Assembly (NCBI GenBank): GCA_001816585.1 | Contig: MHCJ01000003.1 | Location: forward strand, 522,681-586,680 | Length of the DNA stretch: 64,000 nt | Direction: 5' to 3' | Source of the DNA: Candidatus Chisholmbacteria bacterium RIFCSPHIGHO2_01_FULL_52_32 | Lineage (GTDB): Bacteria; Patescibacteriota; Microgenomatia; UBA1400; Chisholmbacteraceae | Shown: piece after piece, positions 1-64,000 of the stretch | How positions within the stretch are numbered: position 1 is the stretch's first letter | Layout: every line of letters begins with the position of its first letter | Translations under genes and position numbers: made by a program | Notes under the pieces: model-generated | The model's database searches: none | What the model saw: the letters and a program-made list of their open reading frames with translations, nothing else | Told to the model about the DNA's origin: nothing

Positions 1-687
1 ATCTGCCCCTGTTTTTTCACACAGATTTGCGATTTCGTTGATGAAGGCAATTCGTGTTGCGAGGTAAGCATTCGCGGCGTACTTGGTCAATTGCGCGCTC
101 TCCGGCCTCATGACGATCTTTGGGCCTTGGAGTGGCTTATGAAGATCCAAAAGCTTGGCAACGACCCATTTGTTCGTTGATCCGATGATGACACGCTGGG
201 GATTCAGGGCATCCGCGACCGCGGTTCCCTCTTTGAGAAACTCCGGTATCGAGGCACTGAAAAACTTGTTCTTCGTCTTTCTCTCAATGATTTGATCAAT
301 TTTCCTGTTCGTTGACGGAGGAACAGTTGATTTGATTACAATAATTACCCGATCTTTGATAAATGGCGCGAGGGACTGGGCAGCTGAGAACACGTATTTC
401 AAGTCAGCCTGGCCGTTTGGGGCTGACGGGGTTCCGACGCAGATGAAAATCACTTCGGAGTCTTTAACTGCCTCCTGATAACCGGATGTAAATTTCAGAC
501 GATTTTTTTTGAGATTCTCTTTGACAAGTTCTTCAAGATTCGGTTCGTAAAAAAAGATTTTTCCGGTATTGAGGAGCTTGACTTTTTCTTTGTCTACGTC
601 CAGCGCCCAGACGAAGTTCCCGAACTTGGCAAAAACTGCGGCCGTCACGACCCCAACAAAGCCGGTTCCAATTACCGTAATTTGCAT
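1..687 (-). CDS. UDP-glucose/GDP-mannose 6-dehydrogenase family protein, N-terminal part; the 3' end runs off the window
   Basis: Own translation of the minus strand from ATG at 685-687: MQITVIGTGFVGVV... (NAD-binding GxGxxG) ... PEFLKEGTAV motif. Not in the ORF track because it is truncated by the window edge. Confidence 0.8.
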   Translation of the reverse strand, partial: MQITVIGTGFVGVVTAAVFAKFGNFVWALDVDKEKVKLLNTGKIFFYEPNLEELVKENLKKNRLKFTSGYQEAVKDSEVIFICVGTPSAPNGQADLKYVFSAAQSLAPFIKDRVIIVIKSTVPPSTNRKIDQIIERKTKNKFFSASIPEFLKEGTAVADALNPQRVIIGSTNKWVVAKLLDLHKPLQGPKIVMRPESAQLTKYAANAYLATRIAFINEIANLCEKTGAD

Positions 688-766
688 GGGTTAATGATAT
701 CAGAAAACCACTTTGCTTGGGAGGTGGGGCAGTTTTTTTGTTATCATAGCTTTATAAGCCATATTT

Positions 767-1510
767 ATGCGTATCGATATCCTAACCGTTTTTCCGCAGA
801 TGTTCGCAGGCCCTCTTGATGCCAGCATCGTGGCTCGGGCAAAAGAGCATGGGCTGGTTGAGGTATGGATTCATGATCTTCGGCGTTGGACGACCGATCG
901 GCGGAAAACCGTTGATGATCGGCCATACGGGGGAGGATCGGGAATGGTAATGATGGTCGAGCCCATCGATCGTGCATTACACGATCTCAAGTTAAAAGTT
1001 AAAAGTGAAAAGTTAAAAGTTATTCTTCTTAGTCCGCAAGGGAAAGTCTTTTCTCAAGCGAGGGCCAGGGATCTCGCGAAGTTAGATAATCTCATCCTTA
1101 TTGCCGGACATTATGAGGGGGTTGATGAACGGGTAAGGGAACACTTGGTTGATGAGGAAATTTCTATCGGTGATTATGTGTTAACCGGAGGCGAACTTCC
1201 GGCAATGGTCTTGGTCGATTCGATCGTTCGCCTCATTCCGGGCGTCCTGGAAAAACCTGAAGCGACCGAACTCGAGTCTTTCAGTACCTTTCACGCTCCC
1301 CCTGAATACCCCAAGAGCACGGGACGAGCAGTGCGCGGTCGTTACCCTTTGCTTGAATATCCACAATATACCCGGCCGGCAAATTTCAAGGGTTGGAAGG
1401 TTCCTGAAATCCTCCGCTCCGGAGACCATGCCGGAGTTGAAACGTGGCAGATGAAACAAGCGCTGAAACGGACGCGGGAACGCCGACCGGATTTGTTGAA
1501 AGGTAAATAA
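767..1510 (+). CDS. trmD: tRNA (guanine37-N1)-methyltransferase TrmD
   Basis: [13 protein letters not shown]...[12 protein letters not shown]...[10 protein letters not shown]...[11 protein letters not shown]: collinear with the TrmD SPOUT fold. Confidence 0.9.
989..1022 (+). repeat. type-A short repeat AAGTTAAAAGTTAAAAGTGAAAAGTTAAAAGTTA, in frame inside trmD
   Basis: Near-identical copies at 51349-51385 (intergenic) and 55472-55506 (inverted, intergenic). Here it encodes [12 protein letters not shown] in a loop of TrmD. Confidence 0.6.
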
Positions 1511-1541
1511 GTCACCGACTTTTCTCACCAACATATCCCTG

Positions 1542-2291
1542 ATGCAACTGAAGTTTCTCACCTTAAATATTCTTAAGGGAGATCTCCTGAATAAGGTTAT
1601 CGACTTCCTTCGCAAAGAGGATCCCGATATTGTTGTGCTTCAGGAAGTTTACAATGGCACGGATTCTTTTCGTGCGCGGAAATATCGGTCATTTTCCGTC
1701 ATCAAACAGGAGCTCGGAATACCCCACGGTGCGTTTGCTCCTGCGTTTCTTGATGTTACCGAGGGTCGGAATGTTGATAACGGCAATGCGATTTTTTCAA
1801 AATTTCCTATTCGTTCTTCGCATGTCGTTTTCTTCGACGTTCCCTATGGTTCCTACATCGATTCTCCCGAAAACTATGCCCACTGCCCGAGAAATCTGTT
1901 ACGTACAATTCTGAACGTTGATTCCCGTGAAATCGATGTCATCAATACCCATGGGATTTGGGGCCTTGATGGCAAGGATAGTAAGCGCCGCCTGAAGATG
2001 AGTCAAACGATCGTAAAAAACGTTCAAGACAAGGAGCTTGTCATTCTCGCCGGAGACTTTAACCTTCAGCCTTCCACTCGAACCATCGGGAATATTGAAA
2101 AGCACCTACGGAACGTGTTTGCGGATGAGCTTCAAACGACATTCAACATGAAACGGAAAACTCACCCCGGCTACGCAGCTGCAGCGGTGGACATGATTTT
2201 TGTCAGCAGGTCCTTGCGGATTCTCGACCATTATTGCCCCCGGGTTGATGTTTCTGATCACCTGCCACTCGTTTGCATTCTGGAGGTTTAA
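1542..2291 (+). CDS. endonuclease/exonuclease/phosphatase (EEP) family protein
   Basis: LNILKG...DIVVLQEV...NTHGIW...SDHLPLV motifs typical of the EEP fold. Confidence 0.7.
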   Translation: MQLKFLTLNILKGDLLNKVIDFLRKEDPDIVVLQEVYNGTDSFRARKYRSFSVIKQELGIPHGAFAPAFLDVTEGRNVDNGNAIFSKFPIRSSHVVFFDVPYGSYIDSPENYAHCPRNLLRTILNVDSREIDVINTHGIWGLDGKDSKRRLKMSQTIVKNVQDKELVILAGDFNLQPSTRTIGNIEKHLRNVFADELQTTFNMKRKTHPGYAAAAVDMIFVSRSLRILDHYCPRVDVSDHLPLVCILEV

Positions 2292-2317
2292 TTTGAGAAG
2301 TGTTCTTCTCGGAAGGC

Positions 2318-3208
2318 TTAACTCTGTCGCATTTGTTTTGCTACTTCGCGGAGTGATTGATCGATCGTCCTCATGGTGATTCCCAGCTCCGTTTTTATCT
2401 TTGCATTGGACATGGCAAGCCGTTTTTGATAGGGCCGTTTTGCCGTCCTGAGGTACTCTGTAAGGCTTCCCTTCATGACCGCTTGTTCGTTGTAGCTAAA
2501 GGCCCGGGCAATACTCTTGGCGAGAACATAGGGAGAAACCGCCGAGGATCCGACAACGTGATAGATCCCACGGGGGCGTTTTTGGATGATGGTACCCAGC
2601 GCTATGGCGATGTCATCGATGAATGTCGGCGTAATGATCTGATCCGAAAACATCGGGTAGAGTGTTCCTGTTTTTAGCTTTTCCAAGATGGTCCGAACGA
2701 GATCAGGCTTCAGTTTGTAGTCGGTACGGAACGGGAAAGCAATCCGCAGGATTGCGAAGCTACCGCCTGCCTTCTGTACTTCCTGCTCAGCCCAGTACTT
2801 CGTTTGGCCGTACCATTCAATCGGGTGGGGACGGTCCGTTTCCGTATAGGGTTTCCGCTTCTTCCCGTCAAAAACAAAATCAGTCGAAATGTGGATCAGA
2901 TACCTCTCCTGTTCAGCTGAATATTGTGCGACATGACGGGTTCCCAAGACATTGACTTTGTAACACGCCCCGTTTTTATCTCCCATCTGACGATAGGCTT
3001 CGTCGACATTGGTGTAGGCTGCAAAATGGACCACCGCTTCCCCACTCGCCTTCCCCATCGCTTTTTTCACGGAGGCTTCATCGGCGAGGTCGACTCCCGT
3101 CGTCAGGTCAAGGTTTTGAAAACTGAATTTGGTTGAGAGAAGCTCTTCCACACGGGAGCCGACCAATCCTGAGAGTCCGGTTGATACAATCTTAGGCCTT
3201 TTTGACAT
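2318..3208 (-). CDS. rfbD: dTDP-4-dehydrorhamnose reductase (RmlD/RfbD-like); start placed at the internal Met MSKRPKIV
   Basis: Rossmann N-terminus VSTGLSGLVGSRV and RmlD-like body. The track ORF extends upstream in frame into rfbC; the internal ATG at 3208 gives a typical length (~296 aa). Confidence 0.7.
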   Translation of the reverse strand: MSKRPKIVSTGLSGLVGSRVEELLSTKFSFQNLDLTTGVDLADEASVKKAMGKASGEAVVHFAAYTNVDEAYRQMGDKNGACYKVNVLGTRHVAQYSAEQERYLIHISTDFVFDGKKRKPYTETDRPHPIEWYGQTKYWAEQEVQKAGGSFAILRIAFPFRTDYKLKPDLVRTILEKLKTGTLYPMFSDQIITPTFIDDIAIALGTIIQKRPRGIYHVVGSSAVSPYVLAKSIARAFSYNEQAVMKGSLTEYLRTAKRPYQKRLAMSNAKIKTELGITMRTIDQSLREVAKQMRQS

Positions 3209-3770
3209 AGCGTTCGTAGGCTCGCCGAACTTTGTCCCAGGAAAAGGTAGAACCATCAGGAAGCGGGAAGTTCTCAAACGGAAGACGTACCTCTTCCTTG
3301 GGATCATAAAGCCGGCTGGGAAAGTTGAGAAGCGTGGCTTCCTTCTGACCGACCACGAGGAATCCGTGGAGGGTGTGTGCAGGAACAAGCAGTTCATATT
3401 GACCAAGTAGTCCCTGCGATTCACCGACCAAAAAGAGATTGAGCCGATCCTTCGACGGGGAGTTTTCGCGTACATCGTAGATTGCAAAAACGACATCGCC
3501 GAAGATCACCGCATAGCGATCGACCTGACCTCCGGGATGGAAGTGCCAACGGTCAACGTCGCGGGCGGTACCGGATTTCGTAGCTGAATAATATACTTGG
3601 GTAAATGGCAACGTCTTTGCATTGTAGATATCCTCCCACGTCGTCTTGAGGATCTCGGTCAACGTCCCTCTGGGATCGGCGTTGACCACAAGCTTTCGGA
3701 TGACTACATCGTGGATTACGGGGTATCCTTTTTCCTTCGTTGTGAAGATGTTATACAGAGGTCTTTTCAT
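3192..3770 (-). CDS. rfbC: dTDP-4-dehydrorhamnose 3,5-epimerase (RmlC/RfbC)
   Basis: Cupin epimerase signature; a 192-aa protein in operon order between rfbB and rfbD. Confidence 0.8.
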   Translation of the reverse strand: MKRPLYNIFTTKEKGYPVIHDVVIRKLVVNADPRGTLTEILKTTWEDIYNAKTLPFTQVYYSATKSGTARDVDRWHFHPGGQVDRYAVIFGDVVFAIYDVRENSPSKDRLNLFLVGESQGLLGQYELLVPAHTLHGFLVVGQKEATLLNFPSRLYDPKEEVRLPFENFPLPDGSTFSWDKVRRAYERYVKKA

Positions 3771-4300
3771 TTTCCTGTCTTTTTCTCTATCTCTTCCTCC
3801 AGCGTTTTCAGGTAGTCTTGCCCTGCCTCTTCTTTTGGGGCCCAGGGGGCGAGATTCTTATGGCTGTCCGGCTCATACGGCCCTTGGACTACCTCAAACA
3901 AGGCTGTCCCCGGTTTCAAGGAGACGAAGGTGTGCCACGTCCTCGGCGGGATGTCCACGGCATACTCGGGCCCTTTCTCGTCGATGATGTGAATTTCGGT
4001 GACGTTTCCTTTGTCATCAAAGTTCAGGCAGGCGGCGCGACCTTTGAGGATGATGAAGGCTTCGATTTTGTCGGGGTTCTCGTGCTTGTGGGGAGGAATA
4101 TAACTGCCCGGTTCCATGGCGTTCACCATCCGCTGGACGGGATCACTGAATTGGTGGAAAAGAACATGTGCCCGTCTGCGGGGACTCAGCTTGGCTTTTT
4201 GCGAAAGTTCCTCTAAGAGCTTGTCAGAAACGGTTCTCATCGATTTCGATATTGCTTTTGATAATACTCCTGGTATTCTCCCGACTTGACGCGTTTCCAC
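3767..4300 (-). CDS. cupin-fold protein (WbuC-like) embedded in the rhamnose operon
   Basis: 177 aa with a PPHKHEN...WH cupin metal-binding motif; 4-nt overlaps with the neighbouring genes. Confidence 0.5.
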   Translation of the reverse strand: METRQVGRIPGVLSKAISKSMRTVSDKLLEELSQKAKLSPRRRAHVLFHQFSDPVQRMVNAMEPGSYIPPHKHENPDKIEAFIILKGRAACLNFDDKGNVTEIHIIDEKGPEYAVDIPPRTWHTFVSLKPGTALFEVVQGPYEPDSHKNLAPWAPKEEAGQDYLKTLEEEIEKKTGK

Positions 4301-5250
4301 CAGTCCGTGTTTTGTTTATACCACACTACGGTCTTTGCCAGCCAGGTGTCAAAATCATGCTCGGGTTTCCAGCCGAGTTCCCGGTGAATTTTTGTCCAAT
4401 CCATGGCATAGCGAAGGTCGTGTCCGGGGCGATCTTTGACAAATTCTATCGCGGATTGGTCTTTTCCGAGAAGTTTGGCGATTTTTTTGACTACTTGAAG
4501 GTTCGTAACCCCATCCATTTGACCGCCAATGCAATAGGTCTCCCCGTTCTTGCCTTTCTTCACTACCAAGTCAATCGCACGGCAGTGATCCGAAACATAG
4601 AGCCAGTCCCTCACCTGATTACCTTCTCCATAGACAGGGACCTTTTTTCCTTCCAGAAGGTTCGTTGTGGCAAGCGGAATGAGTTTCTCGGGGAACTGAT
4701 AAGGTCCGAAGTTGTTTGAACAGTTGGTAATGGTGATCGGCAATCCATATGTTGTGCGGTAGGCACGCACCAAATGGTCAGACGCGGCCTTTGAGGCCGA
4801 GTAGGGACTGCGGGGGTTGTACTGCGACTGCTCATGAAATTTCTCCTTCGATCCCAGCTTTAACGTCCCGAATACCTCGTCGGTCGATACGTGGTGGAAG
4901 TGCTTGACTTTGGCTTGAAGCGCGGCATCCAAAAGAGTCTGTGTCCCGACAACATTGGTCATCATAAAGACCGCGGGACCTAAAATGGATCTGTCGACAT
5001 GGCTTTCGGCGGCGAAGTGGACGACCAGATCCACCTTGTGCATTGCGATCCGAACCGCATCGGCATCACAGATATCTCCTTTGATAAATCGGTAATTTTT
5101 CTGGTTCTCAACTTTCCGCAAGCTCTCCAAATTCCCCGCGTAGGTGAGTTTGTCCAAGTTCACAATCGAATCGTTCGGATACTTGTTCATCCAGTAGAGG
5201 ATGAAGTTTGAGCCGATAAACCCAGCGCCGCCGGTTACGAGTAACTTCAT
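4237..5250 (-). CDS. rfbB: dTDP-glucose 4,6-dehydratase (RmlB/RfbB)
   Basis: MKLLVTGGAGFIGSNF... YxxxK SDR active site (YSASKAASD). Start taken at the Met of MKLL. Confidence 0.85.
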   Translation of the reverse strand: MKLLVTGGAGFIGSNFILYWMNKYPNDSIVNLDKLTYAGNLESLRKVENQKNYRFIKGDICDADAVRIAMHKVDLVVHFAAESHVDRSILGPAVFMMTNVVGTQTLLDAALQAKVKHFHHVSTDEVFGTLKLGSKEKFHEQSQYNPRSPYSASKAASDHLVRAYRTTYGLPITITNCSNNFGPYQFPEKLIPLATTNLLEGKKVPVYGEGNQVRDWLYVSDHCRAIDLVVKKGKNGETYCIGGQMDGVTNLQVVKKIAKLLGKDQSAIEFVKDRPGHDLRYAMDWTKIHRELGWKPEHDFDTWLAKTVVWYKQNTDWWKRVKSGEYQEYYQKQYRNR

Positions 5251-5302
5251 GGATTGATGTCTAATGATCAATGGTTAATGGCTGATGACTTGAGACCAGA
5301 GA

Positions 5303-5344
5303 TCATTGTTCTCTGTTCATTGTTTTCTGTTCACTGTTTTCTGT
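5303..5344. promoter_or_regulatory. three tandem 14-bp repeats (CAYTGTTYTCTGTT) in the leader/promoter region of the rfbB operon
   Basis: cattgttctctgtt cattgttttctgtt cactgttttctgtt, 55-95 bp upstream of the rfbB start. Confidence 0.35.
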
Positions 5345-5347
5345 TAT

Positions 5348-5848
5348 TCAGGCATGCCTATCCGCAACTGACGAAGCTCCGAAGGAGTCCGGCTTGGTTT
5401 TCGCCGTGTAGCCATTTCCCATGACCATCCCGACTACTTCTTTGATCATTTCCCGCGTCTCGCCTGATTGTCCGACATCGATGTGGATTTCAAGCTCCCA
5501 GTTGCTGTTTCCGTTCAATTTCGTTGAAAGCTTCGGGACGAGCTGCTCGGCAACTTCCAATGAACGAAAGGTTTCTGTATAGATCTTTTGACGCAGGGAT
5601 CGCATCTGTTCCTTTTTTCCGTTTCTCCAGAAATATCTGCCCCCTTTTCCTATCCGATGGACCACAACCGCGGTAACAAAATTGGTGTATTTCCTGCCGC
5701 TTGCCCGTCGATCCTGCGAATCTGTACCGATCACCAAGCGGTAATGAGACTGCGGTTCTTCGTAGAGATAGTTGGCTATTCCTTCGATGACTTCTTCAAG
5801 AGAAACACGTCCAAGTGTTGGGCTTGTGAAGGTATCGATCCCAGACAT
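5348..5848 (-). CDS. DUF458/YkuK-like RNase H-fold protein
   Basis: Resemblance to the Bacillus YkuK family (HYRLVIGTDSQ...). Confidence 0.55.
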   Translation of the reverse strand: MSGIDTFTSPTLGRVSLEEVIEGIANYLYEEPQSHYRLVIGTDSQDRRASGRKYTNFVTAVVVHRIGKGGRYFWRNGKKEQMRSLRQKIYTETFRSLEVAEQLVPKLSTKLNGNSNWELEIHIDVGQSGETREMIKEVVGMVMGNGYTAKTKPDSFGASSVADRHA

Positions 5849-5899
5849 GCGGGTATTATAACACGTTCCTTTTCAGGGAGAGTTTCTTTTTTCGGTTGT

Positions 5900-6256
5900 C
5901 TAGCGAACCAAAAGTGAGGGGGTGTACACCCGTTTCCCGAATTTGCAGGTTCGGTCGCAGTAGATCTCTTCGTTGTGGCAGGCGTTTTTCCCATCACAGA
6001 TCTGTTCGCCCTGGCAATACGGTTTCACGAGGAGATTAAAGATTTCGATCTTTTCTTTATTGATGACCATTTCCGTTCCTCCCTGGTCACAGCCACAGCA
6101 GGTCGTTTCGACCCAGACACAATCTGAATCCTTGCGGCAGGACTGCAGACCTTCCATCACCCCATCTTGGATGAATCCCCCTTGTGCGATGAAGAAACGC
6201 GCCGGAAGAATGACAAGGGCTGAGAGAATAACCAAAATGAGAATGATCTTTACCAT
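5900..6256 (-). CDS. small Cys-rich secreted/membrane-anchored hypothetical protein
   Basis: N-terminal hydrophobic helix, then about 12 Cys (CCGCDQ, CQGEQIC). Confidence 0.4.
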   Translation of the reverse strand: MVKIILILVILSALVILPARFFIAQGGFIQDGVMEGLQSCRKDSDCVWVETTCCGCDQGGTEMVINKEKIEIFNLLVKPYCQGEQICDGKNACHNEEIYCDRTCKFGKRVYTPSLLVR

Positions 6257-6341
6257 GATGCTTTTTTTACCTCCAAGCCTTGTCCACTGTTATTTAAGCT
6301 GGTTTTCCCTTCCGCTGCAAGTCTCGCTTCAAACGGCGCCC

Positions 6342-7067
6342 TCAGCCATACTTTTTCCTGGTCGCCCATTCCAGCATTTTGACCGCGAGGTACAACGGCA
6401 AGAGACATAAAAGGTTGAGGATAACAACAAACGTAAGACCGACCGCAAATGAGTTCACTATCTGTTGCAATTCGGTTATCACAGTCCCTGTTACCGACGA
6501 GGTGGTTGGGGACCAAATCGCAGCGAGACCCAGTGCGATGAGTATCGCGAGTGTCGGGAAAAGTCCTTCCCGGTCGCTTTTTGAAAGCGCCATGGTGTTT
6601 GATATCGCAAAGAGGCCGTAGAGGTACAACGCAGTTTTTAAGGAAAAGTTTGAAACGATTGTCTCTCCGATAACCCTGAGAGATTCTGGCTCAAGCGGAA
6701 ACGTGAACATGAGTCTTGAGAGGATCATCAAAAGTATCAGTCCGACCAAAAGCGGAGCGGCACCGATACAGGCGTTTCTTAAAAAATCAGCCCTGCTTAC
6801 CTTCACCGATCCCAGCCGTAATCCTTCTTTGCTCTCCCTGGGAAAAATCTCAAGCGGTCCCGTCCGAACCCCCAGCAGTCCTGCCATAAAGAAGTGCGAC
6901 AGCTCATGGATGATAACACCGGGAAAGAAGATCACCGCATAGACGACTTCTCCCAAACGTATCGAACCGGTAATAAGCATCGAGGCTTTCGCAACTGACC
7001 TCGCAAAGGCTGTCTGGAGGATAAGAAGACTTCCCAATGCCGATACTGCCCAGAGGAAAACAATCAC
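6342..7067 (-). CDS. polytopic membrane protein with an intramembrane HExxH (putative zinc metalloprotease, site-2-protease-like)
   Basis: VIIHELSHFF lies inside a predicted TM helix; several further TM segments. Confidence 0.45.
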   Translation of the reverse strand: MIVFLWAVSALGSLLILQTAFARSVAKASMLITGSIRLGEVVYAVIFFPGVIIHELSHFFMAGLLGVRTGPLEIFPRESKEGLRLGSVKVSRADFLRNACIGAAPLLVGLILLMILSRLMFTFPLEPESLRVIGETIVSNFSLKTALYLYGLFAISNTMALSKSDREGLFPTLAILIALGLAAIWSPTTSSVTGTVITELQQIVNSFAVGLTFVVILNLLCLLPLYLAVKMLEWATRKKYG

Positions 7068-8800
7068 CAGCTGCCTCCCCCTCCGCCGCCGAAACCGCCG
7101 CCCGAAAATCCCCCTCCCCCAAAACCGCTGCCGCCGCTAGACGCTGATTTTGTAGCGGGCATGGTTGTCGTTGCGGCGTTGGTAAAATCTTCCATACTGT
7201 AGGCGAAGGCATTGACCTGAAAGGGTCGGCTTCCGGTGTACCAACTCGGCGGCGGAACATTGATTTTTGCGAAGGCGGCCGCCAGTTTATGCGTCAGGCT
7301 GAAGGCTATGGCATAGGGGAGCACTTCTTCAAACAGGTTTGCCTTTTCCCAGAGTTGCTCGCGGTAGGCTCCGAGGGAAATGAAATTTCTCAAACCCAGA
7401 ACGCGTAAATACTCTTTCCTCCCGTGGGCGGTTCTCTTCGGCATGGCTTTGGCAAACAGGACGATCAGAAGCCCCGAAGATGCCAGAGCGACTCCCCATG
7501 CAACCGATTGAGAGAAGGCGGGAAAACCAAGAAGTCCAAGCGCGATTCCGATCACCCGATAGAATGTGACAACCTTGTCCGGTCTCCGCGAAAAGATGCC
7601 CTTTTTTGTCAGCGATTCGTACAGGCTGTCGCGGATTTTGGAAAGATGGGCGGCGAAGTGGTATTTCAGTTCTGACAGGAGAACCGTATCTCCGGTTTTA
7701 CCCTTCCCGAAAAGAGCAAGGACGAGTTTACTCTCGTAGTCATCAAGATTCCCGATATCTTTCTTGACCCAGATCAACCGGTAATCAGCTTTCCTGAAGA
7801 GACCGTCTTTTGCCACTTCTTCGATCCGAAGATAACCCCTGACGGCAAGGTCGACGATCGTGGCTGTGAGATCACGGAGATTCACCTCTTCATCGATAAG
7901 CGTTCCCGCCTCGGCAGGCCTGATGTCTGTTATGGGAGCGTAGGTTTGCGGGACGAGTTCCGAAGAGAAAGCGGGGAGCGTTTCAATACCTCTTGAAGGA
8001 TCAAATAAGGATTTGTACTGCTGGTCCCTGCCATGCTGCCAATAGAGCCAGAGAAGAAGTGAAAGCGTTATCAGGGGAATCGCGTAGGGCCAATTGTCGC
8101 TTACAAGCCACCAGAGTCGGGTTGTCACCGAGGGCTCCTTGATAGCACCCTTCGGAAGCGAGGTAACGATGGTGAATCCTTCAGCGGGGTTCAACTCTAT
8201 GTCGGCTTGAAAATCCACCGCCGAACCCAAGCTTCCGACCGTGCACCGGTTCAGGCTTGAGCCATAGGGGCCAGAAAAGCAGGTCGCATCGGTTGCTGGC
8301 TGGGGAAGGAGAACTTTCGCCTTCGCACTTCTGATTGAAACCGGCCAAGCATTTCCCGTGACATTCCAATACAATTCATCGTGATCGCTAAGTCTCGAGA
8401 TGACGCGCTGCACCCTGTATTTGAGGATATACGTCTGAAAACCACTGATCGTCTCATTTGGGTCCCCGATTTTAATCTCCAGGTTTTCACCTTTTCTGCT
8501 TGCCTGATATTGTCTCCCTTGCCCGTTCTCGCCCGTCACCTGATCAATTTTCAGCCGGATGTTTACTTTGTTCCCGAATCGATCGCGGTAAACGACGGGA
8601 ATCGTCCGATAAATCCCGTGCTTTGAGAGACCGTCAAAATCAACCCTGATCGTTTCCTCGACAGATACGCTGGCATCTTCATGGGCGGTGATGTTTGACT
8701 CGAATTCATCGATGACCCAACCGGTATCTTGGGCCTGTATCGGGGAGATAAGTAAAGCGAAGCTAAACAGAAGCGAAAGCAAACTACGGAATACGTCCAT
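7064..8800 (-). CDS. DUF2207-family membrane protein with a Gly-rich C-terminus
   Basis: Signal peptide MDVFRSLLSLLFSFALLISPIQAQ, internal TM helices, C-terminal GGSGFGGGGFSGGGFGGGGGGSW. Confidence 0.55.
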   Translation of the reverse strand: MDVFRSLLSLLFSFALLISPIQAQDTGWVIDEFESNITAHEDASVSVEETIRVDFDGLSKHGIYRTIPVVYRDRFGNKVNIRLKIDQVTGENGQGRQYQASRKGENLEIKIGDPNETISGFQTYILKYRVQRVISRLSDHDELYWNVTGNAWPVSIRSAKAKVLLPQPATDATCFSGPYGSSLNRCTVGSLGSAVDFQADIELNPAEGFTIVTSLPKGAIKEPSVTTRLWWLVSDNWPYAIPLITLSLLLWLYWQHGRDQQYKSLFDPSRGIETLPAFSSELVPQTYAPITDIRPAEAGTLIDEEVNLRDLTATIVDLAVRGYLRIEEVAKDGLFRKADYRLIWVKKDIGNLDDYESKLVLALFGKGKTGDTVLLSELKYHFAAHLSKIRDSLYESLTKKGIFSRRPDKVVTFYRVIGIALGLLGFPAFSQSVAWGVALASSGLLIVLFAKAMPKRTAHGRKEYLRVLGLRNFISLGAYREQLWEKANLFEEVLPYAIAFSLTHKLAAAFAKINVPPPSWYTGSRPFQVNAFAYSMEDFTNAATTTMPATKSASSGGSGFGGGGFSGGGFGGGGGGSW

Positions 8801-8807
8801 GCTCACT

Positions 8808-9566
8808 CTATTGTAGCTTTTTTTTGTCCCGTTTCGATAGCCTTCCTGTAACAAATCCGAAGAGAAGCAGGGTTGCCGCCCCGAGGAAGGCGATACTGGT
8901 CCATAGAGATTCCGATTGAAGCAGGCCGCGCTTTGGTGGAGAAGTGGTCGGTTGAACAGGAGAAGGCTTCATCTCGTTTTCCCGGTTCGCATTCTCGATT
9001 GAGGCTTTGGTCGCTTCGGTTGCCTCACCCCCCCCGTTCTCCAAGCCTCCTTCGTTTTTTCCCGTAGATTTGACGATGACAACGGAGATCGGTTCTGAAA
9101 CGATGAGCCGTTTGCCGCTCTCACGTTTCGGCGCCTCAAGGCTTGCCGTCGAAGTTATTGTTTGGGCTATTGCCGATTCTCGGACGGCGACTGTCATTGT
9201 CAACTTTCCCTCGCCGGTTGCTTCAAACGATTCGAGCTCGGGGATAAAATATTCGGGAAGACTCCCAAATTCACTCGAGAGCCAATTGGAAGGTTGCGGG
9301 TCGGCGGTAACGTACGTGAGCGGGGCTCTCCCTCCAAGGGCTGTGTTCAGCGTTATCCTCACGTTTTCCGCCATCCGAGGGCCTCTGTTCCCGAAGGTAA
9401 TGGTGTAGGAAAATTCGTCTTTCGGTCTGACCTCTTTTTGCGAAGCAACGATCGAAAGGTAAGGCTCCGAGTTTTCAGCTTGCAGAGGCTCTCCCGCTTG
9501 GACGCTTGCAAGGGATAGCCACCCGATAAGTACGAACGGAAGTGCTGTGAAAAATGTTCTCATCAC
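8808..9566 (-). CDS. secreted protein with a C-terminal TM anchor (DUF11-like beta-sandwich?)
   Basis: Signal peptide, C-terminal hydrophobic helix plus KRDKKK tail. Confidence 0.45.
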   Translation of the reverse strand: MMRTFFTALPFVLIGWLSLASVQAGEPLQAENSEPYLSIVASQKEVRPKDEFSYTITFGNRGPRMAENVRITLNTALGGRAPLTYVTADPQPSNWLSSEFGSLPEYFIPELESFEATGEGKLTMTVAVRESAIAQTITSTASLEAPKRESGKRLIVSEPISVVIVKSTGKNEGGLENGGGEATEATKASIENANRENEMKPSPVQPTTSPPKRGLLQSESLWTSIAFLGAATLLLFGFVTGRLSKRDKKKLQ

Positions 9567-9620
9567 AAAGGCAGGGTAATTTCTTCTCTTGAAAGGGTAA
9601 CGAGAAGATTCGCAAACTTG

Positions 9621-9944
9621 TTACTGGGCAACCTTGACCTTTGGCTCCTCAAGCTTTTGGTAGAACCACCAGGTTCCCTGGAGCAGAACGGTCCAGAGGA
9701 GGATATTGAGGAAGACTTTTTCCCACATGACTTGATTTTTATCCGGGGAAAGCCAATGGGTCAGTTTTCCGGTCGGCTCGATATCTCCGGCAAGTCGGTA
9801 CTCTACTTTGTACATCACCAGAGGCCAGCCGGCTACCTTTTGGAATTCCCCAAGATTCTGAGGAAAGAAAATAGAGGTATTCGTTAACACGATCGAGAAG
9901 AAAAGAAAGGCTGCAAACGGAGTTTTCGCAAACAGGTTATACAT
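9621..9944 (-). CDS. small membrane protein, hypothetical
   Basis: Two predicted TM helices; ORF only. Confidence 0.3.
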   Translation of the reverse strand: MYNLFAKTPFAAFLFFSIVLTNTSIFFPQNLGEFQKVAGWPLVMYKVEYRLAGDIEPTGKLTHWLSPDKNQVMWEKVFLNILLWTVLLQGTWWFYQKLEEPKVKVAQ

Positions 9945-9987
9945 CGTTATCCACCAAGTTCCATCTTACACGCTCTCCGAAAGGATT

Positions 9988-10899
9988 TCAATATTTTTTA
10001 TCTTCTGTACCCCAGCTTCTTAAGAATTGTATCCAGATTTCCGGGACGCTGCGAGAATAACCACCGGCACAGAGGGTGCAACAATGTTCAATGCCTTTGA
10101 GCTTTTCTCCAAGTTTTTCGTAGGTTTCAAGCTCCAGTTTGATATTTGCCAATGGATCCTCCTTAAACGTATCGGCACCCAGTACCAGAACAGTCAGGTC
10201 GGGATTGAACTTTTTGTGCAAACGGAGCCCCTCTTCAACTGCGGCGAGAAATTGGATTTCCCCTGCTCCCGGGTTAAGGATGATGTTCCGGTTGAATCCC
10301 TTTCCTTTTCCCTCCCCTTCCTGCTTTGGGAATCCCGTTCCCGGATACAGCGTGTGAGGATCCTGATGGATCGAAAGGGTGAAGACCGTCGGGTCATCGT
10401 AGAAGATTTCCTGCGTGCCTTGACCCGCATGTACATCAACGTCAAACACGAAGGCTGTTTTGATTTTCTTCTCTTTTTGAAGCTTTCGAATGGCGATGGC
10501 GTGATCGTTGAAGATGCAAAACCCGGAGGAATCGGATATGCCGGCATGGTGGAGTCCACCGAGGAGATTCATCACCCGTTTACCGCCCAGGGCTAGCTCA
10601 GTCGCAAGGATTGTTCCGCCCACTGAAAAATATGCTGCTTCCAAAACTCCCGCATCCACTGGTGTGTCGATGGAAAGTGCGCCACCACTTTGGGCAAGGT
10701 ATTTCACGCGATTCAGGTACTCTCCGGCGTGGGCAAGCAGGATGTCCTTATCTTTTGCTCTTTGGGGTTTATGAAGCTTGTAAGGAAGCGTTGTTTCTTT
10801 GAGTCGTTTCAGAAACACTTCTGCTCTTTCGGGCCAAAACGGATGACCGGGACCGAAACTATAGTCAAGGTATTTGGGGTGAAAGACAATATGAAGCAT
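9988..10899 (-). CDS. histone deacetylase/acetoin-utilisation (HDAC/AcuC) family deacetylase
   Basis: HHAGISDSSGFCIFND...DVDVHAGQGTQEIF: classic arginase/deacetylase-fold motifs. Confidence 0.8.
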   Translation of the reverse strand: MLHIVFHPKYLDYSFGPGHPFWPERAEVFLKRLKETTLPYKLHKPQRAKDKDILLAHAGEYLNRVKYLAQSGGALSIDTPVDAGVLEAAYFSVGGTILATELALGGKRVMNLLGGLHHAGISDSSGFCIFNDHAIAIRKLQKEKKIKTAFVFDVDVHAGQGTQEIFYDDPTVFTLSIHQDPHTLYPGTGFPKQEGEGKGKGFNRNIILNPGAGEIQFLAAVEEGLRLHKKFNPDLTVLVLGADTFKEDPLANIKLELETYEKLGEKLKGIEHCCTLCAGGYSRSVPEIWIQFLRSWGTEDKKY

Positions 10900-11008
10900 G
10901 AATTAAGAATTATGAATCATGAATTATGGACTGGGGATAAAATTTTCTTCTGGTTCCTTTGGATTGCTTTTACCATTATTCTTTATTCCTCATTCATTAT
11001 TCTTTTTC

Positions 11009-11491
11009 TCAGCTTTCCGGTGTTTCCCGTAAGCGCCGAGAAAATTCTTTTTTCGTCATGTAGCCTAAGAGAAAAAGCGGCGCGGCAACGTGGGCGATCC
11101 CGGCATCCTTCGGAATCCGGTTCAACGGAAACCACTTTATTTGATCAAATTTCTCCGGCTCAAGTATCTTTGGTATTCCTTTCTTCACTTTGCATAGGAA
11201 TGTCACACAATGCCAATGGATACGAGATTTCGGAAGGATTTGGTCCCAATGGCCGATGGGTTCTTCGATCGTGATCTCTATTCCCACTTCCTCCATTGTT
11301 TCTCTTTTCACCGCATCTTCCACCCGCTCGCCGAACTCCACTTCCCCACCCGGGATTGACCATAATCCTGCTGTCGTGCGGTGATTGGCAATCTTTTTGT
11401 TTCGCTTCATGAGCAGAATTTCGTTCTTCCCATTCAGAACGACCGCACCGCAACCTACTCCGATAAAATCCTTCCCCGTTATCATTTTCAT
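11009..11491 (-). CDS. NUDIX hydrolase
   Basis: Nudix box GGEVEFGERVEDAVKRETMEEVGIE. Confidence 0.8.
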   Translation of the reverse strand: MKMITGKDFIGVGCGAVVLNGKNEILLMKRNKKIANHRTTAGLWSIPGGEVEFGERVEDAVKRETMEEVGIEITIEEPIGHWDQILPKSRIHWHCVTFLCKVKKGIPKILEPEKFDQIKWFPLNRIPKDAGIAHVAAPLFLLGYMTKKEFSRRLRETPES

Positions 11492-12213
11492 AGCTGCTGT
11501 TGGAGCTTTCTTGGCAAGTTTCTTGATCCCTCCCGAAAAGTGAGACCGGACATTTTCTCTTTATATTTTTTAATAAACCTCACCACCTCTTCCGGTCTGC
11601 TTTTGCACAGTTCCCGCAGGGTCCAGCCGATCGCTTTGCGGATAAAGAAGCGTTCTTCTTTCGACCAGGTTTTCCCTTCCTCAAACATCGGGACTGCGAG
11701 CTTGAAAAAGAGTGCGTGGTCCCCTTTCCCTTTTCGGAAAAGCAATATTTGCGAGAGGAGAGAGGCCCGGCGGACCCAGAAGTTTTTGGATGTTGCCCAT
11801 TTCGAAAGGTAACGAATGGCCTTGGGGTCGTTTTCGATCATCGCTCCGACAAGATGGGCGGCAATCTCGTCCAAGTGATCCCAACCCGTGGCTTCTTTGA
11901 TCATTATTTCAATGAAGGGCATGTGGCTGACGGTAAGATGCTTTTTCTTTTCCGCGAGTATCATGATGGCGATCGTTTTTTCATCATGCCACTGCGAATC
12001 CCACAGTTTTTCGGCAAGTTTTTCGAGTTCAGGGATTTCGATTTTCGGATGGTCTTTGAACCACTGGTTGACGATTACCCTCCTTCTTGACATGTCCACA
12101 CCATAAAACTTCCACGGGCTTTTCAGGTACTTCTTTTCGCCTTCGGCGCGCTTCGGGTTGACTTGGCGCTTGAGTTCCTGTCTAAACCAAACTATTTCCT
12201 CAACGATGTTCAT
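11488..12213 (-). CDS. DNA alkylation repair protein (AlkD-like HEAT-repeat)
   Basis: Helical repeat protein resembling AlkC/AlkD; 4-nt overlaps with its neighbours (operon). Confidence 0.6.
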   Translation of the reverse strand: MNIVEEIVWFRQELKRQVNPKRAEGEKKYLKSPWKFYGVDMSRRRVIVNQWFKDHPKIEIPELEKLAEKLWDSQWHDEKTIAIMILAEKKKHLTVSHMPFIEIMIKEATGWDHLDEIAAHLVGAMIENDPKAIRYLSKWATSKNFWVRRASLLSQILLFRKGKGDHALFFKLAVPMFEEGKTWSKEERFFIRKAIGWTLRELCKSRPEEVVRFIKKYKEKMSGLTFREGSRNLPRKLQQQL

Positions 12214-12824
12214 TTCTCCTCCAAGTGTGATGTATCCGAGAGAACGGCTATGTGATATTCGCCCCAGCGATCTTTTTCAAGTACGGTCACGCCGGCGTTC
12301 TGAAATGCCGTTCCTTCCTTGAGAGGTTTTTTTATCAGCAATTGGAGAAGGTACCACTGTGTGCCTCCATGGGTGACAATCGCAACGATTTTTTGTTTAT
12401 ATTTCTTGTTGAGATTATTGAGGAAAGCGTGTAACCGAGCTTTTGTTTCTCTGATAGATTCCCCACCATGCCCCTTGTAGGTTTCATCCGTATCATTAAA
12501 AAAATTCTCCCAAATTTTCTTTATTCGTACGTCTTTCTCTTCTTTGTGCCTTCCTTCGAGCAATCCCATTGCCCGTTCGCGCAGCTTCGTGGTTTTGATT
12601 GGCTTGATTCCGAGGGACTTTGCAATTGAATGGGTCGTCTGTACCGCTCGTTTGAGATCGGAGGTGAAAAGCGCGTTAATCACCTCGCCCTTGAGTCTTC
12701 GCGCAAGTTTCTTCGCCTGAAGCTTGCCTGCTGCATTTAAAGGAACATCTACCCACCCATGCCACTTTCCCAAGCGGTTGTATTCTGTTTCACCGTGACG
12801 GATGAGGATGATCTTTTTGGGCAT
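12210..12824 (-). CDS. histidine phosphatase (phosphoglycerate mutase-like) family protein
   Basis: N-terminal RHGETEYN catalytic-His motif. Confidence 0.75.
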   Translation of the reverse strand: MPKKIILIRHGETEYNRLGKWHGWVDVPLNAAGKLQAKKLARRLKGEVINALFTSDLKRAVQTTHSIAKSLGIKPIKTTKLRERAMGLLEGRHKEEKDVRIKKIWENFFNDTDETYKGHGGESIRETKARLHAFLNNLNKKYKQKIVAIVTHGGTQWYLLQLLIKKPLKEGTAFQNAGVTVLEKDRWGEYHIAVLSDTSHLEEK

Positions 12825-12836
12825 TTTTATTGGCGC

Positions 12837-12855
12837 GTACAGGTGCGACCTGTAC
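12837..12855. repeat. REP element GTACAGGTGCGACCTGTAC (perfect copy)
   Basis: 7-bp inverted arms GTACAGG/CCTGTAC around spacer TGCGA; lies in the 45-bp gap between the histidine phosphatase and Fic genes. Confidence 0.85.
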
Positions 12856-12869
12856 GATTTGTTTTCATA

Positions 12870-13862
12870 CTACTCTTTTGGTTCGTAGATTGCCCCTTTT
12901 GTCACGCCTCTTTTCTTAATGAATTCTGCGTCTTGGAGTTTTTTTAAATCATACCTCAAGAGCCGATCCGAAACAGCCATAAAGCGCCTTCTTACGAAGT
13001 CGAACGATACCTGTCTATGATCTTTAATGATTCTCAATATTTCATAGCGACGAGGAGGAAGAAGTTCTTCTTTGTTTGTTTTCCCAGGCCGAGCTTGAGC
13101 CTTTACTGCATCTTTGAAGGAGACTTTCAGACTTTGCAAGAAAAATTCAACAAAGAAAGTGATATCGTTTTTCCTCATGGCTAAAAGATCGTAATAGGCT
13201 GTTCTTTCTTGATCGAAATACTCTTCGAACGCCACGAGACCTCTCAAATCAAACTTCCATTTTTTCAGAAGAAGGTGTATCAACAGGCGTCCTACTCTCC
13301 CATTGCCATCCAAGAAGGGGTGGATTTTTTCAAACGCGTGGTGAGTGAGCGCAGCTTTCACGGGAGCGAATGGCTCGTTGTCCTCGTTCACGTAATGGAG
13401 TAACTGATTGAGTAGGTCCTTGATTTCTTGTGGGGGTGGACAAACGTAGATGGCGATCCCCGCTTGGTTGAAGATTGCTGATGGTTCCCCGCGAAGTATT
13501 CCTGCTTCTGGAGAGAGATCATTCAAGACCATTGCATTGAGGTTTTTGATGTCATCGATAGACACGTCTTTCTTCCATGAATGTTTCAAGACAAACTCAA
13601 GGGTTCTCACGAGATTCCAAAGCTCACGTTTGTGTTTCTCTTTTGAATTCTTAATGCTTTGAGTCGACACTTCTTCCAGTGTCTTAGGGTTGCCTTCAAT
13701 CCTTGCAGAGTACACTGCGCTTTTCAGAATGCTTTTCCGGCGAGTATATTTCTCAAGAAGGATATCTTGAGGAAAGAGATCAAATTCTGTCTTTAACCGC
13801 TCTATCTGTTGAAGTAAGATAACGATGTTTTTATTGAGCGTGTATGGTGGAGGGATGTTCAC
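12870..13862 (-). CDS. Fic/DOC family protein with a C-terminal wHTH
   Basis: Fic motif HPFLDGNGRVGRLL; REP copies on both sides. Confidence 0.85.
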   Translation of the reverse strand: MNIPPPYTLNKNIVILLQQIERLKTEFDLFPQDILLEKYTRRKSILKSAVYSARIEGNPKTLEEVSTQSIKNSKEKHKRELWNLVRTLEFVLKHSWKKDVSIDDIKNLNAMVLNDLSPEAGILRGEPSAIFNQAGIAIYVCPPPQEIKDLLNQLLHYVNEDNEPFAPVKAALTHHAFEKIHPFLDGNGRVGRLLIHLLLKKWKFDLRGLVAFEEYFDQERTAYYDLLAMRKNDITFFVEFFLQSLKVSFKDAVKAQARPGKTNKEELLPPRRYEILRIIKDHRQVSFDFVRRRFMAVSDRLLRYDLKKLQDAEFIKKRGVTKGAIYEPKE

Positions 13863-13875
13863 GTAACAAGATTAC

Positions 13876-13918
13876 CAGATATTTCCTGATATTTCCATAT
13901 GTTTCCTGATATTTCCGG
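13876..13918. promoter_or_regulatory. four tandem 10-bp iteron-like repeats (TGATATTTCC) in the upstream region of the Fic gene
   Basis: cagATATTTCCtgATATTTCCatATGTTTCCtgATATTTCCgg, 14-56 bp upstream of the Fic start codon (minus strand). Confidence 0.4.
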
Positions 13919-13927
13919 ATAATTTGT

Positions 13928-13944
13928 GTGCAGGTGCGACCTGC
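13928..13944. repeat. REP element, degenerate (TGCAGGTGCGACCTGC)
   Basis: Core GCAGGTGCGACCTGC, still palindromic; Fic/AlkA-like intergenic gap. Confidence 0.6.
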
Positions 13945-13962
13945 CCCCCAACCACTTTGATT

Positions 13963-14529
13963 TCATTTTTTCGCTGTGTCTAGACTGTGCCAAAGAGCGA
14001 TGCAACCGTAGGATCGGTATGGGCTCCATCTTTTAATGATCTTTTCTATTCGTGATCGGGTTGGGTGCTTAAGATTGTAGAGTTTGGTGATTGCCGTTCT
14101 TAGTCCTTGGTCACCGTGAGAATAGACGTCTTCACGCCCCAACGAGAAGATCAGGAACATCTCAGCGGTCCAAGTCCCGATTCCTTTCACTTTGATCAGT
14201 TCCTGAATCACCTCATCGTCAGGCATCTTGGGGAGAGCGGAAAGATCTAATTCACCGCTTTTTGTTGCCACAGCGATATTTTTGACGTAGCTCGCTTTGG
14301 ACCAGGACATGCCTGCCTTCCTTAAGTTGTCATCCGAAAGGGAGAGCACGACCTCCGGGGTCACTTTCTTGCCAGGTATCAGGGCGAGAAAACGTTCGTA
14401 GATGGTTGTGGCTGCTTTGTCCGAGAGCTGTTGGGAGATGATATCCGAGCAGAGGCTTGAGAAAAATTTGGAGTTGGGGCGTTTTTTCACCCATTTCCCC
14501 AAGTTCAGGTCTTTCAGTATCGAATACAT
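13963..14529 (-). CDS. HhH-GPD DNA glycosylase (3-methyladenine DNA glycosylase AlkA-like)
   Basis: HhH-GPD signature VKGIGTWTAEMFLIF...D. Confidence 0.7.
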   Translation of the reverse strand: MYSILKDLNLGKWVKKRPNSKFFSSLCSDIISQQLSDKAATTIYERFLALIPGKKVTPEVVLSLSDDNLRKAGMSWSKASYVKNIAVATKSGELDLSALPKMPDDEVIQELIKVKGIGTWTAEMFLIFSLGREDVYSHGDQGLRTAITKLYNLKHPTRSRIEKIIKRWSPYRSYGCIALWHSLDTAKK

Positions 14530-14587
14530 GATCGGATCGGCTTTTCTGAAGTGGTGTTTGATTGTTATGGTGTTCAGATACTTCGTT

Positions 14588-14606
14588 TTGCAGGTCCGAC
14601 CTGTAC
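14588..14606. repeat. REP element variant (TTGCAGGTCCGACCTGTAC)
   Basis: Spacer variant TCCGA; intergenic. Confidence 0.65.
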
Positions 14607-14618
14607 GTACTCGTTTTA

Positions 14619-15482
14619 TTACCCGATTATGTTTAACGGTTTGTGTTTGATTTTGGTATGTTTTACTAATCTTATCAAAACATCCGCAAAATCCCGAGGA
14701 AGGTCCAGGGCGTGATAATCCGCGGAAATCACTCTTTTACCATCGCGCGTAAATGTCATTACCCTTTCTATATCTGCAGTTAATGGTGTCCCGTCTTTCA
14801 TGAGATTTACATGGAGTGTGAATCCTTGCCGGTGATCTTGAAGGCTTATAGTGACGAGCCCTTGGGAGGTTAACATCAGCGGTACGTATCTGTGTTCATA
14901 AATTCTTTCATCCGAATCAGCGTGTTGTGTACTCATCTGGGATGCGATGACAATCGGAGTATATCTCTCCTGCAATGCAACTGGGTGTATGAGTTGAAAA
15001 ACAGGATCGATGATCACAGCGTGTTTGTCAACCAGGTCTTTAATGCTCTGATTGTATCCTTCCTGAAGCTGTGTCCCGCTTGATAATATCCAGAGATGAG
15101 TTCCATCACTCCCTGGTGTGACTTGCGAAAAAAATGGAGAAACCGTTCCACCCACAAAATATGTGAAAACATTTGGGTGCTCGAACTGTAAGACCTCTCG
15201 CAGCAATTCACTCTGGTCTCTGCACCAGTAGAGTTCTCTGGGGTGATCTCTGGTATAGAGGTTCGGGAGAATCAGAGCAGGAATATTTTTATCGAGAAGC
15301 GGTGTTCCCGAGTATTCGGCCAAAGGCTCATAGATACCATAGGTAAATCCTTTCATATACCTCTCGGCATCCCGGAAGAAACGAGCATACGATTCGACCG
15401 GCAATGGGCCCCTCATATACTCGGCTAAGTCCGGTATCGGCAATGTATTTTCGAATGATTCTATTCTTCTCATACTTTTCAT
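14619..15482 (-). CDS. hypothetical protein
   Basis: 287-aa ORF with coding-like composition; no family recognised. Confidence 0.4.
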   Translation of the reverse strand: MKSMRRIESFENTLPIPDLAEYMRGPLPVESYARFFRDAERYMKGFTYGIYEPLAEYSGTPLLDKNIPALILPNLYTRDHPRELYWCRDQSELLREVLQFEHPNVFTYFVGGTVSPFFSQVTPGSDGTHLWILSSGTQLQEGYNQSIKDLVDKHAVIIDPVFQLIHPVALQERYTPIVIASQMSTQHADSDERIYEHRYVPLMLTSQGLVTISLQDHRQGFTLHVNLMKDGTPLTADIERVMTFTRDGKRVISADYHALDLPRDFADVLIRLVKHTKIKHKPLNIIG

Positions 15483-15508
15483 CGATACGCCGATGAATGT
15501 CCTGGTGG

Positions 15509-16759
15509 CTACTTTCGAAAGTATTTCTTCCCTTTCAATTTCTCCGGCAGAAGGTCTTCACGGGAGTATTTCTCGTATCCGCGGCCATAGCCGAGATTTT
15601 TCATCAGCTTCGTAACGGGGTTGCGAAGATTCAAGGGAATGGGGAGATTGCCGTGTTTTTTTACGTCGTCGACTGCCCGGAAATACGCCTCATAGGCGGA
15701 GCGGTCTTTTTTTGCAGTGGCAAGGTAGACTACGCCATGGGCAAGGTTGATCGCACATTCCGGATAGCCGATGGTTTCGCAGGCGCGGAAGACTTCGTTG
15801 GCGACGACCAATGCTGTGGGTTGGGCCATCCCTATGTCTTCGGAGGCGAATATCACCATTCGGCGGGCGATGAACAGCGGGTCTTCGCCGGCATCGACCA
15901 TGCGGGCAAGGTAGTAGAGGGCGGCGTCGATGTTACTGGCTCTCATGCTTTTAATAAATGAGCTAATGGTGTTGTAGTGCTCTTCTCCCGCCTGGTCGTA
16001 GCGGAGGAATTTTGCCTGGAGTGCATTTTTGAGGTTCTCGACCGTGATCCGCCGATAGAGCCGTGCGGTGACTTCAAGGAGATTGAGGATTTGCCGCGCG
16101 TCGCCGTTTGAAAATCGGATGAGAAAATCCTGTGCGTTTTTAGGAACTTTGAGCCGTAGTTCTTTTGCCCCGCTCGTAACAATCCGGGCGAGTTCCTTCT
16201 CCGACAGCTCGTTGAGAACGAATACCTGACACCGGGACATGAGAGGCGGAATGACCTCGAAGCTCGGGTTCTCCGTGGTCGCGCCGATTAAAACGATCGT
16301 GCCGTCTTCAACGAAAGGCAGAAGGTAATCCTGTTGGGCTTTGTTGAAGCGGTGGATCTCATCTAAAAAAACTATGTTTTTTTTGGAAATGTTTGATGTT
16401 TGACCCGCCTGACGGCGAGGCAGGTGTTTAATGTTTAATTGCTGTTGTGCAGAACTCTTCACGCTTCTCACAATGTTTCTTATATCGTCTTTTCCGGCTG
16501 ATACGGCAGACAAGTGATGGAATTTTCCTCCGATTTCGCTTGCGATGATTCTTGCGAGCGTTGTCTTGCCGCTCCCCGGAGGTCCCCAGAAAATCATCGA
16601 ATGGATTTGTTTCTTTTCAATGGCCAGGCGAACTGGTTTCCCGGGACCGACTAGGTGAACCTGACCGATAAACTTTGAGAGCTTCTGGGGGCGGATACGA
16701 TCGGCAAGGGGTCTTTCCGAACTCCCGTTACCGGATAGCGGTTGGTTTTGTGACGTCAT
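15509..16759 (-). CDS. rarA: replication-associated recombination protein A (RarA/MgsA AAA+ ATPase)
   Basis: Walker [14 protein letters not shown], Walker B FLDEIHRF, MgsA C-terminal helical domain. Confidence 0.9.
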
Positions 16760-18113
16760 GTTTCAAAGCTTAATCGAATTAAACCCGAATATCAAGCAAC
16801 AACTCATGAAGTGGCGTCTTTTCCCTAAATTGATTATGATGTGCTCTGTGAACAAAACCCACATTATTTTTGTTTCCATCCTCACGTTCCTGCTCCTTTC
16901 TTACAAACTCACCTGGCCATTTTGGGGACATCACGAGTTCAATGGGGTGTATTACGGCATGATCGCGAAGAATTATCTGCGGTATGGGCTTTGGGCAACG
17001 AAGGGCGGACAGGTAAATAATCTCTATCCTGCTCTCCCTTCCGAGTGGAGTTATCACGTGAACCATCCGGCGACCTATCCGCTTCTGTTGGCTTTATCAT
17101 TCCGCATGTTTGGCGTTACGGAGGTAACCGCAAGACTGGTTTCCATTATCGCTTCAGTGCTCGGGGTCGTGTTTTTGGCAAAGCTCTTAAGCGCCCTTTA
17201 TAAGGATCATGTTGCTTGGCTTGCCGCTGTGGTTGTCATTTTTTCCCCGCTTTTTCTCTACTTCGGATCGCTGCCGGTGTTTGAACCGATTCTCTTTCCC
17301 GTCGTCACCCTTGGGCTTTGGCGCTACTTTATAACGCGAAGGATTAAATTCCCCGGGTCGGTTATCATCGTCTCCTTTGCCGCATCGCTGATTGACTGGC
17401 CGGGGTTTTGGCTTCCGGTTTCTCTAATCGTCTATGAGTGGCTGACCCGAAAGAGGAAGAAGCTCATTCTTTTTCTTGTGGCAACTACCCTTCTCGCGTT
17501 CTTCATTATTATTGCGCATCAAGCCATTGTTACCGGCAGTGCACTTGAAAACCTCAAAGGGGTTTTTGAATATCGCTTCAGTGTCACAAAACAACCCTAC
17601 ACTCCGATCGCTTGGGTACGGCTCCTGGCTGCCCGCACCCGGGCTTTTTGGGGGCTTCCGATCATTGTTGCCTCCGGCATTGGATATCTTTTGGCTTTCC
17701 GCGGCACGCGAAAGCTTGGGGGTTTTCTCTCCGCAATCCTTGCTTTAGGGCTTGCCCATATCCTGGTTTTCCGCAACATCACTTGGTATCACGACTATAT
17801 GCTCTATCACACTATTCCTTTCGTCGGTGCCTCCCTCGGAAGCTTACTGAGCTTTGTTTTTCGAAAAACCCGGTCTCGAATCGCGGTTTATATGTTGGTT
17901 GCAATTCTCATCGGATTGACCATCACCACTACCAATGCGTTTTTTATTGCTTTAGCTTCGATGAATGGTTATAAGGACTGTACCGAAATGGCCTACGCTG
18001 CCCGAACCAACCCGACGCCGCTCACCTTTCGACTTTCTCAGGAAAAGGCCAAAGAATGTCCGCCGTTTGTTGGGTTTTACGCAGAAAAGCCGTTCGGAAT
18101 CAAAGCTTATTAG
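16758..18113 (+). CDS. GT-C fold membrane glycosyltransferase (ArnT/PMT family 39-like)
   Basis: About 12 TM helices with a conserved N-terminal loop, typical of 4-amino-arabinose/mannosyl transferases. Confidence 0.6.
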   Translation: MFQSLIELNPNIKQQLMKWRLFPKLIMMCSVNKTHIIFVSILTFLLLSYKLTWPFWGHHEFNGVYYGMIAKNYLRYGLWATKGGQVNNLYPALPSEWSYHVNHPATYPLLLALSFRMFGVTEVTARLVSIIASVLGVVFLAKLLSALYKDHVAWLAAVVVIFSPLFLYFGSLPVFEPILFPVVTLGLWRYFITRRIKFPGSVIIVSFAASLIDWPGFWLPVSLIVYEWLTRKRKKLILFLVATTLLAFFIIIAHQAIVTGSALENLKGVFEYRFSVTKQPYTPIAWVRLLAARTRAFWGLPIIVASGIGYLLAFRGTRKLGGFLSAILALGLAHILVFRNITWYHDYMLYHTIPFVGASLGSLLSFVFRKTRSRIAVYMLVAILIGLTITTTNAFFIALASMNGYKDCTEMAYAARTNPTPLTFRLSQEKAKECPPFVGFYAEKPFGIKAY

Positions 18114-18142
18114 CTTGTAGCTTGTAGTTTGTAGCTTGTAGC
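18111..18142. repeat. type-C short tandem repeat (TAGCTTG/TAGTTTG)n
   Basis: Second copy at 53179-53203, where it is fused to a type-E motif (53204-53227). Confidence 0.6.
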
Positions 18143-18145
18143 TTT

Positions 18146-18535
18146 TTAGAGGCCGATCTTTAAGTCCACCGAAGGAATGCTTAAGTCTTTCTGGGCCGGA
18201 TCGAAGGCATCGATATCCGAAAGTAAATGGTCAATTTCTTCAGGAGCAAGGGTTGGTCTCGGAGGAATGGGTATGTTTGTGGGGGTGGGGGCCGGTGCTT
18301 CGGACCCCGGTGCTTCTTTTTCTTTCCCGCCTCTGAAGACCGAGGCGATCGAAAGAAGAATAGCCGTCGCTATGGCAAACGCCCCAAGGATCATAACGAA
18401 TTTCGCTTTCGGTGAGTTCTCGCTGATATTCTTGAGTGTGTTGAGGATTTTCTCGATACCGGTTTTCCTGACCGGTTGCTGTTCGGTGCCTTCCCCGCTC
18501 TCCTTTTTTAGGTCCTTCGGTAACGGTTGTTCCAT
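18146..18535 (-). CDS. membrane-anchored hypothetical protein
   Basis: Single TM helix with a Pro-rich periplasmic tail. Confidence 0.3.
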   Translation of the reverse strand: MEQPLPKDLKKESGEGTEQQPVRKTGIEKILNTLKNISENSPKAKFVMILGAFAIATAILLSIASVFRGGKEKEAPGSEAPAPTPTNIPIPPRPTLAPEEIDHLLSDIDAFDPAQKDLSIPSVDLKIGL

Positions 18536-18545
18536 AGCTTAATAC

Positions 18546-19343
18546 TCAGAGGTTCTTCAGTTCTTTTATTAATTGTGTTGCTTCCTTCAGGGTTGTTTTA
18601 GCCCTTCGCATTTCCGCCTGCACTGCCTGATATACCGCCTGGCCCTTCGTGGCTGTTTTGGTTTTTCCGCTCTGGTAGTCCGCAAGAATTTGGTTGGCTC
18701 TGTCGGCGGTAACGCGAACCTGGGTGAGTTTTCTATTAATCTCGCTTACTCCTTCCTCAAAGCTTCTGTCTTTTGCCTCAGTTGCCTTCTGCTGTTCTTC
18801 AAGAAGAAGTCTGGCCCTCACCTCTAGCCCTTGGATCTCACCGATTAAAACGTATCCGAGCACCTCGTATGAGAGGTCCGAAATCGAATTTGCTTCCCGT
18901 TCAAGCCTGCCTGATTCCGCATTGACCTCGGCCAGGCTATTGATTTTTTCGACGTTCGCTTTATGTGTTTCAAGAAATGCCTGGGTTGCTTCAAGTTTCC
19001 CAACTTCCGATTCCCGTAGGCCGGAATCAAGCTGCCGCTTGGAAATGAGCCGAAGTTTTAACCGTTGAAGATAGGTGCGTAATACCTCGGCCCGAAGGAT
19101 AAGTACCGCCTTTGTTTTTTCGACTGCCTCCTTTTGAGCGGTGATTGTGCTGAATTTCTGATAGGTTTCTTTGGCCGTTTTGTATGCTTGGTACGCCTCC
19201 GCGTAGTTGGCATACTGGAAGAGGTAATCAGACCGGGCCCGATCCTCATCTTGTGAGATTGAAGCCGAATCTTGCGCTTGGAGAAGGACCCCGTTTAAAA
19301 GGAGAACAATCGTCAAGAGAACGAGGGTAAGCGCGCGTTTCAT
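18546..19343 (-). CDS. secreted coiled-coil protein
   Basis: Signal peptide plus heptad-rich sequence. Confidence 0.4.
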   Translation of the reverse strand: MKRALTLVLLTIVLLLNGVLLQAQDSASISQDEDRARSDYLFQYANYAEAYQAYKTAKETYQKFSTITAQKEAVEKTKAVLILRAEVLRTYLQRLKLRLISKRQLDSGLRESEVGKLEATQAFLETHKANVEKINSLAEVNAESGRLEREANSISDLSYEVLGYVLIGEIQGLEVRARLLLEEQQKATEAKDRSFEEGVSEINRKLTQVRVTADRANQILADYQSGKTKTATKGQAVYQAVQAEMRRAKTTLKEATQLIKELKNL

Positions 19344-19391
19344 CTTCCTTAAGTCTAGCAGGTGTCCTCTGGTTGGGTCAAATGGGACGGG

Positions 19392-20381
19392 TTAAAACGA
19401 GGGGAGGTAGGCGGCCCGAAATCCCGGAGTAAAACGGGCCATCAGGCTTGACACCGGGTTCACCATGGTTTCGATTCTTCCCAGCAGGACGTCCAGCGCG
19501 GACTGGGTCCTGTAGCGGACGATCTTAACTTCCGTAAGGTTCTGAAGCTTTTTGGCCTCCTCCACGCCATCCTCGACCGATCCGAGGCCATCAATCAAGC
19601 GAAGTTCAAGCGCTTTATTCCCTGAGTAGATCTGCCCCTGGGCTAAACCATGCACGACGGTTTTATCCATGTTCCTTCCTTCGGAGACGCGGGAGACAAA
19701 CATGTCGTACGCGGTGTCGATGTACTCCTGGATAAGCTTTTTTTCCTCATCGGTCCTTCCTCTTGCGAATGAGGAGAAATCCTTGAATTTCCCGGATTTG
19801 TAGACCTCGACACTGACGCCGACTTTCTTTAATAACTCCTCGATGTTTGTGATCTCGGAGATTACGCCGATTGATCCGGTGAGGGTGGCGGGACTCGCTA
19901 TGATCCGGTCAGCCGCCACCGCAATATAGTAGGCGCCGGAGGTTGCGGTGTCTTCCATGACGACCACCACACTTTTCCCCGAGGCTCGAAAGGTTTTCAT
20001 CGCCTTGTAAATCTCATCCGCGGCAACCGGTGAGCCGCCCGGAGAGTTGAGTTCAATGACAACGGCTTTGACTTGGTCATCTTTGAGGATTTCCCGAAGC
20101 CAACGTTTTACCTCCCCCGGGGTAATGACGGTCGATGAGGCAAAGAAGTCTTCCGGACCGGAGGAAAGAATCAGCCCTTCCATACGGATAATCCCGATTT
20201 TGGCTTCTTCCTCTTCTCCGGAAATGACATCTTCAGAGAGGGAATTCTCTTGGATCCTGGCAAAAAATCCGGATACTGCGCCCACGGAAAACGCAGCTAC
20301 TGCCGTCACACCAAGAAACATGAGAACGACTGTGATAATAATGAACCGTTTTAGCCAAATCTTCATTGCAATTCCCATCAT
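19392..20381 (-). CDS. sppA: signal peptide peptidase SppA (S49 family, 36K type)
   Basis: ClpP/crotonase-fold motifs ...MEDTATSGAYYIAVAADRIIASPATLTGSIGV. Confidence 0.8.
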   Translation of the reverse strand: MMGIAMKIWLKRFIIITVVLMFLGVTAVAAFSVGAVSGFFARIQENSLSEDVISGEEEEAKIGIIRMEGLILSSGPEDFFASSTVITPGEVKRWLREILKDDQVKAVVIELNSPGGSPVAADEIYKAMKTFRASGKSVVVVMEDTATSGAYYIAVAADRIIASPATLTGSIGVISEITNIEELLKKVGVSVEVYKSGKFKDFSSFARGRTDEEKKLIQEYIDTAYDMFVSRVSEGRNMDKTVVHGLAQGQIYSGNKALELRLIDGLGSVEDGVEEAKKLQNLTEVKIVRYRTQSALDVLLGRIETMVNPVSSLMARFTPGFRAAYLPSF

Positions 20382-20405
20382 AGCAGGGAGAGAGAGAAGG
20401 GTCTA

Positions 20406-20478
20406 GGGGATAGGGTTTAGGGTTTAGGGTTTAGAAATTTAGATTAAAGACTTATCACTTATTCCTTATTCCTTACTC
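20406..20478 (+). repeat. ~75-bp composite repeat, copy 1: (TTTAGGG)3-like tract + TTAGATTAAAGACTTATCACTTATTCCTTATTCC; carries the probable rtcB promoter (-10 TATAAT at about 20470)
   Basis: Direct repeat of 21906-22027, which lies on the other side of rtcB. Confidence 0.7.
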
Positions 20479-20493
20479 CTCTATAATAATAGT

Positions 20494-21915
20494 ATGTCAG
20501 ATGTTGCCTTCGAGAAGATTGATGTCAATGCCTATCGCCTCAAGCGTTTACCCGGAATGCAGGCGGATGCGGTATTCTATGCCAAGGAAGAGATGTTGCC
20601 CCAAGTGACGAAAGATCGCTCCCTCCTGCAGCTTATGCAAACCGCGATGCTTCCGAGGCTTCTTTCCCCTGTCGTTGCCATGCCCGATATGCATGAGGGG
20701 TATGGGATTCCGGTCGGGGGGATTATGGTCGGCGACGGGTTGGTTTCTGCCGGGTGTGTGGGGATGGATATCAATTGCGGGGTGCGTTTACTGACGACCG
20801 GCCTTGAGTACGATCCGAAAATCTTCAGCAGAGAAGTCTTGCTTGAGCTGGTGCTGATACTTGAACGGGCCATCCCGATTGGTTTGGGCGGTGAGTACAC
20901 GAGCGAGCACTCCCACCTGGCTTTGGATAAGATCGTCTTTGACGGAGTGAAACACCTGGCGAGCGCCGGGTATGCCACGGACGAGGATATCGAACATACC
21001 GAAGAAGAGGGCCGGATCACAGGTGCTGCCGTTATCGCGCTTTCCGATCGCGCTCTAAAGCGGGCCAGACTTCAACTCGGAACTTTGGGAAGCGGGAACC
21101 ACTTCATGGAGCTTGAGCGGGTTTCCCACATTTTCGAACCGGAGATTGCAAAAACCTTCGGTCTTCACGAGAACCAACTCTGTTTTATGATCCATTCCGG
21201 AAGCCGGGCTTTGGGGCACCAGACTTGCCTGGATTATGTGGGGAAGTTCTTCCCCAAAGAGCACGAGTGGGGTATTGAGGTACCCAACAGGGAACTGGCT
21301 TCCCTTCCGGTTGAGACCAAGGAAGGAGCGGATTACCTTTCTGCCATGCACGGGGCGATCAATTTCGCATTCGCGAACCGCCAGATGATGACCCATAAGT
21401 TCCGTTCGATGTTTACCGGGTTTATGAAATCAAAGGGAATTGCCGCGGATGTGCGGCTGGTCTATGACGTTGCCCACAACAGCGCCAAGTGGGAGATGCA
21501 CCGTGACAAGCGGGTCTTGGTCCATCGCAAAGGCGCAACCCGGGCATTACCCGCCGGACATCCGGATAACCCAAAGCAGTTTGCAAGGACCGGGCATCCC
21601 GCCTTTGTCCCCGGCAACATGGCGACGGGTTCGTACGTACTGGTCGGAACGCCGGAGGCGGTTAAGACCTACTACTCCGTTAATCACGGCGCGGGGCGGG
21701 CGATGAGCCGGACGGAGGCAAAACAGACGATCTCAAAACAGGAATTCGAGAAGGAGATGGGTGAGGTTGTCTACAACAAACCGTTCCGCGTGATAAGCGA
21801 CGAAGCGCCGGCGGCGTACAAGGATTTGGATTTGGTGATCCGGACGCTTGAGGAAGCCGGCATTACCAAGCGTGTCGCCCGCCTCGTGCCTCTGGCGGTG
21901 ATTAAGGGGGATTAG
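20494..21915 (+). CDS. rtcB: RNA 3'-phosphate/2',3'-cyclic phosphate ligase RtcB
   Basis: DINCGVRLL, GSGNHFMEL, HNSAKWE, NHGAGR metal/GTP-binding motifs; 473 aa. Confidence 0.9.
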   Translation: MSDVAFEKIDVNAYRLKRLPGMQADAVFYAKEEMLPQVTKDRSLLQLMQTAMLPRLLSPVVAMPDMHEGYGIPVGGIMVGDGLVSAGCVGMDINCGVRLLTTGLEYDPKIFSREVLLELVLILERAIPIGLGGEYTSEHSHLALDKIVFDGVKHLASAGYATDEDIEHTEEEGRITGAAVIALSDRALKRARLQLGTLGSGNHFMELERVSHIFEPEIAKTFGLHENQLCFMIHSGSRALGHQTCLDYVGKFFPKEHEWGIEVPNRELASLPVETKEGADYLSAMHGAINFAFANRQMMTHKFRSMFTGFMKSKGIAADVRLVYDVAHNSAKWEMHRDKRVLVHRKGATRALPAGHPDNPKQFARTGHPAFVPGNMATGSYVLVGTPEAVKTYYSVNHGAGRAMSRTEAKQTISKQEFEKEMGEVVYNKPFRVISDEAPAAYKDLDLVIRTLEEAGITKRVARLVPLAVIKGD

Positions 21916-22027
21916 GGAAATAGGGTATAGGGTTTAGGGTTTGGAGTTTAGCCCTTCGACTGCGCTCAGGACAAGGGTTTAGGAATTAAGATTAAAGACT
22001 TATCACTTATTCCTTATTCTTTAATCC
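21906..22027 (+). repeat. composite repeat, copy 2 (TTTAGGG-like tract + inserted type-E motif + TTAAGATTAAAGACTTATCACTTATTCCTTATTC)
   Basis: Same modules and orientation as 20406-20478. Confidence 0.7.
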
Positions 22028-22030
22028 TCT

Positions 22031-22297
22031 TCAATACCCGATCAGGCTTATGACCATCAGGGAGCCGATCGCGGCGACCAGGAGGTATTCGAAGATGATC
22101 TCGATCGTCAGGTAATGGGAAAGTTTGTGGTGGACGATTCCCCAAATGGCGTAGGAAACCGCGGTCAGAAAGATCACGTACGCTTGGGCAATTTGGTTGA
22201 ACCGATAGTAGAGGAAGAGCGAAAATCCTGCTCCGATGATCGAGACAAGTGCGACATAATGGCTGTAGTGGGGGGGGTGTTTTCTGTCCGGCATCAT
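22031..22297 (-). CDS. small membrane protein (3 TM helices)
   Basis: Hydrophobic 88-aa ORF. Preferred over the overlapping Pro/Arg-rich 22014..22322 frame. Confidence 0.4.
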   Translation of the reverse strand: MMPDRKHPPHYSHYVALVSIIGAGFSLFLYYRFNQIAQAYVIFLTAVSYAIWGIVHHKLSHYLTIEIIFEYLLVAAIGSLMVISLIGY

Positions 22298-23292
22298 AGA
22301 ATCTTTCCTCCGGCGAACTCAAGCATCATCAGGCCCGCAGCGCCAAGGAACATCAGGTGTGCCCAATTTTTTCCGACAAGCCGGACCGTTCTTCGCCGGT
22401 GGGCTATAGCCCAGTCTACCACCAAGGTCCCAAGAATAAGCGCAACCAGCATCAAGCCGAAGGTTTGGGTCACTTGGTTTGGAGAAATCAGCCGCTGGGA
22501 ACGATCCGATTGCATACTGCCTTCGAAAATCGAGGTTCCGGCGAATTGGGGGGTGACTAATTTTGGACTTGTATTCCTGAAGAACGGAACTTCCTCAAGG
22601 CCAGGTTGGGTTTGGACAACAGGTACTTCCTTCGTGACCACGGTTTCTGTTTCTTTTACCGGCGGTGTCACCGGTGCAGTTTCTCTTGGTCTCTGGGCAA
22701 TGGGTGCGGCAATCGGTGATCCGAACATCTGGACAACAAGGCGGGTTTCCACTCCCAAGAGGGTGCCGTCGACCACCGCAACGCCAATATCGCGGTAGTT
22801 TCCGCTTAATATATTCTCTTTGTGGGTCGGGGACGCCATCCAGGCATCCATGAGCAATGAAGTCTCGGAGAAGTCCCGCGCGAGGTTTTCGCCGGCATAG
22901 CGGTAGCGGTAGCCGGTTTGTTTAATAAATGCCCAAGGCTCGGTCCCTGTCGGAGACACATGTGCCCAGTAGTTCTCGGTGAACATGTCGGCTGCTTTTG
23001 CATACGCGGCTTGGGAGAGTTGCGGGTTTTGCGTCAGGGGCGACAGACCGACCTTGGCGCGTTCGTCGTTGGTCCTCTTGATGACTTCATCAATGGTAAC
23101 CGAGGAGGAAAAACCTAAGACGAGTCCGGGGATGTAGGAAACCAAGGAACGGAGGGAGTTTAGGACCAAAAACGACGCAACCAGAACCGACAACCCGGCA
23201 GGGTGGAGGATGCGGGGACGTTGGTTGTTACTTTTTCTTGGAAGAAATACGTGGGAGAACCATTCCCCCACTTTTTCCCGGACAGGGTTCAT
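22294..23292 (-). CDS. CAP/SCP/PR-1 domain protein, membrane-anchored
   Basis: C-terminal CAP domain (YWAHVSP...YAGENLA...HKENIL...IGVAVV); N-terminal TM helix. Confidence 0.7.
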   Translation of the reverse strand: MNPVREKVGEWFSHVFLPRKSNNQRPRILHPAGLSVLVASFLVLNSLRSLVSYIPGLVLGFSSSVTIDEVIKRTNDERAKVGLSPLTQNPQLSQAAYAKAADMFTENYWAHVSPTGTEPWAFIKQTGYRYRYAGENLARDFSETSLLMDAWMASPTHKENILSGNYRDIGVAVVDGTLLGVETRLVVQMFGSPIAAPIAQRPRETAPVTPPVKETETVVTKEVPVVQTQPGLEEVPFFRNTSPKLVTPQFAGTSIFEGSMQSDRSQRLISPNQVTQTFGLMLVALILGTLVVDWAIAHRRRTVRLVGKNWAHLMFLGAAGLMMLEFAGGKIL

Positions 23293-23401
23293 TTTTCCAC
23301 CTCATCCTATTATGTCAGTTTACCCTTGGCGCTTCAACCGGTTTCTGCTCTTTTTAGAGTTTGGCTTCAGCCCTTTTTCGGTAATCTTTGATACAGGTTA
23401 T

Positions 23402-23422
23402 TATACTATATCCTATAGTATA
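23402..23422. promoter_or_regulatory. perfect palindrome TATACTATA-TCC-TATAGTATA upstream of the CAP-domain gene (candidate operator)
   Basis: 9-bp inverted arms. A related palindrome GATACTAT-TTT-ATAGTATC lies at 57125-57143, upstream of the repeat-protein/sortase-3 operon. Confidence 0.4.
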
Positions 23423-23481
23423 GTCAACCTGGCATGGGAAATGAGGGAAAATGCCCTTGGGGTGGTTTCTGGCACCAGCTT

Positions 23482-24093
23482 TTAAATCCCCTCAAGCTGT
23501 CCTCTGACAATCAAACGCTTGAAGGTGGTTCCCGGCGGCCAACAGGTCATGAGGGTGAGGGTCGGTTCCGGCGATGCACCGGAAAGATAGGAAACGTCGC
23601 TTGAAGCCACGATTCTTTTGTCCGTGATCCGGTATGTATAGAGCTCTTCCCGGTACGCCAGGATGATTTCGTCCCCTTGTTCCATTTTGCTTAAGAGGTA
23701 AAAAACCGAGTTGTAGCGGCTGGCTTCGAAGAAATTTGCGGACGAGTGAGAAAAGATGAAGATATTACCCGGCTGGCCGGGAAATGCCGTTCCTTTGGCA
23801 TGGGCCACTCCTTCGGTAAGGGCGCGTTGATATACTTTCGCGTCGTACGGATCGACGTTTGCGACCACCTTCGCATTGGCACCTATTTTGGGGATGACGA
23901 TGCCAAATTCCTTGTCAACGGGAAGCAGGCTGTCCGGCTTTTCCCCGCTAAGAGAGACCTGTCTCAGACTGGATTGCGGTTTGAGCCGATACGAGATTTC
24001 TTGGGAAACTACAGGGTAGAACGTGAGGGCGGCAATTGCGATAGCTCCTACAAGGAGGCAAATTCCAACGAGGGTCAGGACAGTCGAGCGCAT
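23482..24093 (-). CDS. sortase family transpeptidase (sortase 1)
   Basis: N-terminal TM helix, His in FIFSHSS, TLxTC-type motif LTLMTC. Start placed at the Met of MRSTVL. Confidence 0.7.
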   Translation of the reverse strand: MRSTVLTLVGICLLVGAIAIAALTFYPVVSQEISYRLKPQSSLRQVSLSGEKPDSLLPVDKEFGIVIPKIGANAKVVANVDPYDAKVYQRALTEGVAHAKGTAFPGQPGNIFIFSHSSANFFEASRYNSVFYLLSKMEQGDEIILAYREELYTYRITDKRIVASSDVSYLSGASPEPTLTLMTCWPPGTTFKRLIVRGQLEGI

Positions 24094-24094
24094 C

Positions 24095-25057
24095 TTATTC
24101 CCTTGGTTGTTTTCTTCGGAAGAGGATCGTGCCGCCGCCAACGAGAATGAGAAGGATACCGGCAACAATCGGCCACTGTGCGGCTTTCAAGGCGCTTAAG
24201 AATCCTGGCGTAGTGGGAGTAGGCGAAGGAGCGGCTTCACCTAAGACTATTCCCTCTGAGGATTCTTCGTTCGGTAGTTGGAGCTCTTCCTTCGGTTCTT
24301 CGACGGCCGTGCCGCTTGCGATCGATCCGCCGGTTCCTGCCGGAATTGCCCCTGTGGTCGGGGTCGCCTGGATAATGGTAATGGATGTCGTATCTCCGAC
24401 CGCATCGGATCCGTTGCCCGCATCATTGAAGGCGCGGACGGCATAGTAGTAGGTCTTATTGCACTCCGGCACGGTGTCCAGATGCGAGCCTTCCTGGTTT
24501 GAACCGATGGTGACCGTCGCAATCCTCGTACCGGAATCTGCGTTGAAGCTTGTCTGATCGGAGCGGTAGACCTCGACTTTGACCGTCTTGCCGGCGTCGT
24601 CCGCAGTCTTAAATTTAATATTGTATTGGCACGTTGAGGGATGATCTTTCCCATAATACGTGGGTGTCCCCGGGCCTCCAGCTTTGTAATCGACAGAGAC
24701 GGTCGCGGATTGGACTGTTTCTGCTTCGGCTGAGGCGATTACATAATACTGGTAGGTGCCCTCGGCGCTTACCAAACTCGAGGTGACGCTGCAGGTTCCC
24801 GAACCACCGCCTGAAGGAAGGTTTTTGTCCGAATCAAAGATAGAAAATCCTCCCTCGCTGGGCGTCTTTTTATAACAGCGGACCACAACCGGGCGGTTTT
24901 GGATGTCGAGTGCGACAAAGGTAATAGTGTAGTCCCGCTGGTTTTCCGGTGTCTTGGGCTTTTCGAGCACCGCTGAAAGACCCGCAGCGTACACCGCCCC
25001 TTCAGTGAGAATTGCGAAGGCGAGTACCGATAGTGCAACTTTCACGATTTTATTCAT
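24095..25057 (-). CDS. secreted protein with a C-terminal TM helix and basic tail (candidate sortase substrate with a non-canonical sorting motif)
   Basis: Signal peptide; C-terminus ...TPGFLSALKAAQWPIVAGILLILVGGGTILFRRKQPRE. Confidence 0.5.
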   Translation of the reverse strand: MNKIVKVALSVLAFAILTEGAVYAAGLSAVLEKPKTPENQRDYTITFVALDIQNRPVVVRCYKKTPSEGGFSIFDSDKNLPSGGGSGTCSVTSSLVSAEGTYQYYVIASAEAETVQSATVSVDYKAGGPGTPTYYGKDHPSTCQYNIKFKTADDAGKTVKVEVYRSDQTSFNADSGTRIATVTIGSNQEGSHLDTVPECNKTYYYAVRAFNDAGNGSDAVGDTTSITIIQATPTTGAIPAGTGGSIASGTAVEEPKEELQLPNEESSEGIVLGEAAPSPTPTTPGFLSALKAAQWPIVAGILLILVGGGTILFRRKQPRE

Positions 25058-28000
25058 GTTTGTTTCTCTCCTTCACTCCGAGTGATACCAGGCCAATACC
25101 AAAGATCATCATCAGCGAGGCAAGGATAAGCCAAAGATTTTGAGCACCGGTTGCAGGCAGGGCGGTTGCAGCACCCAAGACCTGGTTTATCACGTTGTAC
25201 GAGGCTCCCGGCTGATTGTCTTTTTTGACTTCAACTTCGGTTCCGACGAAATTGGTATCGAGGTATCCGGGATCAACAGCCAGGGCGAGTAAAGCACCGG
25301 GATCGGTCGAAAGACAGTCGATATCCTTCTGGCAACCAAAAGCGTAGGCGAGATCGCCGTAGGTCCCGGCAAGTTGGGTATCGCTGATTTTTGCCTGGAA
25401 GGAAAGGAGTACCGTTTCTAAGGCCGTCATATCCCCCAGCTGCCAGACGCCTGGGCTTGCGTAGACCGGCTCCGGGGTTACGCCTCCCTCCTTGAGATCA
25501 CCCCGTTCGTTTGAAAGAGCGGTCCATGATCCGCCAACGTACGAGAATCCTTCGGGAAGAAGATCGGTTACCTGGACGTTGAAAATGGTCCGTCGGTTGG
25601 GGTTATAGATCGTGAGGGTGTATATTACCGTATCGCCCGGGCCCTTGGCTCCGGAGGCGTCGTTGACCTTTGAGATCTGAAACTCTGTCGGTAATTGTTG
25701 GTTTCCGAAGTTGTTGCCGAGGTCGTTTTCTCCCGACTCAAGCGTTACTGCATGACAGCTTGGTTCCGTGGGATAGGTCTGTTCCCAGCCTTCTTGCGGT
25801 ACTTCGCAGATAAAGTAGTCACCGGCATCGATGTTTTCGAAGAGGTAGTTTCCATTTTGATCCGTTACTGCGTCATCGCCGACCTGGTCACCAAGGTCCC
25901 CATCTTCATCTAGGAAGAGCTGGACGTGCCAGCCTGCAAGCCCCGGTTCCTCGCCAAGCTCTCCATTCCCGTCTTCATCGTTCCATTTCTTGCCGGCGAT
26001 TGTACCCGGCTGGTCGTCGTTTTCGATAGTGCAGGTCTTGTTCTCGCCTTCGGCCAAGGTGACGGAACCGTCTTCGTTACAGTCGCCGCCCCAGCTTCCG
26101 GCGGTGTAGCCGCTTAGTTCGGATTCACTGGCGGTATAGGAACCGACATTGAGCGTCTGGGGGATTCCCCAAGGAATGGGACTGGCGTCAATGGAGGCTT
26201 GGAAGTCATCCGCGCTTGCATTCCCTCCATTATCATTCACAACGGTCTTCTCCAAAGTCAGGGTGGGGGCGATATCGTCGTTTTCGATGGTGCAGCTTTT
26301 CTCATCTCCTACAGCGAGCGTTACACTTCCCTGGGCGTCACAATCCCCACTGATCGCCATTGTGTAGCCTGCATCTTGGGTTTCACTGACGGTGTAGGCC
26401 CCGGCGTCGAATCCATTCTGTACTCCGCTTGTTACCGGGGTCTGATCGACGAAGAGCGGGAAGTCGCCGACTTGTTTTGTGCCGCCGTTGTCGGTCACAA
26501 CCACTTTCGTCACAGTCAATTTCGGCTGGACATCGTCATTGGTGATGGTGCAGGTGATGTCTTCCCCTTCATCGAGGGTGACTGTTCCTCCGAGTTGGGA
26601 CGGACACTTCTCATCCCCGGTGAGGGAGATAAAGGTGTATCCGGTGAGCCCTGCTTCATTGATCGCAATTGGAGTGTTGGCATTAACTGCGGCGACTTGG
26701 CCAGAAGTGACTCCGCCGCCATCAACGGTCAAGCCAAAATCGTTCTCACTAGCAGTACCGCCATTATCATTGATCACTTCTTTTACGAGCGTAATTGTTG
26801 GTGCAATATCATCGTTTGTGATTGTGCATGTCTTGGATTCACCGGGTAAAAGTGTGACATTCCCCTGGGAATCACAATCATCTCCCCACCCTGAGGCAGA
26901 ATAGCCAGAGACAGCATCTTCGCTTACCGTGTAGGAGCCGGCTGCAACTGTATGGGCTCCCCAGCTTGATACTTGTCCGTTTATGTAGACTGCAAAGTTG
27001 ATTTCAGTTTCATTTCCACCGTTGTCATTGGGGAGAGTTTTGACAAGCGTGAGCGTTGCGGGCTGGTCATCGTTGGTGATCTCGCAGGTTTTTTGGTCCC
27101 CAGGCAGAAGAATCACATTTCCGCTTGCATCGCAGTCACCTCCCCAGTTACCGGCAGTATAGCCGCCCAGTGTATCTTCGCTGACAATATATGATCCTGC
27201 ATTAAGGAGGTGTGATCCCCAGCTTGCCTGATTCCCGTCGATGTAGACTGTAAAATTATTTTCAGTTGCTGTACCACCGTCGTCATTTGGAAGATTTTTT
27301 ACAAGTGTTAAGCTTGCCTGTTGATCGTCATTGGTGATCGTGCATGTAGCGGTCCCGCCGTTTGATACCTCTACTTGACTGCAATTGTCATAGGTTGTGC
27401 TGTATCCGGTGACAGATGGCTCGGTGATGGTGTATGTTCCGGCATCAACGGTCAGATCGTTCTGGCCGTCCGCTTCAAAGGGGACCGCGCCACCGCCATT
27501 GACTTGGAAAGAAAAGTCTTCAGCTTCGAGCGTGCCGCCGTTGTCGTTCGTAACGACCTTCTTAACGATGAGTATGCCCGGCTGGTCGTCGTTCGTCAGG
27601 GTACAGGTTACTTCCTGGCCTGCGACGACGGTGACATTTCCTTGGCTATCGCAATTGCCGCTGAAACCGGAGAATGTATATCCGGGTGGGAGTGTGTCTT
27701 CGCTGACCGCATAGGTTCCACCGGTAAGTGTGTACACTGTCCCGGTCGAAGAACCTGCTTGCGGACTGCCCGAAATATCCACTCCTCCGCTTTTGACGTG
27801 AAGGGTGAATGCCGAAGAAGAAGTTTGTCCTCCGTCATCGTTGACGACGCTTTTTATCACCCGGAGCGTTCCTTGCTGGATAACGGCTGTATCTTCGGAA
27901 TCGGAATTATTAGTCGAGTTGGTATCGGTACTTACCGCCGTATCTAAGGTGACCGCAGCCGAATTGGTAACGGAAACCTGGCCTGTAGTTAAGGTGCCGA

Positions 28001-30122
28001 CAATCGTCACCGTTGCATTGCCGCCGCTGGCTAATGAACCGAGTTCACACTGGATCGATGGTGCGGAAGTGTCAGAACACGATCCCAGGCTTGGCGTAAC
28101 CGAAGTTATGGCATATCCTGCAGGCAACGTATCGGTTACAACCACTCCGCTTGCTGTATCAGGCCCTGCATTGTTAATCGTGAGTGTATAGGTAAGGGTA
28201 TCACCGCTGGTAACCGGGTCCGGGTTGTCGCTTTTGACGATAGATAGGTCTGAAAGGGCTTCGTAACAGTTGAGGTGGTCTTTGTTGTAGTTATTTGCAT
28301 TCGTTGACGTTGCAAAAAACTTTGTGGTTGAGACATTAATGCCTCTTGACGTGAGTTCTGAAACAGGAATAGCCCAATCAATATAATAAGGACCCGATCC
28401 AGTTACGCGTCCATAAAAAGAAGATGCTCCTTCCCAAACTACACTATCTGCAGGATCATTAAAGAGTGGTTGAAAGTCTACTCCCCCCGAATCAGGAGAA
28501 TGGGTAGGGTTATCGTAAAGAAGAACTTTATTGCCGGCTTTACCGCTTATGGAGCCGAGATATTGGTATTGTGGAGTAGAAGTCTGAAATAACACTACCC
28601 AAGAATACTGATGCAAATTACTTACTGTTCCCGGGTTTCCATTTATGCGCTCTCTGAAGTACAAGTAATTGCTATCTGAACCAAATCCCACGGCGGGGGT
28701 AACAGTAGTTCCGACCAGATCAACTTCAGTTGGAGCAACACCAGATTCACCAGACAGATCAGCAACACAACTACCAGGTGTAGCCCAACTTGTAGGCCAA
28801 GCTGGCGCTGGTACTTCTGTATAAGTAACAACAGCGCGAATGGTACCAACCCATACTTCACTCGTGTCAGTGGCAGTTTTTAAAACCCCAACTTCAAGTG
28901 TTGTTGCTCCGCTTTTAACTGTATCGGCAACATTTATGGTTTGTGTCCCTGAAGTACACGTGGTATTTGTTGCGACGAGATTAACTCCTGAATTCAATTC
29001 AGTACCGTTGAGGCGTGTGAAAGTCTGAAATGTACCGTCATCTGCCCCGCCATCATTACCATTTCTGTAAGTTACACTTACATCAACACTAGTTATTGTA
29101 GATCCATCAGGAATACTTGTTAGATTGATTAAGACTGATTCGCGATTCCCGGTAGTTGAGGCTGATATATTGTCTTGACCGTCTCCTCCATCGTCGCAAT
29201 CTGGAGAGCCTGTTTCGTCGATATCACCTTCATCACCCGTCCAGCTTGTATATGTTCCTTGTCCGTTAGGGTAAAGCGTTCCTGTGGCTGCATCTGTAAA
29301 TGTTGTTGAGGCAACAACCTGACCATCAACATCTTTCGCTTCGACTAAATAGTTGGGACGGTAATTGCCATCAAGTTGATAGGCGTAGATGAAGAAGCCG
29401 GTTTCGTCGGCTTGTACCTCGGTTTCAAAATGCACGGCTGGTTCATTCTCCGAAGTAATTACAATAGTGTAGGTCTCGTTAGGGGTGAAGTCGGTGCCGG
29501 TGATGACCACGGTATCAGTGGGTGCGTAATCTGGTTTATCGGTTACAAGAGCGGCGCTCGTTTCAGCGTCGGGCGAGGCGAGATCCAAGGATACCGCTTC
29601 AACGTTTTGAAGAACGGCAACGGTCAGTTGGCCTTCTTCAGGACTGACTGTGGTGACTTCGGGCATTGGGATGGCTTCCGTCGAAGCACCATCAAGGATT
29701 TGATCGGTCGGTTCCGTTGCGGGAGGTCCTGTTTCATTGGGAGGCGCTTCGTCTGAAGAAGCTGGGATGTCTTGGCTTGATGTGGGTGCAGGAGTGATTT
29801 CCGGCGTCGGTTCGGGAGCTAGGGTCGGTTCGGGAGTAACCTCCGGCGTCGGTGCGGGTGTCGGAGACTGGGTGGTTTCAGGTTCGTTGATAGGATCGGA
29901 AGTAATCGTTTGTTCCGGCTCTGGGTCGGTAGTAAGTTCTGCGGAAGGCGTTTGTTCTTCCGCAGGTGTCGGGATCGGTGTTTCTTCAACTACCGTGGTT
30001 GGTTCGGGAGTTATTTCTTGCGCGTATGCAAATTGTGCGAGCGCAATCGGATTGAGCGATTGAATGAAAATCGCGACGATGGCGATGAGGTTGGTGGTTT
30101 TCCGAGCGAGCTTTATGTTCAC
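25050..30122 (-). CDS. giant (1690 aa) LPATG-anchored surface protein with tandem beta-sandwich repeats ending in TCTITNDD
   Basis: Signal peptide; more than 8 repeats of (G/S)YTxxxWxGDCDxxGxVTLxxGxxKTCTIxNDD...LTLxKxVxNDNGG; C-terminus ALPATGAQN + hydrophobic helix + KERNKHE. GTG start. Confidence 0.8.
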   Translation of the reverse strand: MNIKLARKTTNLIAIVAIFIQSLNPIALAQFAYAQEITPEPTTVVEETPIPTPAEEQTPSAELTTDPEPEQTITSDPINEPETTQSPTPAPTPEVTPEPTLAPEPTPEITPAPTSSQDIPASSDEAPPNETGPPATEPTDQILDGASTEAIPMPEVTTVSPEEGQLTVAVLQNVEAVSLDLASPDAETSAALVTDKPDYAPTDTVVITGTDFTPNETYTIVITSENEPAVHFETEVQADETGFFIYAYQLDGNYRPNYLVEAKDVDGQVVASTTFTDAATGTLYPNGQGTYTSWTGDEGDIDETGSPDCDDGGDGQDNISASTTGNRESVLINLTSIPDGSTITSVDVSVTYRNGNDGGADDGTFQTFTRLNGTELNSGVNLVATNTTCTSGTQTINVADTVKSGATTLEVGVLKTATDTSEVWVGTIRAVVTYTEVPAPAWPTSWATPGSCVADLSGESGVAPTEVDLVGTTVTPAVGFGSDSNYLYFRERINGNPGTVSNLHQYSWVVLFQTSTPQYQYLGSISGKAGNKVLLYDNPTHSPDSGGVDFQPLFNDPADSVVWEGASSFYGRVTGSGPYYIDWAIPVSELTSRGINVSTTKFFATSTNANNYNKDHLNCYEALSDLSIVKSDNPDPVTSGDTLTYTLTINNAGPDTASGVVVTDTLPAGYAITSVTPSLGSCSDTSAPSIQCELGSLASGGNATVTIVGTLTTGQVSVTNSAAVTLDTAVSTDTNSTNNSDSEDTAVIQQGTLRVIKSVVNDDGGQTSSSAFTLHVKSGGVDISGSPQAGSSTGTVYTLTGGTYAVSEDTLPPGYTFSGFSGNCDSQGNVTVVAGQEVTCTLTNDDQPGILIVKKVVTNDNGGTLEAEDFSFQVNGGGAVPFEADGQNDLTVDAGTYTITEPSVTGYSTTYDNCSQVEVSNGGTATCTITNDDQQASLTLVKNLPNDDGGTATENNFTVYIDGNQASWGSHLLNAGSYIVSEDTLGGYTAGNWGGDCDASGNVILLPGDQKTCEITNDDQPATLTLVKTLPNDNGGNETEINFAVYINGQVSSWGAHTVAAGSYTVSEDAVSGYSASGWGDDCDSQGNVTLLPGESKTCTITNDDIAPTITLVKEVINDNGGTASENDFGLTVDGGGVTSGQVAAVNANTPIAINEAGLTGYTFISLTGDEKCPSQLGGTVTLDEGEDITCTITNDDVQPKLTVTKVVVTDNGGTKQVGDFPLFVDQTPVTSGVQNGFDAGAYTVSETQDAGYTMAISGDCDAQGSVTLAVGDEKSCTIENDDIAPTLTLEKTVVNDNGGNASADDFQASIDASPIPWGIPQTLNVGSYTASESELSGYTAGSWGGDCNEDGSVTLAEGENKTCTIENDDQPGTIAGKKWNDEDGNGELGEEPGLAGWHVQLFLDEDGDLGDQVGDDAVTDQNGNYLFENIDAGDYFICEVPQEGWEQTYPTEPSCHAVTLESGENDLGNNFGNQQLPTEFQISKVNDASGAKGPGDTVIYTLTIYNPNRRTIFNVQVTDLLPEGFSYVGGSWTALSNERGDLKEGGVTPEPVYASPGVWQLGDMTALETVLLSFQAKISDTQLAGTYGDLAYAFGCQKDIDCLSTDPGALLALAVDPGYLDTNFVGTEVEVKKDNQPGASYNVINQVLGAATALPATGAQNLWLILASLMMIFGIGLVSLGVKERNKHE

Positions 30123-30603
30123 TTTAGTTTAATGAAGTTTTATTTCCTGATTTGAGTCTGAAATATTTCCTCTTTTAATTACCAAAAACCAGCTACGAGC
30201 CTCTCGGTCCTTCGCTGGGTAATTTTTCGATCGGGCGGTATTATTTCACCTTTTCAATCATTTGTCAACTATAGGGTTATTCTGATCGGTTTACTATCGG
30301 AGTTTCTTTACAATAAAGTTATGATATACTAGCGAAATAATGAGAGAAAAACCGATCTATTCATTAGGTCTTCAGACTTCAGAGGGTGTAGTGGGATTCA
30401 CCATGGACTTGCGAGAGAAGCTCCCTGATTTCATCCATCAGGACATGTGGAGGGTAGTTCACGCAGCCAAAGGGGTTGAGGACCGATACGGCAAACAATC
30501 ATTTGGTCCGACGCACTTTGCGCGAAGAGACCCGACAATATAAGACCCGCTTTTTCAGATACCGGATTCACTCCGGACAAAGGCAGGCTTCCGATCTTCC
30601 GAA

Positions 30604-31350
30604 TTAATACAGCTTCTGAATCCCCGTGATGTCGCCGTCGTTTAGGGTCCGTTTGATGATATCCCCTTCGGTTGAGTAGCCGAACATGGTTTCAAGGTTG
30701 CAGGATGTGTTGTAGAGATCGTCCATGCCGGCGCTGTGACCGAGTTCGTGGGTCGCTATGTTGCGTAGGTCCATCAATAAGGGATTACTTGTCGCGTCAC
30801 CCCATGTCCAGCTGGAATCTGTGTTAAACAACATGTCCCACTCAACGAGCGCCCTGGTTTGCGGCGGGCCGCCGAAATAGCCCCAGACGTTCGTCACTGC
30901 GATCACGCCGGAATCAGCGTATGGTCCGAATGAGGCACTGTTCTTTCCGTCCATACTTTCGTTATAGGTTATATCCGGATCCTTGATACTGTTTCCGAAG
31001 ATGCTGTTTCCTCCGTAGTTTTCCCACTCGGATACTCCGGCATCAACTGCGTTCATGACATCATTGTCATTGAGTCCATCAGGATTGGTGGGATTGACAC
31101 GGTAATCCTCCGTTGTCTTCCACTTGGCCCCATTGGCAAGGAATCCATAGCATGCAGTTGCTTTTGGTTTTCCGACCTGCGCTGGCTTGGCATATCCTTT
31201 TTTGTGGTGGATGAAGGTGATCTTGGTTAAGGGGCCTCGATCATCAAGGCCTTTGGGACGCTCGTCACCGTTTTGGGCCAAAATAGGGAACGCCCAAACC
31301 AGTGCGGTAAAAATCCCAAGAATCGAGAATGTAACTATTGCTTTCTTCAT
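30604..31350 (-). CDS. secreted zinc metalloprotease, HExxHxxGxxD (snapalysin/M7-like metzincin-type motif)
   Basis: IATHELGHSAGMDDLY. Signal peptide MKKAIVTFSILGIFTALVWAFPILAQ (start moved to this Met). Confidence 0.55.
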   Translation of the reverse strand: MKKAIVTFSILGIFTALVWAFPILAQNGDERPKGLDDRGPLTKITFIHHKKGYAKPAQVGKPKATACYGFLANGAKWKTTEDYRVNPTNPDGLNDNDVMNAVDAGVSEWENYGGNSIFGNSIKDPDITYNESMDGKNSASFGPYADSGVIAVTNVWGYFGGPPQTRALVEWDMLFNTDSSWTWGDATSNPLLMDLRNIATHELGHSAGMDDLYNTSCNLETMFGYSTEGDIIKRTLNDGDITGIQKLY

Positions 31351-31472
31351 TATCTGTTCACCACCTTTCTTTTCGCTGTGATGGTACGATAACTGATCGC
31401 GACTTTCTGTGTTGTATATTACACTATTCTTGCAACTTATGGGCCAGTTAGCAAATGACTCTGTTATTATTG

Positions 31473-31748
31473 TCAAGCGGTCTCGTTCTTTTCAATACGC
31501 TGGAAGATTACTCCTTCTTCCCTACACTCATGGCAAAGCGGAAATGCCTCCCTTGCCGGAGCACCTTGTTCTTCAATAAAACTGCTCCCTCTTGTTGCAG
31601 GGAGTACATCTTGTGCGGCTCTTGCCAGATCGAGCGCAAGTTCAGGACTTGCCGGGAACCCGATTTTCAGGCACTGAGTGTTTTGCTCCGGGTCCTTTGA
31701 ACAGATTCGCAGGCTTACGGTGCGTGCTTGAATACCTTCTTTAAACAT
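31473..31748 (-). CDS. small Cys-containing hypothetical protein, overlaps the metalloprotease start by 4 nt
   Basis: C-x9-C ... CHEC; operon position only. Confidence 0.3.
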   Translation of the reverse strand: MFKEGIQARTVSLRICSKDPEQNTQCLKIGFPASPELALDLARAAQDVLPATRGSSFIEEQGAPAREAFPLCHECREEGVIFQRIEKNETA

Positions 31749-31830
31749 GGCTTATCCTTTCCAAGCGGGCAGAAATACACCGCTTTTTTGTGGGTAAAAA
31801 ATAACAAAGGTAGGGATTTCCCTACCTCGT

Positions 31831-31849
31831 GTACAGGTGCGACCTGTAC
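31831..31849. repeat. REP element (perfect) preceded by a GGTAGGGATTTCCCTACC hairpin
   Basis: Seen directly; intergenic gap 31749-31850. Confidence 0.85.
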
Positions 31850-32111
31850 GTTACTGTCTTTGGGATTGATCGGGGGTCTGGCGCGGTTCTTGCGCTATCT
31901 CTTTTGGCACGCCGGTTGGCTTGCCGTCTTCCCCAAAAATGAATTGTCCTGCTCCACTCCACAGCTCTCCATCGGCATAAGGATTAGGCTCTGATGGTTG
32001 AACCGCTGACTTTGGTCTTGGCGCTTCTGCAGTAAGCATTTCCCCTCCTTTCTTACACACTGGTTACATATGCTTATTGCAGTATAGCTTGTTTGCGTCA
32101 TCCAAGCAACC

Positions 32112-32813
32112 ATGTATTTCTTAATGCCAATCATCCCCGTAGGCTTGACTATAAGTTTTTCCTATGTTAGGATACCCGTCACTCCTGCCGCTTCTGCCAA
32201 GGACCCGCCCAAACGTATGATCCAATTCCTAACTGCATTGTTGTTGTTTGTGTTCGGCTTCAATCCGGTGACCCAACCGCCGGTTTCTCCTGTAGAAATC
32301 CTCGCACTGGCCGAAGAACATCTTTCTCAGATTGAAGTACCGGCACAGGTTGAAGTACCTGTAGGCGACCCGGTTTCCCAACACGCCCAAGGTCCGCAGG
32401 ACAGCGGAGAAGCGAATCCGCCGGCCCAGATTTTCCAAGATTCTCAAAATGATGAGGATCCCGAGGATCCTCCCGCCCCTTCCGTTTCCCAGCAAGGCAC
32501 CGAACCTGAACAGCCGGACACCACGAAAGTTACAGCCTACAATACCTCAAGCGGAACGGTGATTGAGCAAGTGGCGGCGGTTGCGGTTGAACACGCAGGA
32601 CCTTTAGTTTCCTGTGATGACCCGACGGTGTCGGAACTTTGTGAAGAATCGTCCGTGCCCGAATCGGATCCTGAACCAACACCGACACCCACCCCAACGC
32701 CCCCGCCCGGTGACCCTGAACCCCCATTTCCCCCACCTCCGTGTCCACCCTTTCCACATTCCGAAGGGGGAAGGGCGCTTTTAATGCCCTGTCTCCTCGA
32801 CTCCGATTTCTGA
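32112..32813 (+). CDS. Pro-rich secreted hypothetical protein
   Basis: TM/signal helix, PTPTPTPTPPPGDPEPPFPPPP tail. Confidence 0.35.
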   Translation: MYFLMPIIPVGLTISFSYVRIPVTPAASAKDPPKRMIQFLTALLLFVFGFNPVTQPPVSPVEILALAEEHLSQIEVPAQVEVPVGDPVSQHAQGPQDSGEANPPAQIFQDSQNDEDPEDPPAPSVSQQGTEPEQPDTTKVTAYNTSSGTVIEQVAAVAVEHAGPLVSCDDPTVSELCEESSVPESDPEPTPTPTPTPPPGDPEPPFPPPPCPPFPHSEGGRALLMPCLLDSDF

Positions 32814-32844
32814 TTCCTTTTTTGCTAACTGGTTCTGATTCCCT

Positions 32845-32860
32845 GTTCAGGTCGCACCCG
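32845..32860. repeat. REP remnant (CAGGTCGCACCCGC, inverted orientation)
   Basis: Partial match to the REP core in inverted orientation. Confidence 0.4.
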
Positions 32861-33351
32861 CAAGAATATCAAGCATCCCGGAGAACTTGAGGAAAATTAC
32901 GAACTTATTTCAAAACTCCGTAGATACCCTGGAACTTCGATCCAACTTTCTCAAGTGATTATGCGTTTTTTGAGACGACCTAACTTTCCTAAAGAATTGT
33001 TCTTGGAAGTGCGGCCGCACTTTAAATAACAATATGTATCGCAGACATCTCTATGAGTCCGTTTCAAAACTCTATTTCCTGTAAGTTTTAACGCAGTGAT
33101 CCGATTTGATTTTTTTAAGTTGGGTTTGGACCTCATTTTTCCCACATACGTATACAAAGATGCAGTTGACAGTATGTGCTACGCGTTTGGTACACTGCAA
33201 CTAATCTTCTTTTTGTTGGCCGCCAACGGAAACAAAGAAGGCACTGCCCCAGAATCAATCCCTGTCCTTTTTTAGTGAAGTCTGCCCAGACTGCTTAGCA
33301 TGAAACGAATTCTGCTCAGCCTGCTTTTCTTTGATACCGTTGGAGGGACTT

Positions 33352-33381
33352 AAGACTCCTTTATTTTTGGAGTCTTTTTTT
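33352..33381 (+). terminator. rho-independent terminator (AAGACTCC-TTTATTTTT-GGAGTCTT followed by TTTTT)
   Basis: 8-bp stem plus T-run on the + strand. No annotated + strand gene within 500 bp upstream. Confidence 0.55.
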
Positions 33382-33422
33382 GTGGATAGTTAAGTTATCA
33401 GTTTGGCAGTTTGGCTTGAAAG

Positions 33423-33809
33423 TTGGTGATCAACATGAAAAACATTCTTAAACGCACTGCCTCGGTGGCTGTTGCTGGTGCTTTGCTTCTGCAGTTCTCG
33501 TCCACTGTGTTTGCAGGAACCAGAGTTGTGATTCGGAACAACGGTGCACATAGCAGGAACAGGGTAAGGATACAGAGTACGCAGGACGTGGATGTTACAC
33601 AAACCAATAGGGCGAATATCACGAACACGGTCGTGGCTGTTGCAAACACGGGAGATAACCTTGCCAATGGGAATACCGGCGGGAATACCTCGATCACCAC
33701 GGGTGATGCCTCGGCTTCGGCAACAATCGTCAATGTTGCGAATGCCAATATTGCGGTGGTGAATACCTGTTGTAATGGGGATACTCCGTGTGAACCGGTG
33801 GTTGAATGA
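33423..33809 (+). CDS. small secreted protein = one copy of the 'NTGxN...NTGG...CC' repeat domain
   Basis: Signal peptide; Q(S/T)NxAxxxNxVxAxANTGDNLANGNTGGNTSITTGDA...VNTCC. Same repeat as in 37190..38524, 52014..53174, 53235..55433 and 55575..56867. Confidence 0.5.
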   Translation: MVINMKNILKRTASVAVAGALLLQFSSTVFAGTRVVIRNNGAHSRNRVRIQSTQDVDVTQTNRANITNTVVAVANTGDNLANGNTGGNTSITTGDASASATIVNVANANIAVVNTCCNGDTPCEPVVE

Positions 33810-33915
33810 ATCTGCCCGAAAGATTACGGGTAGTTTGACATTATTTATTGCCAGGTCCCGGTGAGATAGGCTCTGCCACCTCACGGGTTCAAACAAGAGG
33901 TAACACATTACAATA

Positions 33916-34758
33916 GTGCCTCTTCAGAAAGGTGGTGAAAAAACAATGAAGCGATTTTTATTGAGCGTGTTTACGATTGCCGCGGTTGCCGGACTCGCGT
34001 TCGGCGCAACATCGGCGTTCTTCTCCGATACGGAAACGTCAACGGGGAATACATTCGCGGCAGGAGAATTGGATCTTCACATCGATAACACCAGTTATCT
34101 TAATGGAGCGCTCAATCCAGGCACTACGTGGGAGCCTTCTGATTTAACAAATCAGTTATTTTTCAATTTTCTCGATGTTAAGCCCGGAGACGAGGGTGAA
34201 GATACAGTTAGTATTCATGTTGCTGACAACGATGCTTGGGCGTGCGTGGACATCGATATCACTGAGAACGATGACGTGAGTTGTACAGAACCTGAATTGG
34301 CTGATGATGGAACTTGTGCAGAAGGAGATGGAGTGCCAGACGGTGATCTTACCGATGGTGATTTAGCAGGCGACCTTGAGTTTTTGTTCTGGACCGATGA
34401 TGGTGACAATGTGTTTGAAGACGATGAAACTCCCTTAACTCAAGGTTTGGCATCTTCGGTTCTTAACGATGTAACGTGGACTCTGGCTGATGCGGATGAA
34501 AATAACGTTGGCGGAATAGATGGGGATCCTTTGGATGGTGATACGACCTACCACATCGGAAAGGCATGGTGCTTTGGTGATCTAACCCTAGATGCAACTG
34601 CATCAGGGCAAGGTGTTAATCCAACGGTCGATCCAGGTGTTGAATGTAACGGGACTCTCGTTGATGATGCCTCGCAGTCTGACAAGTTGATGGGTGATAT
34701 CAGCTTCTACGCTGAGCAGTGGAGGAACAATCCGAATTTCCAGTGCGGGCAGGATTAA
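33916..34758 (+). CDS. TasA/camelysin (M73)-like protein with a SipW-cognate-type signal peptide, copy 1
   Basis: MKRFLLSVFTIAAVAGLAFGATSAFFSDTETSTGNTFAAGELDL; ...FFNFLDVKPGDEGEDTVSIHV. Confidence 0.6.
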   Translation: MPLQKGGEKTMKRFLLSVFTIAAVAGLAFGATSAFFSDTETSTGNTFAAGELDLHIDNTSYLNGALNPGTTWEPSDLTNQLFFNFLDVKPGDEGEDTVSIHVADNDAWACVDIDITENDDVSCTEPELADDGTCAEGDGVPDGDLTDGDLAGDLEFLFWTDDGDNVFEDDETPLTQGLASSVLNDVTWTLADADENNVGGIDGDPLDGDTTYHIGKAWCFGDLTLDATASGQGVNPTVDPGVECNGTLVDDASQSDKLMGDISFYAEQWRNNPNFQCGQD

Positions 34759-35018
34759 TTGGAGTCGGATTGATAGTTGACAAGATATTTTGTGCGATCC
34801 TCTAGCCCTTCGGCTAAGCTCAGGGTCTTAATCGATCCTCTGACTTTGCGCAAGGGTTAGAGGGTACCCCGCTGGTCGGACGCACGGCATGGGAAAGACT
34901 CAATCTTCCTTTGCTACTGCCCGGCCGGCGGGGTGCCGCCCAACTTCAGCCAACTGAAGTTGGAAAATCCGAAATCCGAAGCACGAAGCACGAAATAAAT
35001 GCTTTATGCAAGTAGGAT

Positions 35019-35885
35019 ATGTGTGGAGGTATGAAGAAGCTTTTTGTCAGCCTGGTTACGTTGGCCGCTGTGGGAGCGCTTGGTTTTGGCGCAACGCGGG
35101 CGTTCTTTTCCGACACCGAAACCAGTACGGGAAATACCTTTCAAGCCGGAGGCCTTGATTTGAAAGTCGATAGCGAGTGCCACTACTTCCAAAATAATGA
35201 GGCCATCGGCTGCGATGGCTTCGGCACATGGGGAGAAGCGGATTTGGTTCCGGGAATTCACAAATTTTTCAACTTTACGGATATCAAACCCGGTGACTAC
35301 GGAGAAGATACGCTAAGCCTTCATGTTGTCGGTAACGATGCCTGGGGGCGGCTGGTCATCGGTGATTTTCAAGATTCTGATAATACATGTCCCGAACCTG
35401 AAGAAGAAGCGGAAGGAGAACCTTGCGGGACAGAAGGGGAACTTGGGGAGAATTTACTGGTCTCTGTGTGGCTTGATCAAGGGATAAGCGTTGGATTTGG
35501 GGGAAAACCGTCCCCACAAGGAGGAGATGCGGGAGAAGGGGACAACATTCGGCAAACCCAAGAACCATTTCTGATCGCTGAGACCACGCTCGATCAGCTT
35601 CCAAGCACTATTGACCTTACTCAAGAACTTGCCGATTATCGCCAGTCTATTAGTGCCACCTGCGATTTTTATGATCCGGATGGTGACGGTCAAACCGGCG
35701 GGCCGGGATATTGTCAAGGATTGGCCACTGATGGGCGTCTTGTAGGCAGCGTTACCTACTATTTTGCGATTGCCTGGGAGCTACCGGCGAGTGTCGGAAA
35801 TGAGGTGCAGACAGATAGTGTTGGATTTGATCTTGCGTTTGAAGTAGAACAGACTCGGAATAACCCGACGCCTTTTGAGATCTAA
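35019..35885 (+). CDS. TasA/camelysin-like protein with a SipW-cognate-type signal peptide, copy 2
   Basis: MKKLFVSLVTLAAVGALGFGATRAFFSDTETSTGNTFQAGGLDL; FFNFTDIKPGDYGEDTLSLHV. Confidence 0.6.
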   Translation: MCGGMKKLFVSLVTLAAVGALGFGATRAFFSDTETSTGNTFQAGGLDLKVDSECHYFQNNEAIGCDGFGTWGEADLVPGIHKFFNFTDIKPGDYGEDTLSLHVVGNDAWGRLVIGDFQDSDNTCPEPEEEAEGEPCGTEGELGENLLVSVWLDQGISVGFGGKPSPQGGDAGEGDNIRQTQEPFLIAETTLDQLPSTIDLTQELADYRQSISATCDFYDPDGDGQTGGPGYCQGLATDGRLVGSVTYYFAIAWELPASVGNEVQTDSVGFDLAFEVEQTRNNPTPFEI

Positions 35886-37188
35886 GATCGCATCTATGAT
35901 AGATGTTTTGAAAATGAGAGTACCACTAATCAAAGGTTTTTTTGTTATTTTTCAAGTCTTTCTTGGAACCGCGATTGTTGGAACTGCGGCTCTTCTTCTG
36001 GCCGATCACTTCGGGGTGTTGGAGTTTGTCAAACCCTATGTCGTCATGTCCGGGTCGATGGAGCCGGCGGTCCGGCTTGGAAGTGTGGTGGTCGTGCGAC
36101 CGCAATCTTCCTATTCATCTAATGACGTTGTTACCTATGCCCCTAATGGAGACAAAGAAAAACCGGTCACCCACCGCATCCTGTTCAAGTCGTATCCTGA
36201 CGGCATTACCCAGGCGCCTGTTTACCTCACAAAAGGTGATGCTAATGAGGATTTCGATCGGGCTGCGGTGAGTGCAAAAGACGTTATCGGGAAGTCGCTG
36301 TTTGTAATCCCCTTTCTTGGTTATGTGGTGAATTTCGCCAAACAGCCGTATGGATTTATCTTCCTCGTGATTGTTCCGGCAACGATTGTGATTTACGAGG
36401 AATTCAAATTCCTTGGGAAAGAACTCTCTATTTTCCTCATGAACAGTTCTTCTTGGCTATCCGCCCGGATCTCTAAGAAGAACGGAATTCGTCTGCGTCG
36501 GGGGATCAATCTTCTTTCGAAACGCGAAAAGGGAGTTCCCAAAGCAGCGGCTGTTGTTCCGGTCATCGGGACGATTTTGGTTCTTTCCGCTTTCACCGGT
36601 GCGTTTTTCTCGGATACCGAGCAAAGCTCCGGGAATGTCTTCAGCGCGGCGGAGAGTTTCGGACCGCCGATTGCAAATCATCTGGTGATCAATGAAGTGT
36701 ATTACGATGTGGCACCAGGTAAAGGAGATGAAGGTGATAGTGCAAATCCAGACGAGTGGGTTGAGCTCTATAATCCTACTTCTTCACCTGTCGATATCAA
36801 AGATTGGAGTATAGGTGATGATGAGGATGGAGATAATGTCTCCTCCGCTGAAAAAATTATTCCTCCTGGAGGTTTTGCTCTTATTGCAAAAAGCAATAGC
36901 ACCTGGAATAACTGGGATGAAGATCCTGATGCGGACAAGATCCCTATCGGAGATAAGATTGGTAATGGTCTAGCCAACGCAGGTGACACAGTAATTCTCC
37001 TTGATGACAATGGAGCTGAAGTTGATCGAATGAGTTGGGGAAACGATACTTCTGGTTTCACTTCAGGTTGTGCATCCTCATGCCCTACAGTTGCTGAAGG
37101 TCACTCGTTAGAGAGAGATCCAGATGGAGTTGATACAAATACCGCTGCTGATTTTGTTGACCGCACAACTCCAACGCCAGGTACCTAA
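35875..37188 (+). CDS. sipW: ER/archaeal-type signal peptidase I (SipW, S26B) fused in frame to a C-terminal lamin-tail domain (LTD) segment that carries its own SipW-cognate-like signal motif
   Basis: S26B Ser motif VVMSGSMEP, His motif PVTHRI, TKGDANEDFD; then TM helix; then KKNGIRLRRG...AAAVVPVIGTILVLSAFTGAFFSDTEQSSGN; then LTD (LVINEVYYD...EWVELYNPT...DIKDWSI...GDTVILLD). No stop codon between the two parts. Confidence 0.65.
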   Translation: MRSKIASMIDVLKMRVPLIKGFFVIFQVFLGTAIVGTAALLLADHFGVLEFVKPYVVMSGSMEPAVRLGSVVVVRPQSSYSSNDVVTYAPNGDKEKPVTHRILFKSYPDGITQAPVYLTKGDANEDFDRAAVSAKDVIGKSLFVIPFLGYVVNFAKQPYGFIFLVIVPATIVIYEEFKFLGKELSIFLMNSSSWLSARISKKNGIRLRRGINLLSKREKGVPKAAAVVPVIGTILVLSAFTGAFFSDTEQSSGNVFSAAESFGPPIANHLVINEVYYDVAPGKGDEGDSANPDEWVELYNPTSSPVDIKDWSIGDDEDGDNVSSAEKIIPPGGFALIAKSNSTWNNWDEDPDADKIPIGDKIGNGLANAGDTVILLDDNGAEVDRMSWGNDTSGFTSGCASSCPTVAEGHSLERDPDGVDTNTAADFVDRTTPTPGT

Positions 37189-37189
37189 G

Positions 37190-38524
37190 ATGAAAAAAGC
37201 AATTAGAAAAATCCTGATTTTAATACTCGCACTAGCGGTTATTGCTCGATTCGGGAATTTCCGGCAGGAGCGTTCGAGACCCGTCTATGCCGTTGGCGAT
37301 TTGGTGATCACACATGGTGGCAATCCTCTCGGACCGCCGATTTTTACCGTGACGAATATGCTGCCTGGGGACGAGGAGTCTCAAGATGTGGTCGTCACAA
37401 ACAGCGGAACGGTCCCCCGGTTTGTGGCGGTTCGGGGCGTACGGACGGGACCTCCTGATGAGTTGGATCCGAAGTTTGAGACCGTCCTTGAGATTGTTAT
37501 CAGCGAAGGGGGAACGGATCTTTACGGCGGGACGCTCGGCACGAAGACGGTTCAGGACTTTTTCGATGACAGCACAGACCCGAACGGAATTCTTCTCTCA
37601 ATCGTCAACCCATCTGACACAACCACCTACCATTTTGAGGTTACCTTCCCTGAGTCGGGTGATAATGACTTCGATAACCAGTTTCAGGGAAAATCGGTGA
37701 TTTTCGATCTCATCTTTGGCGTTATCACCGGAGAAAGCTTAGTGATCAACGAGGTGTACTACGAAGTCGACGGGAACCACGGGGTTGATAGTCCGAAGGA
37801 CCGCGGGATCGTTTCGATTAACGGGAGGAATATAACCGTTATTATCGAAGGGAACGGGGCCGGCTCGACCAACACGGTGACTATGACGATTTCGCAGTAC
37901 TGTAATATCACCCAATCGAACAACGCTACTATTAATAATGGTGTGATTGTTATTTCTAATACCGGGGGCAACTCGGCATCCGGGAACACCGGAGGGAGTA
38001 CCTCGATCATCACCGGGGCGGCCAATGCGGTCGTCAACATCATCAACATCGCAAACCTTAATATCGGCACCTGCAACGGGAAAAAGCTCGGTCTGAACGA
38101 TGAATGGATTGAGATTTACAACCCGACGGACCACGCGATTTCCCTTAAAAACTGGCGGCTGCGGGATAATTCCGGTTCGGATACCGTGATCAACGCCAAT
38201 AAGAGCGTTCCGGCGTTTGGGTTCGCCCTGATTTCTAAGGACGCCCGGCCCTGGAGCTTCTGGAACGAGAATCCCCTGGCAAAGAAAATCGAGCTTGGGC
38301 GGCAGATCGGGGATGGCCTCGACAACGATGGGGACCATGTATACCTCAAGAAGCCGGATGGGACGGTGGTTGACGCTGTCGGCTGGGGCGATGATACGGC
38401 GGTTTGGAATCCGGCAGTACCTCTGGTTGCCTTAGGATCTTCGATCGAGCGGTTGGTTCCCGGGTTTGATTTCGATCTTGTTTCCGACTGGGATGAGCAA
38501 GCTCCTCCAACTCCCGGTATTTAG
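37190..38524 (+). CDS. secreted protein: TasA-like N-terminal region plus an LTD interrupted by a 'NTGGN...NTGG' repeat insert
   Basis: Start at MKKAIRKILILILALAV; TNMLPGDEESQDVVVTNSG; LVINEVYYEVDG...[GNGAGSTN...NTGGNSASGNTGGSTSIITGAANA...NIGTCNG]...EWIEIYNPTDHAISLKNWRL...GDHVYL. Confidence 0.55.
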   Translation: MKKAIRKILILILALAVIARFGNFRQERSRPVYAVGDLVITHGGNPLGPPIFTVTNMLPGDEESQDVVVTNSGTVPRFVAVRGVRTGPPDELDPKFETVLEIVISEGGTDLYGGTLGTKTVQDFFDDSTDPNGILLSIVNPSDTTTYHFEVTFPESGDNDFDNQFQGKSVIFDLIFGVITGESLVINEVYYEVDGNHGVDSPKDRGIVSINGRNITVIIEGNGAGSTNTVTMTISQYCNITQSNNATINNGVIVISNTGGNSASGNTGGSTSIITGAANAVVNIINIANLNIGTCNGKKLGLNDEWIEIYNPTDHAISLKNWRLRDNSGSDTVINANKSVPAFGFALISKDARPWSFWNENPLAKKIELGRQIGDGLDNDGDHVYLKKPDGTVVDAVGWGDDTAVWNPAVPLVALGSSIERLVPGFDFDLVSDWDEQAPPTPGI

Positions 38525-38540
38525 TTCCTTTCTTCCCTCC

Positions 38541-38608
38541 GTACAGGTGCGACCTGTACGTGTGAATATACATGGCTATCTGACCTCCTGTACAGGTGCG
38601 ACCTGTAC
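38541..38608. repeat. direct REP doublet (38541-38559 and 38590-38608, both perfect)
   Basis: CCTCCGTACAGGTGCGACCTGTACGTGTG...CCTCCTGTACAGGTGCGACCTGTACATGGCG, in the convergent gap between the LTD gene and sortase 2. Confidence 0.85.
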
Positions 38609-38615
38609 ATGGCGG

Positions 38616-39173
38616 CTAGAGGAGGGCGGCAAAGGATGAGGCGGGTTTGGCGATGATGATCAGGCGTTGGGATTTTTGCGCTCCCGTGCAAGTAAGGAGC
38701 GTGAGGCGTTCGTCGGCTGTCTGTGCAATGACCCCGACCTCGGCCGGGCTGACAACGCGGATCGCGGAAACAAGATAACTTTTTGTTTTCCCTTCTCCCT
38801 CGATGAAGACCCGATCGCCAAGAAAAACTTTCTCAAGCGGTCCGAAGAAGTCTTCGGTATTGTGCGCATATATCACCGCGTTTCCCCATTCTCCAGGTTT
38901 GGCACTGGTTGCGAGGTAGGAGGCGGCATCCGGGAAGAACTCATAGCTTCCCGCTTGGCTTGCTGCTGACTTGAGTTGCAGATCAAGGTTCGTTTTTGGA
39001 ATGTATATCCTTTCCGGGGTGACAATGACCCTTTGGTGGTACTCGTGGGTTGGGGCTTGCACCAAGAGCGGGGCAAATTGGCTCTCGACCGGCTGAGGGT
39101 TTTGTCCAAACAGCGAGGCAAGGCTCATCCCGGCAAACGTGGCGATGGTGGCAACGAGCAATGGTATCTTCAT
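38616..39173 (-). CDS. sortase family transpeptidase (sortase 2)
   Basis: N-terminal TM helix; VIYAHNTEDFFGPL; TLxTC motif LTLLTC. Confidence 0.65.
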   Translation of the reverse strand: MKIPLLVATIATFAGMSLASLFGQNPQPVESQFAPLLVQAPTHEYHQRVIVTPERIYIPKTNLDLQLKSAASQAGSYEFFPDAASYLATSAKPGEWGNAVIYAHNTEDFFGPLEKVFLGDRVFIEGEGKTKSYLVSAIRVVSPAEVGVIAQTADERLTLLTCTGAQKSQRLIIIAKPASSFAALL

Positions 39174-39332
39174 GACTTCCTTTATAAAAAGGACTCCTAG
39201 TGGGAATCCTTGCGGCCTATACTATCCTTTCTCCCTTCGTTGTCAAGTCTGTACAGGTGCGACCTGTACGCGCAGTTTTTCCTGGCATTCATTCTCTCTG
39301 TACAGGTCGCACCTGTACGGTACAATGGGCAT

Positions 39333-39992
39333 ATGCCCGCAAAGTACACAGTCAAGATGTATGTTGAAAACGGTTATTATCATCTCCTCAACAGAGGGGT
39401 GGATAAACGATCTATTTTCTTCGATAAGAAAGATTCCGTCACCTTTCTGTCTCTTCTTAAGCGCTACCTTACTAATCCTGACCTTCTCCCACCTGAACTT
39501 CAGTTTCTCCGCCCGTCGCGCAGGTCGCACCTGTACGAGCAGATAACGCTCGTTGCCTACTGCCTTATGCCAAACCACTTTCACCTACTTGTAAGGCAGA
39601 AATCCAGGAACGCCATCACTGAATTCGCCCGTTGCCTCATGAACTCCTATGTCCGGCACTTTAATGACCGCCACGAGCGAGTAGGTCCTCTCTTCCAAGG
39701 AAGAATCAAGGGGATACTGGTGGATAATGATTCCTACCTCCTCCATTTGACACGATATATCCACCGCAATCCGGAAGAGTTTTGGGAACGTTCTCTTCGA
39801 GATTACCCGTATTCAAGCTATGCTGAGTATCTTGGTCTTCGAAGTACCTCTTGGATTCATCCGGAAGCGATTCTTGCCTATTTCAGATCACCCCTAAATA
39901 AAAGTCTGCATGATTATTTTTCCTACGAAAGCTTCGTCGAGGAATCAAAAGACGATTCGTCTGAGATCCTTAAGGAGATCACCCTCGAATAG
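39333..39992 (+). CDS. REP-associated tyrosine transposase (RAYT; IS200/IS605-like Y1 HuH transposase, transposase_17 type)
   Basis: YYHLLNRG...FFD (N-terminal motif), HuH motif AYCLMPNHFHLL, catalytic Tyr region YLLHLTRYIHRNP, DYPYSSY. Start at Met42 of the track ORF because the upstream in-frame residues are REP sequence. Flanked by REP doublets. Confidence 0.8.
   Translation: MPAKYTVKMYVENGYYHLLNRGVDKRSIFFDKKDSVTFLSLLKRYLTNPDLLPPELQFLRPSRRSHLYEQITLVAYCLMPNHFHLLVRQKSRNAITEFARCLMNSYVRHFNDRHERVGPLFQGRIKGILVDNDSYLLHLTRYIHRNPEEFWERSLRDYPYSSYAEYLGLRSTSWIHPEAILAYFRSPLNKSLHDYFSYESFVEESKDDSSEILKEITLE
39520..39536. repeat. REP-like copy inside the rayT coding sequence (GCAGGTCGCACCTGTAC, inverted orientation, 17 of 19 positions)
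   Basis: In frame it encodes RRSHLYE within a variable region of the RAYT, just upstream of the HuH motif. Confidence 0.6.
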
Positions 39993-40067
39993 CACCTCCG
40001 TACAGGTGCGACCTGTACGGTGTGTACGGGTGCGACCTGTACATGCGTGTTCTTTTGCTACCACTTG

Positions 40068-40583
40068 TTAGGGGACGAGGAGCTTCTTGACGGGGCTGGT
40101 TTTGGAGGACTTTCCACCGATATCGAATCCTCCGCTTCCCGGTTCATAGTCAGAAATGTAGATACCACTGCTATCTTTGTCCCAGCAATGAACCAATAGG
40201 CTTGAGAAGGAACTGTAATATGTACCAATTTCTTGGTTTACATCTGACCGGAAGATTTTTATCCATTTGGTTCTCATTCTTTGGCCATTTTCTATATCAA
40301 TATAATAATTCTTATCTGGAGAGTAAACGGGAAAGGGCCAATCCAGTGATGTTTGAGGGTAGATTTGTCTTGTCTCAGCACATACTTCTTTCAAAGAAAC
40401 TCCTAGCTCGGAAAGATTTGCCCACTTGAGTGTTGATCTGGGAGTATTACTCCACCACATTACTAGCACTAGAGCTGTAAGTATGAAACCTAAACTTAAA
40501 ATCTTCCATCTGTTTCTCCGTATTAGTGACGTTATATTTTTTCGTGACATGGAATGTGAGGTAAATATTCTATGGCCTTTCAA
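40068..40583 (-). CDS. small membrane-anchored protein, paralog 1 (partner of the lipase-like gene)
   Basis: N-terminal TM helix; C-terminus ...DYEPGSGGFDIGGKSSKTSPVKKLLVP is almost identical at the nucleotide level to the 3' end of 61128..61628. Confidence 0.5.
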   Translation of the reverse strand: MKGHRIFTSHSMSRKNITSLIRRNRWKILSLGFILTALVLVMWWSNTPRSTLKWANLSELGVSLKEVCAETRQIYPQTSLDWPFPVYSPDKNYYIDIENGQRMRTKWIKIFRSDVNQEIGTYYSSFSSLLVHCWDKDSSGIYISDYEPGSGGFDIGGKSSKTSPVKKLLVP

Positions 40584-40613
40584 GATGATGTTATCAGCTC
40601 GAGATATTCCAGG

Positions 40614-43600
40614 TCAATCCCCTACAATAAAGATTACATTAGCATCAAGCTCATGACCAAATTCAGATACACCTATCAGGTAAGTCTTGCCAGACTTAAA
40701 GTTGTAATCGCGAAGATGAAGATTAACGATGTAGTGTTGTTTGTCTGCGTCAATTCGTATGACATCGCTTTTCCCATGCAGACCTGGATTTTCCATTGAA
40801 AGGAATGCAATGGCCGAAGAGGGATTGCTCGGATCAACGACCCAAACCTGCACACTCTCATCTTCAGCAAATCTTCCTTCAGCATCACGAATGGTGAACT
40901 TGATGGGAAGGGTCGCATTGCGTGAAACTCTCGGCGGTTTATCCGGATCATTTAACGGTGAGTCCCATTGGATACTTAATGGAGCCGTGGGAAGACTAGC
41001 TCGATTATATGTAGCCGTATGCTCATGAATGTCTCCTGGTGAGGTGGTCCCTGTGAATTCTGCGAAGGTAAGAATGCCTGCGTCACTAAGCGCTTGTACT
41101 AGTACCATGTAATTTCCTTCCTCTACTCCTAGTAACTTGATTGTGTATTCTCCCTCCAAGGGATCCGGGATGAAGATGAAGTCCGGCTCATTAACCTCAA
41201 TTGATCTACTGAACAATGTTCCCGGAATTTCTGATAGTTCCTCACCTGTATTAAAATCAAGGCCCACTCGTCTTCCCAGAGGATCGGTTATCTGAATTTC
41301 CACCGGCGAGAGAATAATGAACCCTAAAGCAGCCTCATGCAAATTGATGCCCGGATCAACAAAGCCGGCGTTAAAAAATGGTCGTGTCTTCGTTAAGAGC
41401 TCTACAATGCTTTGTTGGAGTTGGGTCGGCAAGTGTCCATGCTCAATAATCGATGTATTATCTGCACTCAGATAATACCGGGGCACGAGACGAGTATCGA
41501 TGAAGCTTAGATCAGCGCTCGCTGTTGGTACGGTTTTATCTCCTCTTCCCAGTGGACGAAAATCTCTGCCTTTTAATACCTTTCCGTTCTGCCATATGCC
41601 ATAAATATCATCTAGAAGGTTGCGCCCCACGACTTTGTACAATTTGTCAGTATCCTCAAGTGGACGTTCATTCTCATAGCGATCTCCGACTACAGAAATC
41701 ACATTGTTTCCTCCTAACCGATTAATGAGAACTACTATATTTTCATTGAGTGAGGTCAAGAATTCATTTATCTGATGCCCGAATGGGTAAATCGAGTTTA
41801 AATTATCTGCGGCGACAAGATACCCTCCGGGATCATCCCTCAAATACTCATCCACTGGAAAAAGTTCTCGGATACTCGGCACCTTATCTTTAATGTATTG
41901 GTAGAGATCAGTCTTCGTGGTGAAGCAGAGCTTTGTGAGGTCGGTACAGTACCCTTTCTTCCTCGCTAGAGCGCGGAGTAACCATTCCGCAAGAATCTTT
42001 CCTTTATCGCCGACGATATCATCGAAGAAATCAAATTCCAGACCTTCTGCCGCCAGGTACGCTTTCGGTGCACCAAGGTGGGGTGTTCCTAGCGTGATCA
42101 GCCGATGGACATCTCCCGTGTATGAATCGCCTTGGACGTAGGCGCGGGACACAAGCCCGCCAAGACTGTGCCCAACAAGATCCACGGAAGAGGAGTCCAC
42201 GTACTCCGACACTGATGCTTTTGGAAGCATTGAGCTTCGTATTGCAATGCCTAACTCGCCTCCTGACTTGGAAATGTGCTGTCTCCAGTCATACGGGAAT
42301 GTGAATAGGCTTTGATCAACTTCGTACCCAGCAAATTGTAATTCTTCGAGAAGATTGTTATATGTACCGAGGATAGGATCTATAGTCCATTGTCCAAAAG
42401 CATTTTTCATCGAACCCAGTAGGCCGGGAATAACTACCACCGGATGGATTCGGGCAGTTGGGATAATCATGGTTTCTTGATCGACGCCGAGGATTTCTCC
42501 GTTTGAATCATTAAACATTTTCGCGGTAACGAGAATGGTTTGCCCCGACATCGGCTGAATCCACATCGGCCACATTATTGGGAGGGACTGACCGGGATTT
42601 AACCTTAATGCTCGTCTTAGTATCGCTGGTGGCTCGAGGAGCGTTCCATTATCTTCAAAGAGCAGGCGACTGGGATTTGAGAACGAGACTTCGAGATCCC
42701 CCACCATAATGGCAGATCCCGTATTTGACACACTCACTCGTACTTCCGTGGGATTCTGTGCATACCAACCATCTTCATTGAGCGTGAGTTCGTGCGGTAC
42801 AGCGACATCGACGATTGGACCAGAACCTAATGGTGCGGTGGTGGAGAAGAAAATATCCCAGCTGGTACCTTCGATTTCCTCCATCCAAACAGCATAGGCG
42901 TAGCCCTGTCCATCCATGGCCACATCGGGGGCAAGTTTGCGACGTGTCAGGTCAGGAGTAACGAGAGTGTTCGGACTCCAGGTTCCATCTGCCTCCCTAT
43001 ATGTAGAGTAGATCTCATAGGAATCAGGGAGAACAGTGATGAGGTTATCCGCCCAGACCACAACGGCCTCCCCGGCAGGAGTGACGGCAATTGCCGAAAA
43101 ATCACGGAAGCCATTTTGGGCGTCGCTGACTTGACTGATCGGATCCCATGCTCCACTCGCGTTCCGCTTGCGGAAGGCAATCTCCCAGTCCGGAGTGGCT
43201 TGTGTCCAAACCACATAGGAATTCGCGGAGGCGTCAATTCCGACATCGGGGTTTTGGCCGAAAGCGGTGGAGACGGGTTCGTTCGCTCCCCAAGAATCTC
43301 CTTGTGGACGATGGGAGAAATAGATCTGCTGGAGTCTATTGCGCAGATCGGTCCAAACTACAGCCGCATTCCCGCCCTGATCGACAGTAAGGGAGGGCCC
43401 GCGTGTACCGCTCGTGATCACGGACCCCGGGACATCGTTGACTAGTGTATCAGTTCCCCAGTTTCCTCCATGGGGTCGGTAGTCGAAAAAGAGGTCTTGA
43501 AAATCAGTAGAATCGGGAGGATTCCGCCGATCATACCAAGCAGCATAGGCATTTCCCGCAGGATCAACGGCAATATCCGCATAGGGCTGGGCTTGGGCAT

Positions 43601-44036
43601 CGGGATCGGTTACCTGTTCCCGAACGAGGGTTTCCGTGGCCCAGCCTCCCCCGGCAGGAAGAAAGACAAACCAGAGTTTCCCAAAGCTTTCCCAAAGCAC
43701 ATAGGCATTCCCGCCTGCGTCCACGGCGATACTCGGTTCGTCGCCGACCGTTAAGGCATCGTTCACCTGTACTTCCGATCCCCAATTCCCTCCCGCAGGA
43801 CGGTAATCCACGTAGATGTCAAAGTGATTACTATTTCGCTTATCCATCCAGACCGCGTAGGCGTTGCCCGCCCCATCAACCGTAACTGAAATTGCCGGAT
43901 ACCACTGCTCGGCAGGTCCAAGGTCATCATTCACTCGGACCTTGGGGCTCCAAACAGGGTCGGCGGCATGGGCAGAGGGAGTAAAAAAGAAAAAAGGGAG
44001 GAAAAAGAGAAGTGTGAAGATGCATCGGCGGATCAT
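40614..44036 (-). CDS. large secreted protein: 7-bladed beta-propeller (xGNAYxVW repeats) + PGAP1-like alpha/beta-hydrolase (lipase/esterase, GHSLGG) + C-terminal beta-sandwich domains; paralog 1
   Basis: Signal peptide; repeats DGAGNAYAVWMDKRN x7; VVVIPGLLGS...LVGHSLGGLVSRAY...LITLGTPHLGAPKA. Confidence 0.7.
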   Translation of the reverse strand: MIRRCIFTLLFFLPFFFFTPSAHAADPVWSPKVRVNDDLGPAEQWYPAISVTVDGAGNAYAVWMDKRNSNHFDIYVDYRPAGGNWGSEVQVNDALTVGDEPSIAVDAGGNAYVLWESFGKLWFVFLPAGGGWATETLVREQVTDPDAQAQPYADIAVDPAGNAYAAWYDRRNPPDSTDFQDLFFDYRPHGGNWGTDTLVNDVPGSVITSGTRGPSLTVDQGGNAAVVWTDLRNRLQQIYFSHRPQGDSWGANEPVSTAFGQNPDVGIDASANSYVVWTQATPDWEIAFRKRNASGAWDPISQVSDAQNGFRDFSAIAVTPAGEAVVVWADNLITVLPDSYEIYSTYREADGTWSPNTLVTPDLTRRKLAPDVAMDGQGYAYAVWMEEIEGTSWDIFFSTTAPLGSGPIVDVAVPHELTLNEDGWYAQNPTEVRVSVSNTGSAIMVGDLEVSFSNPSRLLFEDNGTLLEPPAILRRALRLNPGQSLPIMWPMWIQPMSGQTILVTAKMFNDSNGEILGVDQETMIIPTARIHPVVVIPGLLGSMKNAFGQWTIDPILGTYNNLLEELQFAGYEVDQSLFTFPYDWRQHISKSGGELGIAIRSSMLPKASVSEYVDSSSVDLVGHSLGGLVSRAYVQGDSYTGDVHRLITLGTPHLGAPKAYLAAEGLEFDFFDDIVGDKGKILAEWLLRALARKKGYCTDLTKLCFTTKTDLYQYIKDKVPSIRELFPVDEYLRDDPGGYLVAADNLNSIYPFGHQINEFLTSLNENIVVLINRLGGNNVISVVGDRYENERPLEDTDKLYKVVGRNLLDDIYGIWQNGKVLKGRDFRPLGRGDKTVPTASADLSFIDTRLVPRYYLSADNTSIIEHGHLPTQLQQSIVELLTKTRPFFNAGFVDPGINLHEAALGFIILSPVEIQITDPLGRRVGLDFNTGEELSEIPGTLFSRSIEVNEPDFIFIPDPLEGEYTIKLLGVEEGNYMVLVQALSDAGILTFAEFTGTTSPGDIHEHTATYNRASLPTAPLSIQWDSPLNDPDKPPRVSRNATLPIKFTIRDAEGRFAEDESVQVWVVDPSNPSSAIAFLSMENPGLHGKSDVIRIDADKQHYIVNLHLRDYNFKSGKTYLIGVSEFGHELDANVIFIVGD

Positions 44037-44123
44037 GCTCGGTTTCAGAGGTAGTTAAGGGCATTGTCGCACAGAAAAAATGAAACGCAAAGAGGCAACA
44101 GTCACATTCAGATGCACAGACAT

Positions 44124-44142
44124 ATACAGGTGCGACCTGTAC
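44124..44142. repeat. REP element (ATACAGGTGCGACCTGTAC; extended palindrome CATATATACAGG...CCTGTACATGG)
   Basis: Seen directly, in the 245-bp gap between the lipase-like gene start and the PIG-L gene. Confidence 0.75.
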
Positions 44143-44280
44143 ATGGATTCCTCTCTTGACAATAGTTCATAATTTACTATGATTGCAGCCGAGAGCAAAC
44201 AGTATTTTGCCGACCGCAAACGGAGGCAGTTTCTTTGCATAAAGGAGCTGCTTTTTTCTTCATGATGCATTTTCGTTTCA

Positions 44281-45030
44281 GTGCGTCAGGGGATTGTTAT
44301 GGCTGTACGGAAACAAACGACACTCGATCTTTCGAAGCAACGGCTGCTGATCATCGCTCCTCACCCCGATGATGAGGTGATCGGCTGCGGGGGGCTTATG
44401 GTCCGGGTTAAAGAGGAAGGCGGAAAGGTGTATGTCCTGATCATGACCGTCGGTGATACCAACGATTTCTCCAAGACCGGTTATTCATCCCAGAAAGAAC
44501 GCATGAAGGAGATCGATGATGTGGCAAACTATTTTCGTCTCGACGGATGTCATGTCGCTCTCGGAGGGAATTCAAATCACCTTCGACTGGATCAGCAAGC
44601 CCAGTTGGACCTCATATCTATTATCGAACGTGGTACGCCTGTTTCCATTGAAACCGTCAAACCGACTATGATCCTCTTCCCGCAGTTGACAAGCTACAAT
44701 CAAGATCATCGGGCAGCCACCCGCGCCGCCTTTGCCGCGTGCCGGCCGGCATCGCGTCGATATAAATCGCTACCCAAGTTAATCCTTTCCTATGAGGAAG
44801 CGGCAGATCAGTGGAGCCTGGAGCATCTGCCTCCCGTCAATTTCTTCGTCGGGATTTCCGCGCGACACCTCCATAAGAAAATCTCCGGCCTTCGCCTCTA
44901 CCAAAGCCAATGGCGCGCGCGCGCCAATCCCCGCTCTGCAAAAGCCCTGGCAGGACTCGCGGCTTTGCGGGGGGCCCAAACCGGCGTTAACCTCGCAGAA
45001 GCCTTTTTCTGTCAGCGTTTTCTCGCGTAA
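44281..45030 (+). CDS. PIG-L/LmbE family N-acetylglucosaminyl deacetylase
   Basis: LLIIAPHPDDEVIGCGG ... HxxH region. Confidence 0.8.
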   Translation: MRQGIVMAVRKQTTLDLSKQRLLIIAPHPDDEVIGCGGLMVRVKEEGGKVYVLIMTVGDTNDFSKTGYSSQKERMKEIDDVANYFRLDGCHVALGGNSNHLRLDQQAQLDLISIIERGTPVSIETVKPTMILFPQLTSYNQDHRAATRAAFAACRPASRRYKSLPKLILSYEEAADQWSLEHLPPVNFFVGISARHLHKKISGLRLYQSQWRARANPRSAKALAGLAALRGAQTGVNLAEAFFCQRFLA

Positions 45031-45054
45031 ATCCCAAGCGTTACTTGATAGCGT

Positions 45055-45864
45055 ATGCGATATTCCGGAATACAACCACAATACTTCCCCAGGCTCCATT
45101 ACTTTGCGAGAGCACTTCAATCGGATGTGTTTGTCTTTCGCGATGATGTCCAGTTCGTTCGGAAGCATAAATATCCCGACGGAAGGACCGATAAATCTTT
45201 TCAGGTTCATACCCCGATTAAGCAATCGTTCGGGATTCAACTTCTGTCAGTCCCCGTCCAGTCGAGCGGCTTCCCCACGTTAATCACGACTCCGGTTTCC
45301 CGCTCGGTTGATTGGGCCGGTGCACAGCTTAAGACCCTGCAGATTGCTTACGGACAATCGCCGAACTTTGCCGAAGTGTATGAGGAGATCAATAAAATCA
45401 TGTATACTCCGTACGTGTACCTTGCCGATCTCAATATCGCAACCGTTCTGTGGGGAATTCTTCGTCTTCTCGGGGTCAAACGGATCAACCCCAAACAGTT
45501 AACACTTGAGACTGTCAATCGGAAACTTGCTGTCAAGCGTCCGGTTCGGTTGAAAACCATCAAGAAAGCCTCGCAAAGCAGAGCCTTGCCGAAGCTTGTT
45601 CATGCCACGGCGAACGAGAAGATTTTTTCCCTTATCAAAGAAGCCGGAGCTGATGAAGATTATTGCGGAGGGACCGCCTACGCTGCCTATATGGATCAGG
45701 AGGGGTATCGGAAGCACGGCATTACGATAACCGTTCAGGAATGGGTTTGCCCGGAATACCCGCAACGGTTCACCCGACAACTTGGGTTCCTCCCGAATCT
45801 GTCGATTATTGATCTTCTGATGAATGTTCCTGCCAAACAAGCCCTATCCATACTAACGCAATAA
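45055..45864 (+). CDS. WbqC-like family protein
   Basis: N-terminus MRYSGIQPQYFPRLHYFARAL... characteristic of WbqC-like proteins found in O-antigen/sugar-modification loci. Confidence 0.6.
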   Translation: MRYSGIQPQYFPRLHYFARALQSDVFVFRDDVQFVRKHKYPDGRTDKSFQVHTPIKQSFGIQLLSVPVQSSGFPTLITTPVSRSVDWAGAQLKTLQIAYGQSPNFAEVYEEINKIMYTPYVYLADLNIATVLWGILRLLGVKRINPKQLTLETVNRKLAVKRPVRLKTIKKASQSRALPKLVHATANEKIFSLIKEAGADEDYCGGTAYAAYMDQEGYRKHGITITVQEWVCPEYPQRFTRQLGFLPNLSIIDLLMNVPAKQALSILTQ

Positions 45865-45872
45865 GTCTGACT

Positions 45873-47027
45873 TTGCCCAACAACCGAGTTTTACCAAGAC
45901 TAGGCTTTCTGGTTCTCGCCTTTATCATTTTGTTCCTGACGCTTTTGAAGGTTCTTTTAAGCGTCCGCAGTCCCACGATCGCCCCCATGACTACTCGTGA
46001 AGATTCCGAGAGCCCATCGGTCAGAAATTTCCCCCTAGCGGTGCGCGGTTCGCTCCCGTATTGGGATCAACAACCGGCGTTTAACTCTTTTTCAACCAAC
46101 GTTGACCGATTCCGGCACATCAGTCTGTTTTGGTACTACATGACGGAGAAAGGGGAAGTTCATAAATATGCTTATGCGAAAGAAGATCGGGCCATCATCG
46201 AATTTGCCCATGCTAACAAAGTGTCTGTTTCGGCAGTGATCACCAATCTTCCCGATGATCCCGATGCCGGCTGGGATTCGTCGCGCGTCGAAGCCGTCCT
46301 TGAAGACCCGGTGAGGCGGACATTTCTTATCGGCCAAATCTCGGAGAAGCTATCTGAGCTTGGCTTTGATGGGGTGTCTATCGATTATGAAGCGGTCGAT
46401 GGGGGGCAGCGTGGGCCTTTCTCGTTGTTTATCAAGGAACTTTCAGGAGTCCTCCATAAAGAGAACAAGTACGTTGGAGTAGCCCTTCACCCAAAAACAG
46501 GAGAAAAGGCAGATGAGCGGTACCGGTTCCAGGATTGGCGGGCGATCGGGCAATACGCGGACTATTTATACATTATGGCCTACGGAGAGCATTGGGATGG
46601 CGGTTCTCCCGGGCCGATTGCCTCAATGCCATGGGTTGAGCGGATCAGCGACTATGCCATCCGGGCGCGTGTTCCGCGTAAAAAAGTCTTCCTCGGTATT
46701 CCCCTCTACGGTTACGATTGGGAAAAGGGCAGCAATGAGGAGGCTTTGGGCCTTACCTATACGGATGTTCAGCGGATTCTTGGAGAATACCGGGTCAAGG
46801 AGCAGTGGGACCCAGAAGCACAGACGCCGTATTTTATCTATGAGAACGACGGACAGACCCATGAAGTGTGGTTTGAAAACGCAAAGAGCGTTGAAGCAAA
46901 AGTCTCTTTGGCGGATCGACTAGGCTTCGGGGGCGTTACCTTCTGGCGACTAGGGGGAGAGGATCCGGAAGTATGGGAAAAATTAGGTCAATTTACTGAA
47001 CCCGTGTTAAGACCCTCTGCGCATTAG
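45873..47027 (+). CDS. membrane-anchored glycoside hydrolase family 18-like protein (variant DxxSxDxE motif)
   Basis: N-terminal TM helix; FDGVSIDYE in place of the canonical DGxDxDWE. Confidence 0.6.
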   Translation: MPNNRVLPRLGFLVLAFIILFLTLLKVLLSVRSPTIAPMTTREDSESPSVRNFPLAVRGSLPYWDQQPAFNSFSTNVDRFRHISLFWYYMTEKGEVHKYAYAKEDRAIIEFAHANKVSVSAVITNLPDDPDAGWDSSRVEAVLEDPVRRTFLIGQISEKLSELGFDGVSIDYEAVDGGQRGPFSLFIKELSGVLHKENKYVGVALHPKTGEKADERYRFQDWRAIGQYADYLYIMAYGEHWDGGSPGPIASMPWVERISDYAIRARVPRKKVFLGIPLYGYDWEKGSNEEALGLTYTDVQRILGEYRVKEQWDPEAQTPYFIYENDGQTHEVWFENAKSVEAKVSLADRLGFGGVTFWRLGGEDPEVWEKLGQFTEPVLRPSAH

Positions 47028-47042
47028 GGTTATCCCATGCCT

Positions 47043-47996
47043 CTACTCGGTGCCTGTCTCATGAACGAATTTCAATACATTTGCGGTGAGGTGTTGGATT
47101 TTCGCCTCGTAATCTTCTTGAATACCTCCTGATGCGCGTGGTGTTTTCCCGTCAGCTTCGTACAGCAATTCCCGGTATTTCTCGAGAGAGAATTCAGCGA
47201 CACCGCGGAGCTCCGGATGGGCGAGAATCTTCGGCCAATTACTGATCCTCCTTCCGTCAACCGTGTCAACAAAATTCGTCCCGTCTAAGGCGTGTAGCTC
47301 TTCCTCCGGAGCTGGCCTTATCCCGTGCCTTAAGGAGGCAAAACGCTCGAAATCCGGCGCGAAATCACACACCCACTTAACAAAAGCGTGGGAGTGAGAC
47401 TCTCCATGTTTCCATGCCACTCCCCCTTCCTGATCCCAATTGCTGCCAGCAAAATGGACTCCATGAGCCTGTTCTAAAACCTGCTTTAGCGAAATAAAGT
47501 CAGGGGTATTCGGGCGCGCCATATAGTTCATCCAGTTGCCTCCGTCGCCGTTGATGAGAAAAAACCGCTCAAAACCTTCACGCTTTAATCTCCCGATTAC
47601 GGCATGCCAGATTTCGAGCATCGGGGAAGTTTGCGAAGCATTGAACTGTTCCCAATCTTCAATGGCGACTGATCCGGGAATATCCTTGGTTACCGAGTAG
47701 GTTCCGATATCCGCAAAGCTGTTGAAAATTATTGGTCGGATGCCGTGTTTTTTATGCAAATCAAATGCGACTCGATCAGTTGCTACTTGGGCCATCATCG
47801 CATCCAAACCCAGTGCTAAATATGGTCCGTGGGCTTCAAGGACTCCCCATGTTACGAGGACGAGCCGATTCTCCGGTGGGGTTGCTTCAACGTGGTCGGA
47901 AAGCTCACGCGAACCCATCCGCCGCCAATAGAGAAGCTCCGGTGGCCAGAGTTTTTGTTGAAATTCCGAAGGTGGTAGAGACTCTTCCGTCGACAT
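47043..47996 (-). CDS. creatininase (creatinine amidohydrolase) family protein
   Basis: VLEAHGPYLALGLD, LINGDGGN motifs. Start placed at MSTEESL. Confidence 0.55.
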   Translation of the reverse strand: MSTEESLPPSEFQQKLWPPELLYWRRMGSRELSDHVEATPPENRLVLVTWGVLEAHGPYLALGLDAMMAQVATDRVAFDLHKKHGIRPIIFNSFADIGTYSVTKDIPGSVAIEDWEQFNASQTSPMLEIWHAVIGRLKREGFERFFLINGDGGNWMNYMARPNTPDFISLKQVLEQAHGVHFAGSNWDQEGGVAWKHGESHSHAFVKWVCDFAPDFERFASLRHGIRPAPEEELHALDGTNFVDTVDGRRISNWPKILAHPELRGVAEFSLEKYRELLYEADGKTPRASGGIQEDYEAKIQHLTANVLKFVHETGTE

Positions 47997-48010
47997 CGTT
48001 GATGGTTTTA

Positions 48011-48778
48011 TCAGAGCGTAAATACTCTGTCTTTCAATGCTTCGCTTAAGATATTTTTTCTCGGATACTGCTCGAGTAATTGCTGCATAAATCCCTCTCC
48101 GTACTCGACGCGGGCCTGTTGGCCACGCGTGATTGCCCAACGCCGGGTTTTTTCAACCGAATCAATTGTTCTCCCTGATGATTCTACCTTTAAAAAGCCA
48201 ATTTGACTTTTGTGTGAAGCAAAGGCGCTGAGTTTGGTCTCGACTACTTCACTAATATCCACGATAGTGTTTACCCTGACGATTTGGCCGTCTAGACCGA
48301 TTAATCCTTGCGGGTCCGTGTGGTAGACCCAGGGTTGCTTTTCAAGTGCCGGAGCATTTGTTTCAACAGGAAAATTGGGATGTGTGGCTTCCGGAACCGC
48401 CCAGAGAACGAGCTGTCCTGTATGGGCGTGGTCCGTCATGTAGTCGACAGTGGGGTGGGTGAAAATGATTTGCGGTTGATATTCACGCATTAGCTTGACG
48501 ATCTTTTTTGTGGTTTCAAGATCGTAGCTTACACATCCATCACGGATATTAAGACACGTTACTTTTGCGCCGATTTTCTTGGCTCCCAGTTTCGCTTCTT
48601 TTTGCCTTATTTTGACGATTTCTTTTGCACTTAATTCATTCGTGCCACATTCACCGGCTGTTAACACGGCGATCAGGATATCATATCCTTGCTTGCGAAG
48701 GAGAAGCAGTGTTCCCCCGCAGAATTGCTCCATGTCGTCATAGTGGGCGCCGATTGCGAGGACTTTTTTCTGATTCAT
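48011..48778 (-). CDS. PIG-L/LmbE family deacetylase (second copy)
   Basis: VLAIGAHYDDMEQFCGGT. Start placed at MNQKK. Confidence 0.75.
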   Translation of the reverse strand: MNQKKVLAIGAHYDDMEQFCGGTLLLLRKQGYDILIAVLTAGECGTNELSAKEIVKIRQKEAKLGAKKIGAKVTCLNIRDGCVSYDLETTKKIVKLMREYQPQIIFTHPTVDYMTDHAHTGQLVLWAVPEATHPNFPVETNAPALEKQPWVYHTDPQGLIGLDGQIVRVNTIVDISEVVETKLSAFASHKSQIGFLKVESSGRTIDSVEKTRRWAITRGQQARVEYGEGFMQQLLEQYPRKNILSEALKDRVFTL

Positions 48779-48836
48779 GAAGTGATTATACCTCAACTTC
48801 GTTCCCAAGAAATAAAGGTGTGGTGACTACTATCTT

Positions 48837-49982
48837 TTAAACCTCTCTTCTGGTGGGCGAGATCCACCGACCTTCTGAAGATCGGAAGAATCCGGGAATG
48901 ATTGAAGTCAATAAAATGAGGGACGTTACGTAATGCATAAAGAAGAAGAATAAGCCATAGATGAGAAGCTGGGGTCTTTTGTATATCCATGCGACAATTA
49001 TTGTTAGCCAATAATCCATGAGAAACGTACCGAAAAAAAGCGTGCGGAGGCTAATGGATTTGTACGGTCCGAATTGCGAAGAGAAAGTCATCACCGTAGT
49101 GAATATGGGATGAAGACTTGCCAGTGATGGGAAGATCCAAAGAAGAAGAAGCAGGGGGAGTAGAACGATAAAGATTGAGTTGAGTGTTACCTCTAAGGAA
49201 AAGGTTCCTAACGCCAACCAGAAGAAAGAAGGCCAGATTCCGTTTTGCCTTATTGTTTGAAAGAATCCGATATTCCATCGCCTTACCTGTTTCCAATAAT
49301 CCTTTAGGTTGTCCGGATACTGTTCCCAGCCGATGAGTGACGTGTGATAGGCAATCTTACCCAGTTTCTTCCTGTGTAACTGAAACGCCAAATTAAAGTC
49401 TTCAATGAGCAGTCCCGGAGTGTCGATTTCCAATTGTTTAAGGATTTTTGATCGGTAGATCGTGCAAAAACCTGGGATCACGTAGTTGACGTTGGTGTAT
49501 TTCCAGGTCTGACCATAGATATAAAAATAGACAAGGAGTCTGTTTAACCGATCTCTGTAGGAAACAAAATACCATTTCAGCCTTGGGAAAATGTGTTGTG
49601 GCCAGTGGATCTTCGTCGCTGCAGTGACAACCGAGATTTCCGGGTCGTTGAAAAACGGGAGGGCGCGGGGGATGAGATTTTTATCTACCCTGTTATCAGC
49701 GTCAACGATGAAAATTAACTGGTATTTTTTAAAGAGATGGAAGCGTTTAAAAAGGTATTTCAGGGCTCTCGCCTTCCCTCGGCCAGGGTTGAGGCGGGAG
49801 ACGTGACAACCCTCCATGCGGGCTCTTCGGTAGGTTTTATCCGATGAGCCATCAGAAACAACGTAGATTTGCTTTGGACGAAGTGAGTATTTCAGGGACT
49901 TGATGCATTGTCTAATGATCACTTCTTCATTATGAGCTGGGACGACTACCGCAATGTCGTTTGGTTTCATTTTCGTTTTCAT
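48837..49982 (-). CDS. processive family-2 glycosyltransferase (NodC/HAS/PgaC-like, QxxRW)
   Basis: VVVPAHNEE, DAD, QVRRWNIG, then 4-5 C-terminal TM helices. Start uncertain (49970, 49982 or 50102). Confidence 0.7.
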   Translation of the reverse strand: MKTKMKPNDIAVVVPAHNEEVIIRQCIKSLKYSLRPKQIYVVSDGSSDKTYRRARMEGCHVSRLNPGRGKARALKYLFKRFHLFKKYQLIFIVDADNRVDKNLIPRALPFFNDPEISVVTAATKIHWPQHIFPRLKWYFVSYRDRLNRLLVYFYIYGQTWKYTNVNYVIPGFCTIYRSKILKQLEIDTPGLLIEDFNLAFQLHRKKLGKIAYHTSLIGWEQYPDNLKDYWKQVRRWNIGFFQTIRQNGIWPSFFWLALGTFSLEVTLNSIFIVLLPLLLLLWIFPSLASLHPIFTTVMTFSSQFGPYKSISLRTLFFGTFLMDYWLTIIVAWIYKRPQLLIYGLFFFFMHYVTSLILLTSIIPGFFRSSEGRWISPTRREV

Positions 49983-50199
49983 GTTTCTCGTGGTTTTCGT
50001 TCTTCTCCCAAGCTTCTCAGTCAATAACCGCACGAGACCGATGATTCCCCAGAACGACGAAGTAATTCCGAATGGCAAACCGAATGGAGAAATTGGCTTC
50101 ATTCTATTGAACTGCCTTTGGTGATTGTAATATTGAGCTCAAGAAGCGAATTATACCACTCTCTGCAGGCTATTTTAGGGATGATGTGGCGTAGCAACC

Positions 50200-51318
50200 T
50201 TGAGAATGGAAAGTGCCTATGATAGAATGCAGGCCGTTATGAATTATGCAACATCCCGTATTTCGCACAATAAACCTTGTGTCGGCCGGGAAGAGTTGGA
50301 AGCTTTGCGCCAGGTGTTTGCCCGCCATTGGCTCATCAAAGGGGAAGAGGCGGAAAAGCTTGAACATACCGTCGCCAGGCTGGTGGGAGTAAAGTACGCC
50401 CTTGCCGTTAATAGCGGGCTTTCGGCACTCCATCTGGCTCTCCTTTCCCTTGGTGTTACGAAGGGTGATCAGGTTATCCTTCCCACGTATACCTGTGTTG
50501 CGCTTCTTCACGCCGTGAACTATGTAGGAGCTGTCCCAATCCTCGTTGATTCCAGCAAAGAGGGTTTCAATATGGATCCGGTTCTGGTTTCAAAGAGGTG
50601 TTCCAAACGAACGAAAGCAATTATTGTCCCCCACACCTTCGGTTTTCCGGCAGCCATCGACCGGATCCTTCAGTTACGTGTGCCTGTTATTGAGGATTGT
50701 GCACAGGGGCTCGGGAGTACCTACCTCGGAAAACCGCTCGGTTCCTTCGGGGATATTAGTGTTTTCTCCTTCTACGCAACGAAGGTAGTTGCTACGGGGC
50801 AAGGGGGTATGTTGGCAACGAATAACAAACGCTACTTTCAAACTGCTTGTGATCTGGTACACCCTGGCATTGGGGCAACCTATCGCGCACGTTATAACTA
50901 TCTGATGCCTGATGTTGCAGCCGCGATCGGCAATTCGCAACTTCCAAAGCTTCGATCGTTTATCTCCCGTAGGAAAGCCATTGCTGCCAGTTATCGAGCC
51001 GTTTTACAAAAGAAATCGTCTCTCTCATTCGTTCCCGGGAAAAAGGATACTCACGTCAATCATTTTCGTTTCATTATCCGATTTCGGAATGAAGGAGCTA
51101 GAGACACTGCACGAAAGGTTCTTTTAAAAAAGGGAATTGCATCGATTCCCCCAATTTCGAGAGATGAACTGCTTCACCGTCTTTTAAAGCTACCAGACCA
51201 CTCCTTCCCATATGCCGAACGATTGGCAGAGACAGCGTTATCCCTTCCTATCTATCCATGTCTTCGTGATACCGAGGTTGGGAGAATTGTCCGGGCGCTT
51301 CACTCACTTCCCTTGTAG
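50200..51318 (+). CDS. DegT/DnrJ/EryC1/StrS family PLP-dependent sugar aminotransferase
   Basis: Fold-type-I aminotransferase; typical ATKVVATGQGGML lysine region. Confidence 0.85.
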   Translation: MRMESAYDRMQAVMNYATSRISHNKPCVGREELEALRQVFARHWLIKGEEAEKLEHTVARLVGVKYALAVNSGLSALHLALLSLGVTKGDQVILPTYTCVALLHAVNYVGAVPILVDSSKEGFNMDPVLVSKRCSKRTKAIIVPHTFGFPAAIDRILQLRVPVIEDCAQGLGSTYLGKPLGSFGDISVFSFYATKVVATGQGGMLATNNKRYFQTACDLVHPGIGATYRARYNYLMPDVAAAIGNSQLPKLRSFISRRKAIAASYRAVLQKKSSLSFVPGKKDTHVNHFRFIIRFRNEGARDTARKVLLKKGIASIPPISRDELLHRLLKLPDHSFPYAERLAETALSLPIYPCLRDTEVGRIVRALHSLPL

Positions 51319-51323
51319 ATTTC

Positions 51324-51340
51324 GTACAGGTGCGACCTGC
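51324..51340. repeat. REP element, 3'-truncated (GTACAGGTGCGACCTGC), directly followed by an 'AAGTTAAAAG' type-A repeat
   Basis: Lies just after the aminotransferase stop codon. Confidence 0.7.
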
Positions 51341-51372
51341 AATAATTTCAGTTAAAAGTTTAAAGTGAAAAG

Positions 51373-52005
51373 TTAAAAGTTATCCACCCTCTCAGCAAAG
51401 ACCAGGAGGCGTTTGAGGGCGGTACCGATAGGGGTGCAGGTTTGGAGAACTAGTTGGTTTCGCTTTTGCTCCGTTAAGTACTTCACTTCGTTTGGCCAAA
51501 CTGTTTTTTTCTCGCGGACACGGTAGACAATATCCTTTCCCTTATACGTCACAATGATTTGATCACCCTCTTTTACCCTTCCGAGGCGGAAGAAGGCGGT
51601 GTTGTAGCGGGTCATGCGCCACGGGAGATCGGAAGAGTGGGCAAAAAGATACATCAAACCGGATTGGTTGGGAACGGCCGAGCCGGTGGCATGAGCAACC
51701 CCGTTTTTCAGCGCTTCTACGTAGAGCCTTTGGTTCCAGGGATCTACGTTTTCGACCACAGGGCTGTTGATTCCGATCGTCGGGATACGGATATTGAAAA
51801 CTTCTGAAGTTGCAGTTTGTGTGATGACATTTGTTGTTCTATATGTATACTCTTCCTTGATGATAGGGAAAAATATAATAAGCGCAAAAACCATAGACAA
51901 CCCCATGAGAACGTTGCCTATGGTTGAAAGAGTTTGAGGGGTTCTTTTGCTGGTCTTTCCCATGATAGAAGGGTGAATTGTAGAAGAAGTGAAGCGAAAA
52001 AGCAA
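51373..52005 (-). CDS. sortase family transpeptidase (sortase 3; paralog of 23482..24093)
   Basis: TM helix; ...NGVAHATGSAVPNQSGLMYLFAHSS...LVLQTCTP. Confidence 0.65.
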   Translation of the reverse strand: MLFRFTSSTIHPSIMGKTSKRTPQTLSTIGNVLMGLSMVFALIIFFPIIKEEYTYRTTNVITQTATSEVFNIRIPTIGINSPVVENVDPWNQRLYVEALKNGVAHATGSAVPNQSGLMYLFAHSSDLPWRMTRYNTAFFRLGRVKEGDQIIVTYKGKDIVYRVREKKTVWPNEVKYLTEQKRNQLVLQTCTPIGTALKRLLVFAERVDNF

Positions 52006-52013
52006 AAGAACCT

Positions 52014-53174
52014 TTACGCTTTCCTAGAAATGAGGGCGAGTCTTGTCGGAGATCGTCCGGCCCGAAGCCGGAGGTAGAGTCCGAAGAGGAACATGGCAAC
52101 ATTTGCCAAAAGCAAAAGTAAAAGGGCGAGGTTCCCGGTTGCCGGCAGGATTGATCCCGTTGCCATTGCCAGAGTCTGGCCATTGCCGTTGCCATTTCCG
52201 TTCCCGTTTCCATTCCCATTGCTGCTGCCGTTACCATTTTGGCTTCCGCTGCCACCCGTTCCCGGTTGGGGCGGTGTTGGTGGCGGGGTTGGGGTCGGCG
52301 GGTCTGCCGGATCAAAGGGATCGCAGCAGCCAACATCGACACCGCCCCGGTTGATCGGGCCGTTGTGGACCGATATCCCGAAGACGATGTCGCCGGTTTT
52401 CATCGTGACGTCACCGTTGTTGCCGTTGGCCTCATTCCTTCCGGTGTTCAGGTCGAAGAAGATATTGTTTAAGATATTTGCAAGGCTCAGTTTCTCGATT
52501 GAGGTTTCATTGGAAAGTGACAGACCGATTGAGTTTTTCGAATCTACTCCGTTGCCACTGATCAAGAGCGCGATATCCGTAAATCCGCCGACTGCGGCAT
52601 GTATGTTTTCCTGATTCGCTTCGTTGTTGATCTCGACTCCCCCGGTAATATTTCCGGTTTCGATGGTGACGTTGCCGTTGTTGTTGTTGGCTTTGTTCTC
52701 ACCGGTGTTGGCGCTTCCGATAACCGTGTTTTGGACGTTGGCCGTCTGATAGACAGAGATATTTGTTTGATCGGTCAGCGTGAGATCAATGGCATTCGTT
52801 GAATCGGAGCCATTCCCATCAATCGTTGCGGAGAGATCCCCCTGCGGGCAGCAGCCCGTGTCGATTGTTGAGGTATTGAGCTGGTTATCAATCGTCGTTT
52901 GGGTTTCAATGCTGCCGGTTTGAATGTCTGTATCTCCGCCCGTGTTTGACGAGGCCTCATTCCCGCCGGTATTGGCGCTGGTGTTGACCTCATTTGAAAC
53001 ATTGGCATCGTTTGTTTGGGTGACTGTGGTTTCCGAGGTTACCGTGGTTGAGATTTCATTTGAAGAGCCATCCCCGTTTCCGGAGATGACAAACTCCTCG
53101 GCACGGACGGGGGTAGAGACAAGGGCAGTGGTAAAGAGGAGCGCTGAGAGCGCAAGCAATACTCTTTTTGCCAT
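52014..53174 (-). CDS. LPATG-anchored surface protein built from the ~90-aa 'GNGSxSxN...ANTGxNxAxxNTGG...TGDA...CC' repeat
   Basis: Signal peptide; 3 repeats; (GN)6 linker; C-terminus ILPATGNLALLLLLLANVAMFLFGLYLRLRAGR. Confidence 0.65.
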   Translation of the reverse strand: MAKRVLLALSALLFTTALVSTPVRAEEFVISGNGDGSSNEISTTVTSETTVTQTNDANVSNEVNTSANTGGNEASSNTGGDTDIQTGSIETQTTIDNQLNTSTIDTGCCPQGDLSATIDGNGSDSTNAIDLTLTDQTNISVYQTANVQNTVIGSANTGENKANNNNGNVTIETGNITGGVEINNEANQENIHAAVGGFTDIALLISGNGVDSKNSIGLSLSNETSIEKLSLANILNNIFFDLNTGRNEANGNNGDVTMKTGDIVFGISVHNGPINRGGVDVGCCDPFDPADPPTPTPPPTPPQPGTGGSGSQNGNGSSNGNGNGNGNGNGNGQTLAMATGSILPATGNLALLLLLLANVAMFLFGLYLRLRAGRSPTRLALISRKA

Positions 53175-53234
53175 GTTAGTTGCTTGTAGCTTGTAGCTTG
53201 TAGTCCTTCGACTTTGCTCAGGACAAGTGCTTTC

Positions 53235-55433
53235 TTAGGAATGGGCGAGGGGCAGTCTGCGTCTTAGGATGATAAAGAGAATTGCGAGCGGGATGAGACC
53301 GAGGAGCCAGGCAAGGTTCAGGTTCAGGACCTTGTTTCCTCCGGTCCCGGCTTCTGCGGCAGCTTCTTCTGTTTGCGAACCTTGGAGGGCACCGGCTACC
53401 AGCGACAGGAACGGATTTCCGGTTCGGACTGCGACCGTTGTGATTGTTCCGCCGCTGCCGGATGTTGTTTGGCTGGTACCCCCGCTATCTCCACTGCTGC
53501 TTCCGCCCCCGCTTCCGGATGAACTGGTTGATCCAGCATTCTGAGCTGAAGCCCCGCCAGTTCCCGGCTGATCTGCGATCGGATCGTGATTCTCTTTTGT
53601 ACTCCCCGGTGTGACAAAGTCCCCGAACCAGCTGCCGAAGACGTTGACGACGGTCACGAACAGCTTGCCGCCGCCAATGATGTTGTTGTTGACGAAGTTG
53701 ACAAGGTTGGCGATGACCTTGGCGTCACCCGTCGTGATTGAAGAATTTCCGCCGGTGTTTCGGGAAGCAGAGTTGCCGCCGGTGTTGGCAGAGAGATTGA
53801 GGTTGTTCGTGATATTGGCGGTATTGTTTTGGACGATCGTGTTATTTGATTCTTGGTTTATGGTGGCGTTGTTCGTAGAGTCGGACCCGTTCCCAGAATT
53901 GACCGCAGTGATCTCTCCCACCTCATTGATCGTGAACTCCGTACCGGCAGATCCTGCGAAGTTGGCGCCGTCGGGCGCGCCCAAGATCTTACCGATCCAT
54001 TGACCGGCTTCATTGACGATCACCAGCCACCAATTGCCGCCGATCACGTTTGAGTTTGCAATATTGAGGACCTGGGCATCGATTGAGGCGTCTCCAGTAG
54101 TCACCGAAGAGGTTCCGCCGGTGTTGCTGCTTGTCGAATTATCGCCGGTAGTTGCTGACAACCACAAGGCGTTGCTTATGTCAGCGGTGTTGAATTGGGA
54201 CACATCGTTTGAGGTGGTTTGCGTTACCTCTGCGGTGTTGGTTGATCCCGAACCGTTATCGAGATTTGCGACGTCAATCCCATAGGCCAGGAGCTCCTCC
54301 GGAAAGATGATGTCGCCGATAAGGTCTCCGAAGATATTGACGACAGCGTAGTAAACGTCTCCGGCGAGGTTGTTGTTGGCGAACGTCAGTGAGTTTGCCG
54401 ATACATTGGCGTCTCCGGTTACAATGGTAGAATCTCCACCTGTGTTCTTGTCGGTATCATTCTCGCCGCTATTCGATTCAAGCGTCATGGTATTCTCGAC
54501 CGTTGCGTCGTTGGTTTGAAAGGTCGCGTCGTTTACGGTTTGATCAACAGTTCCGGTGTTCGTCGAATCGCTCCCATTGCCGGAATTGACAACCTCTGTC
54601 GGCGTTCCGGCTGTGCAGCCGCCAATGATGCAGCTTGTGCTAAAGTCGAGGACAATGTCGCCGATATGGTCATCAGCGATGTTGAACTCGGCAACCGCCA
54701 CGCCATCGATGTTGGTGTTGACCGCGGTTATCAATGTTCCGGTGGTGTTGGCATCACCGGTTTCAATGGTTGAATTCCCGACGTTTTTGGAAGCGGAGTT
54801 GTCGCCGGTATTCGTATCGAGGTCGAGGTTATTCCCAACCGTTGCGCTGTTATTTTGGTTCGTGGTGGAATCATCTGAGATGGTTGCCGATCCGGTATTG
54901 GTTGAGCCCGAGCCATTCCCGTCGTTGATCACCGATATCCCGCCCGGGTCACTTCCGAGTGGTGTTAGTGAGGCGTTGGAGTTTGCCGAGGTGGTGACGG
55001 CTCCGGTTGTCGTTGCATTTCCTGTGTCGACTGCTGTATCTCCGACATTGCCATCTGCCGTTTCACCTTCTGAATCGCTCTCCTCGGAGGTCGTTTCGTC
55101 TTCGGATGTCTGTTCCGACTCATCTGAATTCCAGTCGTGTTCATCGTCATTTCCAGACCACTCTTCGTCTTCATTTGACTGCGAAGTTGAGTCTTCCAGC
55201 GTGGGTGCGTCCGGAGCGGTCGGGGCTTCCGGGGCGGTCGGGGCTTCCGGAGCAGAGGGTGCGGTTGGGGCTTCAGCCGTTGTGGCATCGGAAGAGGTCG
55301 GCGCAGTCGGAGCTTCCGGCGCTGTCGGAGCAGTCGGGTAATCGAAGGCCCATACGGGAGCAACACGCATTCCTACCAAGAGGATGATTGCGGCTATTGA
55401 GATGAGTTTGGACAATTTCCTGCTGTGCATCAC
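53235..55433 (-). CDS. large secreted repeat protein (same repeat family), N-terminal APTAPEAPTAP-rich linker, C-terminal TM helix + RRR tail
   Basis: About 6 repeats of ...NxAxVxNxxxLxxNTGxNxxxxNxGxSxIxTGDAxxxAxxL.FxNNN...; C-terminus AVRTGNPF...LIPLAILFIILRRRLPLAHS. Confidence 0.6.
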   Translation of the reverse strand: MMHSRKLSKLISIAAIILLVGMRVAPVWAFDYPTAPTAPEAPTAPTSSDATTAEAPTAPSAPEAPTAPEAPTAPDAPTLEDSTSQSNEDEEWSGNDDEHDWNSDESEQTSEDETTSEESDSEGETADGNVGDTAVDTGNATTTGAVTTSANSNASLTPLGSDPGGISVINDGNGSGSTNTGSATISDDSTTNQNNSATVGNNLDLDTNTGDNSASKNVGNSTIETGDANTTGTLITAVNTNIDGVAVAEFNIADDHIGDIVLDFSTSCIIGGCTAGTPTEVVNSGNGSDSTNTGTVDQTVNDATFQTNDATVENTMTLESNSGENDTDKNTGGDSTIVTGDANVSANSLTFANNNLAGDVYYAVVNIFGDLIGDIIFPEELLAYGIDVANLDNGSGSTNTAEVTQTTSNDVSQFNTADISNALWLSATTGDNSTSSNTGGTSSVTTGDASIDAQVLNIANSNVIGGNWWLVIVNEAGQWIGKILGAPDGANFAGSAGTEFTINEVGEITAVNSGNGSDSTNNATINQESNNTIVQNNTANITNNLNLSANTGGNSASRNTGGNSSITTGDAKVIANLVNFVNNNIIGGGKLFVTVVNVFGSWFGDFVTPGSTKENHDPIADQPGTGGASAQNAGSTSSSGSGGGSSSGDSGGTSQTTSGSGGTITTVAVRTGNPFLSLVAGALQGSQTEEAAAEAGTGGNKVLNLNLAWLLGLIPLAILFIILRRRLPLAHS

Positions 55434-55506
55434 GGTTATGAATAAAGAATTATGAATGATGAATTATGAATCAACTTTTAACTTTTCACTTTACACTTTT
55501 AATTTG
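55434..55506. repeat. composite intergenic repeat: type B (GAATTATGAATGATGAATTATGAATC) + type A (inverted)
   Basis: Type B also occurs at 10897-10929, 58661-58682 and 58720-58756. Confidence 0.6.
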
Positions 55507-55574
55507 ATATTCCCTTGGGCTGTGGGGCCCCGCAAATAGCTTCGTCAGCGGGGCTCCCACAAACCCATAAGGAT

Positions 55575-56867
55575 TTACGCTAACCCGAGGAGGTCCAATA
55601 GGTCGCTCAGATCAAGCGTTATGTTGATCGAGAACCCTCCCAGCCATTCCGGGAGCTCCCATTCGGGTGTTTCGCCGTAGACATTGGCATTTCCGGTATT
55701 TTCCAAATCAACGTCGACGGTGGCATCACCTGTCTCGACGGTCGGATCATCTCCCGGATCACCGGTGTTGTCCTCGGCTTCGTTGTCGCCGGTATCAGCG
55801 TCTGCCCAAACCTTATTATCGACTTCACATTCCTCTCGTCCATGATTTGTTTGAGCATCCAGTCCCAAATCGTCACAATTTCCTTGGAAAACTGCGAGTT
55901 CGTCCTCAAGCTCAAGCTCAATTTCGTTATCGGAGTCTTCTCCATTGCCGGCGATCTTGGCCAAAACATCAAACAGACAGCCGCAATCTACGTCTGCCCA
56001 GTTGAAGTTGACCATGTTGTCGATGTCAACGGTTGCCTCGGCATCACCGGTATCGATCAAGACCGATCCGCCGGTGTTATCCTCGGCGTCATTGTCTCCG
56101 GTGTCGGCATCCGCGCTCACTTTGTTGTAGATATCAGCAAAGTTGCTTTGGACGACTGCCAGTTCTTTTTCGAGTTCGATTTCGATCTCGTTATCACTGT
56201 CAGATCCATTGCCGATGATGCGCGCACTCAGGGTGCTTTCGCCATCGCTGCCTCCACCCACTCGGGCGGAGTTTGCGTTCGCGGATGTTGACAACGTCAC
56301 GCCAACCGTAGCGCTGCCGGTTTTGATTTCGACATCGCCGCCGGTATTGTCTTCTGCTTCGTTGTCACCGGTGTCGGCATCTGCATAGACTTTGTTGTCG
56401 ATCTCGGCTACGTTCGATTGGAAAACTGATATTCCTGTGTCTTTTTTCCAGGAATCATTGACTTCCACTTCGACTTCGTTATCCGAGCCTTCTCCGTTGC
56501 CTTCGATCAGAACATCAACGTCACCTGCCTGGCAACAATCAACGCTGGCAACATTGCTGTTTGCCTCGTTCTTGACATCTACGGTTGTCTCGGCATCGCC
56601 GGTATCAATTTTAACGTCGCCTCCGGTATTCCCTTCAGCATCGTTTCCACCGGTATCGGCGTCAGCATGGACTTCGTTGTAGATATCTGCATTATTGCTC
56701 TGAACGACTGTGGTTGACTGTTCCACTTCAACCTCTGCCTCATTGTCTGAATCGGAACCGTTCCCGGAGATCACGACTGTGTAATCAGCGAAAACCGGAA
56801 GGGCGGTATTGAAGAGTAAGGCACCGGTTGCAATTGCCGTTGCAAATTTCTTTTGCAATTTAGTCAT
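55575..56867 (-). CDS. secreted acidic repeat protein (same repeat family, 4 repeats, each ending in a Cys pair)
   Basis: Signal peptide; repeats GNGSDSDNExEVE...VQSNxADIYNxVxADADTGDNxAEDNTGGxVxIxTGDAExTVD...CC. Confidence 0.6.
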   Translation of the reverse strand: MTKLQKKFATAIATGALLFNTALPVFADYTVVISGNGSDSDNEAEVEVEQSTTVVQSNNADIYNEVHADADTGGNDAEGNTGGDVKIDTGDAETTVDVKNEANSNVASVDCCQAGDVDVLIEGNGEGSDNEVEVEVNDSWKKDTGISVFQSNVAEIDNKVYADADTGDNEAEDNTGGDVEIKTGSATVGVTLSTSANANSARVGGGSDGESTLSARIIGNGSDSDNEIEIELEKELAVVQSNFADIYNKVSADADTGDNDAEDNTGGSVLIDTGDAEATVDIDNMVNFNWADVDCGCLFDVLAKIAGNGEDSDNEIELELEDELAVFQGNCDDLGLDAQTNHGREECEVDNKVWADADTGDNEAEDNTGDPGDDPTVETGDATVDVDLENTGNANVYGETPEWELPEWLGGFSINITLDLSDLLDLLGLA

Positions 56868-56917
56868 TTTTTCTGTTCACCTCCCTTCAAACGAATTTTG
56901 CGAGTAATCTCGCAATC

Positions 56918-57009
56918 TCCTTCGATTTCACTCAGGACAGGCCTTCGACTCCGCTCCCTCCTTCTCCGCCAGCTGGCGGATCAGGGTCGTTTCCAGGAGG
57001 TCCTGGAAA
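56918..57009. repeat. composite element: two type-E motifs (CCTTCGAYTNNRCTCAGGACAG) + palindrome CCGCCAGCTGGCGG + hairpin TTTCCAGG-AGGT-CCTGGAAA
   Basis: Related composites at 58481-58540 (type E + CCGCTAGCTGGCGG) and 34804-34880. Isolated type-E copies at 21952-21975 and 53204-53227. Confidence 0.55.
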
Positions 57010-57124
57010 CGAAAACGGAGGCCTTGTTACCCCCCTTCCCTCTTAAGGAAAGAGTTTTTGAGATAACAGTGCCTCCGTTTGCGGTTGGCTATCTGATCTT
57101 TAGTTTTTAAATATCGGTCTTATT

Positions 57125-57143
57125 GATACTATTTTATAGTATC
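57125..57143. promoter_or_regulatory. palindrome GATACTAT-TTT-ATAGTATC upstream of the 55575..56867 operon (candidate operator)
   Basis: 8-bp inverted arms sharing the ATACTAT/ATAGTAT half-sites with 23402-23422. Confidence 0.4.
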
Positions 57144-57156
57144 TTTTTCACTGTCT

Positions 57157-57366
57157 TTATTGCTTTTGAAATCCTTTTTTGATTCCAAAACCGTTGGTTT
57201 TTTTGATATTGCGTACAGTGATCTGTGTAACTGTGGAATTCTGGACGTAAATCTCAACACTGCCGTATGCATCAATGCTTTTTAGGGCTCTTGATACTTC
57301 TTCAATAAGCGACCTCGTGATTCGCTTCGTCGAATAATCGGCCATTGTAACCAATGGATCCAACAT
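57157..57366 (-). CDS. YezD/DUF2292-like small protein
   Basis: 69 aa; ...GSVEIYVQNSTVTQITVRNIKK resembles the YezD family. Confidence 0.35.
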   Translation of the reverse strand: MLDPLVTMADYSTKRITRSLIEEVSRALKSIDAYGSVEIYVQNSTVTQITVRNIKKTNGFGIKKGFQKQ

Positions 57367-57480
57367 CTTGCTTACGGGGCAGGTTTTTCTTGAGATCTTT
57401 GGGAAAGACTCATAAAAACTATATATTCTCCAATATCCTTTGTCAAGAGTGACTTTTTTTCAATTACTCTCGGCTAATTC

Positions 57481-58056
57481 TTAAAAATTCAGTTCCACTT
57501 TTTGTTTTTCTCCCTGAATCTCTCCGACATAGATTGCCAGGTTTTTATCCGTGTCGTTTATGGGAAATCCAACTCTGGTGAACTTGGTTGAGTCAGCCTG
57601 GACCTGAACCGGATCGTTGTGAATGTCCGGGGCGAGCTTCTCGCCCTCATTGTTGTTAACGGTCAGACGAACGTAATTCTTGCTGTCTACTTCGATCGAC
57701 TGGTTATATGAATTGGTGATTTTTAGGGTTAGGATAAGGAATGTTCTGCCTCTCACCGAAGTTGCACGTTGGCCTTTGACAATGATTTCATCCCGAAGCT
57801 CCGCATTCTCAAAGGTGAATTTGATCTTACTCACTTCTTCTCCGCTAGCATCCTTTAACGGAAACTCAAAATCACGGTTAAGGGCGATTGCGGCTTTGGC
57901 TCCGGCAACCTGGACCCGCTTGTCCTGAAAGCCATTCTTCAGCCCCGAGCCCAGCTTTCCCCCTCTTTTCAGTATCAAGCCGATGCCGATGAGTAGGAGA
58001 ACAATAATCAGCGCAAGAAAAACTTTTTTATTGAATTTGATGTTCCTTCGCTTCAT
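57481..58056 (-). CDS. DUF4352-like membrane-anchored beta-sandwich protein
   Basis: Start at MKRRNIKF; TM helix; ...LTLKITNSYNQSIEVDSKNYVRL. Confidence 0.55.
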   Translation of the reverse strand: MKRRNIKFNKKVFLALIIVLLLIGIGLILKRGGKLGSGLKNGFQDKRVQVAGAKAAIALNRDFEFPLKDASGEEVSKIKFTFENAELRDEIIVKGQRATSVRGRTFLILTLKITNSYNQSIEVDSKNYVRLTVNNNEGEKLAPDIHNDPVQVQADSTKFTRVGFPINDTDKNLAIYVGEIQGEKQKVELNF

Positions 58057-58809
58057 TCTTTGGGAAAGTATGTCCAAGCGTTCTCGAATGGAGGATTTTC
58101 GAACCGTTTGGGTCAGCGGAGTAAAGAAAGCGGTAACACCGAGTTTGATTTGGGCCCAACTGACACGGAATCCGTTTGTGGCAAACGGTATACCTTGCAA
58201 AGTTTCTGAAGATGTTAATTTTCTTTGCATATAAAAAACCCTCTCTTACAAGCAGGGCACTTCATTATCTTAAAGTATGCGTATACTACCCGAAAGCGCA
58301 TTGGCTTGTCAATAGAGCAGATTTTTCATTGTTCAATTGCTACATTGTTCTATTGTTACAGAACTGACCACTTCTTTACTTGTCTAAAGTTTTATGCCCA
58401 TTCTTTGTTCGTCCAAAGAATGGGCTAAGAAAGGACGCCCTGTGAAGCCTTGCCGGCGATTCCTCTGGCTCGACGGTGGGAGCCCTTCGGCTTCGCTCAG
58501 GGCATTTCATTACCCTCGGAAATTCACCGCTAGCTGGCGGTTCAGTTTCCGTATCCCACTCGTCTCGCCCTCGAATCGCAACTGCAGCGGCTTCAAAAGG
58601 GAGAGAGAACTCTTAGGTGAATTCTTCTTGAAGAAATTGTTCAAAGGGGTTTCTAATTCGTAATTCATGATTCATAATTCTTTCTTTTGGCTGCGTTCAA
58701 AGGTGTCTTTGCATCATCCATAATTCATGATTCATAATTCATGATCCGTGATTTCTAAACACTCTATGTTTGATCAATAATGATGAAGCTCAAAAGGAGA
58801 AACGAAGGT

Positions 58810-59319
58810 TTAGGTGGAGGTGATGGAGACTTTGATTTCGGTGGTAGGATTTCCGGCTGGCTTTGTGATCTCAACCCGAATTTCGGTTTTCCCGTCCGCC
58901 CCGACGAGTTTGTTTAAGACATTGTCATTGGTCTTTGTCTTCACGAATGATTTGGTGTTCATTCCTAACCTAACAATTATTTCTTTGTACCAATCCGTAA
59001 TATCGTCCGAGTCATCATTGCTTTTAAGAACCAGGGAATTTTCGTTTGAACTTTCCTTCGTCGCATTCGGGTACTGGAAATTTGAGAGTAACGCTTCATC
59101 TTTCGGGGTCGGTTTAGCCTGCGGTTTTGTGGGTTGCGGTGATGGTAGAGGACTCGGTGTGGCTGTTGGCGCTTCTGTTTCTGTTGTTCCTGGCTTTTCC
59201 TCGACTGTCTGCTGAACTTTTGTTTCTTGTTGCTGTGAAACCTGATTGGTTCTTAATTCATTAAACACAGCGCCGGCGATTACGATGGTGACTGCGATGA
59301 TAGTGATGACAAGACTCAT
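58810..59319 (-). CDS. membrane-anchored hypothetical protein with a Pro/Thr-rich linker
   Basis: N-terminal TM helix; ORF only. Confidence 0.4.
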   Translation of the reverse strand: MSLVITIIAVTIVIAGAVFNELRTNQVSQQQETKVQQTVEEKPGTTETEAPTATPSPLPSPQPTKPQAKPTPKDEALLSNFQYPNATKESSNENSLVLKSNDDSDDITDWYKEIIVRLGMNTKSFVKTKTNDNVLNKLVGADGKTEIRVEITKPAGNPTTEIKVSITST

Positions 59320-59392
59320 CTTTTCCTTAAGGCTGAAGCGAGTTGATTATACACCCCTCTTTAAATTCGAAGCGCAAAGTTCTTTCGATCGC

Positions 59393-60775
59393 TTATTGGC
59401 AAGTGTAATGGCTGGGGATGTACCTGCACCACCACGGTTTTGAAGTCGGGGTTGGGGTCGGAGTAGGTGTCGGTTCTCCGGTTGGCGAAGGTGTCGGAGT
59501 CGGGGTGGGTGTGAGCGTGGGTAAAGGAGTTGGTGTGGGGGTGGGGGTTGGAGTTGATGTCGGCGTCGGGGTGGGCGGTGCGGATACAACTCCTCCGACT
59601 GCGGCCGCAGCGTTGACTCTTCCCGCGGACCAATAGGTACCGGTGCCCTGGATTTTATCCGCTGTTTGTTCGAGTCGGTCGCGGATTTGTTGGTTGGTAT
59701 CCGATGGGAATGTTGCCTTGATCAGCGCTGCGACGCCCGCCACGTGAGGCGTTGCCATACTCGTTCCGCTTAATGTATCGTAATCATTGTTCGGAATCGT
59801 TGAGATAATGTTGACACCCGGAGCGGCAATGTCCACCCAAGAGCCGTAGGAAGAGAAGGAAGCTTTTTTATCGTTTGCATCGGTCGCAGCAACCGCAATG
59901 GCCTTATCATAGTAGGCCGGGTACGAGCGTTGGGTGCTGCCGGAGTTCCCTGCTGCAGCGACTACGACTACTCCTTTCCCCCATGCGTAATTGACGGCAT
60001 CCTGCAACGCACTTGATCCCGAACTTCCTCCTAAACTCATGTTGATTACTTCGGCCCCGTTATCCGTCGCCCAGTAGATACCGTTTATGATCCACGAATA
60101 ATACCCTGCGCCTTGGTCATCGAGTACCTTCACCGAATAGAGGCGGGCGTTATAACCGGTACCGGCAATACCAAGGCCGTTATTTGTCAGTGCTGCTGCG
60201 ATGCCTGCAACATGAGTTCCATGGCCATCCCGATCATATCGGCTGGAGGACCTTGTATAGTTTTGCCACTCGTCTACTTTCCCTGTTACGTCGGGGTGGC
60301 TTTCGGCTATCCCGGTATCTAAGATAGCGATGTCAACCGATCCGTCGTGGGTCATATCCCACGCGCCCGGGGTTTGAGTCTTATATTGTCCCCACTGACC
60401 GGAGAACTGGGGGTCATTGGGGATCTCCAGTGCGTAGGCAAGCGCATCCGGCTCGGCGTACTCTACCCAAACGCTATCCTTGTATCGCTTGGCAATGGAA
60501 TCTTCTTGGCCTTCCGGAACTTGCACGACAACCGTGTTTGCGGGGAGGAGGGATTGAATCTCCTGGGTTCCGATGGTGTTATGGAGGGCGCTTCGAACAA
60601 GTTTGGGTACAAAGGAGCGGAAGCGGACAATCACCCGCTGGGTGGAAACGGTTGGCGGTGTTTGCGCTGACGGAGGATTGGGAGTTTGGGGAATGGTTCC
60701 GATTGCCCAGATACCTGTTGGGAGAACAAGAAGTGCAATCAGGAGAGTGAGACTCTTCAGCGATTGTCGCAGCAT
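59393..60775 (-). CDS. secreted S8 family serine peptidase (subtilase) with a (PT)n C-terminal tail
   Basis: Catalytic D (AILDTGI), H (GHGTHVAG), S (GTSMATPHVAG); PTPTPTSTPTPTPTPTP...WWCRYIPSHYTCQ. Confidence 0.85.
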   Translation of the reverse strand: MLRQSLKSLTLLIALLVLPTGIWAIGTIPQTPNPPSAQTPPTVSTQRVIVRFRSFVPKLVRSALHNTIGTQEIQSLLPANTVVVQVPEGQEDSIAKRYKDSVWVEYAEPDALAYALEIPNDPQFSGQWGQYKTQTPGAWDMTHDGSVDIAILDTGIAESHPDVTGKVDEWQNYTRSSSRYDRDGHGTHVAGIAAALTNNGLGIAGTGYNARLYSVKVLDDQGAGYYSWIINGIYWATDNGAEVINMSLGGSSGSSALQDAVNYAWGKGVVVVAAAGNSGSTQRSYPAYYDKAIAVAATDANDKKASFSSYGSWVDIAAPGVNIISTIPNNDYDTLSGTSMATPHVAGVAALIKATFPSDTNQQIRDRLEQTADKIQGTGTYWSAGRVNAAAAVGGVVSAPPTPTPTSTPTPTPTPTPLPTLTPTPTPTPSPTGEPTPTPTPTPTSKPWWCRYIPSHYTCQ

Positions 60776-60909
60776 GGAGGACTATCCTACTCCAAATAGC
60801 TCTCTTCCGTCAACGGTTATCAGCTTGAGTATTCTCTCCCCGTTATTCTCTGACGCCCCTAACTCCTCCGGGCAATCCAGGGGTTCTCCAGATACTCCCG
60901 GAGTAATCG

Positions 60910-61086
60910 GTACAGGTCCGACCTGTACAGCGCATATTATATGGCTTTTTGCTCTTACGTACAGGTGCGACCTGTATATCGGCGCCCACACAGCTTATCT
61001 CAAACGTCTCTATCTATGCGACGATCGAAAGCAGTTAACGACATATCCAGGCTAAGCGTCCGGGCATGTACGGGTGCGACCTGTAC
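60910..61086. repeat. cluster of three REP copies (60910-60928 spacer variant TCCGA; 60959-60977; 61068-61086 GTACGGG variant)
   Basis: Between the S8 protease start and the stop of the paralog-2 small gene. Confidence 0.8.
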
Positions 61087-61127
61087 ATGTACCGTACTGG
61101 GAATTGTTGCGAAGCCTCCAAACCGGG

Positions 61128-61628
61128 CTATGGAACAAGGAGTTTTTTGACGGGGCTGGTTTTGGATGACTTTCCACCGATAACGAAGATACTTCCGCTT
61201 CCCGGTTCATAGTCAGCTACGTATATTCCGGAGCTGTCCTCTGCCCAACAATAGATGACAAAGTCAGAGTAGTCACTAAAATATGTTCCAGTATATGTGT
61301 TTGTATTTATATTGAAAAGCTTAATGGCTTTACTTTGGCCGAAGTAAGCATTTTCCAAATCTATAGAGTACTGCTTATTTGGAGAGAAAAGCGGGAAGAG
61401 TTGGTCAGGTCCGGGATATACAGCATATCGAGCCTTGCAAATTTCTTCGACAACCGTCGGCGCCTTCTCGTTTTGGTTTTCCCAGATAAGCGTGGATGTT
61501 GGAAAAAAGATTCGGAAGCGAATGATTACGCTAATACTTAACAACACAACAATCGCCGAGATGATAGTTATCACTACAATCATAACGCTCTTTTTTCCTA
61601 TGAAATTTGCTGAGTTCTTAATGACCAT
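61128..61628 (-). CDS. small membrane-anchored protein, paralog 2
   Basis: Same architecture as 40068..40583 and the same C-terminal ...DYEPGSGSIFVIGGKSSKTSPVKKLLVP. Confidence 0.5.
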   Translation of the reverse strand: MVIKNSANFIGKKSVMIVVITIISAIVVLLSISVIIRFRIFFPTSTLIWENQNEKAPTVVEEICKARYAVYPGPDQLFPLFSPNKQYSIDLENAYFGQSKAIKLFNINTNTYTGTYFSDYSDFVIYCWAEDSSGIYVADYEPGSGSIFVIGGKSSKTSPVKKLLVP

Positions 61629-61778
61629 AGGATAGATGTCTCCGCATTATATTCGTGATTAAACTCTATCAAATTTGTTGTTTCTAGACTAGGGTAAGAT
61701 TCCTCGCTATGGGTTTGAAAAAATCTAACTCTCCGGTTAATTTCCTTATCTTTTGACACTAACTAATTCTTTCACTCT

Positions 61779-64000
61779 TTAGTCACTCTTCGATTGAACA
61801 CTGATTCCCCGCCCCTCGAATTCTTGACCCAATAGACCAACTTCAACGACATATGTCTTCCCAGTCTCAAAGTTAAAATCGGGAAGATGAAGATTAACAA
61901 TATAGTGTTGTTCGGTCGCGTCTATTCGTATGACATCGCTTTTCCCTTGCAAACTTGTTTCTTCCATTGAAAAGGCTGCGACGACCGAAGAAGGATCGTT
62001 TGAATCTATGACCCAGACCTGCACACTCTTATCTTCGACAAATCCTCCCTCGGCATCACGAATTGTGAACTTGATGGGAAGGGTGGATTTTAGCGTAACT
62101 TTACGGGGTTCATCCGGATTATTCAACGGTGGGTACCATTGGATATTCAGCGGAGCTATGGGCAGACTAGCTCGATTATAGACAGCTGTATGTTCATGAG
62201 TACCTCCTGGTGAAGTGGCCCCTGTGAATTCTACGATGGTTAGATAACCTTCCTCACTGAATGCTTGTACTTGCACCGTGTAATTCCCATAATCTATTCC
62301 TTGTAAGTTGATCGTGTATGCTCCTTCCAAGGGTTCCGGGATGAGAATAAAGTCCGGCTCATTAGCCTCGTTTGAACGGCTAAATAATGCCCCTGGAATC
62401 TCTGGGAGTTCCTCACCCGTATTAAAATCAAGACCCGTTCGTCTTCCCAGTGGATCGGTTATCTGAATTTCCACCGGCGACAAATTGATGAACCCTAAAG
62501 CTGCTTCGTGCAAATTGATGCCCGGATCGACAAAGCCGGCGTTAAAAAATGGACGGGAGATCGTTAAGTGCTCTAGTACGCTCTGCTGAAGTTGGGAGGG
62601 CATGTGTTGATGTGTGATGATTGAGCCATCATCACTCTGAGTTTTGTGCTCTGCCTGCATTCGCTCATCAAATAGACTGAGGTCAGCACTTGACAATGGA
62701 ACTGTTTCGTCACCAGGGCCTATCTCTCGAAATTCTCTTCCCTGCTTTACTTTCCCGTTAGTCCATAATCTCAATTGAGATTCTATGAAGTTACGTTCTA
62801 CTACCCTATAGAATGAGGGCGTATCTCTCTGTGGTCGATCTCCTATAAACGAAATCACATTGTTCCCTCCTAGCCGATCAATGAGAACTTCAATATTTTC
62901 ATTTAGTGAGGTCAAAAACTCATTCATCTGATGACCGAATGGGTAAATCGTTGTCGGTTCATTAGTGGAAATAAGGTACCCCCCAGGATCATTCTCTAAA
63001 TACTCATCCACTGGAAAAAGTTCCCGGATGCTCGACACCTTGTCTTCAATGTATCTGTAGAGATCTGTTTTAGTAGTTAAGCAAATTTTTATTAAGTCGG
63101 TGCAGTACCCATTTTTCCGGGCAAGACTGCGGATTAAAACATCTGCTAATATTTTCCCTACCTCGCCAGTATCATCGAAAAAATCAAACTCTAAGCCTTC
63201 TGCTACTAAATACGCTTTCGGTGCACCAAGGTGAGGTGTTCCAAGCGTAATTAACCGATGCACGTTACCCGTGTATGTGTCGCTCTGGACGTATGCCCGA
63301 GATACCAGCCCTCCGAGACTATGCCCAACAAGATCTACCGAGGAGGAGTTGATATATTCCTTCGATGCGGCTACCGGAAGTATTTTCGTTTTGATTGAAA
63401 CACCAAGCTCGTTTCCTGACTCTGAAATATGTTGCCGCCAATCGTATGGGAATGTGAATAGACTTGTATCTTTTTCATAACCAGCAAATTGTAGTTCTTC
63501 AAGGAGATTGTCATATGTACCAGCGACGGGATCTATTGTCCACTGTCCAAAAGCATTTTTCATTGAACCCAGAAGGCCGGGAATGACTACCACCGGGTGG
63601 ATTTGGGCGGTTGGGACGATCATGCTGTCTTCATCTTCGGCGATGACTTCTCCGCTTGAATCATTAAACAGTTTCGCGGTAACGAGAATAGTTTGTCCTG
63701 ACATCGGCTGAATCCACATCGGCCAGACTAAAGGCAGAGATTGGCCGGGTTGCAAGTTTATTGATCGCCGTAATATAGCCGGCGGCTCGATGAGGGTGTC
63801 ATTATATTCAAAGAGCAAGCGATCGGGATTTGAAAACGAAACAACGATAGTACCCAGCGCAGAAACTGATCCCGTATTTGACACATTGACCCGCACCTCA
63901 GCCGGATTCTGCGCATACCAGCCGCTGTCATTCAGCGTGAGTTCGTGCGGGACATCGACATCAACGACGATTGGAGCGGAGGCCGCGGTGGTGGAGAAGA
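61779..64000 (-). CDS. beta-propeller/PGAP1-like alpha/beta-hydrolase protein, paralog 2; N-terminus (propeller) lies beyond the window end
   Basis: The track ORF starts at a GTG at 63896, but the upstream frame stays open to the window end and aligns to paralog 1 (..VDVDVPHELTLNDSGWYAQNPAEVRVNVSNTG..). Also VVVIPGLLGS...GHSLGG...TPHLGAPKA. Confidence 0.7.
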   Translation of the reverse strand, partial: FSTTAASAPIVVDVDVPHELTLNDSGWYAQNPAEVRVNVSNTGSVSALGTIVVSFSNPDRLLFEYNDTLIEPPAILRRSINLQPGQSLPLVWPMWIQPMSGQTILVTAKLFNDSSGEVIAEDEDSMIVPTAQIHPVVVIPGLLGSMKNAFGQWTIDPVAGTYDNLLEELQFAGYEKDTSLFTFPYDWRQHISESGNELGVSIKTKILPVAASKEYINSSSVDLVGHSLGGLVSRAYVQSDTYTGNVHRLITLGTPHLGAPKAYLVAEGLEFDFFDDTGEVGKILADVLIRSLARKNGYCTDLIKICLTTKTDLYRYIEDKVSSIRELFPVDEYLENDPGGYLISTNEPTTIYPFGHQMNEFLTSLNENIEVLIDRLGGNNVISFIGDRPQRDTPSFYRVVERNFIESQLRLWTNGKVKQGREFREIGPGDETVPLSSADLSLFDERMQAEHKTQSDDGSIITHQHMPSQLQQSVLEHLTISRPFFNAGFVDPGINLHEAALGFINLSPVEIQITDPLGRRTGLDFNTGEELPEIPGALFSRSNEANEPDFILIPEPLEGAYTINLQGIDYGNYTVQVQAFSEEGYLTIVEFTGATSPGGTHEHTAVYNRASLPIAPLNIQWYPPLNNPDEPRKVTLKSTLPIKFTIRDAEGGFVEDKSVQVWVIDSNDPSSVVAAFSMEETSLQGKSDVIRIDATEQHYIVNLHLPDFNFETGKTYVVEVGLLGQEFEGRGISVQSKSD

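Follow-up and report, generated by a model that had tools for sequence, protein, structure and literature searches.

In-frame copies of the cognate REP at two positions within the rayT genes of a Patescibacteria RAYT family

The single rayT gene of the 64-kb window (by which we mean the whole stretch of DNA analyzed here) carries, in frame and within its own coding sequence, a copy of the REP that recurs in the surrounding intergenic DNA, and related genes carry in-frame copies of their own genomes' REPs at two hot spots: the linker before the HUH motif and the linker after the catalytic Tyr, the latter being where many members have a second doublet. These internal copies evolve in concert with the REP population of each genome, and comparison of the sequences indicates that the REP entered the reading frame in an ancestor of the family and is not peculiar to this gene. 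We consider it probable that the 19-nt site in the window is what remains, one half, of a REP doublet that came into the frame long ago and has since tracked the REPs of its genome, and we favor re-seeding in cis by the RAYT as the process responsible; the copying mechanism and the preference for DNA in cis are what we infer from the pattern of copies.

The REP of the window has the consensus GTACAGGTGCGACCTGTAC, a 19-nt imperfect palindrome with an 8-bp stem and a GCG loop. It occupies 16 loci in the 64 kb, eight of them perfect (24 strand-matches with no more than three mismatches), and matches at this threshold were absent from 100 dinucleotide-preserving shuffles of the window. Both of its ends read GTAC; the terminal GTAG and CGTC tags of the two described REP superfamilies (PMC3733652) are absent. 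When scored against the start-defined ORFs of the window, all 15 loci other than the one at 39518 are intergenic, that copy being the only one of the 16 to lie within a gene, and the pair at 39251/39300 is an inverted doublet of the REPIN kind.

The internal copy reads GCGCAGGTCGCACCTGTAC on the plus strand and agrees with GTACAGGTGCGACCTGTAC at 17 of 19 positions in reverse orientation, just as an earlier note on this DNA had claimed from the letters alone. The same note held a chance match to be very unlikely, and the empty shuffles bear this out, as does our own estimate of about 7e-6 for a 17/19 match arising within the 660-nt gene. Codons 39516-39539 (TCG CGC AGG TCG CAC CTG TAC GAG) are read in frame as S62 R R S H L Y E69, in agreement with the peptide RRSHLYE that had been assigned to the site. 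Read in the common orientation, the internal copy has 16 nt intact, comprising the 5' GTAC and the hairpin core, and the changes are confined to the last three bases, the two mismatches at the 3' end giving ..ACCTGCGC against the consensus ..ACCTGTAC; the intact part sits on the template strand. The eight perfect extragenic copies are mutually identical, and it is from these that the internal copy departs at two positions. Its deviation falls in the same place where two diverged extragenic copies differ (the one at 13928 ends ..CTGCCC and the one at 51324 ends ..CTGCAA), and a 19-nt run at the internal site recurs exactly in extragenic DNA elsewhere in the window, the partner being the 51324 copy by our reading of the printed copies.

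In the AlphaFold model the RRSHLY segment is coil, 14 residues ahead of the HUH motif. It belongs to a longer, fast-evolving coil that is bounded by helix alpha-1 (residues 32-46) and by a strand (residues 71-78) leading to HUH; the earlier description of a variable linker just ahead of HUH was therefore apt. The copy lies wholly in the ORF, in frame, free of stops and in a loop or linker, as an intragenic element of the REP/RPE type does. Folding the mRNA locally, a check that the earlier note had proposed, revealed a weak hairpin whose stability was no better than that of shuffles (z -0.5 to -1.1).

By operational criteria the product of rayT is a RAYT of a distant lineage and not the proteobacterial equivalog: it scores 31.5 bits against Pfam Y1_Tnp PF01797 (cutoff 23) and 38.1 bits, below the cutoff of 80, against the curated equivalog NCBIfam REP_Tyr_transpos NF047646. 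The best PDB match to its AF2 model (pLDDT 86.7) is 4er8_A, the E. coli RAYT with its REP hairpin (E=1.9e-7, TM 0.51/0.66), with IS200/ISDra2 transposases behind it, and R141, Y142, H144 and N146 are invariant among the 39 aligned homologues. There is one rayT copy within the 64-kb window (Table 1). Folded as a single strand, the REP pair upstream of it reaches -44.4 kcal/mol (z -8.6); the REP at 39300 overlaps a promoter-like match 7 nt 5' of the rayT ATG. The downstream REPs begin 8 nt past the stop, and the second of them (40024), together with a T-run, looks from its sequence like a terminator. In four of the relatives (L085-L088), the gene lies in a conserved type IV pilus neighborhood.

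Table 1. Coordinates of rayT, its REP copies and related features in the 64-kb window
Feature	Position	Strand	Basis or remarks
Upstream inverted REP pair, REPIN-like	39251..39318	.	39251-39269 plus strand, 39300-39318 minus strand; both perfect
rayT CDS (219 aa + stop), Y1 HUH transposase	39333..39992	+	Pfam, alignment, fold
Linker 1, residues 47-70, family REP hot spot 1	39471..39542	+	AF2 coil; positional profiles
Left-REP position of relatives' doublet ('EVRP'; here LQFLRP)	39498..39517 (approximate)	.	No significant REP similarity left
Internal REP copy	39518..39536	-	Minus strand GTACAGGTGCGACCTGCGC; 17/19 vs consensus; plus strand encodes R63-R-S-H-L-Y68
HUH motif, H82 F83 H84	39576..39584	+	H82 and H84 invariant in alignment
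Candidate catalytic tyrosine, Y142 in RYIHRNP	39756..39758	+	Alignment; catalytic role by analogy with IS200/RAYT family
Linker 2, residues 148-157, EEFWERSLRD	39774..39803	+	REP hot spot 2 in relatives; short and REP-free in window
Two downstream REPs	40000..40042	+	40000-40018 perfect; 40024-40042 one mismatch

More than 4000 homologues were found at E<=1e-3, from Patescibacteria/Microgenomates (Levy-, Curtiss-, Woese- and Daviesbacteria among others). The analysis covered 80 genome loci, 80 metagenome loci and 11 closer relatives; a metagenome scan for very close relatives found none above 56% identity, and this set was reused as an independent replication. A segment of the same length occupies the position of the internal REP in all 39 aligned homologues (consensus 'QVRP-GWRSDLYDK') and none of them lacks it, so that the in-frame insertion of about eight residues that the earlier note had entertained must be given up as an event specific to this gene.

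The DNA of 'EVRP' (GAGGTCCGACC) and that of 'RSDL' (AGGTCGGACCTC) are mutual reverse complements, which led us to suspect that the stretch is a translated inverted REP pair, and the relatives' DNA confirms it. Linker 1 of L085 is GAGGTCCGACCTCGTTGGAGGTCGGACCTC, translated as EVRPRWRSDL, a complete inverted REP doublet in frame; its linker 2, directly after RYIHLNP, is GAGGTCCGACCTGGGAGCAGGTCGGACCTG, translated as EVRPGSRSDL, and L087 and L092 have the same arrangement. The spacing of the in-gene doublets (17 nt between centers) is that of the extragenic doublets of the same loci. Relatives with doublets at the window's internal spot share 53-60% identity with its protein, and the window copy is found at the right-half position, -46 from MPNHxH, as in L085, L086, L089, L092 and L093. 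Since doublets stand at the same spot in these relatives, the copy in the window is the remaining right half of an old family feature. The position of the left half retains about 7 of 19 matches in its best register (our count), and a search of the window's rayT for a second relic, either the left half or a linker-2 copy, gave 12/19 at best, which is the level of shuffles; the gene thus keeps one half-site out of up to four. Peptides of the form 'EVRPxxRSDL', and their variants, in proteins of the RAYT family are repeat-encoded, a point that bears on annotation.

Across the family, RAYT 10-mers that recur elsewhere in the locus form only two peaks; counted from the MPNHxH motif of the HUH strand, these are -81..-45 and +207..+234. 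An assumption-free test gave the same positions: an exact match of at least 14 nt between the CDS and the rest of the locus was present in 114 of 168 RAYT loci, and 98 of these matches fell in the two linkers (43 in linker 1 and 55 in linker 2), which together make up about a quarter of the gene; the resulting occupancy of 98/168 was counted with limited flanking DNA. Many internal copies are perfect 21-24-nt palindromes that duplicate extragenic ones, and in about 40% of loci a good internal copy was not found within the DNA sampled per locus. REP hairpins are as dense in RAYT coding sequences (1.17/kb) as between genes (1.22/kb), whereas other long ORFs have no more than 0.10/kb, an upper bound because the stop-to-stop ORFs of at least 150 aa used for it overcount 'coding' REPs (4 of 13 REPs of the window were scored as coding in this way, vs none by start-defined ORFs). 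A density more than 10 times that of other ORFs calls for a reason specific to rayT. High occupancy, together with positions that are conserved across deep lineages, is also what one would expect of a selected element, and this counts against the re-seeding that we favor. Copies in linker 1 and linker 2 point in opposite directions in about eight cases and in the same direction in about six (our own tally), a mixture more in keeping with opportunistic insertion than with a functional architecture that is fixed.

The REPs and their stems vary widely between genomes (AGGTCCGACCT, AGGGTCGGACCCT, AAAGGACGGACCTTT, CAAGGAGTATCCTTG, CAGGGCCAGGCCCTG, GGTATCATACC and others), and the in-gene copies are of their own genome's REP type, yet encode unrelated peptides (KVRP, GSDP, YKGRTFV, EVPP..WHL). 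A 12-mer comparison of self and non-self that allowed one mismatch proved too noisy in AT-rich loci and was replaced by exact 10-mers, stems and longest exact matches; our first automatic REP consensus builder was left out of the final counts, since an asymmetric center splits the k-mer counts and many loci were missed. With exact 10-mers present in at least three copies outside the gene, self matches were found in 14 of 77 loci for linker 1 and in 17 of 77 for linker 2, against 0-2 of 77 for other regions of the gene and about 2% for the DNA of other loci. The hairpin stem of the own locus was present in the gene in 15 of 37 loci, against 3.6% for the stems of other loci (Fisher P=7e-12, uncorrected for phylogeny), and the metagenome replication set gave 29 of 48 for self against 1.5% for non-self. 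That many loci have long copies without a single mismatch speaks for copying that still goes on, by re-insertion or overwriting, and against slow tracking by point mutation alone.

In the window's close clade the correspondence can be followed codon by codon. The window, L081 (85% amino acid identity) and L084 (65%) have a REP with the loop GCG and the internal codons CGC AGG TCG CAC CTG TAC, with histidine at the fourth position; L082, L093 and L089 have a REP with GGTC[C/G]GACC and internal ..TCG GAC.., with aspartate there. The REP of L089 is ATGCAGGTCGGACCTGCAT, with the outer stem GCAT, and its gene reads AGG TCG GAC CTG CAT, ending in histidine; the window has the outer stem GTAC and CTG TAC, ending in tyrosine, so that the Y/H difference follows the outer stem. 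L084 stands next to L089 in a neighbor-joining tree built without the linkers (weak, with no bootstrap), a pairing that implies at least two coordinated changes. When the window is compared with L084, synonymous-codon identity reaches 6/6 in RRSHLY, against 0.39 over the remainder of the gene; no other run of identical bases shared by the two genes is as long as these 18 nt. Co-evolution of protein-DNA recognition with the REP loop is one conceivable source of H66 (or D), but we do not accept it as the chief one, since the identity spans 16-19 nt, synonymous positions included. The sites of L090 and L091 are partly decayed (12/17-18, by our count). Linker length is constant throughout the clade; this constancy hides any insertion or excision, and change in place, whether through selection for binding or through short-patch conversion, fits it equally well, a point that counts against re-seeding.

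One relative went the other way. L083 encodes RRSDLH as AGG AGA TCA GAT CTA CAT, the peptide being kept and the REP lost at the DNA level; compared with its relative L082, the differences in RRSDL are all synonymous, and the sole replacement in the segment is Y to H. This recoding implies that the peptide is constrained as protein and that the REP is dispensable in at least one lineage. The earlier note had proposed that orthologues with the same residues but without REP similarity in their DNA would point to conserved coding sequence: L083 is such a case, while in most others the DNA follows the local REP. A peptide kept without its REP is also a misfit for a purely permissive loop, and so counts against the explanation that we prefer.

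That explanation would run as follows. An ancestor of the family would have taken up an inverted REP doublet without loss of frame, within the coil that separates helix alpha-1 from the HUH strand. The internal copies behave as members of each genome's REP population, changing along with it whether the change is in loop, stem or outer stem. It is only from other transposases that a preference for acting in cis is known. The RAYT may likewise act preferentially on DNA beside the site of its synthesis, and rayT would then be repeatedly re-seeded or overwritten with current REP units at two tolerant positions; a 19-nt REP is not a multiple of three, and in-frame replacement would therefore need units of 21 or 30 nt. 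Selection would purge all other in-gene insertions, and the in-frame copies in permissive coils would stay. In the window's clade, the peptide RRS[H/D]L[Y/H] would be under protein-level constraint as well, so that one sequence would serve two ends, coding and REP. Regulation of rayT may be a consequence, though the data can be explained without it. A broader formulation—that the RAYT gene of this family carries recognition hairpins at two fixed positions round the catalytic core, matched to the genome's REPs via putative self-action, as a self-limiting operator or as protected templates that would bind the enzyme heritably to its repeat—is one that we can hold only tentatively; if it were true, one stretch of DNA would be both protein code and transposase substrate.

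The most serious rival to re-seeding is an autoregulatory operator, a possibility that the earlier note had also raised, in which the internal REPs would be selected because the RAYT binds hairpins extruded from its own gene, as mRNA or as DNA made single-stranded by transcription or replication, and so limits its expression, the site following the specificity of the enzyme. Autoregulation accounts just as well for two positions that do not shift throughout a deep family, for the high occupancy, and for sites in the window's clade that follow the local REP while keeping their length. The 18-nt core conserved at synonymous sites, and the GTAC and hairpin core that remain intact on the template strand with deviation at the 3' end only, speak for it too, and the REP that overlaps a promoter-like site near the rayT ATG makes REP-mediated control plausible here. 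It sits less easily with the roughly 40% of loci without a good internal copy, with L083 (where the site was erased and the peptide kept), with the single half-site of up to four that the window retains, with the variable relative orientation of the two linker copies (our tally) and with local RNA structure at the level of shuffles (z -0.5 to -1.1); on balance we find it doubtful, if deserving of serious attention. That extragenic REPs act as RNA elements is well known, and the hairpin might have been reused as an element of the mRNA (a translation pause, an RNase site or a stabilizer): the perfect 21-24-nt palindromes and 30-nt doublets of the relatives would form stable mRNA hairpins, and by our reading the internal site of the window could pair over 16 nt with the REP at 40000, past the stop. 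Neither orientation nor partner is fixed, however (again by our tally), and because the local fold in the window is no more stable than shuffles we dropped the strong form of this reading for the window and regard the remainder as improbable.

The direction of copying could also be reversed, the REPs within the ORF being coding-protected templates for the extragenic ones, so that changes in the gene would spread to the population. Co-variation is explained equally well in this direction, and in many cases an internal copy is duplicated exactly, over 21-24 nt, outside the gene. For the window, such a role is unlikely since eight extragenic copies are identical and the internal one differs from all of them at two positions; moreover, the perfect REPs that flank the gene are more obvious sources, and many RAYTs with active-looking REP populations have no internal copy. 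We think it as improbable as the mRNA element. A recent, lineage-specific insertion into the window's rayT would have precedent in the in-frame REPs documented in other genes (PMC3733652), but it is refuted by the alignment, in which the gene differs in length from no homologue, and it conflicts with the same 18 nt in L081 and L084 (85% and 65% protein identity) and with the doublets at the same spot in relatives of 53-60% identity; there is very little to be said for it. Still less credible is that ordinary conserved coding sequence resembles a REP by coincidence or by way of an R-x-D-L-aromatic peptide. A loose motif, [RK]-x-[DN]-[LF]-[YFH], does recur at this position across the family, and L083 does encode RRSDLH with entirely different codons; but a 17/19 match is not expected by chance, the internal sites track diverse local REPs while encoding unrelated peptides (YKGRTFV, GSDP, KVRP, EVPP and others), synonymous positions are conserved and the tests of self against non-self contradict it.

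These results bear on how RAYTs and REP/REPIN populations stay matched over the long term and on how RAYT activity stays low: if the RAYTs of this family carry their cognate REPs in frame, they possess a built-in candidate for the coupling of enzyme and repeat or for self-regulation. Dozens of REP types, each of them also present in its RAYT, would then constitute a natural series of matched proteins and sites for the study of specificity co-evolution. On the same condition, the family provides an example, in the reduced genomes of the CPR, of REPs whose translation contributes to a conserved enzyme.

A cognate REP inside its own transposase gene, family-wide, was not found described in the literature examined. 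In the RAYT/REPIN papers, a term search (of an incomplete literature, in which absence is not proof) found no mention of a REP inside a RAYT ORF or of RAYT autoregulation through one, and the earlier note's statement that it knew of no such case agrees with this. In a full-text search, REP and the candidate phyla radiation came up together in a single paper, where REPINs receive no more than a passing mention.

Intragenic REPs as such are established: single REPs or dimers occur in frame in host genes such as uvrA, uvrB and recB (Di Nocera et al., 2013; BMC Genomics 14:522, PMC3733652), and the Rickettsia palindromic elements (RPEs) cited there are comparable. A term search of supplementary files of that paper found no transposase among the host genes, RAYT appearing only in the RAYT/TIRYT alignment file. 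What these elements share with ours is that they are short palindromes lying wholly in ORFs, in frame, adding about 7-30 residues, presumably in loops or linkers; in our case, by contrast, the REP is hosted by the gene of its own transposase, the copies occupy two fixed positions family-wide and co-vary with the genome REP, and the REPs of the window otherwise avoid genes (15/15 intergenic).

REPs that flank RAYT genes are also well established (Nunvar et al., 2010; PMC2817692), as REPtrons in the terminology of PMC3733652, and the window resembles them in having a single Y1 HUH transposase, with a fold nearest to 4er8, bracketed by an abundant REP (39251/39300 and 40000/40024). It differs in its tag (GTAC, not GTAG), in a protein that falls below the NCBIfam RAYT cutoff and in its hosts, which are Patescibacteria. 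With REP doublets, or REPINs (Bertels and Rainey, 2011; PMC3116915, PMC3337134), the common ground is an inverted REP pair as the apparent unit, seen in the pair upstream of the window's rayT and in the tight doublets of its relatives (17 nt between centers), whereas the in-gene doublets of the family are only about 30 nt long and are translated, and the window keeps one half. Finally, the IS200/IS605 elements (ISDra2 and IS608; 2xm3, 2vjv) have the same catalytic fold and subterminal hairpins that TnpA recognizes, as the RAYT is predicted to recognize the hairpins adjoining its gene. Those elements, however, move as a whole and have their hairpins outside tnpA, at the ends of the transposon, whereas the hairpin repeats described here are within the reading frame, in a gene that in the relatives resides in a conserved chromosomal neighborhood.

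Among the relatives, repeat units are found inside the RAYT genes themselves, and at four loci (L113, L116, L119 and L065) an identical, perfect 21-nt palindrome, such as TGACAGGTATCATACCTGTCA or CTGCAGGGCCAGGCCCTGCAG, occupies both linker 1 and linker 2 of one gene (the coil before the HUH motif and the segment just after the catalytic Tyr, respectively) and also lies outside the gene. Many internal REP units measure 21 nt or 30 nt, corresponding to 7 and 10 codons respectively, which hints that unit length interacts with tolerance of the reading frame. Two homologues in protein alignment A1 (P0057 and P0107) carry C-terminal extensions ending in "..NRSDLH/F" (columns 301-315); from their sequences, these ORFs appear to run on into a REP lying downstream, giving REP-encoded tails at the 3' end as well, which fits the internal REP matches near +388..+459 in the relatives' RAYT genes.

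The related genes at L082 and L083 share 84% protein identity and an 81-nt identical run; the entire linker-1 region, by contrast, is much more diverged than the remainder (alignment columns 50-75), and the RRSDL encoded by both differs synonymously at 4 of its 5 codons. Either recombination, leaving a patch in this region, or DNA-level selection against the REP could account for this divergence.

Several of the REPs in the window itself lie close to the ends of rayT (see table). The two upstream REPs start 49 nt apart, a spacing that recurs at 38541/38590 and 60910/60959, although both of those pairs are direct whereas the one upstream of rayT is inverted. A candidate promoter has its -35 within the 39300-39318 REP and a -10 that stops 7 nt short of the rayT ATG, suggesting, as far as a consensus match can, that the rayT mRNA is leaderless or near-leaderless and that this REP overlaps its promoter. 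Beyond the gene, the REP at 40024 could serve as the rayT terminator. Across the window there is a strong orientation bias: the GCG loop is on the + strand at 14 of the 16 REP loci (12837 ... 61068), but not at 39300 or in the copy within rayT. Replication direction or gene orientation might be the cause.

Features near rayT and RAYT positions in four relatives
Feature	Location	Strand	Basis or value
Inverted REP pair, REPIN-like (doublet hairpin), immediately 5' of rayT	39247-39323		single long hairpin, -44.4 kcal/mol, z -8.6
REP then T-run, intrinsic-terminator-like	39250-39270	+	sequence score
Sigma-70-like promoter match	39299-39326	+	TGTACA-16 nt-TACAAT, 9/12, consensus match only
REP then T-run, intrinsic-terminator-like	40020-40046	+	sequence score
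RAYT	L085 4535		
RAYT	L086 1055		
RAYT	L087 3369		
RAYT	L088 10001		

Several GTDB records that carry a Microgenomates-type RAYT together with its REPs (L003, L007, L008, L060 and others) have "uncultured Gammaproteobacteria," "Bathyarchaeia archaeon" or "Nanoarchaeia archaeon" as their title, probably a placeholder or a wrong MAG taxonomic label.

In relatives of 53-60% identity (L085, L086, L087 and L088), the RAYT gene sits within a type IV pilus cluster, in the order prepilin peptidase A24, RAYT, then N_methyl pilin, T2SSF and T2SSE, and the conservation of this neighborhood argues for long vertical inheritance. The context of rayT in the window differs from theirs, as it adjoins a sortase-like ORF (38616-39173, with a TLLTC motif).

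Follow-up and report, generated by a model that had tools for sequence, protein, structure and literature searches.

A duplicated gene pair encoding a PGAP1/LCAT-type hydrolase and a small membrane protein in a Patescibacterium: a candidate enzyme and self-protection module

We describe a rare two-gene module that occurs twice in the 64,000-nucleotide stretch of DNA from an uncultured, ultra-small Patescibacterium (CPR) analysed here (the window), in which a large serine hydrolase with a Sec-type leader is followed directly by a small, predicted membrane protein of a previously undescribed family. The reading that we favour, at a probability of roughly 0.45, is that the module pairs a Sec-exported enzyme, used as a weapon or harvester, with a cognate self-protection (immunity) protein. 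Three other roles for the small protein are weighed below where the evidence touches them.

The two modules and their REP neighbourhood

Both modules have the large gene followed by the small gene, in the same orientation. The features of this region are:

40614..44036, minus strand: module 1 large gene, an ORF of 1140 aa (Pfam PGAP1/LCAT, AF2 model, homologs)
40068..40583, minus strand: module 1 small gene; 171 aa if read from TTG 40583, probably 160 aa with ATG 40550 as the start
61779..64000, minus strand: 3' two-thirds of the module 2 large gene, whose ORF continues past the end of the window
61128..61628, minus strand: module 2 small gene, an ORF of 166 aa
40000-40018 and 40024-40042, plus strand: REP doublet, 3' of small gene 1, with a GTACGGGT variant as its proximal element (40024-40042)
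60910-60928, 60959-60977 and 61068-61086, plus strand: REP triplet, 3' of small gene 2, with the same GTACGGGT variant as its proximal element (61068-61086)
44124..44142, plus strand: REP upstream of the module 1 large gene (REP scan)
39210..39992, plus strand: REP-associated tyrosine transposase (RAYT) gene, probable start ATG 39333, flanked by REPs

The initial annotation had proposed a duplicated module of constant architecture and orientation, and this stands: the large paralogs are 71% identical over the 742 aligned residues in the window and 75% at full length (1141 aa for the module-2 protein, as read from a 100%-identical 484-kb contig, L003), and the small paralogs are 47% identical over 147 residues. 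Alignment with the module-2 small protein suggests that translation of the module-1 small gene may begin with ATG 40550 instead of TTG 40583. The search for further copies suggested by that annotation, when run across the window, returned only these two; we propose that they are old duplicates, module 2 being a second copy in the same genome that is non-syntenic with module 1.

REP sites (GTACAGGTGCGACCTGTAC; stem GTACAGGT/ACCTGTAC with a 3-nt loop) number 16 in the window, with 0 expected by chance. As first annotated, clusters of them adjoin both small-gene 3' ends (the doublet at 40000-40042 and the triplet at 60910-61086), and the proximal REP of the triplet lies in a 23-nt stretch (61067-61089) identical to 40023-45. 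The RAYT gene is flanked by REPs at 39251, 39300, 40000 and 40024; its product scores 30.8 bits against Pfam Y1_Tnp (cut-off 23) and 37.5 against NCBIfam REP_Tyr_transpos, below that model's cut-off of 80, and so represents a divergent member. With short, imperfect palindromes that are dispersed, cluster between genes and lie far above chance, and with a REP-flanked Y1 (IS200-like) transposase gene, the region contains a REP/RAYT system. Related genomes also keep the RAYT next to the module, with homologs and cognate, diverged REPs at two related loci (L002 and L008).

The small-gene 3' ends had been noted as nearly identical, and this had been read as a sign of recombination or gene conversion at the REP-adjacent ends of the modules. 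The near-identity is clear (88% of nucleotides over 59 nt, and 82-83% in 60-nt windows, versus ~50% over the remainder of the genes; the GGKSSKTSPVKKLLVP tail is the same in both proteins), and the strongly mosaic synonymous divergence between the modules does indicate gene conversion. Most of the conversion signal, however, falls within the 5' third of each large gene, where the propeller is encoded, rather than at the REP-adjacent ends. We largely reject the tail as a REP-linked conversion tract, since the (S/G)PVKKLLVP motif is found family-wide, including in relatives from other organisms, and the spacer between the small-gene stop codon and the nearest REP shows no homology between the modules; judged from these alignments, the identical tail is mainly a conserved motif of the family. 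A short excess of synonymous identity remains there (1/19 versus 32/51 codons, in a tract chosen post hoc). The regions upstream of the two large genes likewise show no homology. Scans for promoter and terminator consensus sequences around both modules performed no better than on shuffled sequence, except that REP hairpins scored as terminators, and Rfam and tRNA scans of the window were empty.

The hydrolase and its membrane partner

The large protein of module 1 is laid out as follows:

aa 1-24, minus strand: Sec-type leader, read by eye from the sequence
42801..43949 (aa 30-412), minus strand: seven-blade beta-propeller head, lectin- or sialidase-like (motifs, AF2, Foldseek)
42462..42749 (aa 430-525), minus strand: Ig-like beta-sandwich linker domain (AF2 secondary structure; conserved in homologs)
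41337..42449 (aa 530-900), minus strand: alpha/beta-hydrolase domain (Pfam, triad, PDB profile matches)
42165-42167, minus strand: Ser624 codon, checked, in GHSLGG
41538-41540, minus strand: Asp833 codon, checked, in GDxTVP
41439-41441, minus strand: His866 codon, checked
41361..41720 (aa 773-892), minus strand: most diverged segment between the large paralogs, which includes the Asp and His loops (nucleotide and amino-acid identity in sliding windows)
40620..41336 (aa 901-1139), minus strand: two C-terminal beta-sandwich domains (AF2 pLDDT 80-88)

Blade motifs, Pfam matches and AF2 models bear out the architecture first described, namely a seven-blade propeller, a GHSLGG/TPHLG hydrolase core and C-terminal beta-sandwiches. 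Seven blade motifs are present, the AF2 model of residues 30-400 has a pLDDT of ~90, and Foldseek matches the head to seven-blade lectins of Photorhabdus (TM 0.70). The head is exchangeable in relatives, one homolog (L019) carrying a PQQ-type propeller in its place, and in every related locus the C-terminal beta-sandwiches precede the small gene. The large protein contains neither an LPXTG motif nor a transmembrane anchor.

Profile searches proposed for the hydrolase placed PGAP1 (PF07819) above its gathering threshold (41.7 bits, cut-off 24.3), together with LCAT (PF02450; 40.6 bits, cut-off 21) and Palm_thioest (30.3 bits, cut-off 26.8), all spanning the GHSLGG/TPHLG core. Loss of the catalytic residues had been named as grounds for abandoning the proposed effector/immunity pair; Ser624, Asp833 and His866 are all in place and invariant in 6 homologs, down to 24% identity, and the GxSxG nucleophile elbow reads GHSLGG in the module-1 protein and AHSQGG in L019. 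By these sequence matches the large protein is a PGAP1/LCAT-type serine hydrolase whose predicted Ser-Asp-His triad is intact. Against the PDB, the best profile match was Bacillus subtilis LipA (9e-13), and others included family I.1/I.2 lipases (~2e-9), the T6SS effector Tle4 (4r1d_A; E=3.8e-6, a local match over ~80 residues around the nucleophile that is weaker than those to LipA and the family I lipases), PGAP1 (1.5e-5), LCAT, LPLA2 (2e-5), the PHB depolymerase PhaZ7 and plain esterases. Between the large paralogs, identity falls to 45-55% over residues 773-892, around Asp833 and His866. The half of the hydrolase that would form the interface with a partner (aa 651-900) is modelled with a pLDDT of 25-50.

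The small protein is predicted to comprise an N-in transmembrane anchor and an ectodomain of ~120 aa with two conserved cysteines and a PVKKLLVP end. The AF2 model consists of one transmembrane helix followed by beta strands that form a partial beta-propeller, predicting a type-II membrane protein with its ectodomain on the outer face of the membrane; one subfamily carries a second, C-terminal transmembrane helix. Searches with 14 members gave no Pfam match at E<=5, and no PDB relative was found; this covers Tli, Lif and every other Pfam or PDB family. A word-indexed protein search returned 5 relatives and missed the copy at L002, and it was an exhaustive HMM search of 1.84 billion proteins that revealed the family, with ~35 representatives. 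The small-protein alignment found no relative among 185,579 species-representative genomes. We conclude that this is a new, previously undescribed family with a predicted partial-propeller fold.

Conservation of the pair and the role of the small protein

The annotation had held that its pairing would fail if adjacency were not conserved in other genomes. On at least 10 independent metagenomic contigs, a homolog of the large gene has the small gene directly 3' of it, with small-protein identity down to ~27% (pairs are found twice in the window and at L001, L002, L008/9, L011, L012, L014, L016, L017, L018, L019, L021 and L025). The association tracks the core of Ig, hydrolase and C-terminal domains rather than the propeller, because L019 has a different one. 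Adjacency could nevertheless reflect co-inheritance within a narrow lineage, the small protein serving an unrelated envelope function and the large protein being a nutritional esterase. The family is tiny and seemingly confined to related uncultured organisms, and several loci are syntenic (PIG-L, sortase, RAYT), so that shared ancestry inflates the number of independent observations. We nonetheless find this very unlikely, as adjacency is kept at 27-35% small-protein identity and across gaps of 7-150 nt; it also holds on contigs that lack synteny, where the propeller head has been exchanged, and for the second copy in this genome, which is not syntenic with the first.

Several further patterns suggest an immunity function, which is the best supported of the roles that we infer for the small protein, if tentatively so. 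In addition to conserved adjacency, these sequence patterns include tandem arrays of 2-3 diverged small genes (L008/9, L010, L015, L020), small genes with no lipase gene (L005, L023) and orphan C-terminal fragments of the large gene (L015, L022, L024), the count of lone and orphan small genes being uncertain because the metagenomic contigs are short. The small protein also evolves faster than the enzyme (mean distance 0.60 versus 0.40-0.52 over 9 pairs). A distant lipase homolog (L027) has an unrelated small protein with four transmembrane segments at the same position, overlapping the lipase stop codon, which looks like non-homologous replacement; finding different proteins at one position is common for immunity genes. 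The divergence of the enzyme around Asp833 and His866 and the predicted N-in/C-out topology with two conserved cysteines would fit the same role. By analogy, so would two precedents: the immunity protein Tsi1 is a 'fragmented beta-propeller' with a conserved disulfide (PMC3391265), and Tle4/TplE, a PGAP1-like lipase effector, is paired with a dedicated immunity protein (PMC6099711).

If immunity is the correct reading, the large protein would use the Sec pathway for export (as its leader suggests), its lectin-like propeller would bind a foreign cell surface, and its PGAP1/LCAT-type domain would hydrolyse ester bonds of lipids or lipid-like putative substrates. The small protein would sit in the producer's membrane with its partial-propeller ectodomain outside, bind the core of the cognate enzyme and neutralise it at the producer's own membrane. 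Gene conversion would keep the propeller-coding parts nearly identical, with the Asp/His-loop region and the small protein diverging together, a pattern that might be expected of two specificity variants. Counting against immunity, a Sec-secreted, diffusible enzyme is not obviously in need of it, and many secreted lipases have no immunity protein; PhaZ7 and plain esterases are among the PDB matches; the part of the hydrolase that would contact the partner is poorly modelled; and mirror-tree correlations with the small protein, taken region by region along the large protein, were equivocal, the Pearson coefficient being highest for aa 773-892 and the Spearman coefficient not.

A further point against immunity, by analogy, is that an N-terminally anchored protein encoded right after a lipase gene is also the arrangement of lipase-specific foldases (Lif). 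The small protein might then be a membrane-anchored foldase or activator, acting as the enzyme leaves the Sec channel, a role that we regard as unlikely. Gene order and N-terminal anchor topology match lipA-lif operons, the Lif-requiring family I.1/I.2 lipases are among the best PDB matches of the hydrolase, and a partner that diverges together with its cognate enzyme is equally expected of a steric chaperone. However, the small protein matches neither Lipase_chap nor any other Pfam family, its modelled beta partial propeller differs from the Lif fold, which is all-helical, and neither tandem sets of 2-3 diverged copies nor solitary small genes nor orphan fragments would be expected for a foldase acting one to one. 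Activation by a partner has a precedent in that a bona fide Tli can be needed for activation of its Tle (bioRxiv 10.1101/2023.03.28.534661).

Alternatively, the small protein could be a surface tether or docking receptor that holds the secreted enzyme on the cell, for instance at the zone of host contact, which we regard as rather unlikely. The large protein has no anchor of its own although sortases and surface proteins abound in the neighbourhood, the small protein combines a single anchor with a predicted fold of a protein-binding type, and its subfamily with a second C-terminal transmembrane helix would be in keeping with such a role. A tether would not readily account for several diverged copies behind a single enzyme gene, nor for small genes that stand alone. 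Docking by propeller-blade complementation is excluded: the large propeller already has 7 blades, and L019, with its PQQ-type propeller, keeps the partner.

Significance and comparison with known systems

Abundant and for the most part uncultured, Patescibacteria live as epibionts and reportedly have no lipid synthesis; lysolipid enrichment has been reported for CPR cells, and their lipids have been suggested to derive from other bacteria (PMC7242380). The module might be part of the long-sought machinery by which these lipid auxotrophs get membrane lipids, an idea that we consider unlikely. The lectin-headed enzyme would act as a phospholipase or transacylase that cuts host phospholipids to lysolipids and fatty acids at the contact site, and the anchored partial-propeller protein would protect the membrane that the epibiont derives from its host, or accept the products. 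If true, this would connect the module to the lysolipid enrichment of CPR cells (PMC7242380); the family is rare and narrow in distribution, and so unlikely to represent a general CPR mechanism. If immunity is correct, the pair would give Patescibacteria a Sec-dependent form of the lipase effector/immunity theme, with no specialised secretion system. It would likewise establish the small proteins as a new family with a predicted partial-propeller fold. Tests of both proteins could be run in heterologous hosts, with no need for a culture of the organism, and the two copies in one genome, with a homogenised targeting head and a diverged catalytic side and partner, constitute a natural test of cognate specificity.

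The initial annotation had likened the module to Tle/Tli pairs, and that comparison fails as a classification: the module belongs to a Patescibacterium, its enzyme carries a Sec-type leader, the window contains no T6SS or T7SS Pfam family (the T6SS scan covered 39 of its ORFs), and the small protein has no homology to Tli1-5. Membership of the lipase/Lif class is rejected as well, the 14 small-protein members searched giving no Lipase_chap match and the model being beta-rich rather than helical.

Among the closest known systems are Tse1-Tsi1 (a T6SS amidase and its immunity protein) and Tle4/TplE-Tli4 (a Pseudomonas aeruginosa T6SS phospholipase effector of the PGAP1-like group and its immunity protein; PDB 4R1D). 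The module differs from the latter in having no T6SS in the window, an enzyme with a Sec leader, and a small protein related to Tli4 neither in sequence nor in fold. To our knowledge Tle4 has no propeller, Ig or beta-sandwich domains. These additions to the module enzyme lie outside the description of Tle4, and what the two systems share is a GxSxG PGAP1-like serine hydrolase and a cognate small gene directly downstream whose product faces the compartment of the enzyme (PMC6099711; by predicted topology here). Lipase/Lif operons (family I.1/I.2; PDB 2ES4) likewise place the gene of an N-terminally membrane-anchored partner after a lipase gene, but the module's partner is roughly half as large as Lif, has a beta-rich model and no Lipase_chap match, and occurs in arrays and as lone copies. 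B. subtilis LipA and other class-2 lipases, PGAP1 and LCAT/LPLA2 share the catalytic core by profile, with alignment only over the N-terminal half of the fold; we link no dedicated downstream membrane partner to them here, and they do not have the propeller, Ig and beta-sandwich architecture. In comparison with CDI/Rhs-type polymorphic toxin loci, the variable segment of the module is internal rather than a swapped C-terminal toxin cassette, its orphan fragments are conserved C-terminal domains with neither variable segment nor toxin tip, and neither a dedicated secretion system nor a recombination motif was identified. The module does share with those loci a partial 5' homogenisation between paralogs, a catalytic-side segment and a partner that have both diverged, partner genes in tandem, and orphaned 3' pieces of the large gene.

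Architecture of the duplicated module

The two-gene module is real and well defined. As the initial annotation had claimed, two pairs of a large (lipase-type) and a small (membrane protein) gene, identical in orientation and architecture, lie on the minus strand:

40614–44036, minus strand, module 1 large ORF (1140 aa)
40068–40583, minus strand, module 1 small ORF (171 aa)
61779 through the window end (open), minus strand, module 2 large ORF (ORF call)
61128–61628, minus strand, module 2 small ORF (166 aa)

The full length of the second large protein, 1141 aa, can be read from a public 484-kb contig (L003) whose overlap with the window is 100% identical. The large proteins share 71% identity over the 742 residues within the window (75% over their full length) and the small proteins 47%; no third copy was found within the 64-kb window.

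The large protein begins with a hydrophobic leader ending in AHA|AD (read directly from the sequence), followed by seven blade motifs that form a propeller in the AF2 model with high confidence (pLDDT about 90), in agreement with the seven-bladed propeller first described. The nearest structural neighbors of this propeller are seven-bladed Photorhabdus lectins (TM 0.70), and then sialidases. An Ig-like domain (aa 430–525) separates the propeller from an alpha/beta hydrolase, and the C-terminus comprises two beta-sandwiches, also noted initially and confidently modeled by AF2. The annotated hydrolase core was borne out by Pfam, where the PGAP1, LCAT and Palm_thioest scores all exceed their thresholds, and its catalytic residues are present: Ser624 (within GHSLGG), Asp833 and His866 are invariant in six of six homologs, down to 24% identity. 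Profile searches of the PDB matched B. subtilis LipA best (9e-13), followed by Burkholderia and Pseudomonas family I lipases (about 2e-9) and further by Tle4 (4r1d, 3.8e-6), PGAP1, LPLA2/LCAT and PhaZ7, with all matches confined to the nucleophile half of the fold; aa 651–900 are poorly modeled by AF2. The large protein contains no LPXTG motif or membrane anchor.

The small protein consists of a basic N-terminus, one transmembrane (TM) helix and an ectodomain of about 120 residues, which is predicted to face outward from the positive-inside bias of the helix. That this protein acts as a surface tether seems rather improbable. Its family-wide motifs are STL, a Cys, FPxxSPDGxYY, CWAxDSSGxY and a terminal (S/G)PVKKLLVP strand. 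No sequence relatives were found in Pfam, NCBIfam or the PDB, and when 1.84 billion representative proteins were searched exhaustively by HMM, only 35 family members came up; in one subfamily the protein carries a second TM helix and an additional Cys-rich extension. The family is genuinely undescribed.

Divergence between the copies and the adjacent REP/RAYT system

DNA identity between the two large genes is mostly 70–90%, and synonymous differences are distributed unevenly along them.

Synonymous-difference fraction among codons for identical residues, module 1 versus module 2
Propeller, aa 95–353: 15%, with identical runs up to 75 nt
aa 573–712: 52%
Remainder of the large gene, aa 394–1140: about 37%

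For the propeller against the remainder of the gene, Fisher's test gives p=4e-10, and this regional mosaic is best explained by gene conversion homogenizing the large genes over their 5′ third. The large paralogs are least alike in amino-acid sequence (45–55% identity) at aa 773–892, around Asp833 and His866, and the small protein is likewise among the least-conserved parts. The small genes are, as first observed, diverged overall (∼50% DNA identity) but nearly identical at their 3′ ends (82–88% in the final 60–90 nt). A 21-codon tract, chosen post hoc, contains synonymous differences at 1 of 19 codons as compared to 32 of 51 elsewhere (p about 1e-5). Since family members from other organisms have the same tail as protein but with 39–74% synonymous differences, it is chiefly a family motif, to which a short conversion tract may at most have been added. 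Of the conversion at REP-adjacent module ends that the initial annotation proposed, conversion between the modules thus stands, for the 5′ third of the large genes, and any REP-mediated conversion of the ends is hypothetical.

The REP, a short dispersed palindrome (GTACAGGTGCGACCTGTAC), occurs at 16 sites in the 64 kb, versus 0 expected by chance:

REP sites: 12837, 13928, 14588, 31831, 38541, 38590, 39251, 39300, 39518, 40000, 40024, 44124, 51324, 60910, 60959, 61068
39210–39992 (probable start 39333), RAYT (REP-associated tyrosine transposase) ORF, Y1 transposase with REPs on either side
12870–13862, minus strand, Fic/DOC-domain gene (Pfam 3.6e-20) with REPs at 12837 and 13928 on either side

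Small gene 1 is followed after 25 nt by a REP doublet and small gene 2 by a triplet, and a single REP precedes large gene 1. The GTACGGGT variant is confined to the two REPs closest to the small genes, which have 23 identical nt in common, suggesting that the REP was part of the duplicated unit. From stop codon to REP the two modules are unrelated in sequence, and the same is true upstream of the large genes. The REPs at 39251 and 39300 fall inside a mechanically called 5′ extension of the RAYT frame, so that the ATG at 39333 is its probable true start, and a REP-like sequence with two mismatches (39518–39536) lies within the reading frame.

The gene order in related genomes is PIG-L, sortase, RAYT, large gene, small gene, with the RAYT on the other side of the module; REP/RAYT has therefore stayed close to the module, with some local rearrangement. 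The REPs of these genomes are variants of their own that share the core CAGGTNNGACCTG; they lie at 3203, 9223, 9927 and 19963 in L002 and at 1588, 1635, 7512, 8091, 8768, 11224 and 11659 in L008, where one copy directly follows a small gene. The system in this Patescibacteria genome is a complete REP/RAYT system, and the RAYT homologs together with the diverged REPs suggest that REP and RAYT co-evolve in this lineage.

Other intergenic repeats are also present. Three families of short AT-rich repeats with a period of roughly 7/14 nt (AGTTAAAAGT..., ATGAATTA... and TAGGGTT...) occur at 976–1023, 51350–51383, 55473–55510; 10884–10928, 55438–55482, 58656–58754; and 20390–20448, 21921–21951, some of them flanking genes such as RtcB. 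A dispersed element of about 22–32 nt, AGCCCTTCGGCTxxGCTCAGGG (21949–21980, 34804–34825, 53201–53232 and 58480–58511), may be a hairpin or terminator.

Conservation of the pair and its neighborhood

In tblastn searches with domain-wise queries, the small gene was found directly 3′ of the large-homolog C-terminal domains wherever upstream sequence was available (contigs L001, L002, L008/9, L011, L012, L014, L016, L017, L018, L019 and L021). Adjacency to the lipase gene, on which the pairing proposed at the outset depended, is kept in all loci with available upstream sequence but L005 and L023, where the small gene occurs without a lipase gene; a distant two-TM subfamily in L025 keeps it across a 7-nt gap. 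Mere co-inheritance as the source of this adjacency appears very unlikely.

In L019 a PQQ/BamB-type propeller (Beta-prop_ACSF4, 4e-52; L019 1–700) replaces the PDIAV/SBBP-type one, while the Ig domain, hydrolase (AHSQGG), beta-sandwiches and small gene are retained. What is conserved is therefore the small protein together with the enzyme core, whereas the propeller, a putative targeting head, is exchangeable and has been shuffled onto a constant core. In L008/9, L010, L015 and L020, two or three diverged small genes stand in tandem. Orphan 3′ fragments of the large gene, which begin at the catalytic-His region or span the last beta-sandwich only, directly follow small genes (L015 1886–2323, L022 909–1352, L024 237–680) and are leftovers of recombination between tandem modules. 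L027 holds a distant PGAP1/LCAT lipase homolog (28% identity) whose downstream neighbor (7132–7533) encodes an unrelated 133-aa protein with four hydrophobic helices; this neighbor overlaps the lipase stop codon, and its product may be a non-homologous partner at the small gene's position.

Among named sequences, those closest to a ClpC-like protein encoded on the same contig belong to the 'Patescibacteria group' (64% identity), then to Daviesbacteria and Microgenomates. The loci related to the module were sampled from soils and from small-cell filter fractions of groundwater. Surface and secreted functions are abundant in the window (three sortases, LTD proteins, M73 and M10 peptidases, an S8 subtilase); Pfam scans of the window ORFs found no T6SS or T7SS families. 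The cell-surface genes include two lamin-tail-domain (LTD) proteins, two camelysin-like (M73) proteins and a 1690-aa giant protein with seven SpaA_2 domains and DUF11, and L001, L002 and L008 are partly syntenic with this neighborhood:

25050–30122, 38616–39173 and 51373–52005, minus strand, dense cell-surface neighborhood
35875–38524 and 33916–35885, plus strand, dense cell-surface neighborhood
59393–60775, minus strand, S8 subtilase adjoining module 2 downstream (fervidolysin-type prodomain; long Thr/Pro-rich C-terminal linker, whose repeat gives spurious ORFs on both strands)

Putative function and comparison with known systems

We consider a secreted, surface-targeted lipase-type enzyme with a putative cognate, membrane-anchored protector the best fit, at a probability of roughly 0.45. 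As the enzyme's cognate partner, the small protein would protect the producer at the membrane. This reading is favored by the tight and deeply conserved adjacency to the catalytic core, by the faster evolution of the partner together with enzyme divergence near the active site, by the occurrence of partner genes in arrays or on their own and of orphan fragments, and by the predicted outward-facing topology of the partner. It also has precedents, one structural (Tsi1, whose fold is a fragmented propeller and whose disulfide is conserved; PMC3391265) and one enzymatic (the PGAP1-like Tle4/TplE, which comes with an immunity protein; PMC6099711).

A role of the small protein as a foldase or activator resembling Lif (lipase-specific foldase) would be consistent with the ability of a Tli to also activate its Tle (bioRxiv 10.1101/2023.03.28.534661), and we regard it as unlikely. 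Membership of the module among lipase/Lif pairs was rejected by membership tests. CPR bacteria reportedly have no lipid synthesis and show an enrichment in lysolipids (PMC7242380), so that the module could conceivably harvest host lipids, a doubtful proposal.

The initial annotation likened the pair to Tle/Tli, the T6SS lipase effector/immunity pairs. Membership tests rejected this assignment, with no T6SS family in the window, and the lineage is probably one without a T6SS. The putative function that we infer for the protector pair would extend the lipase effector/immunity theme to such a lineage.
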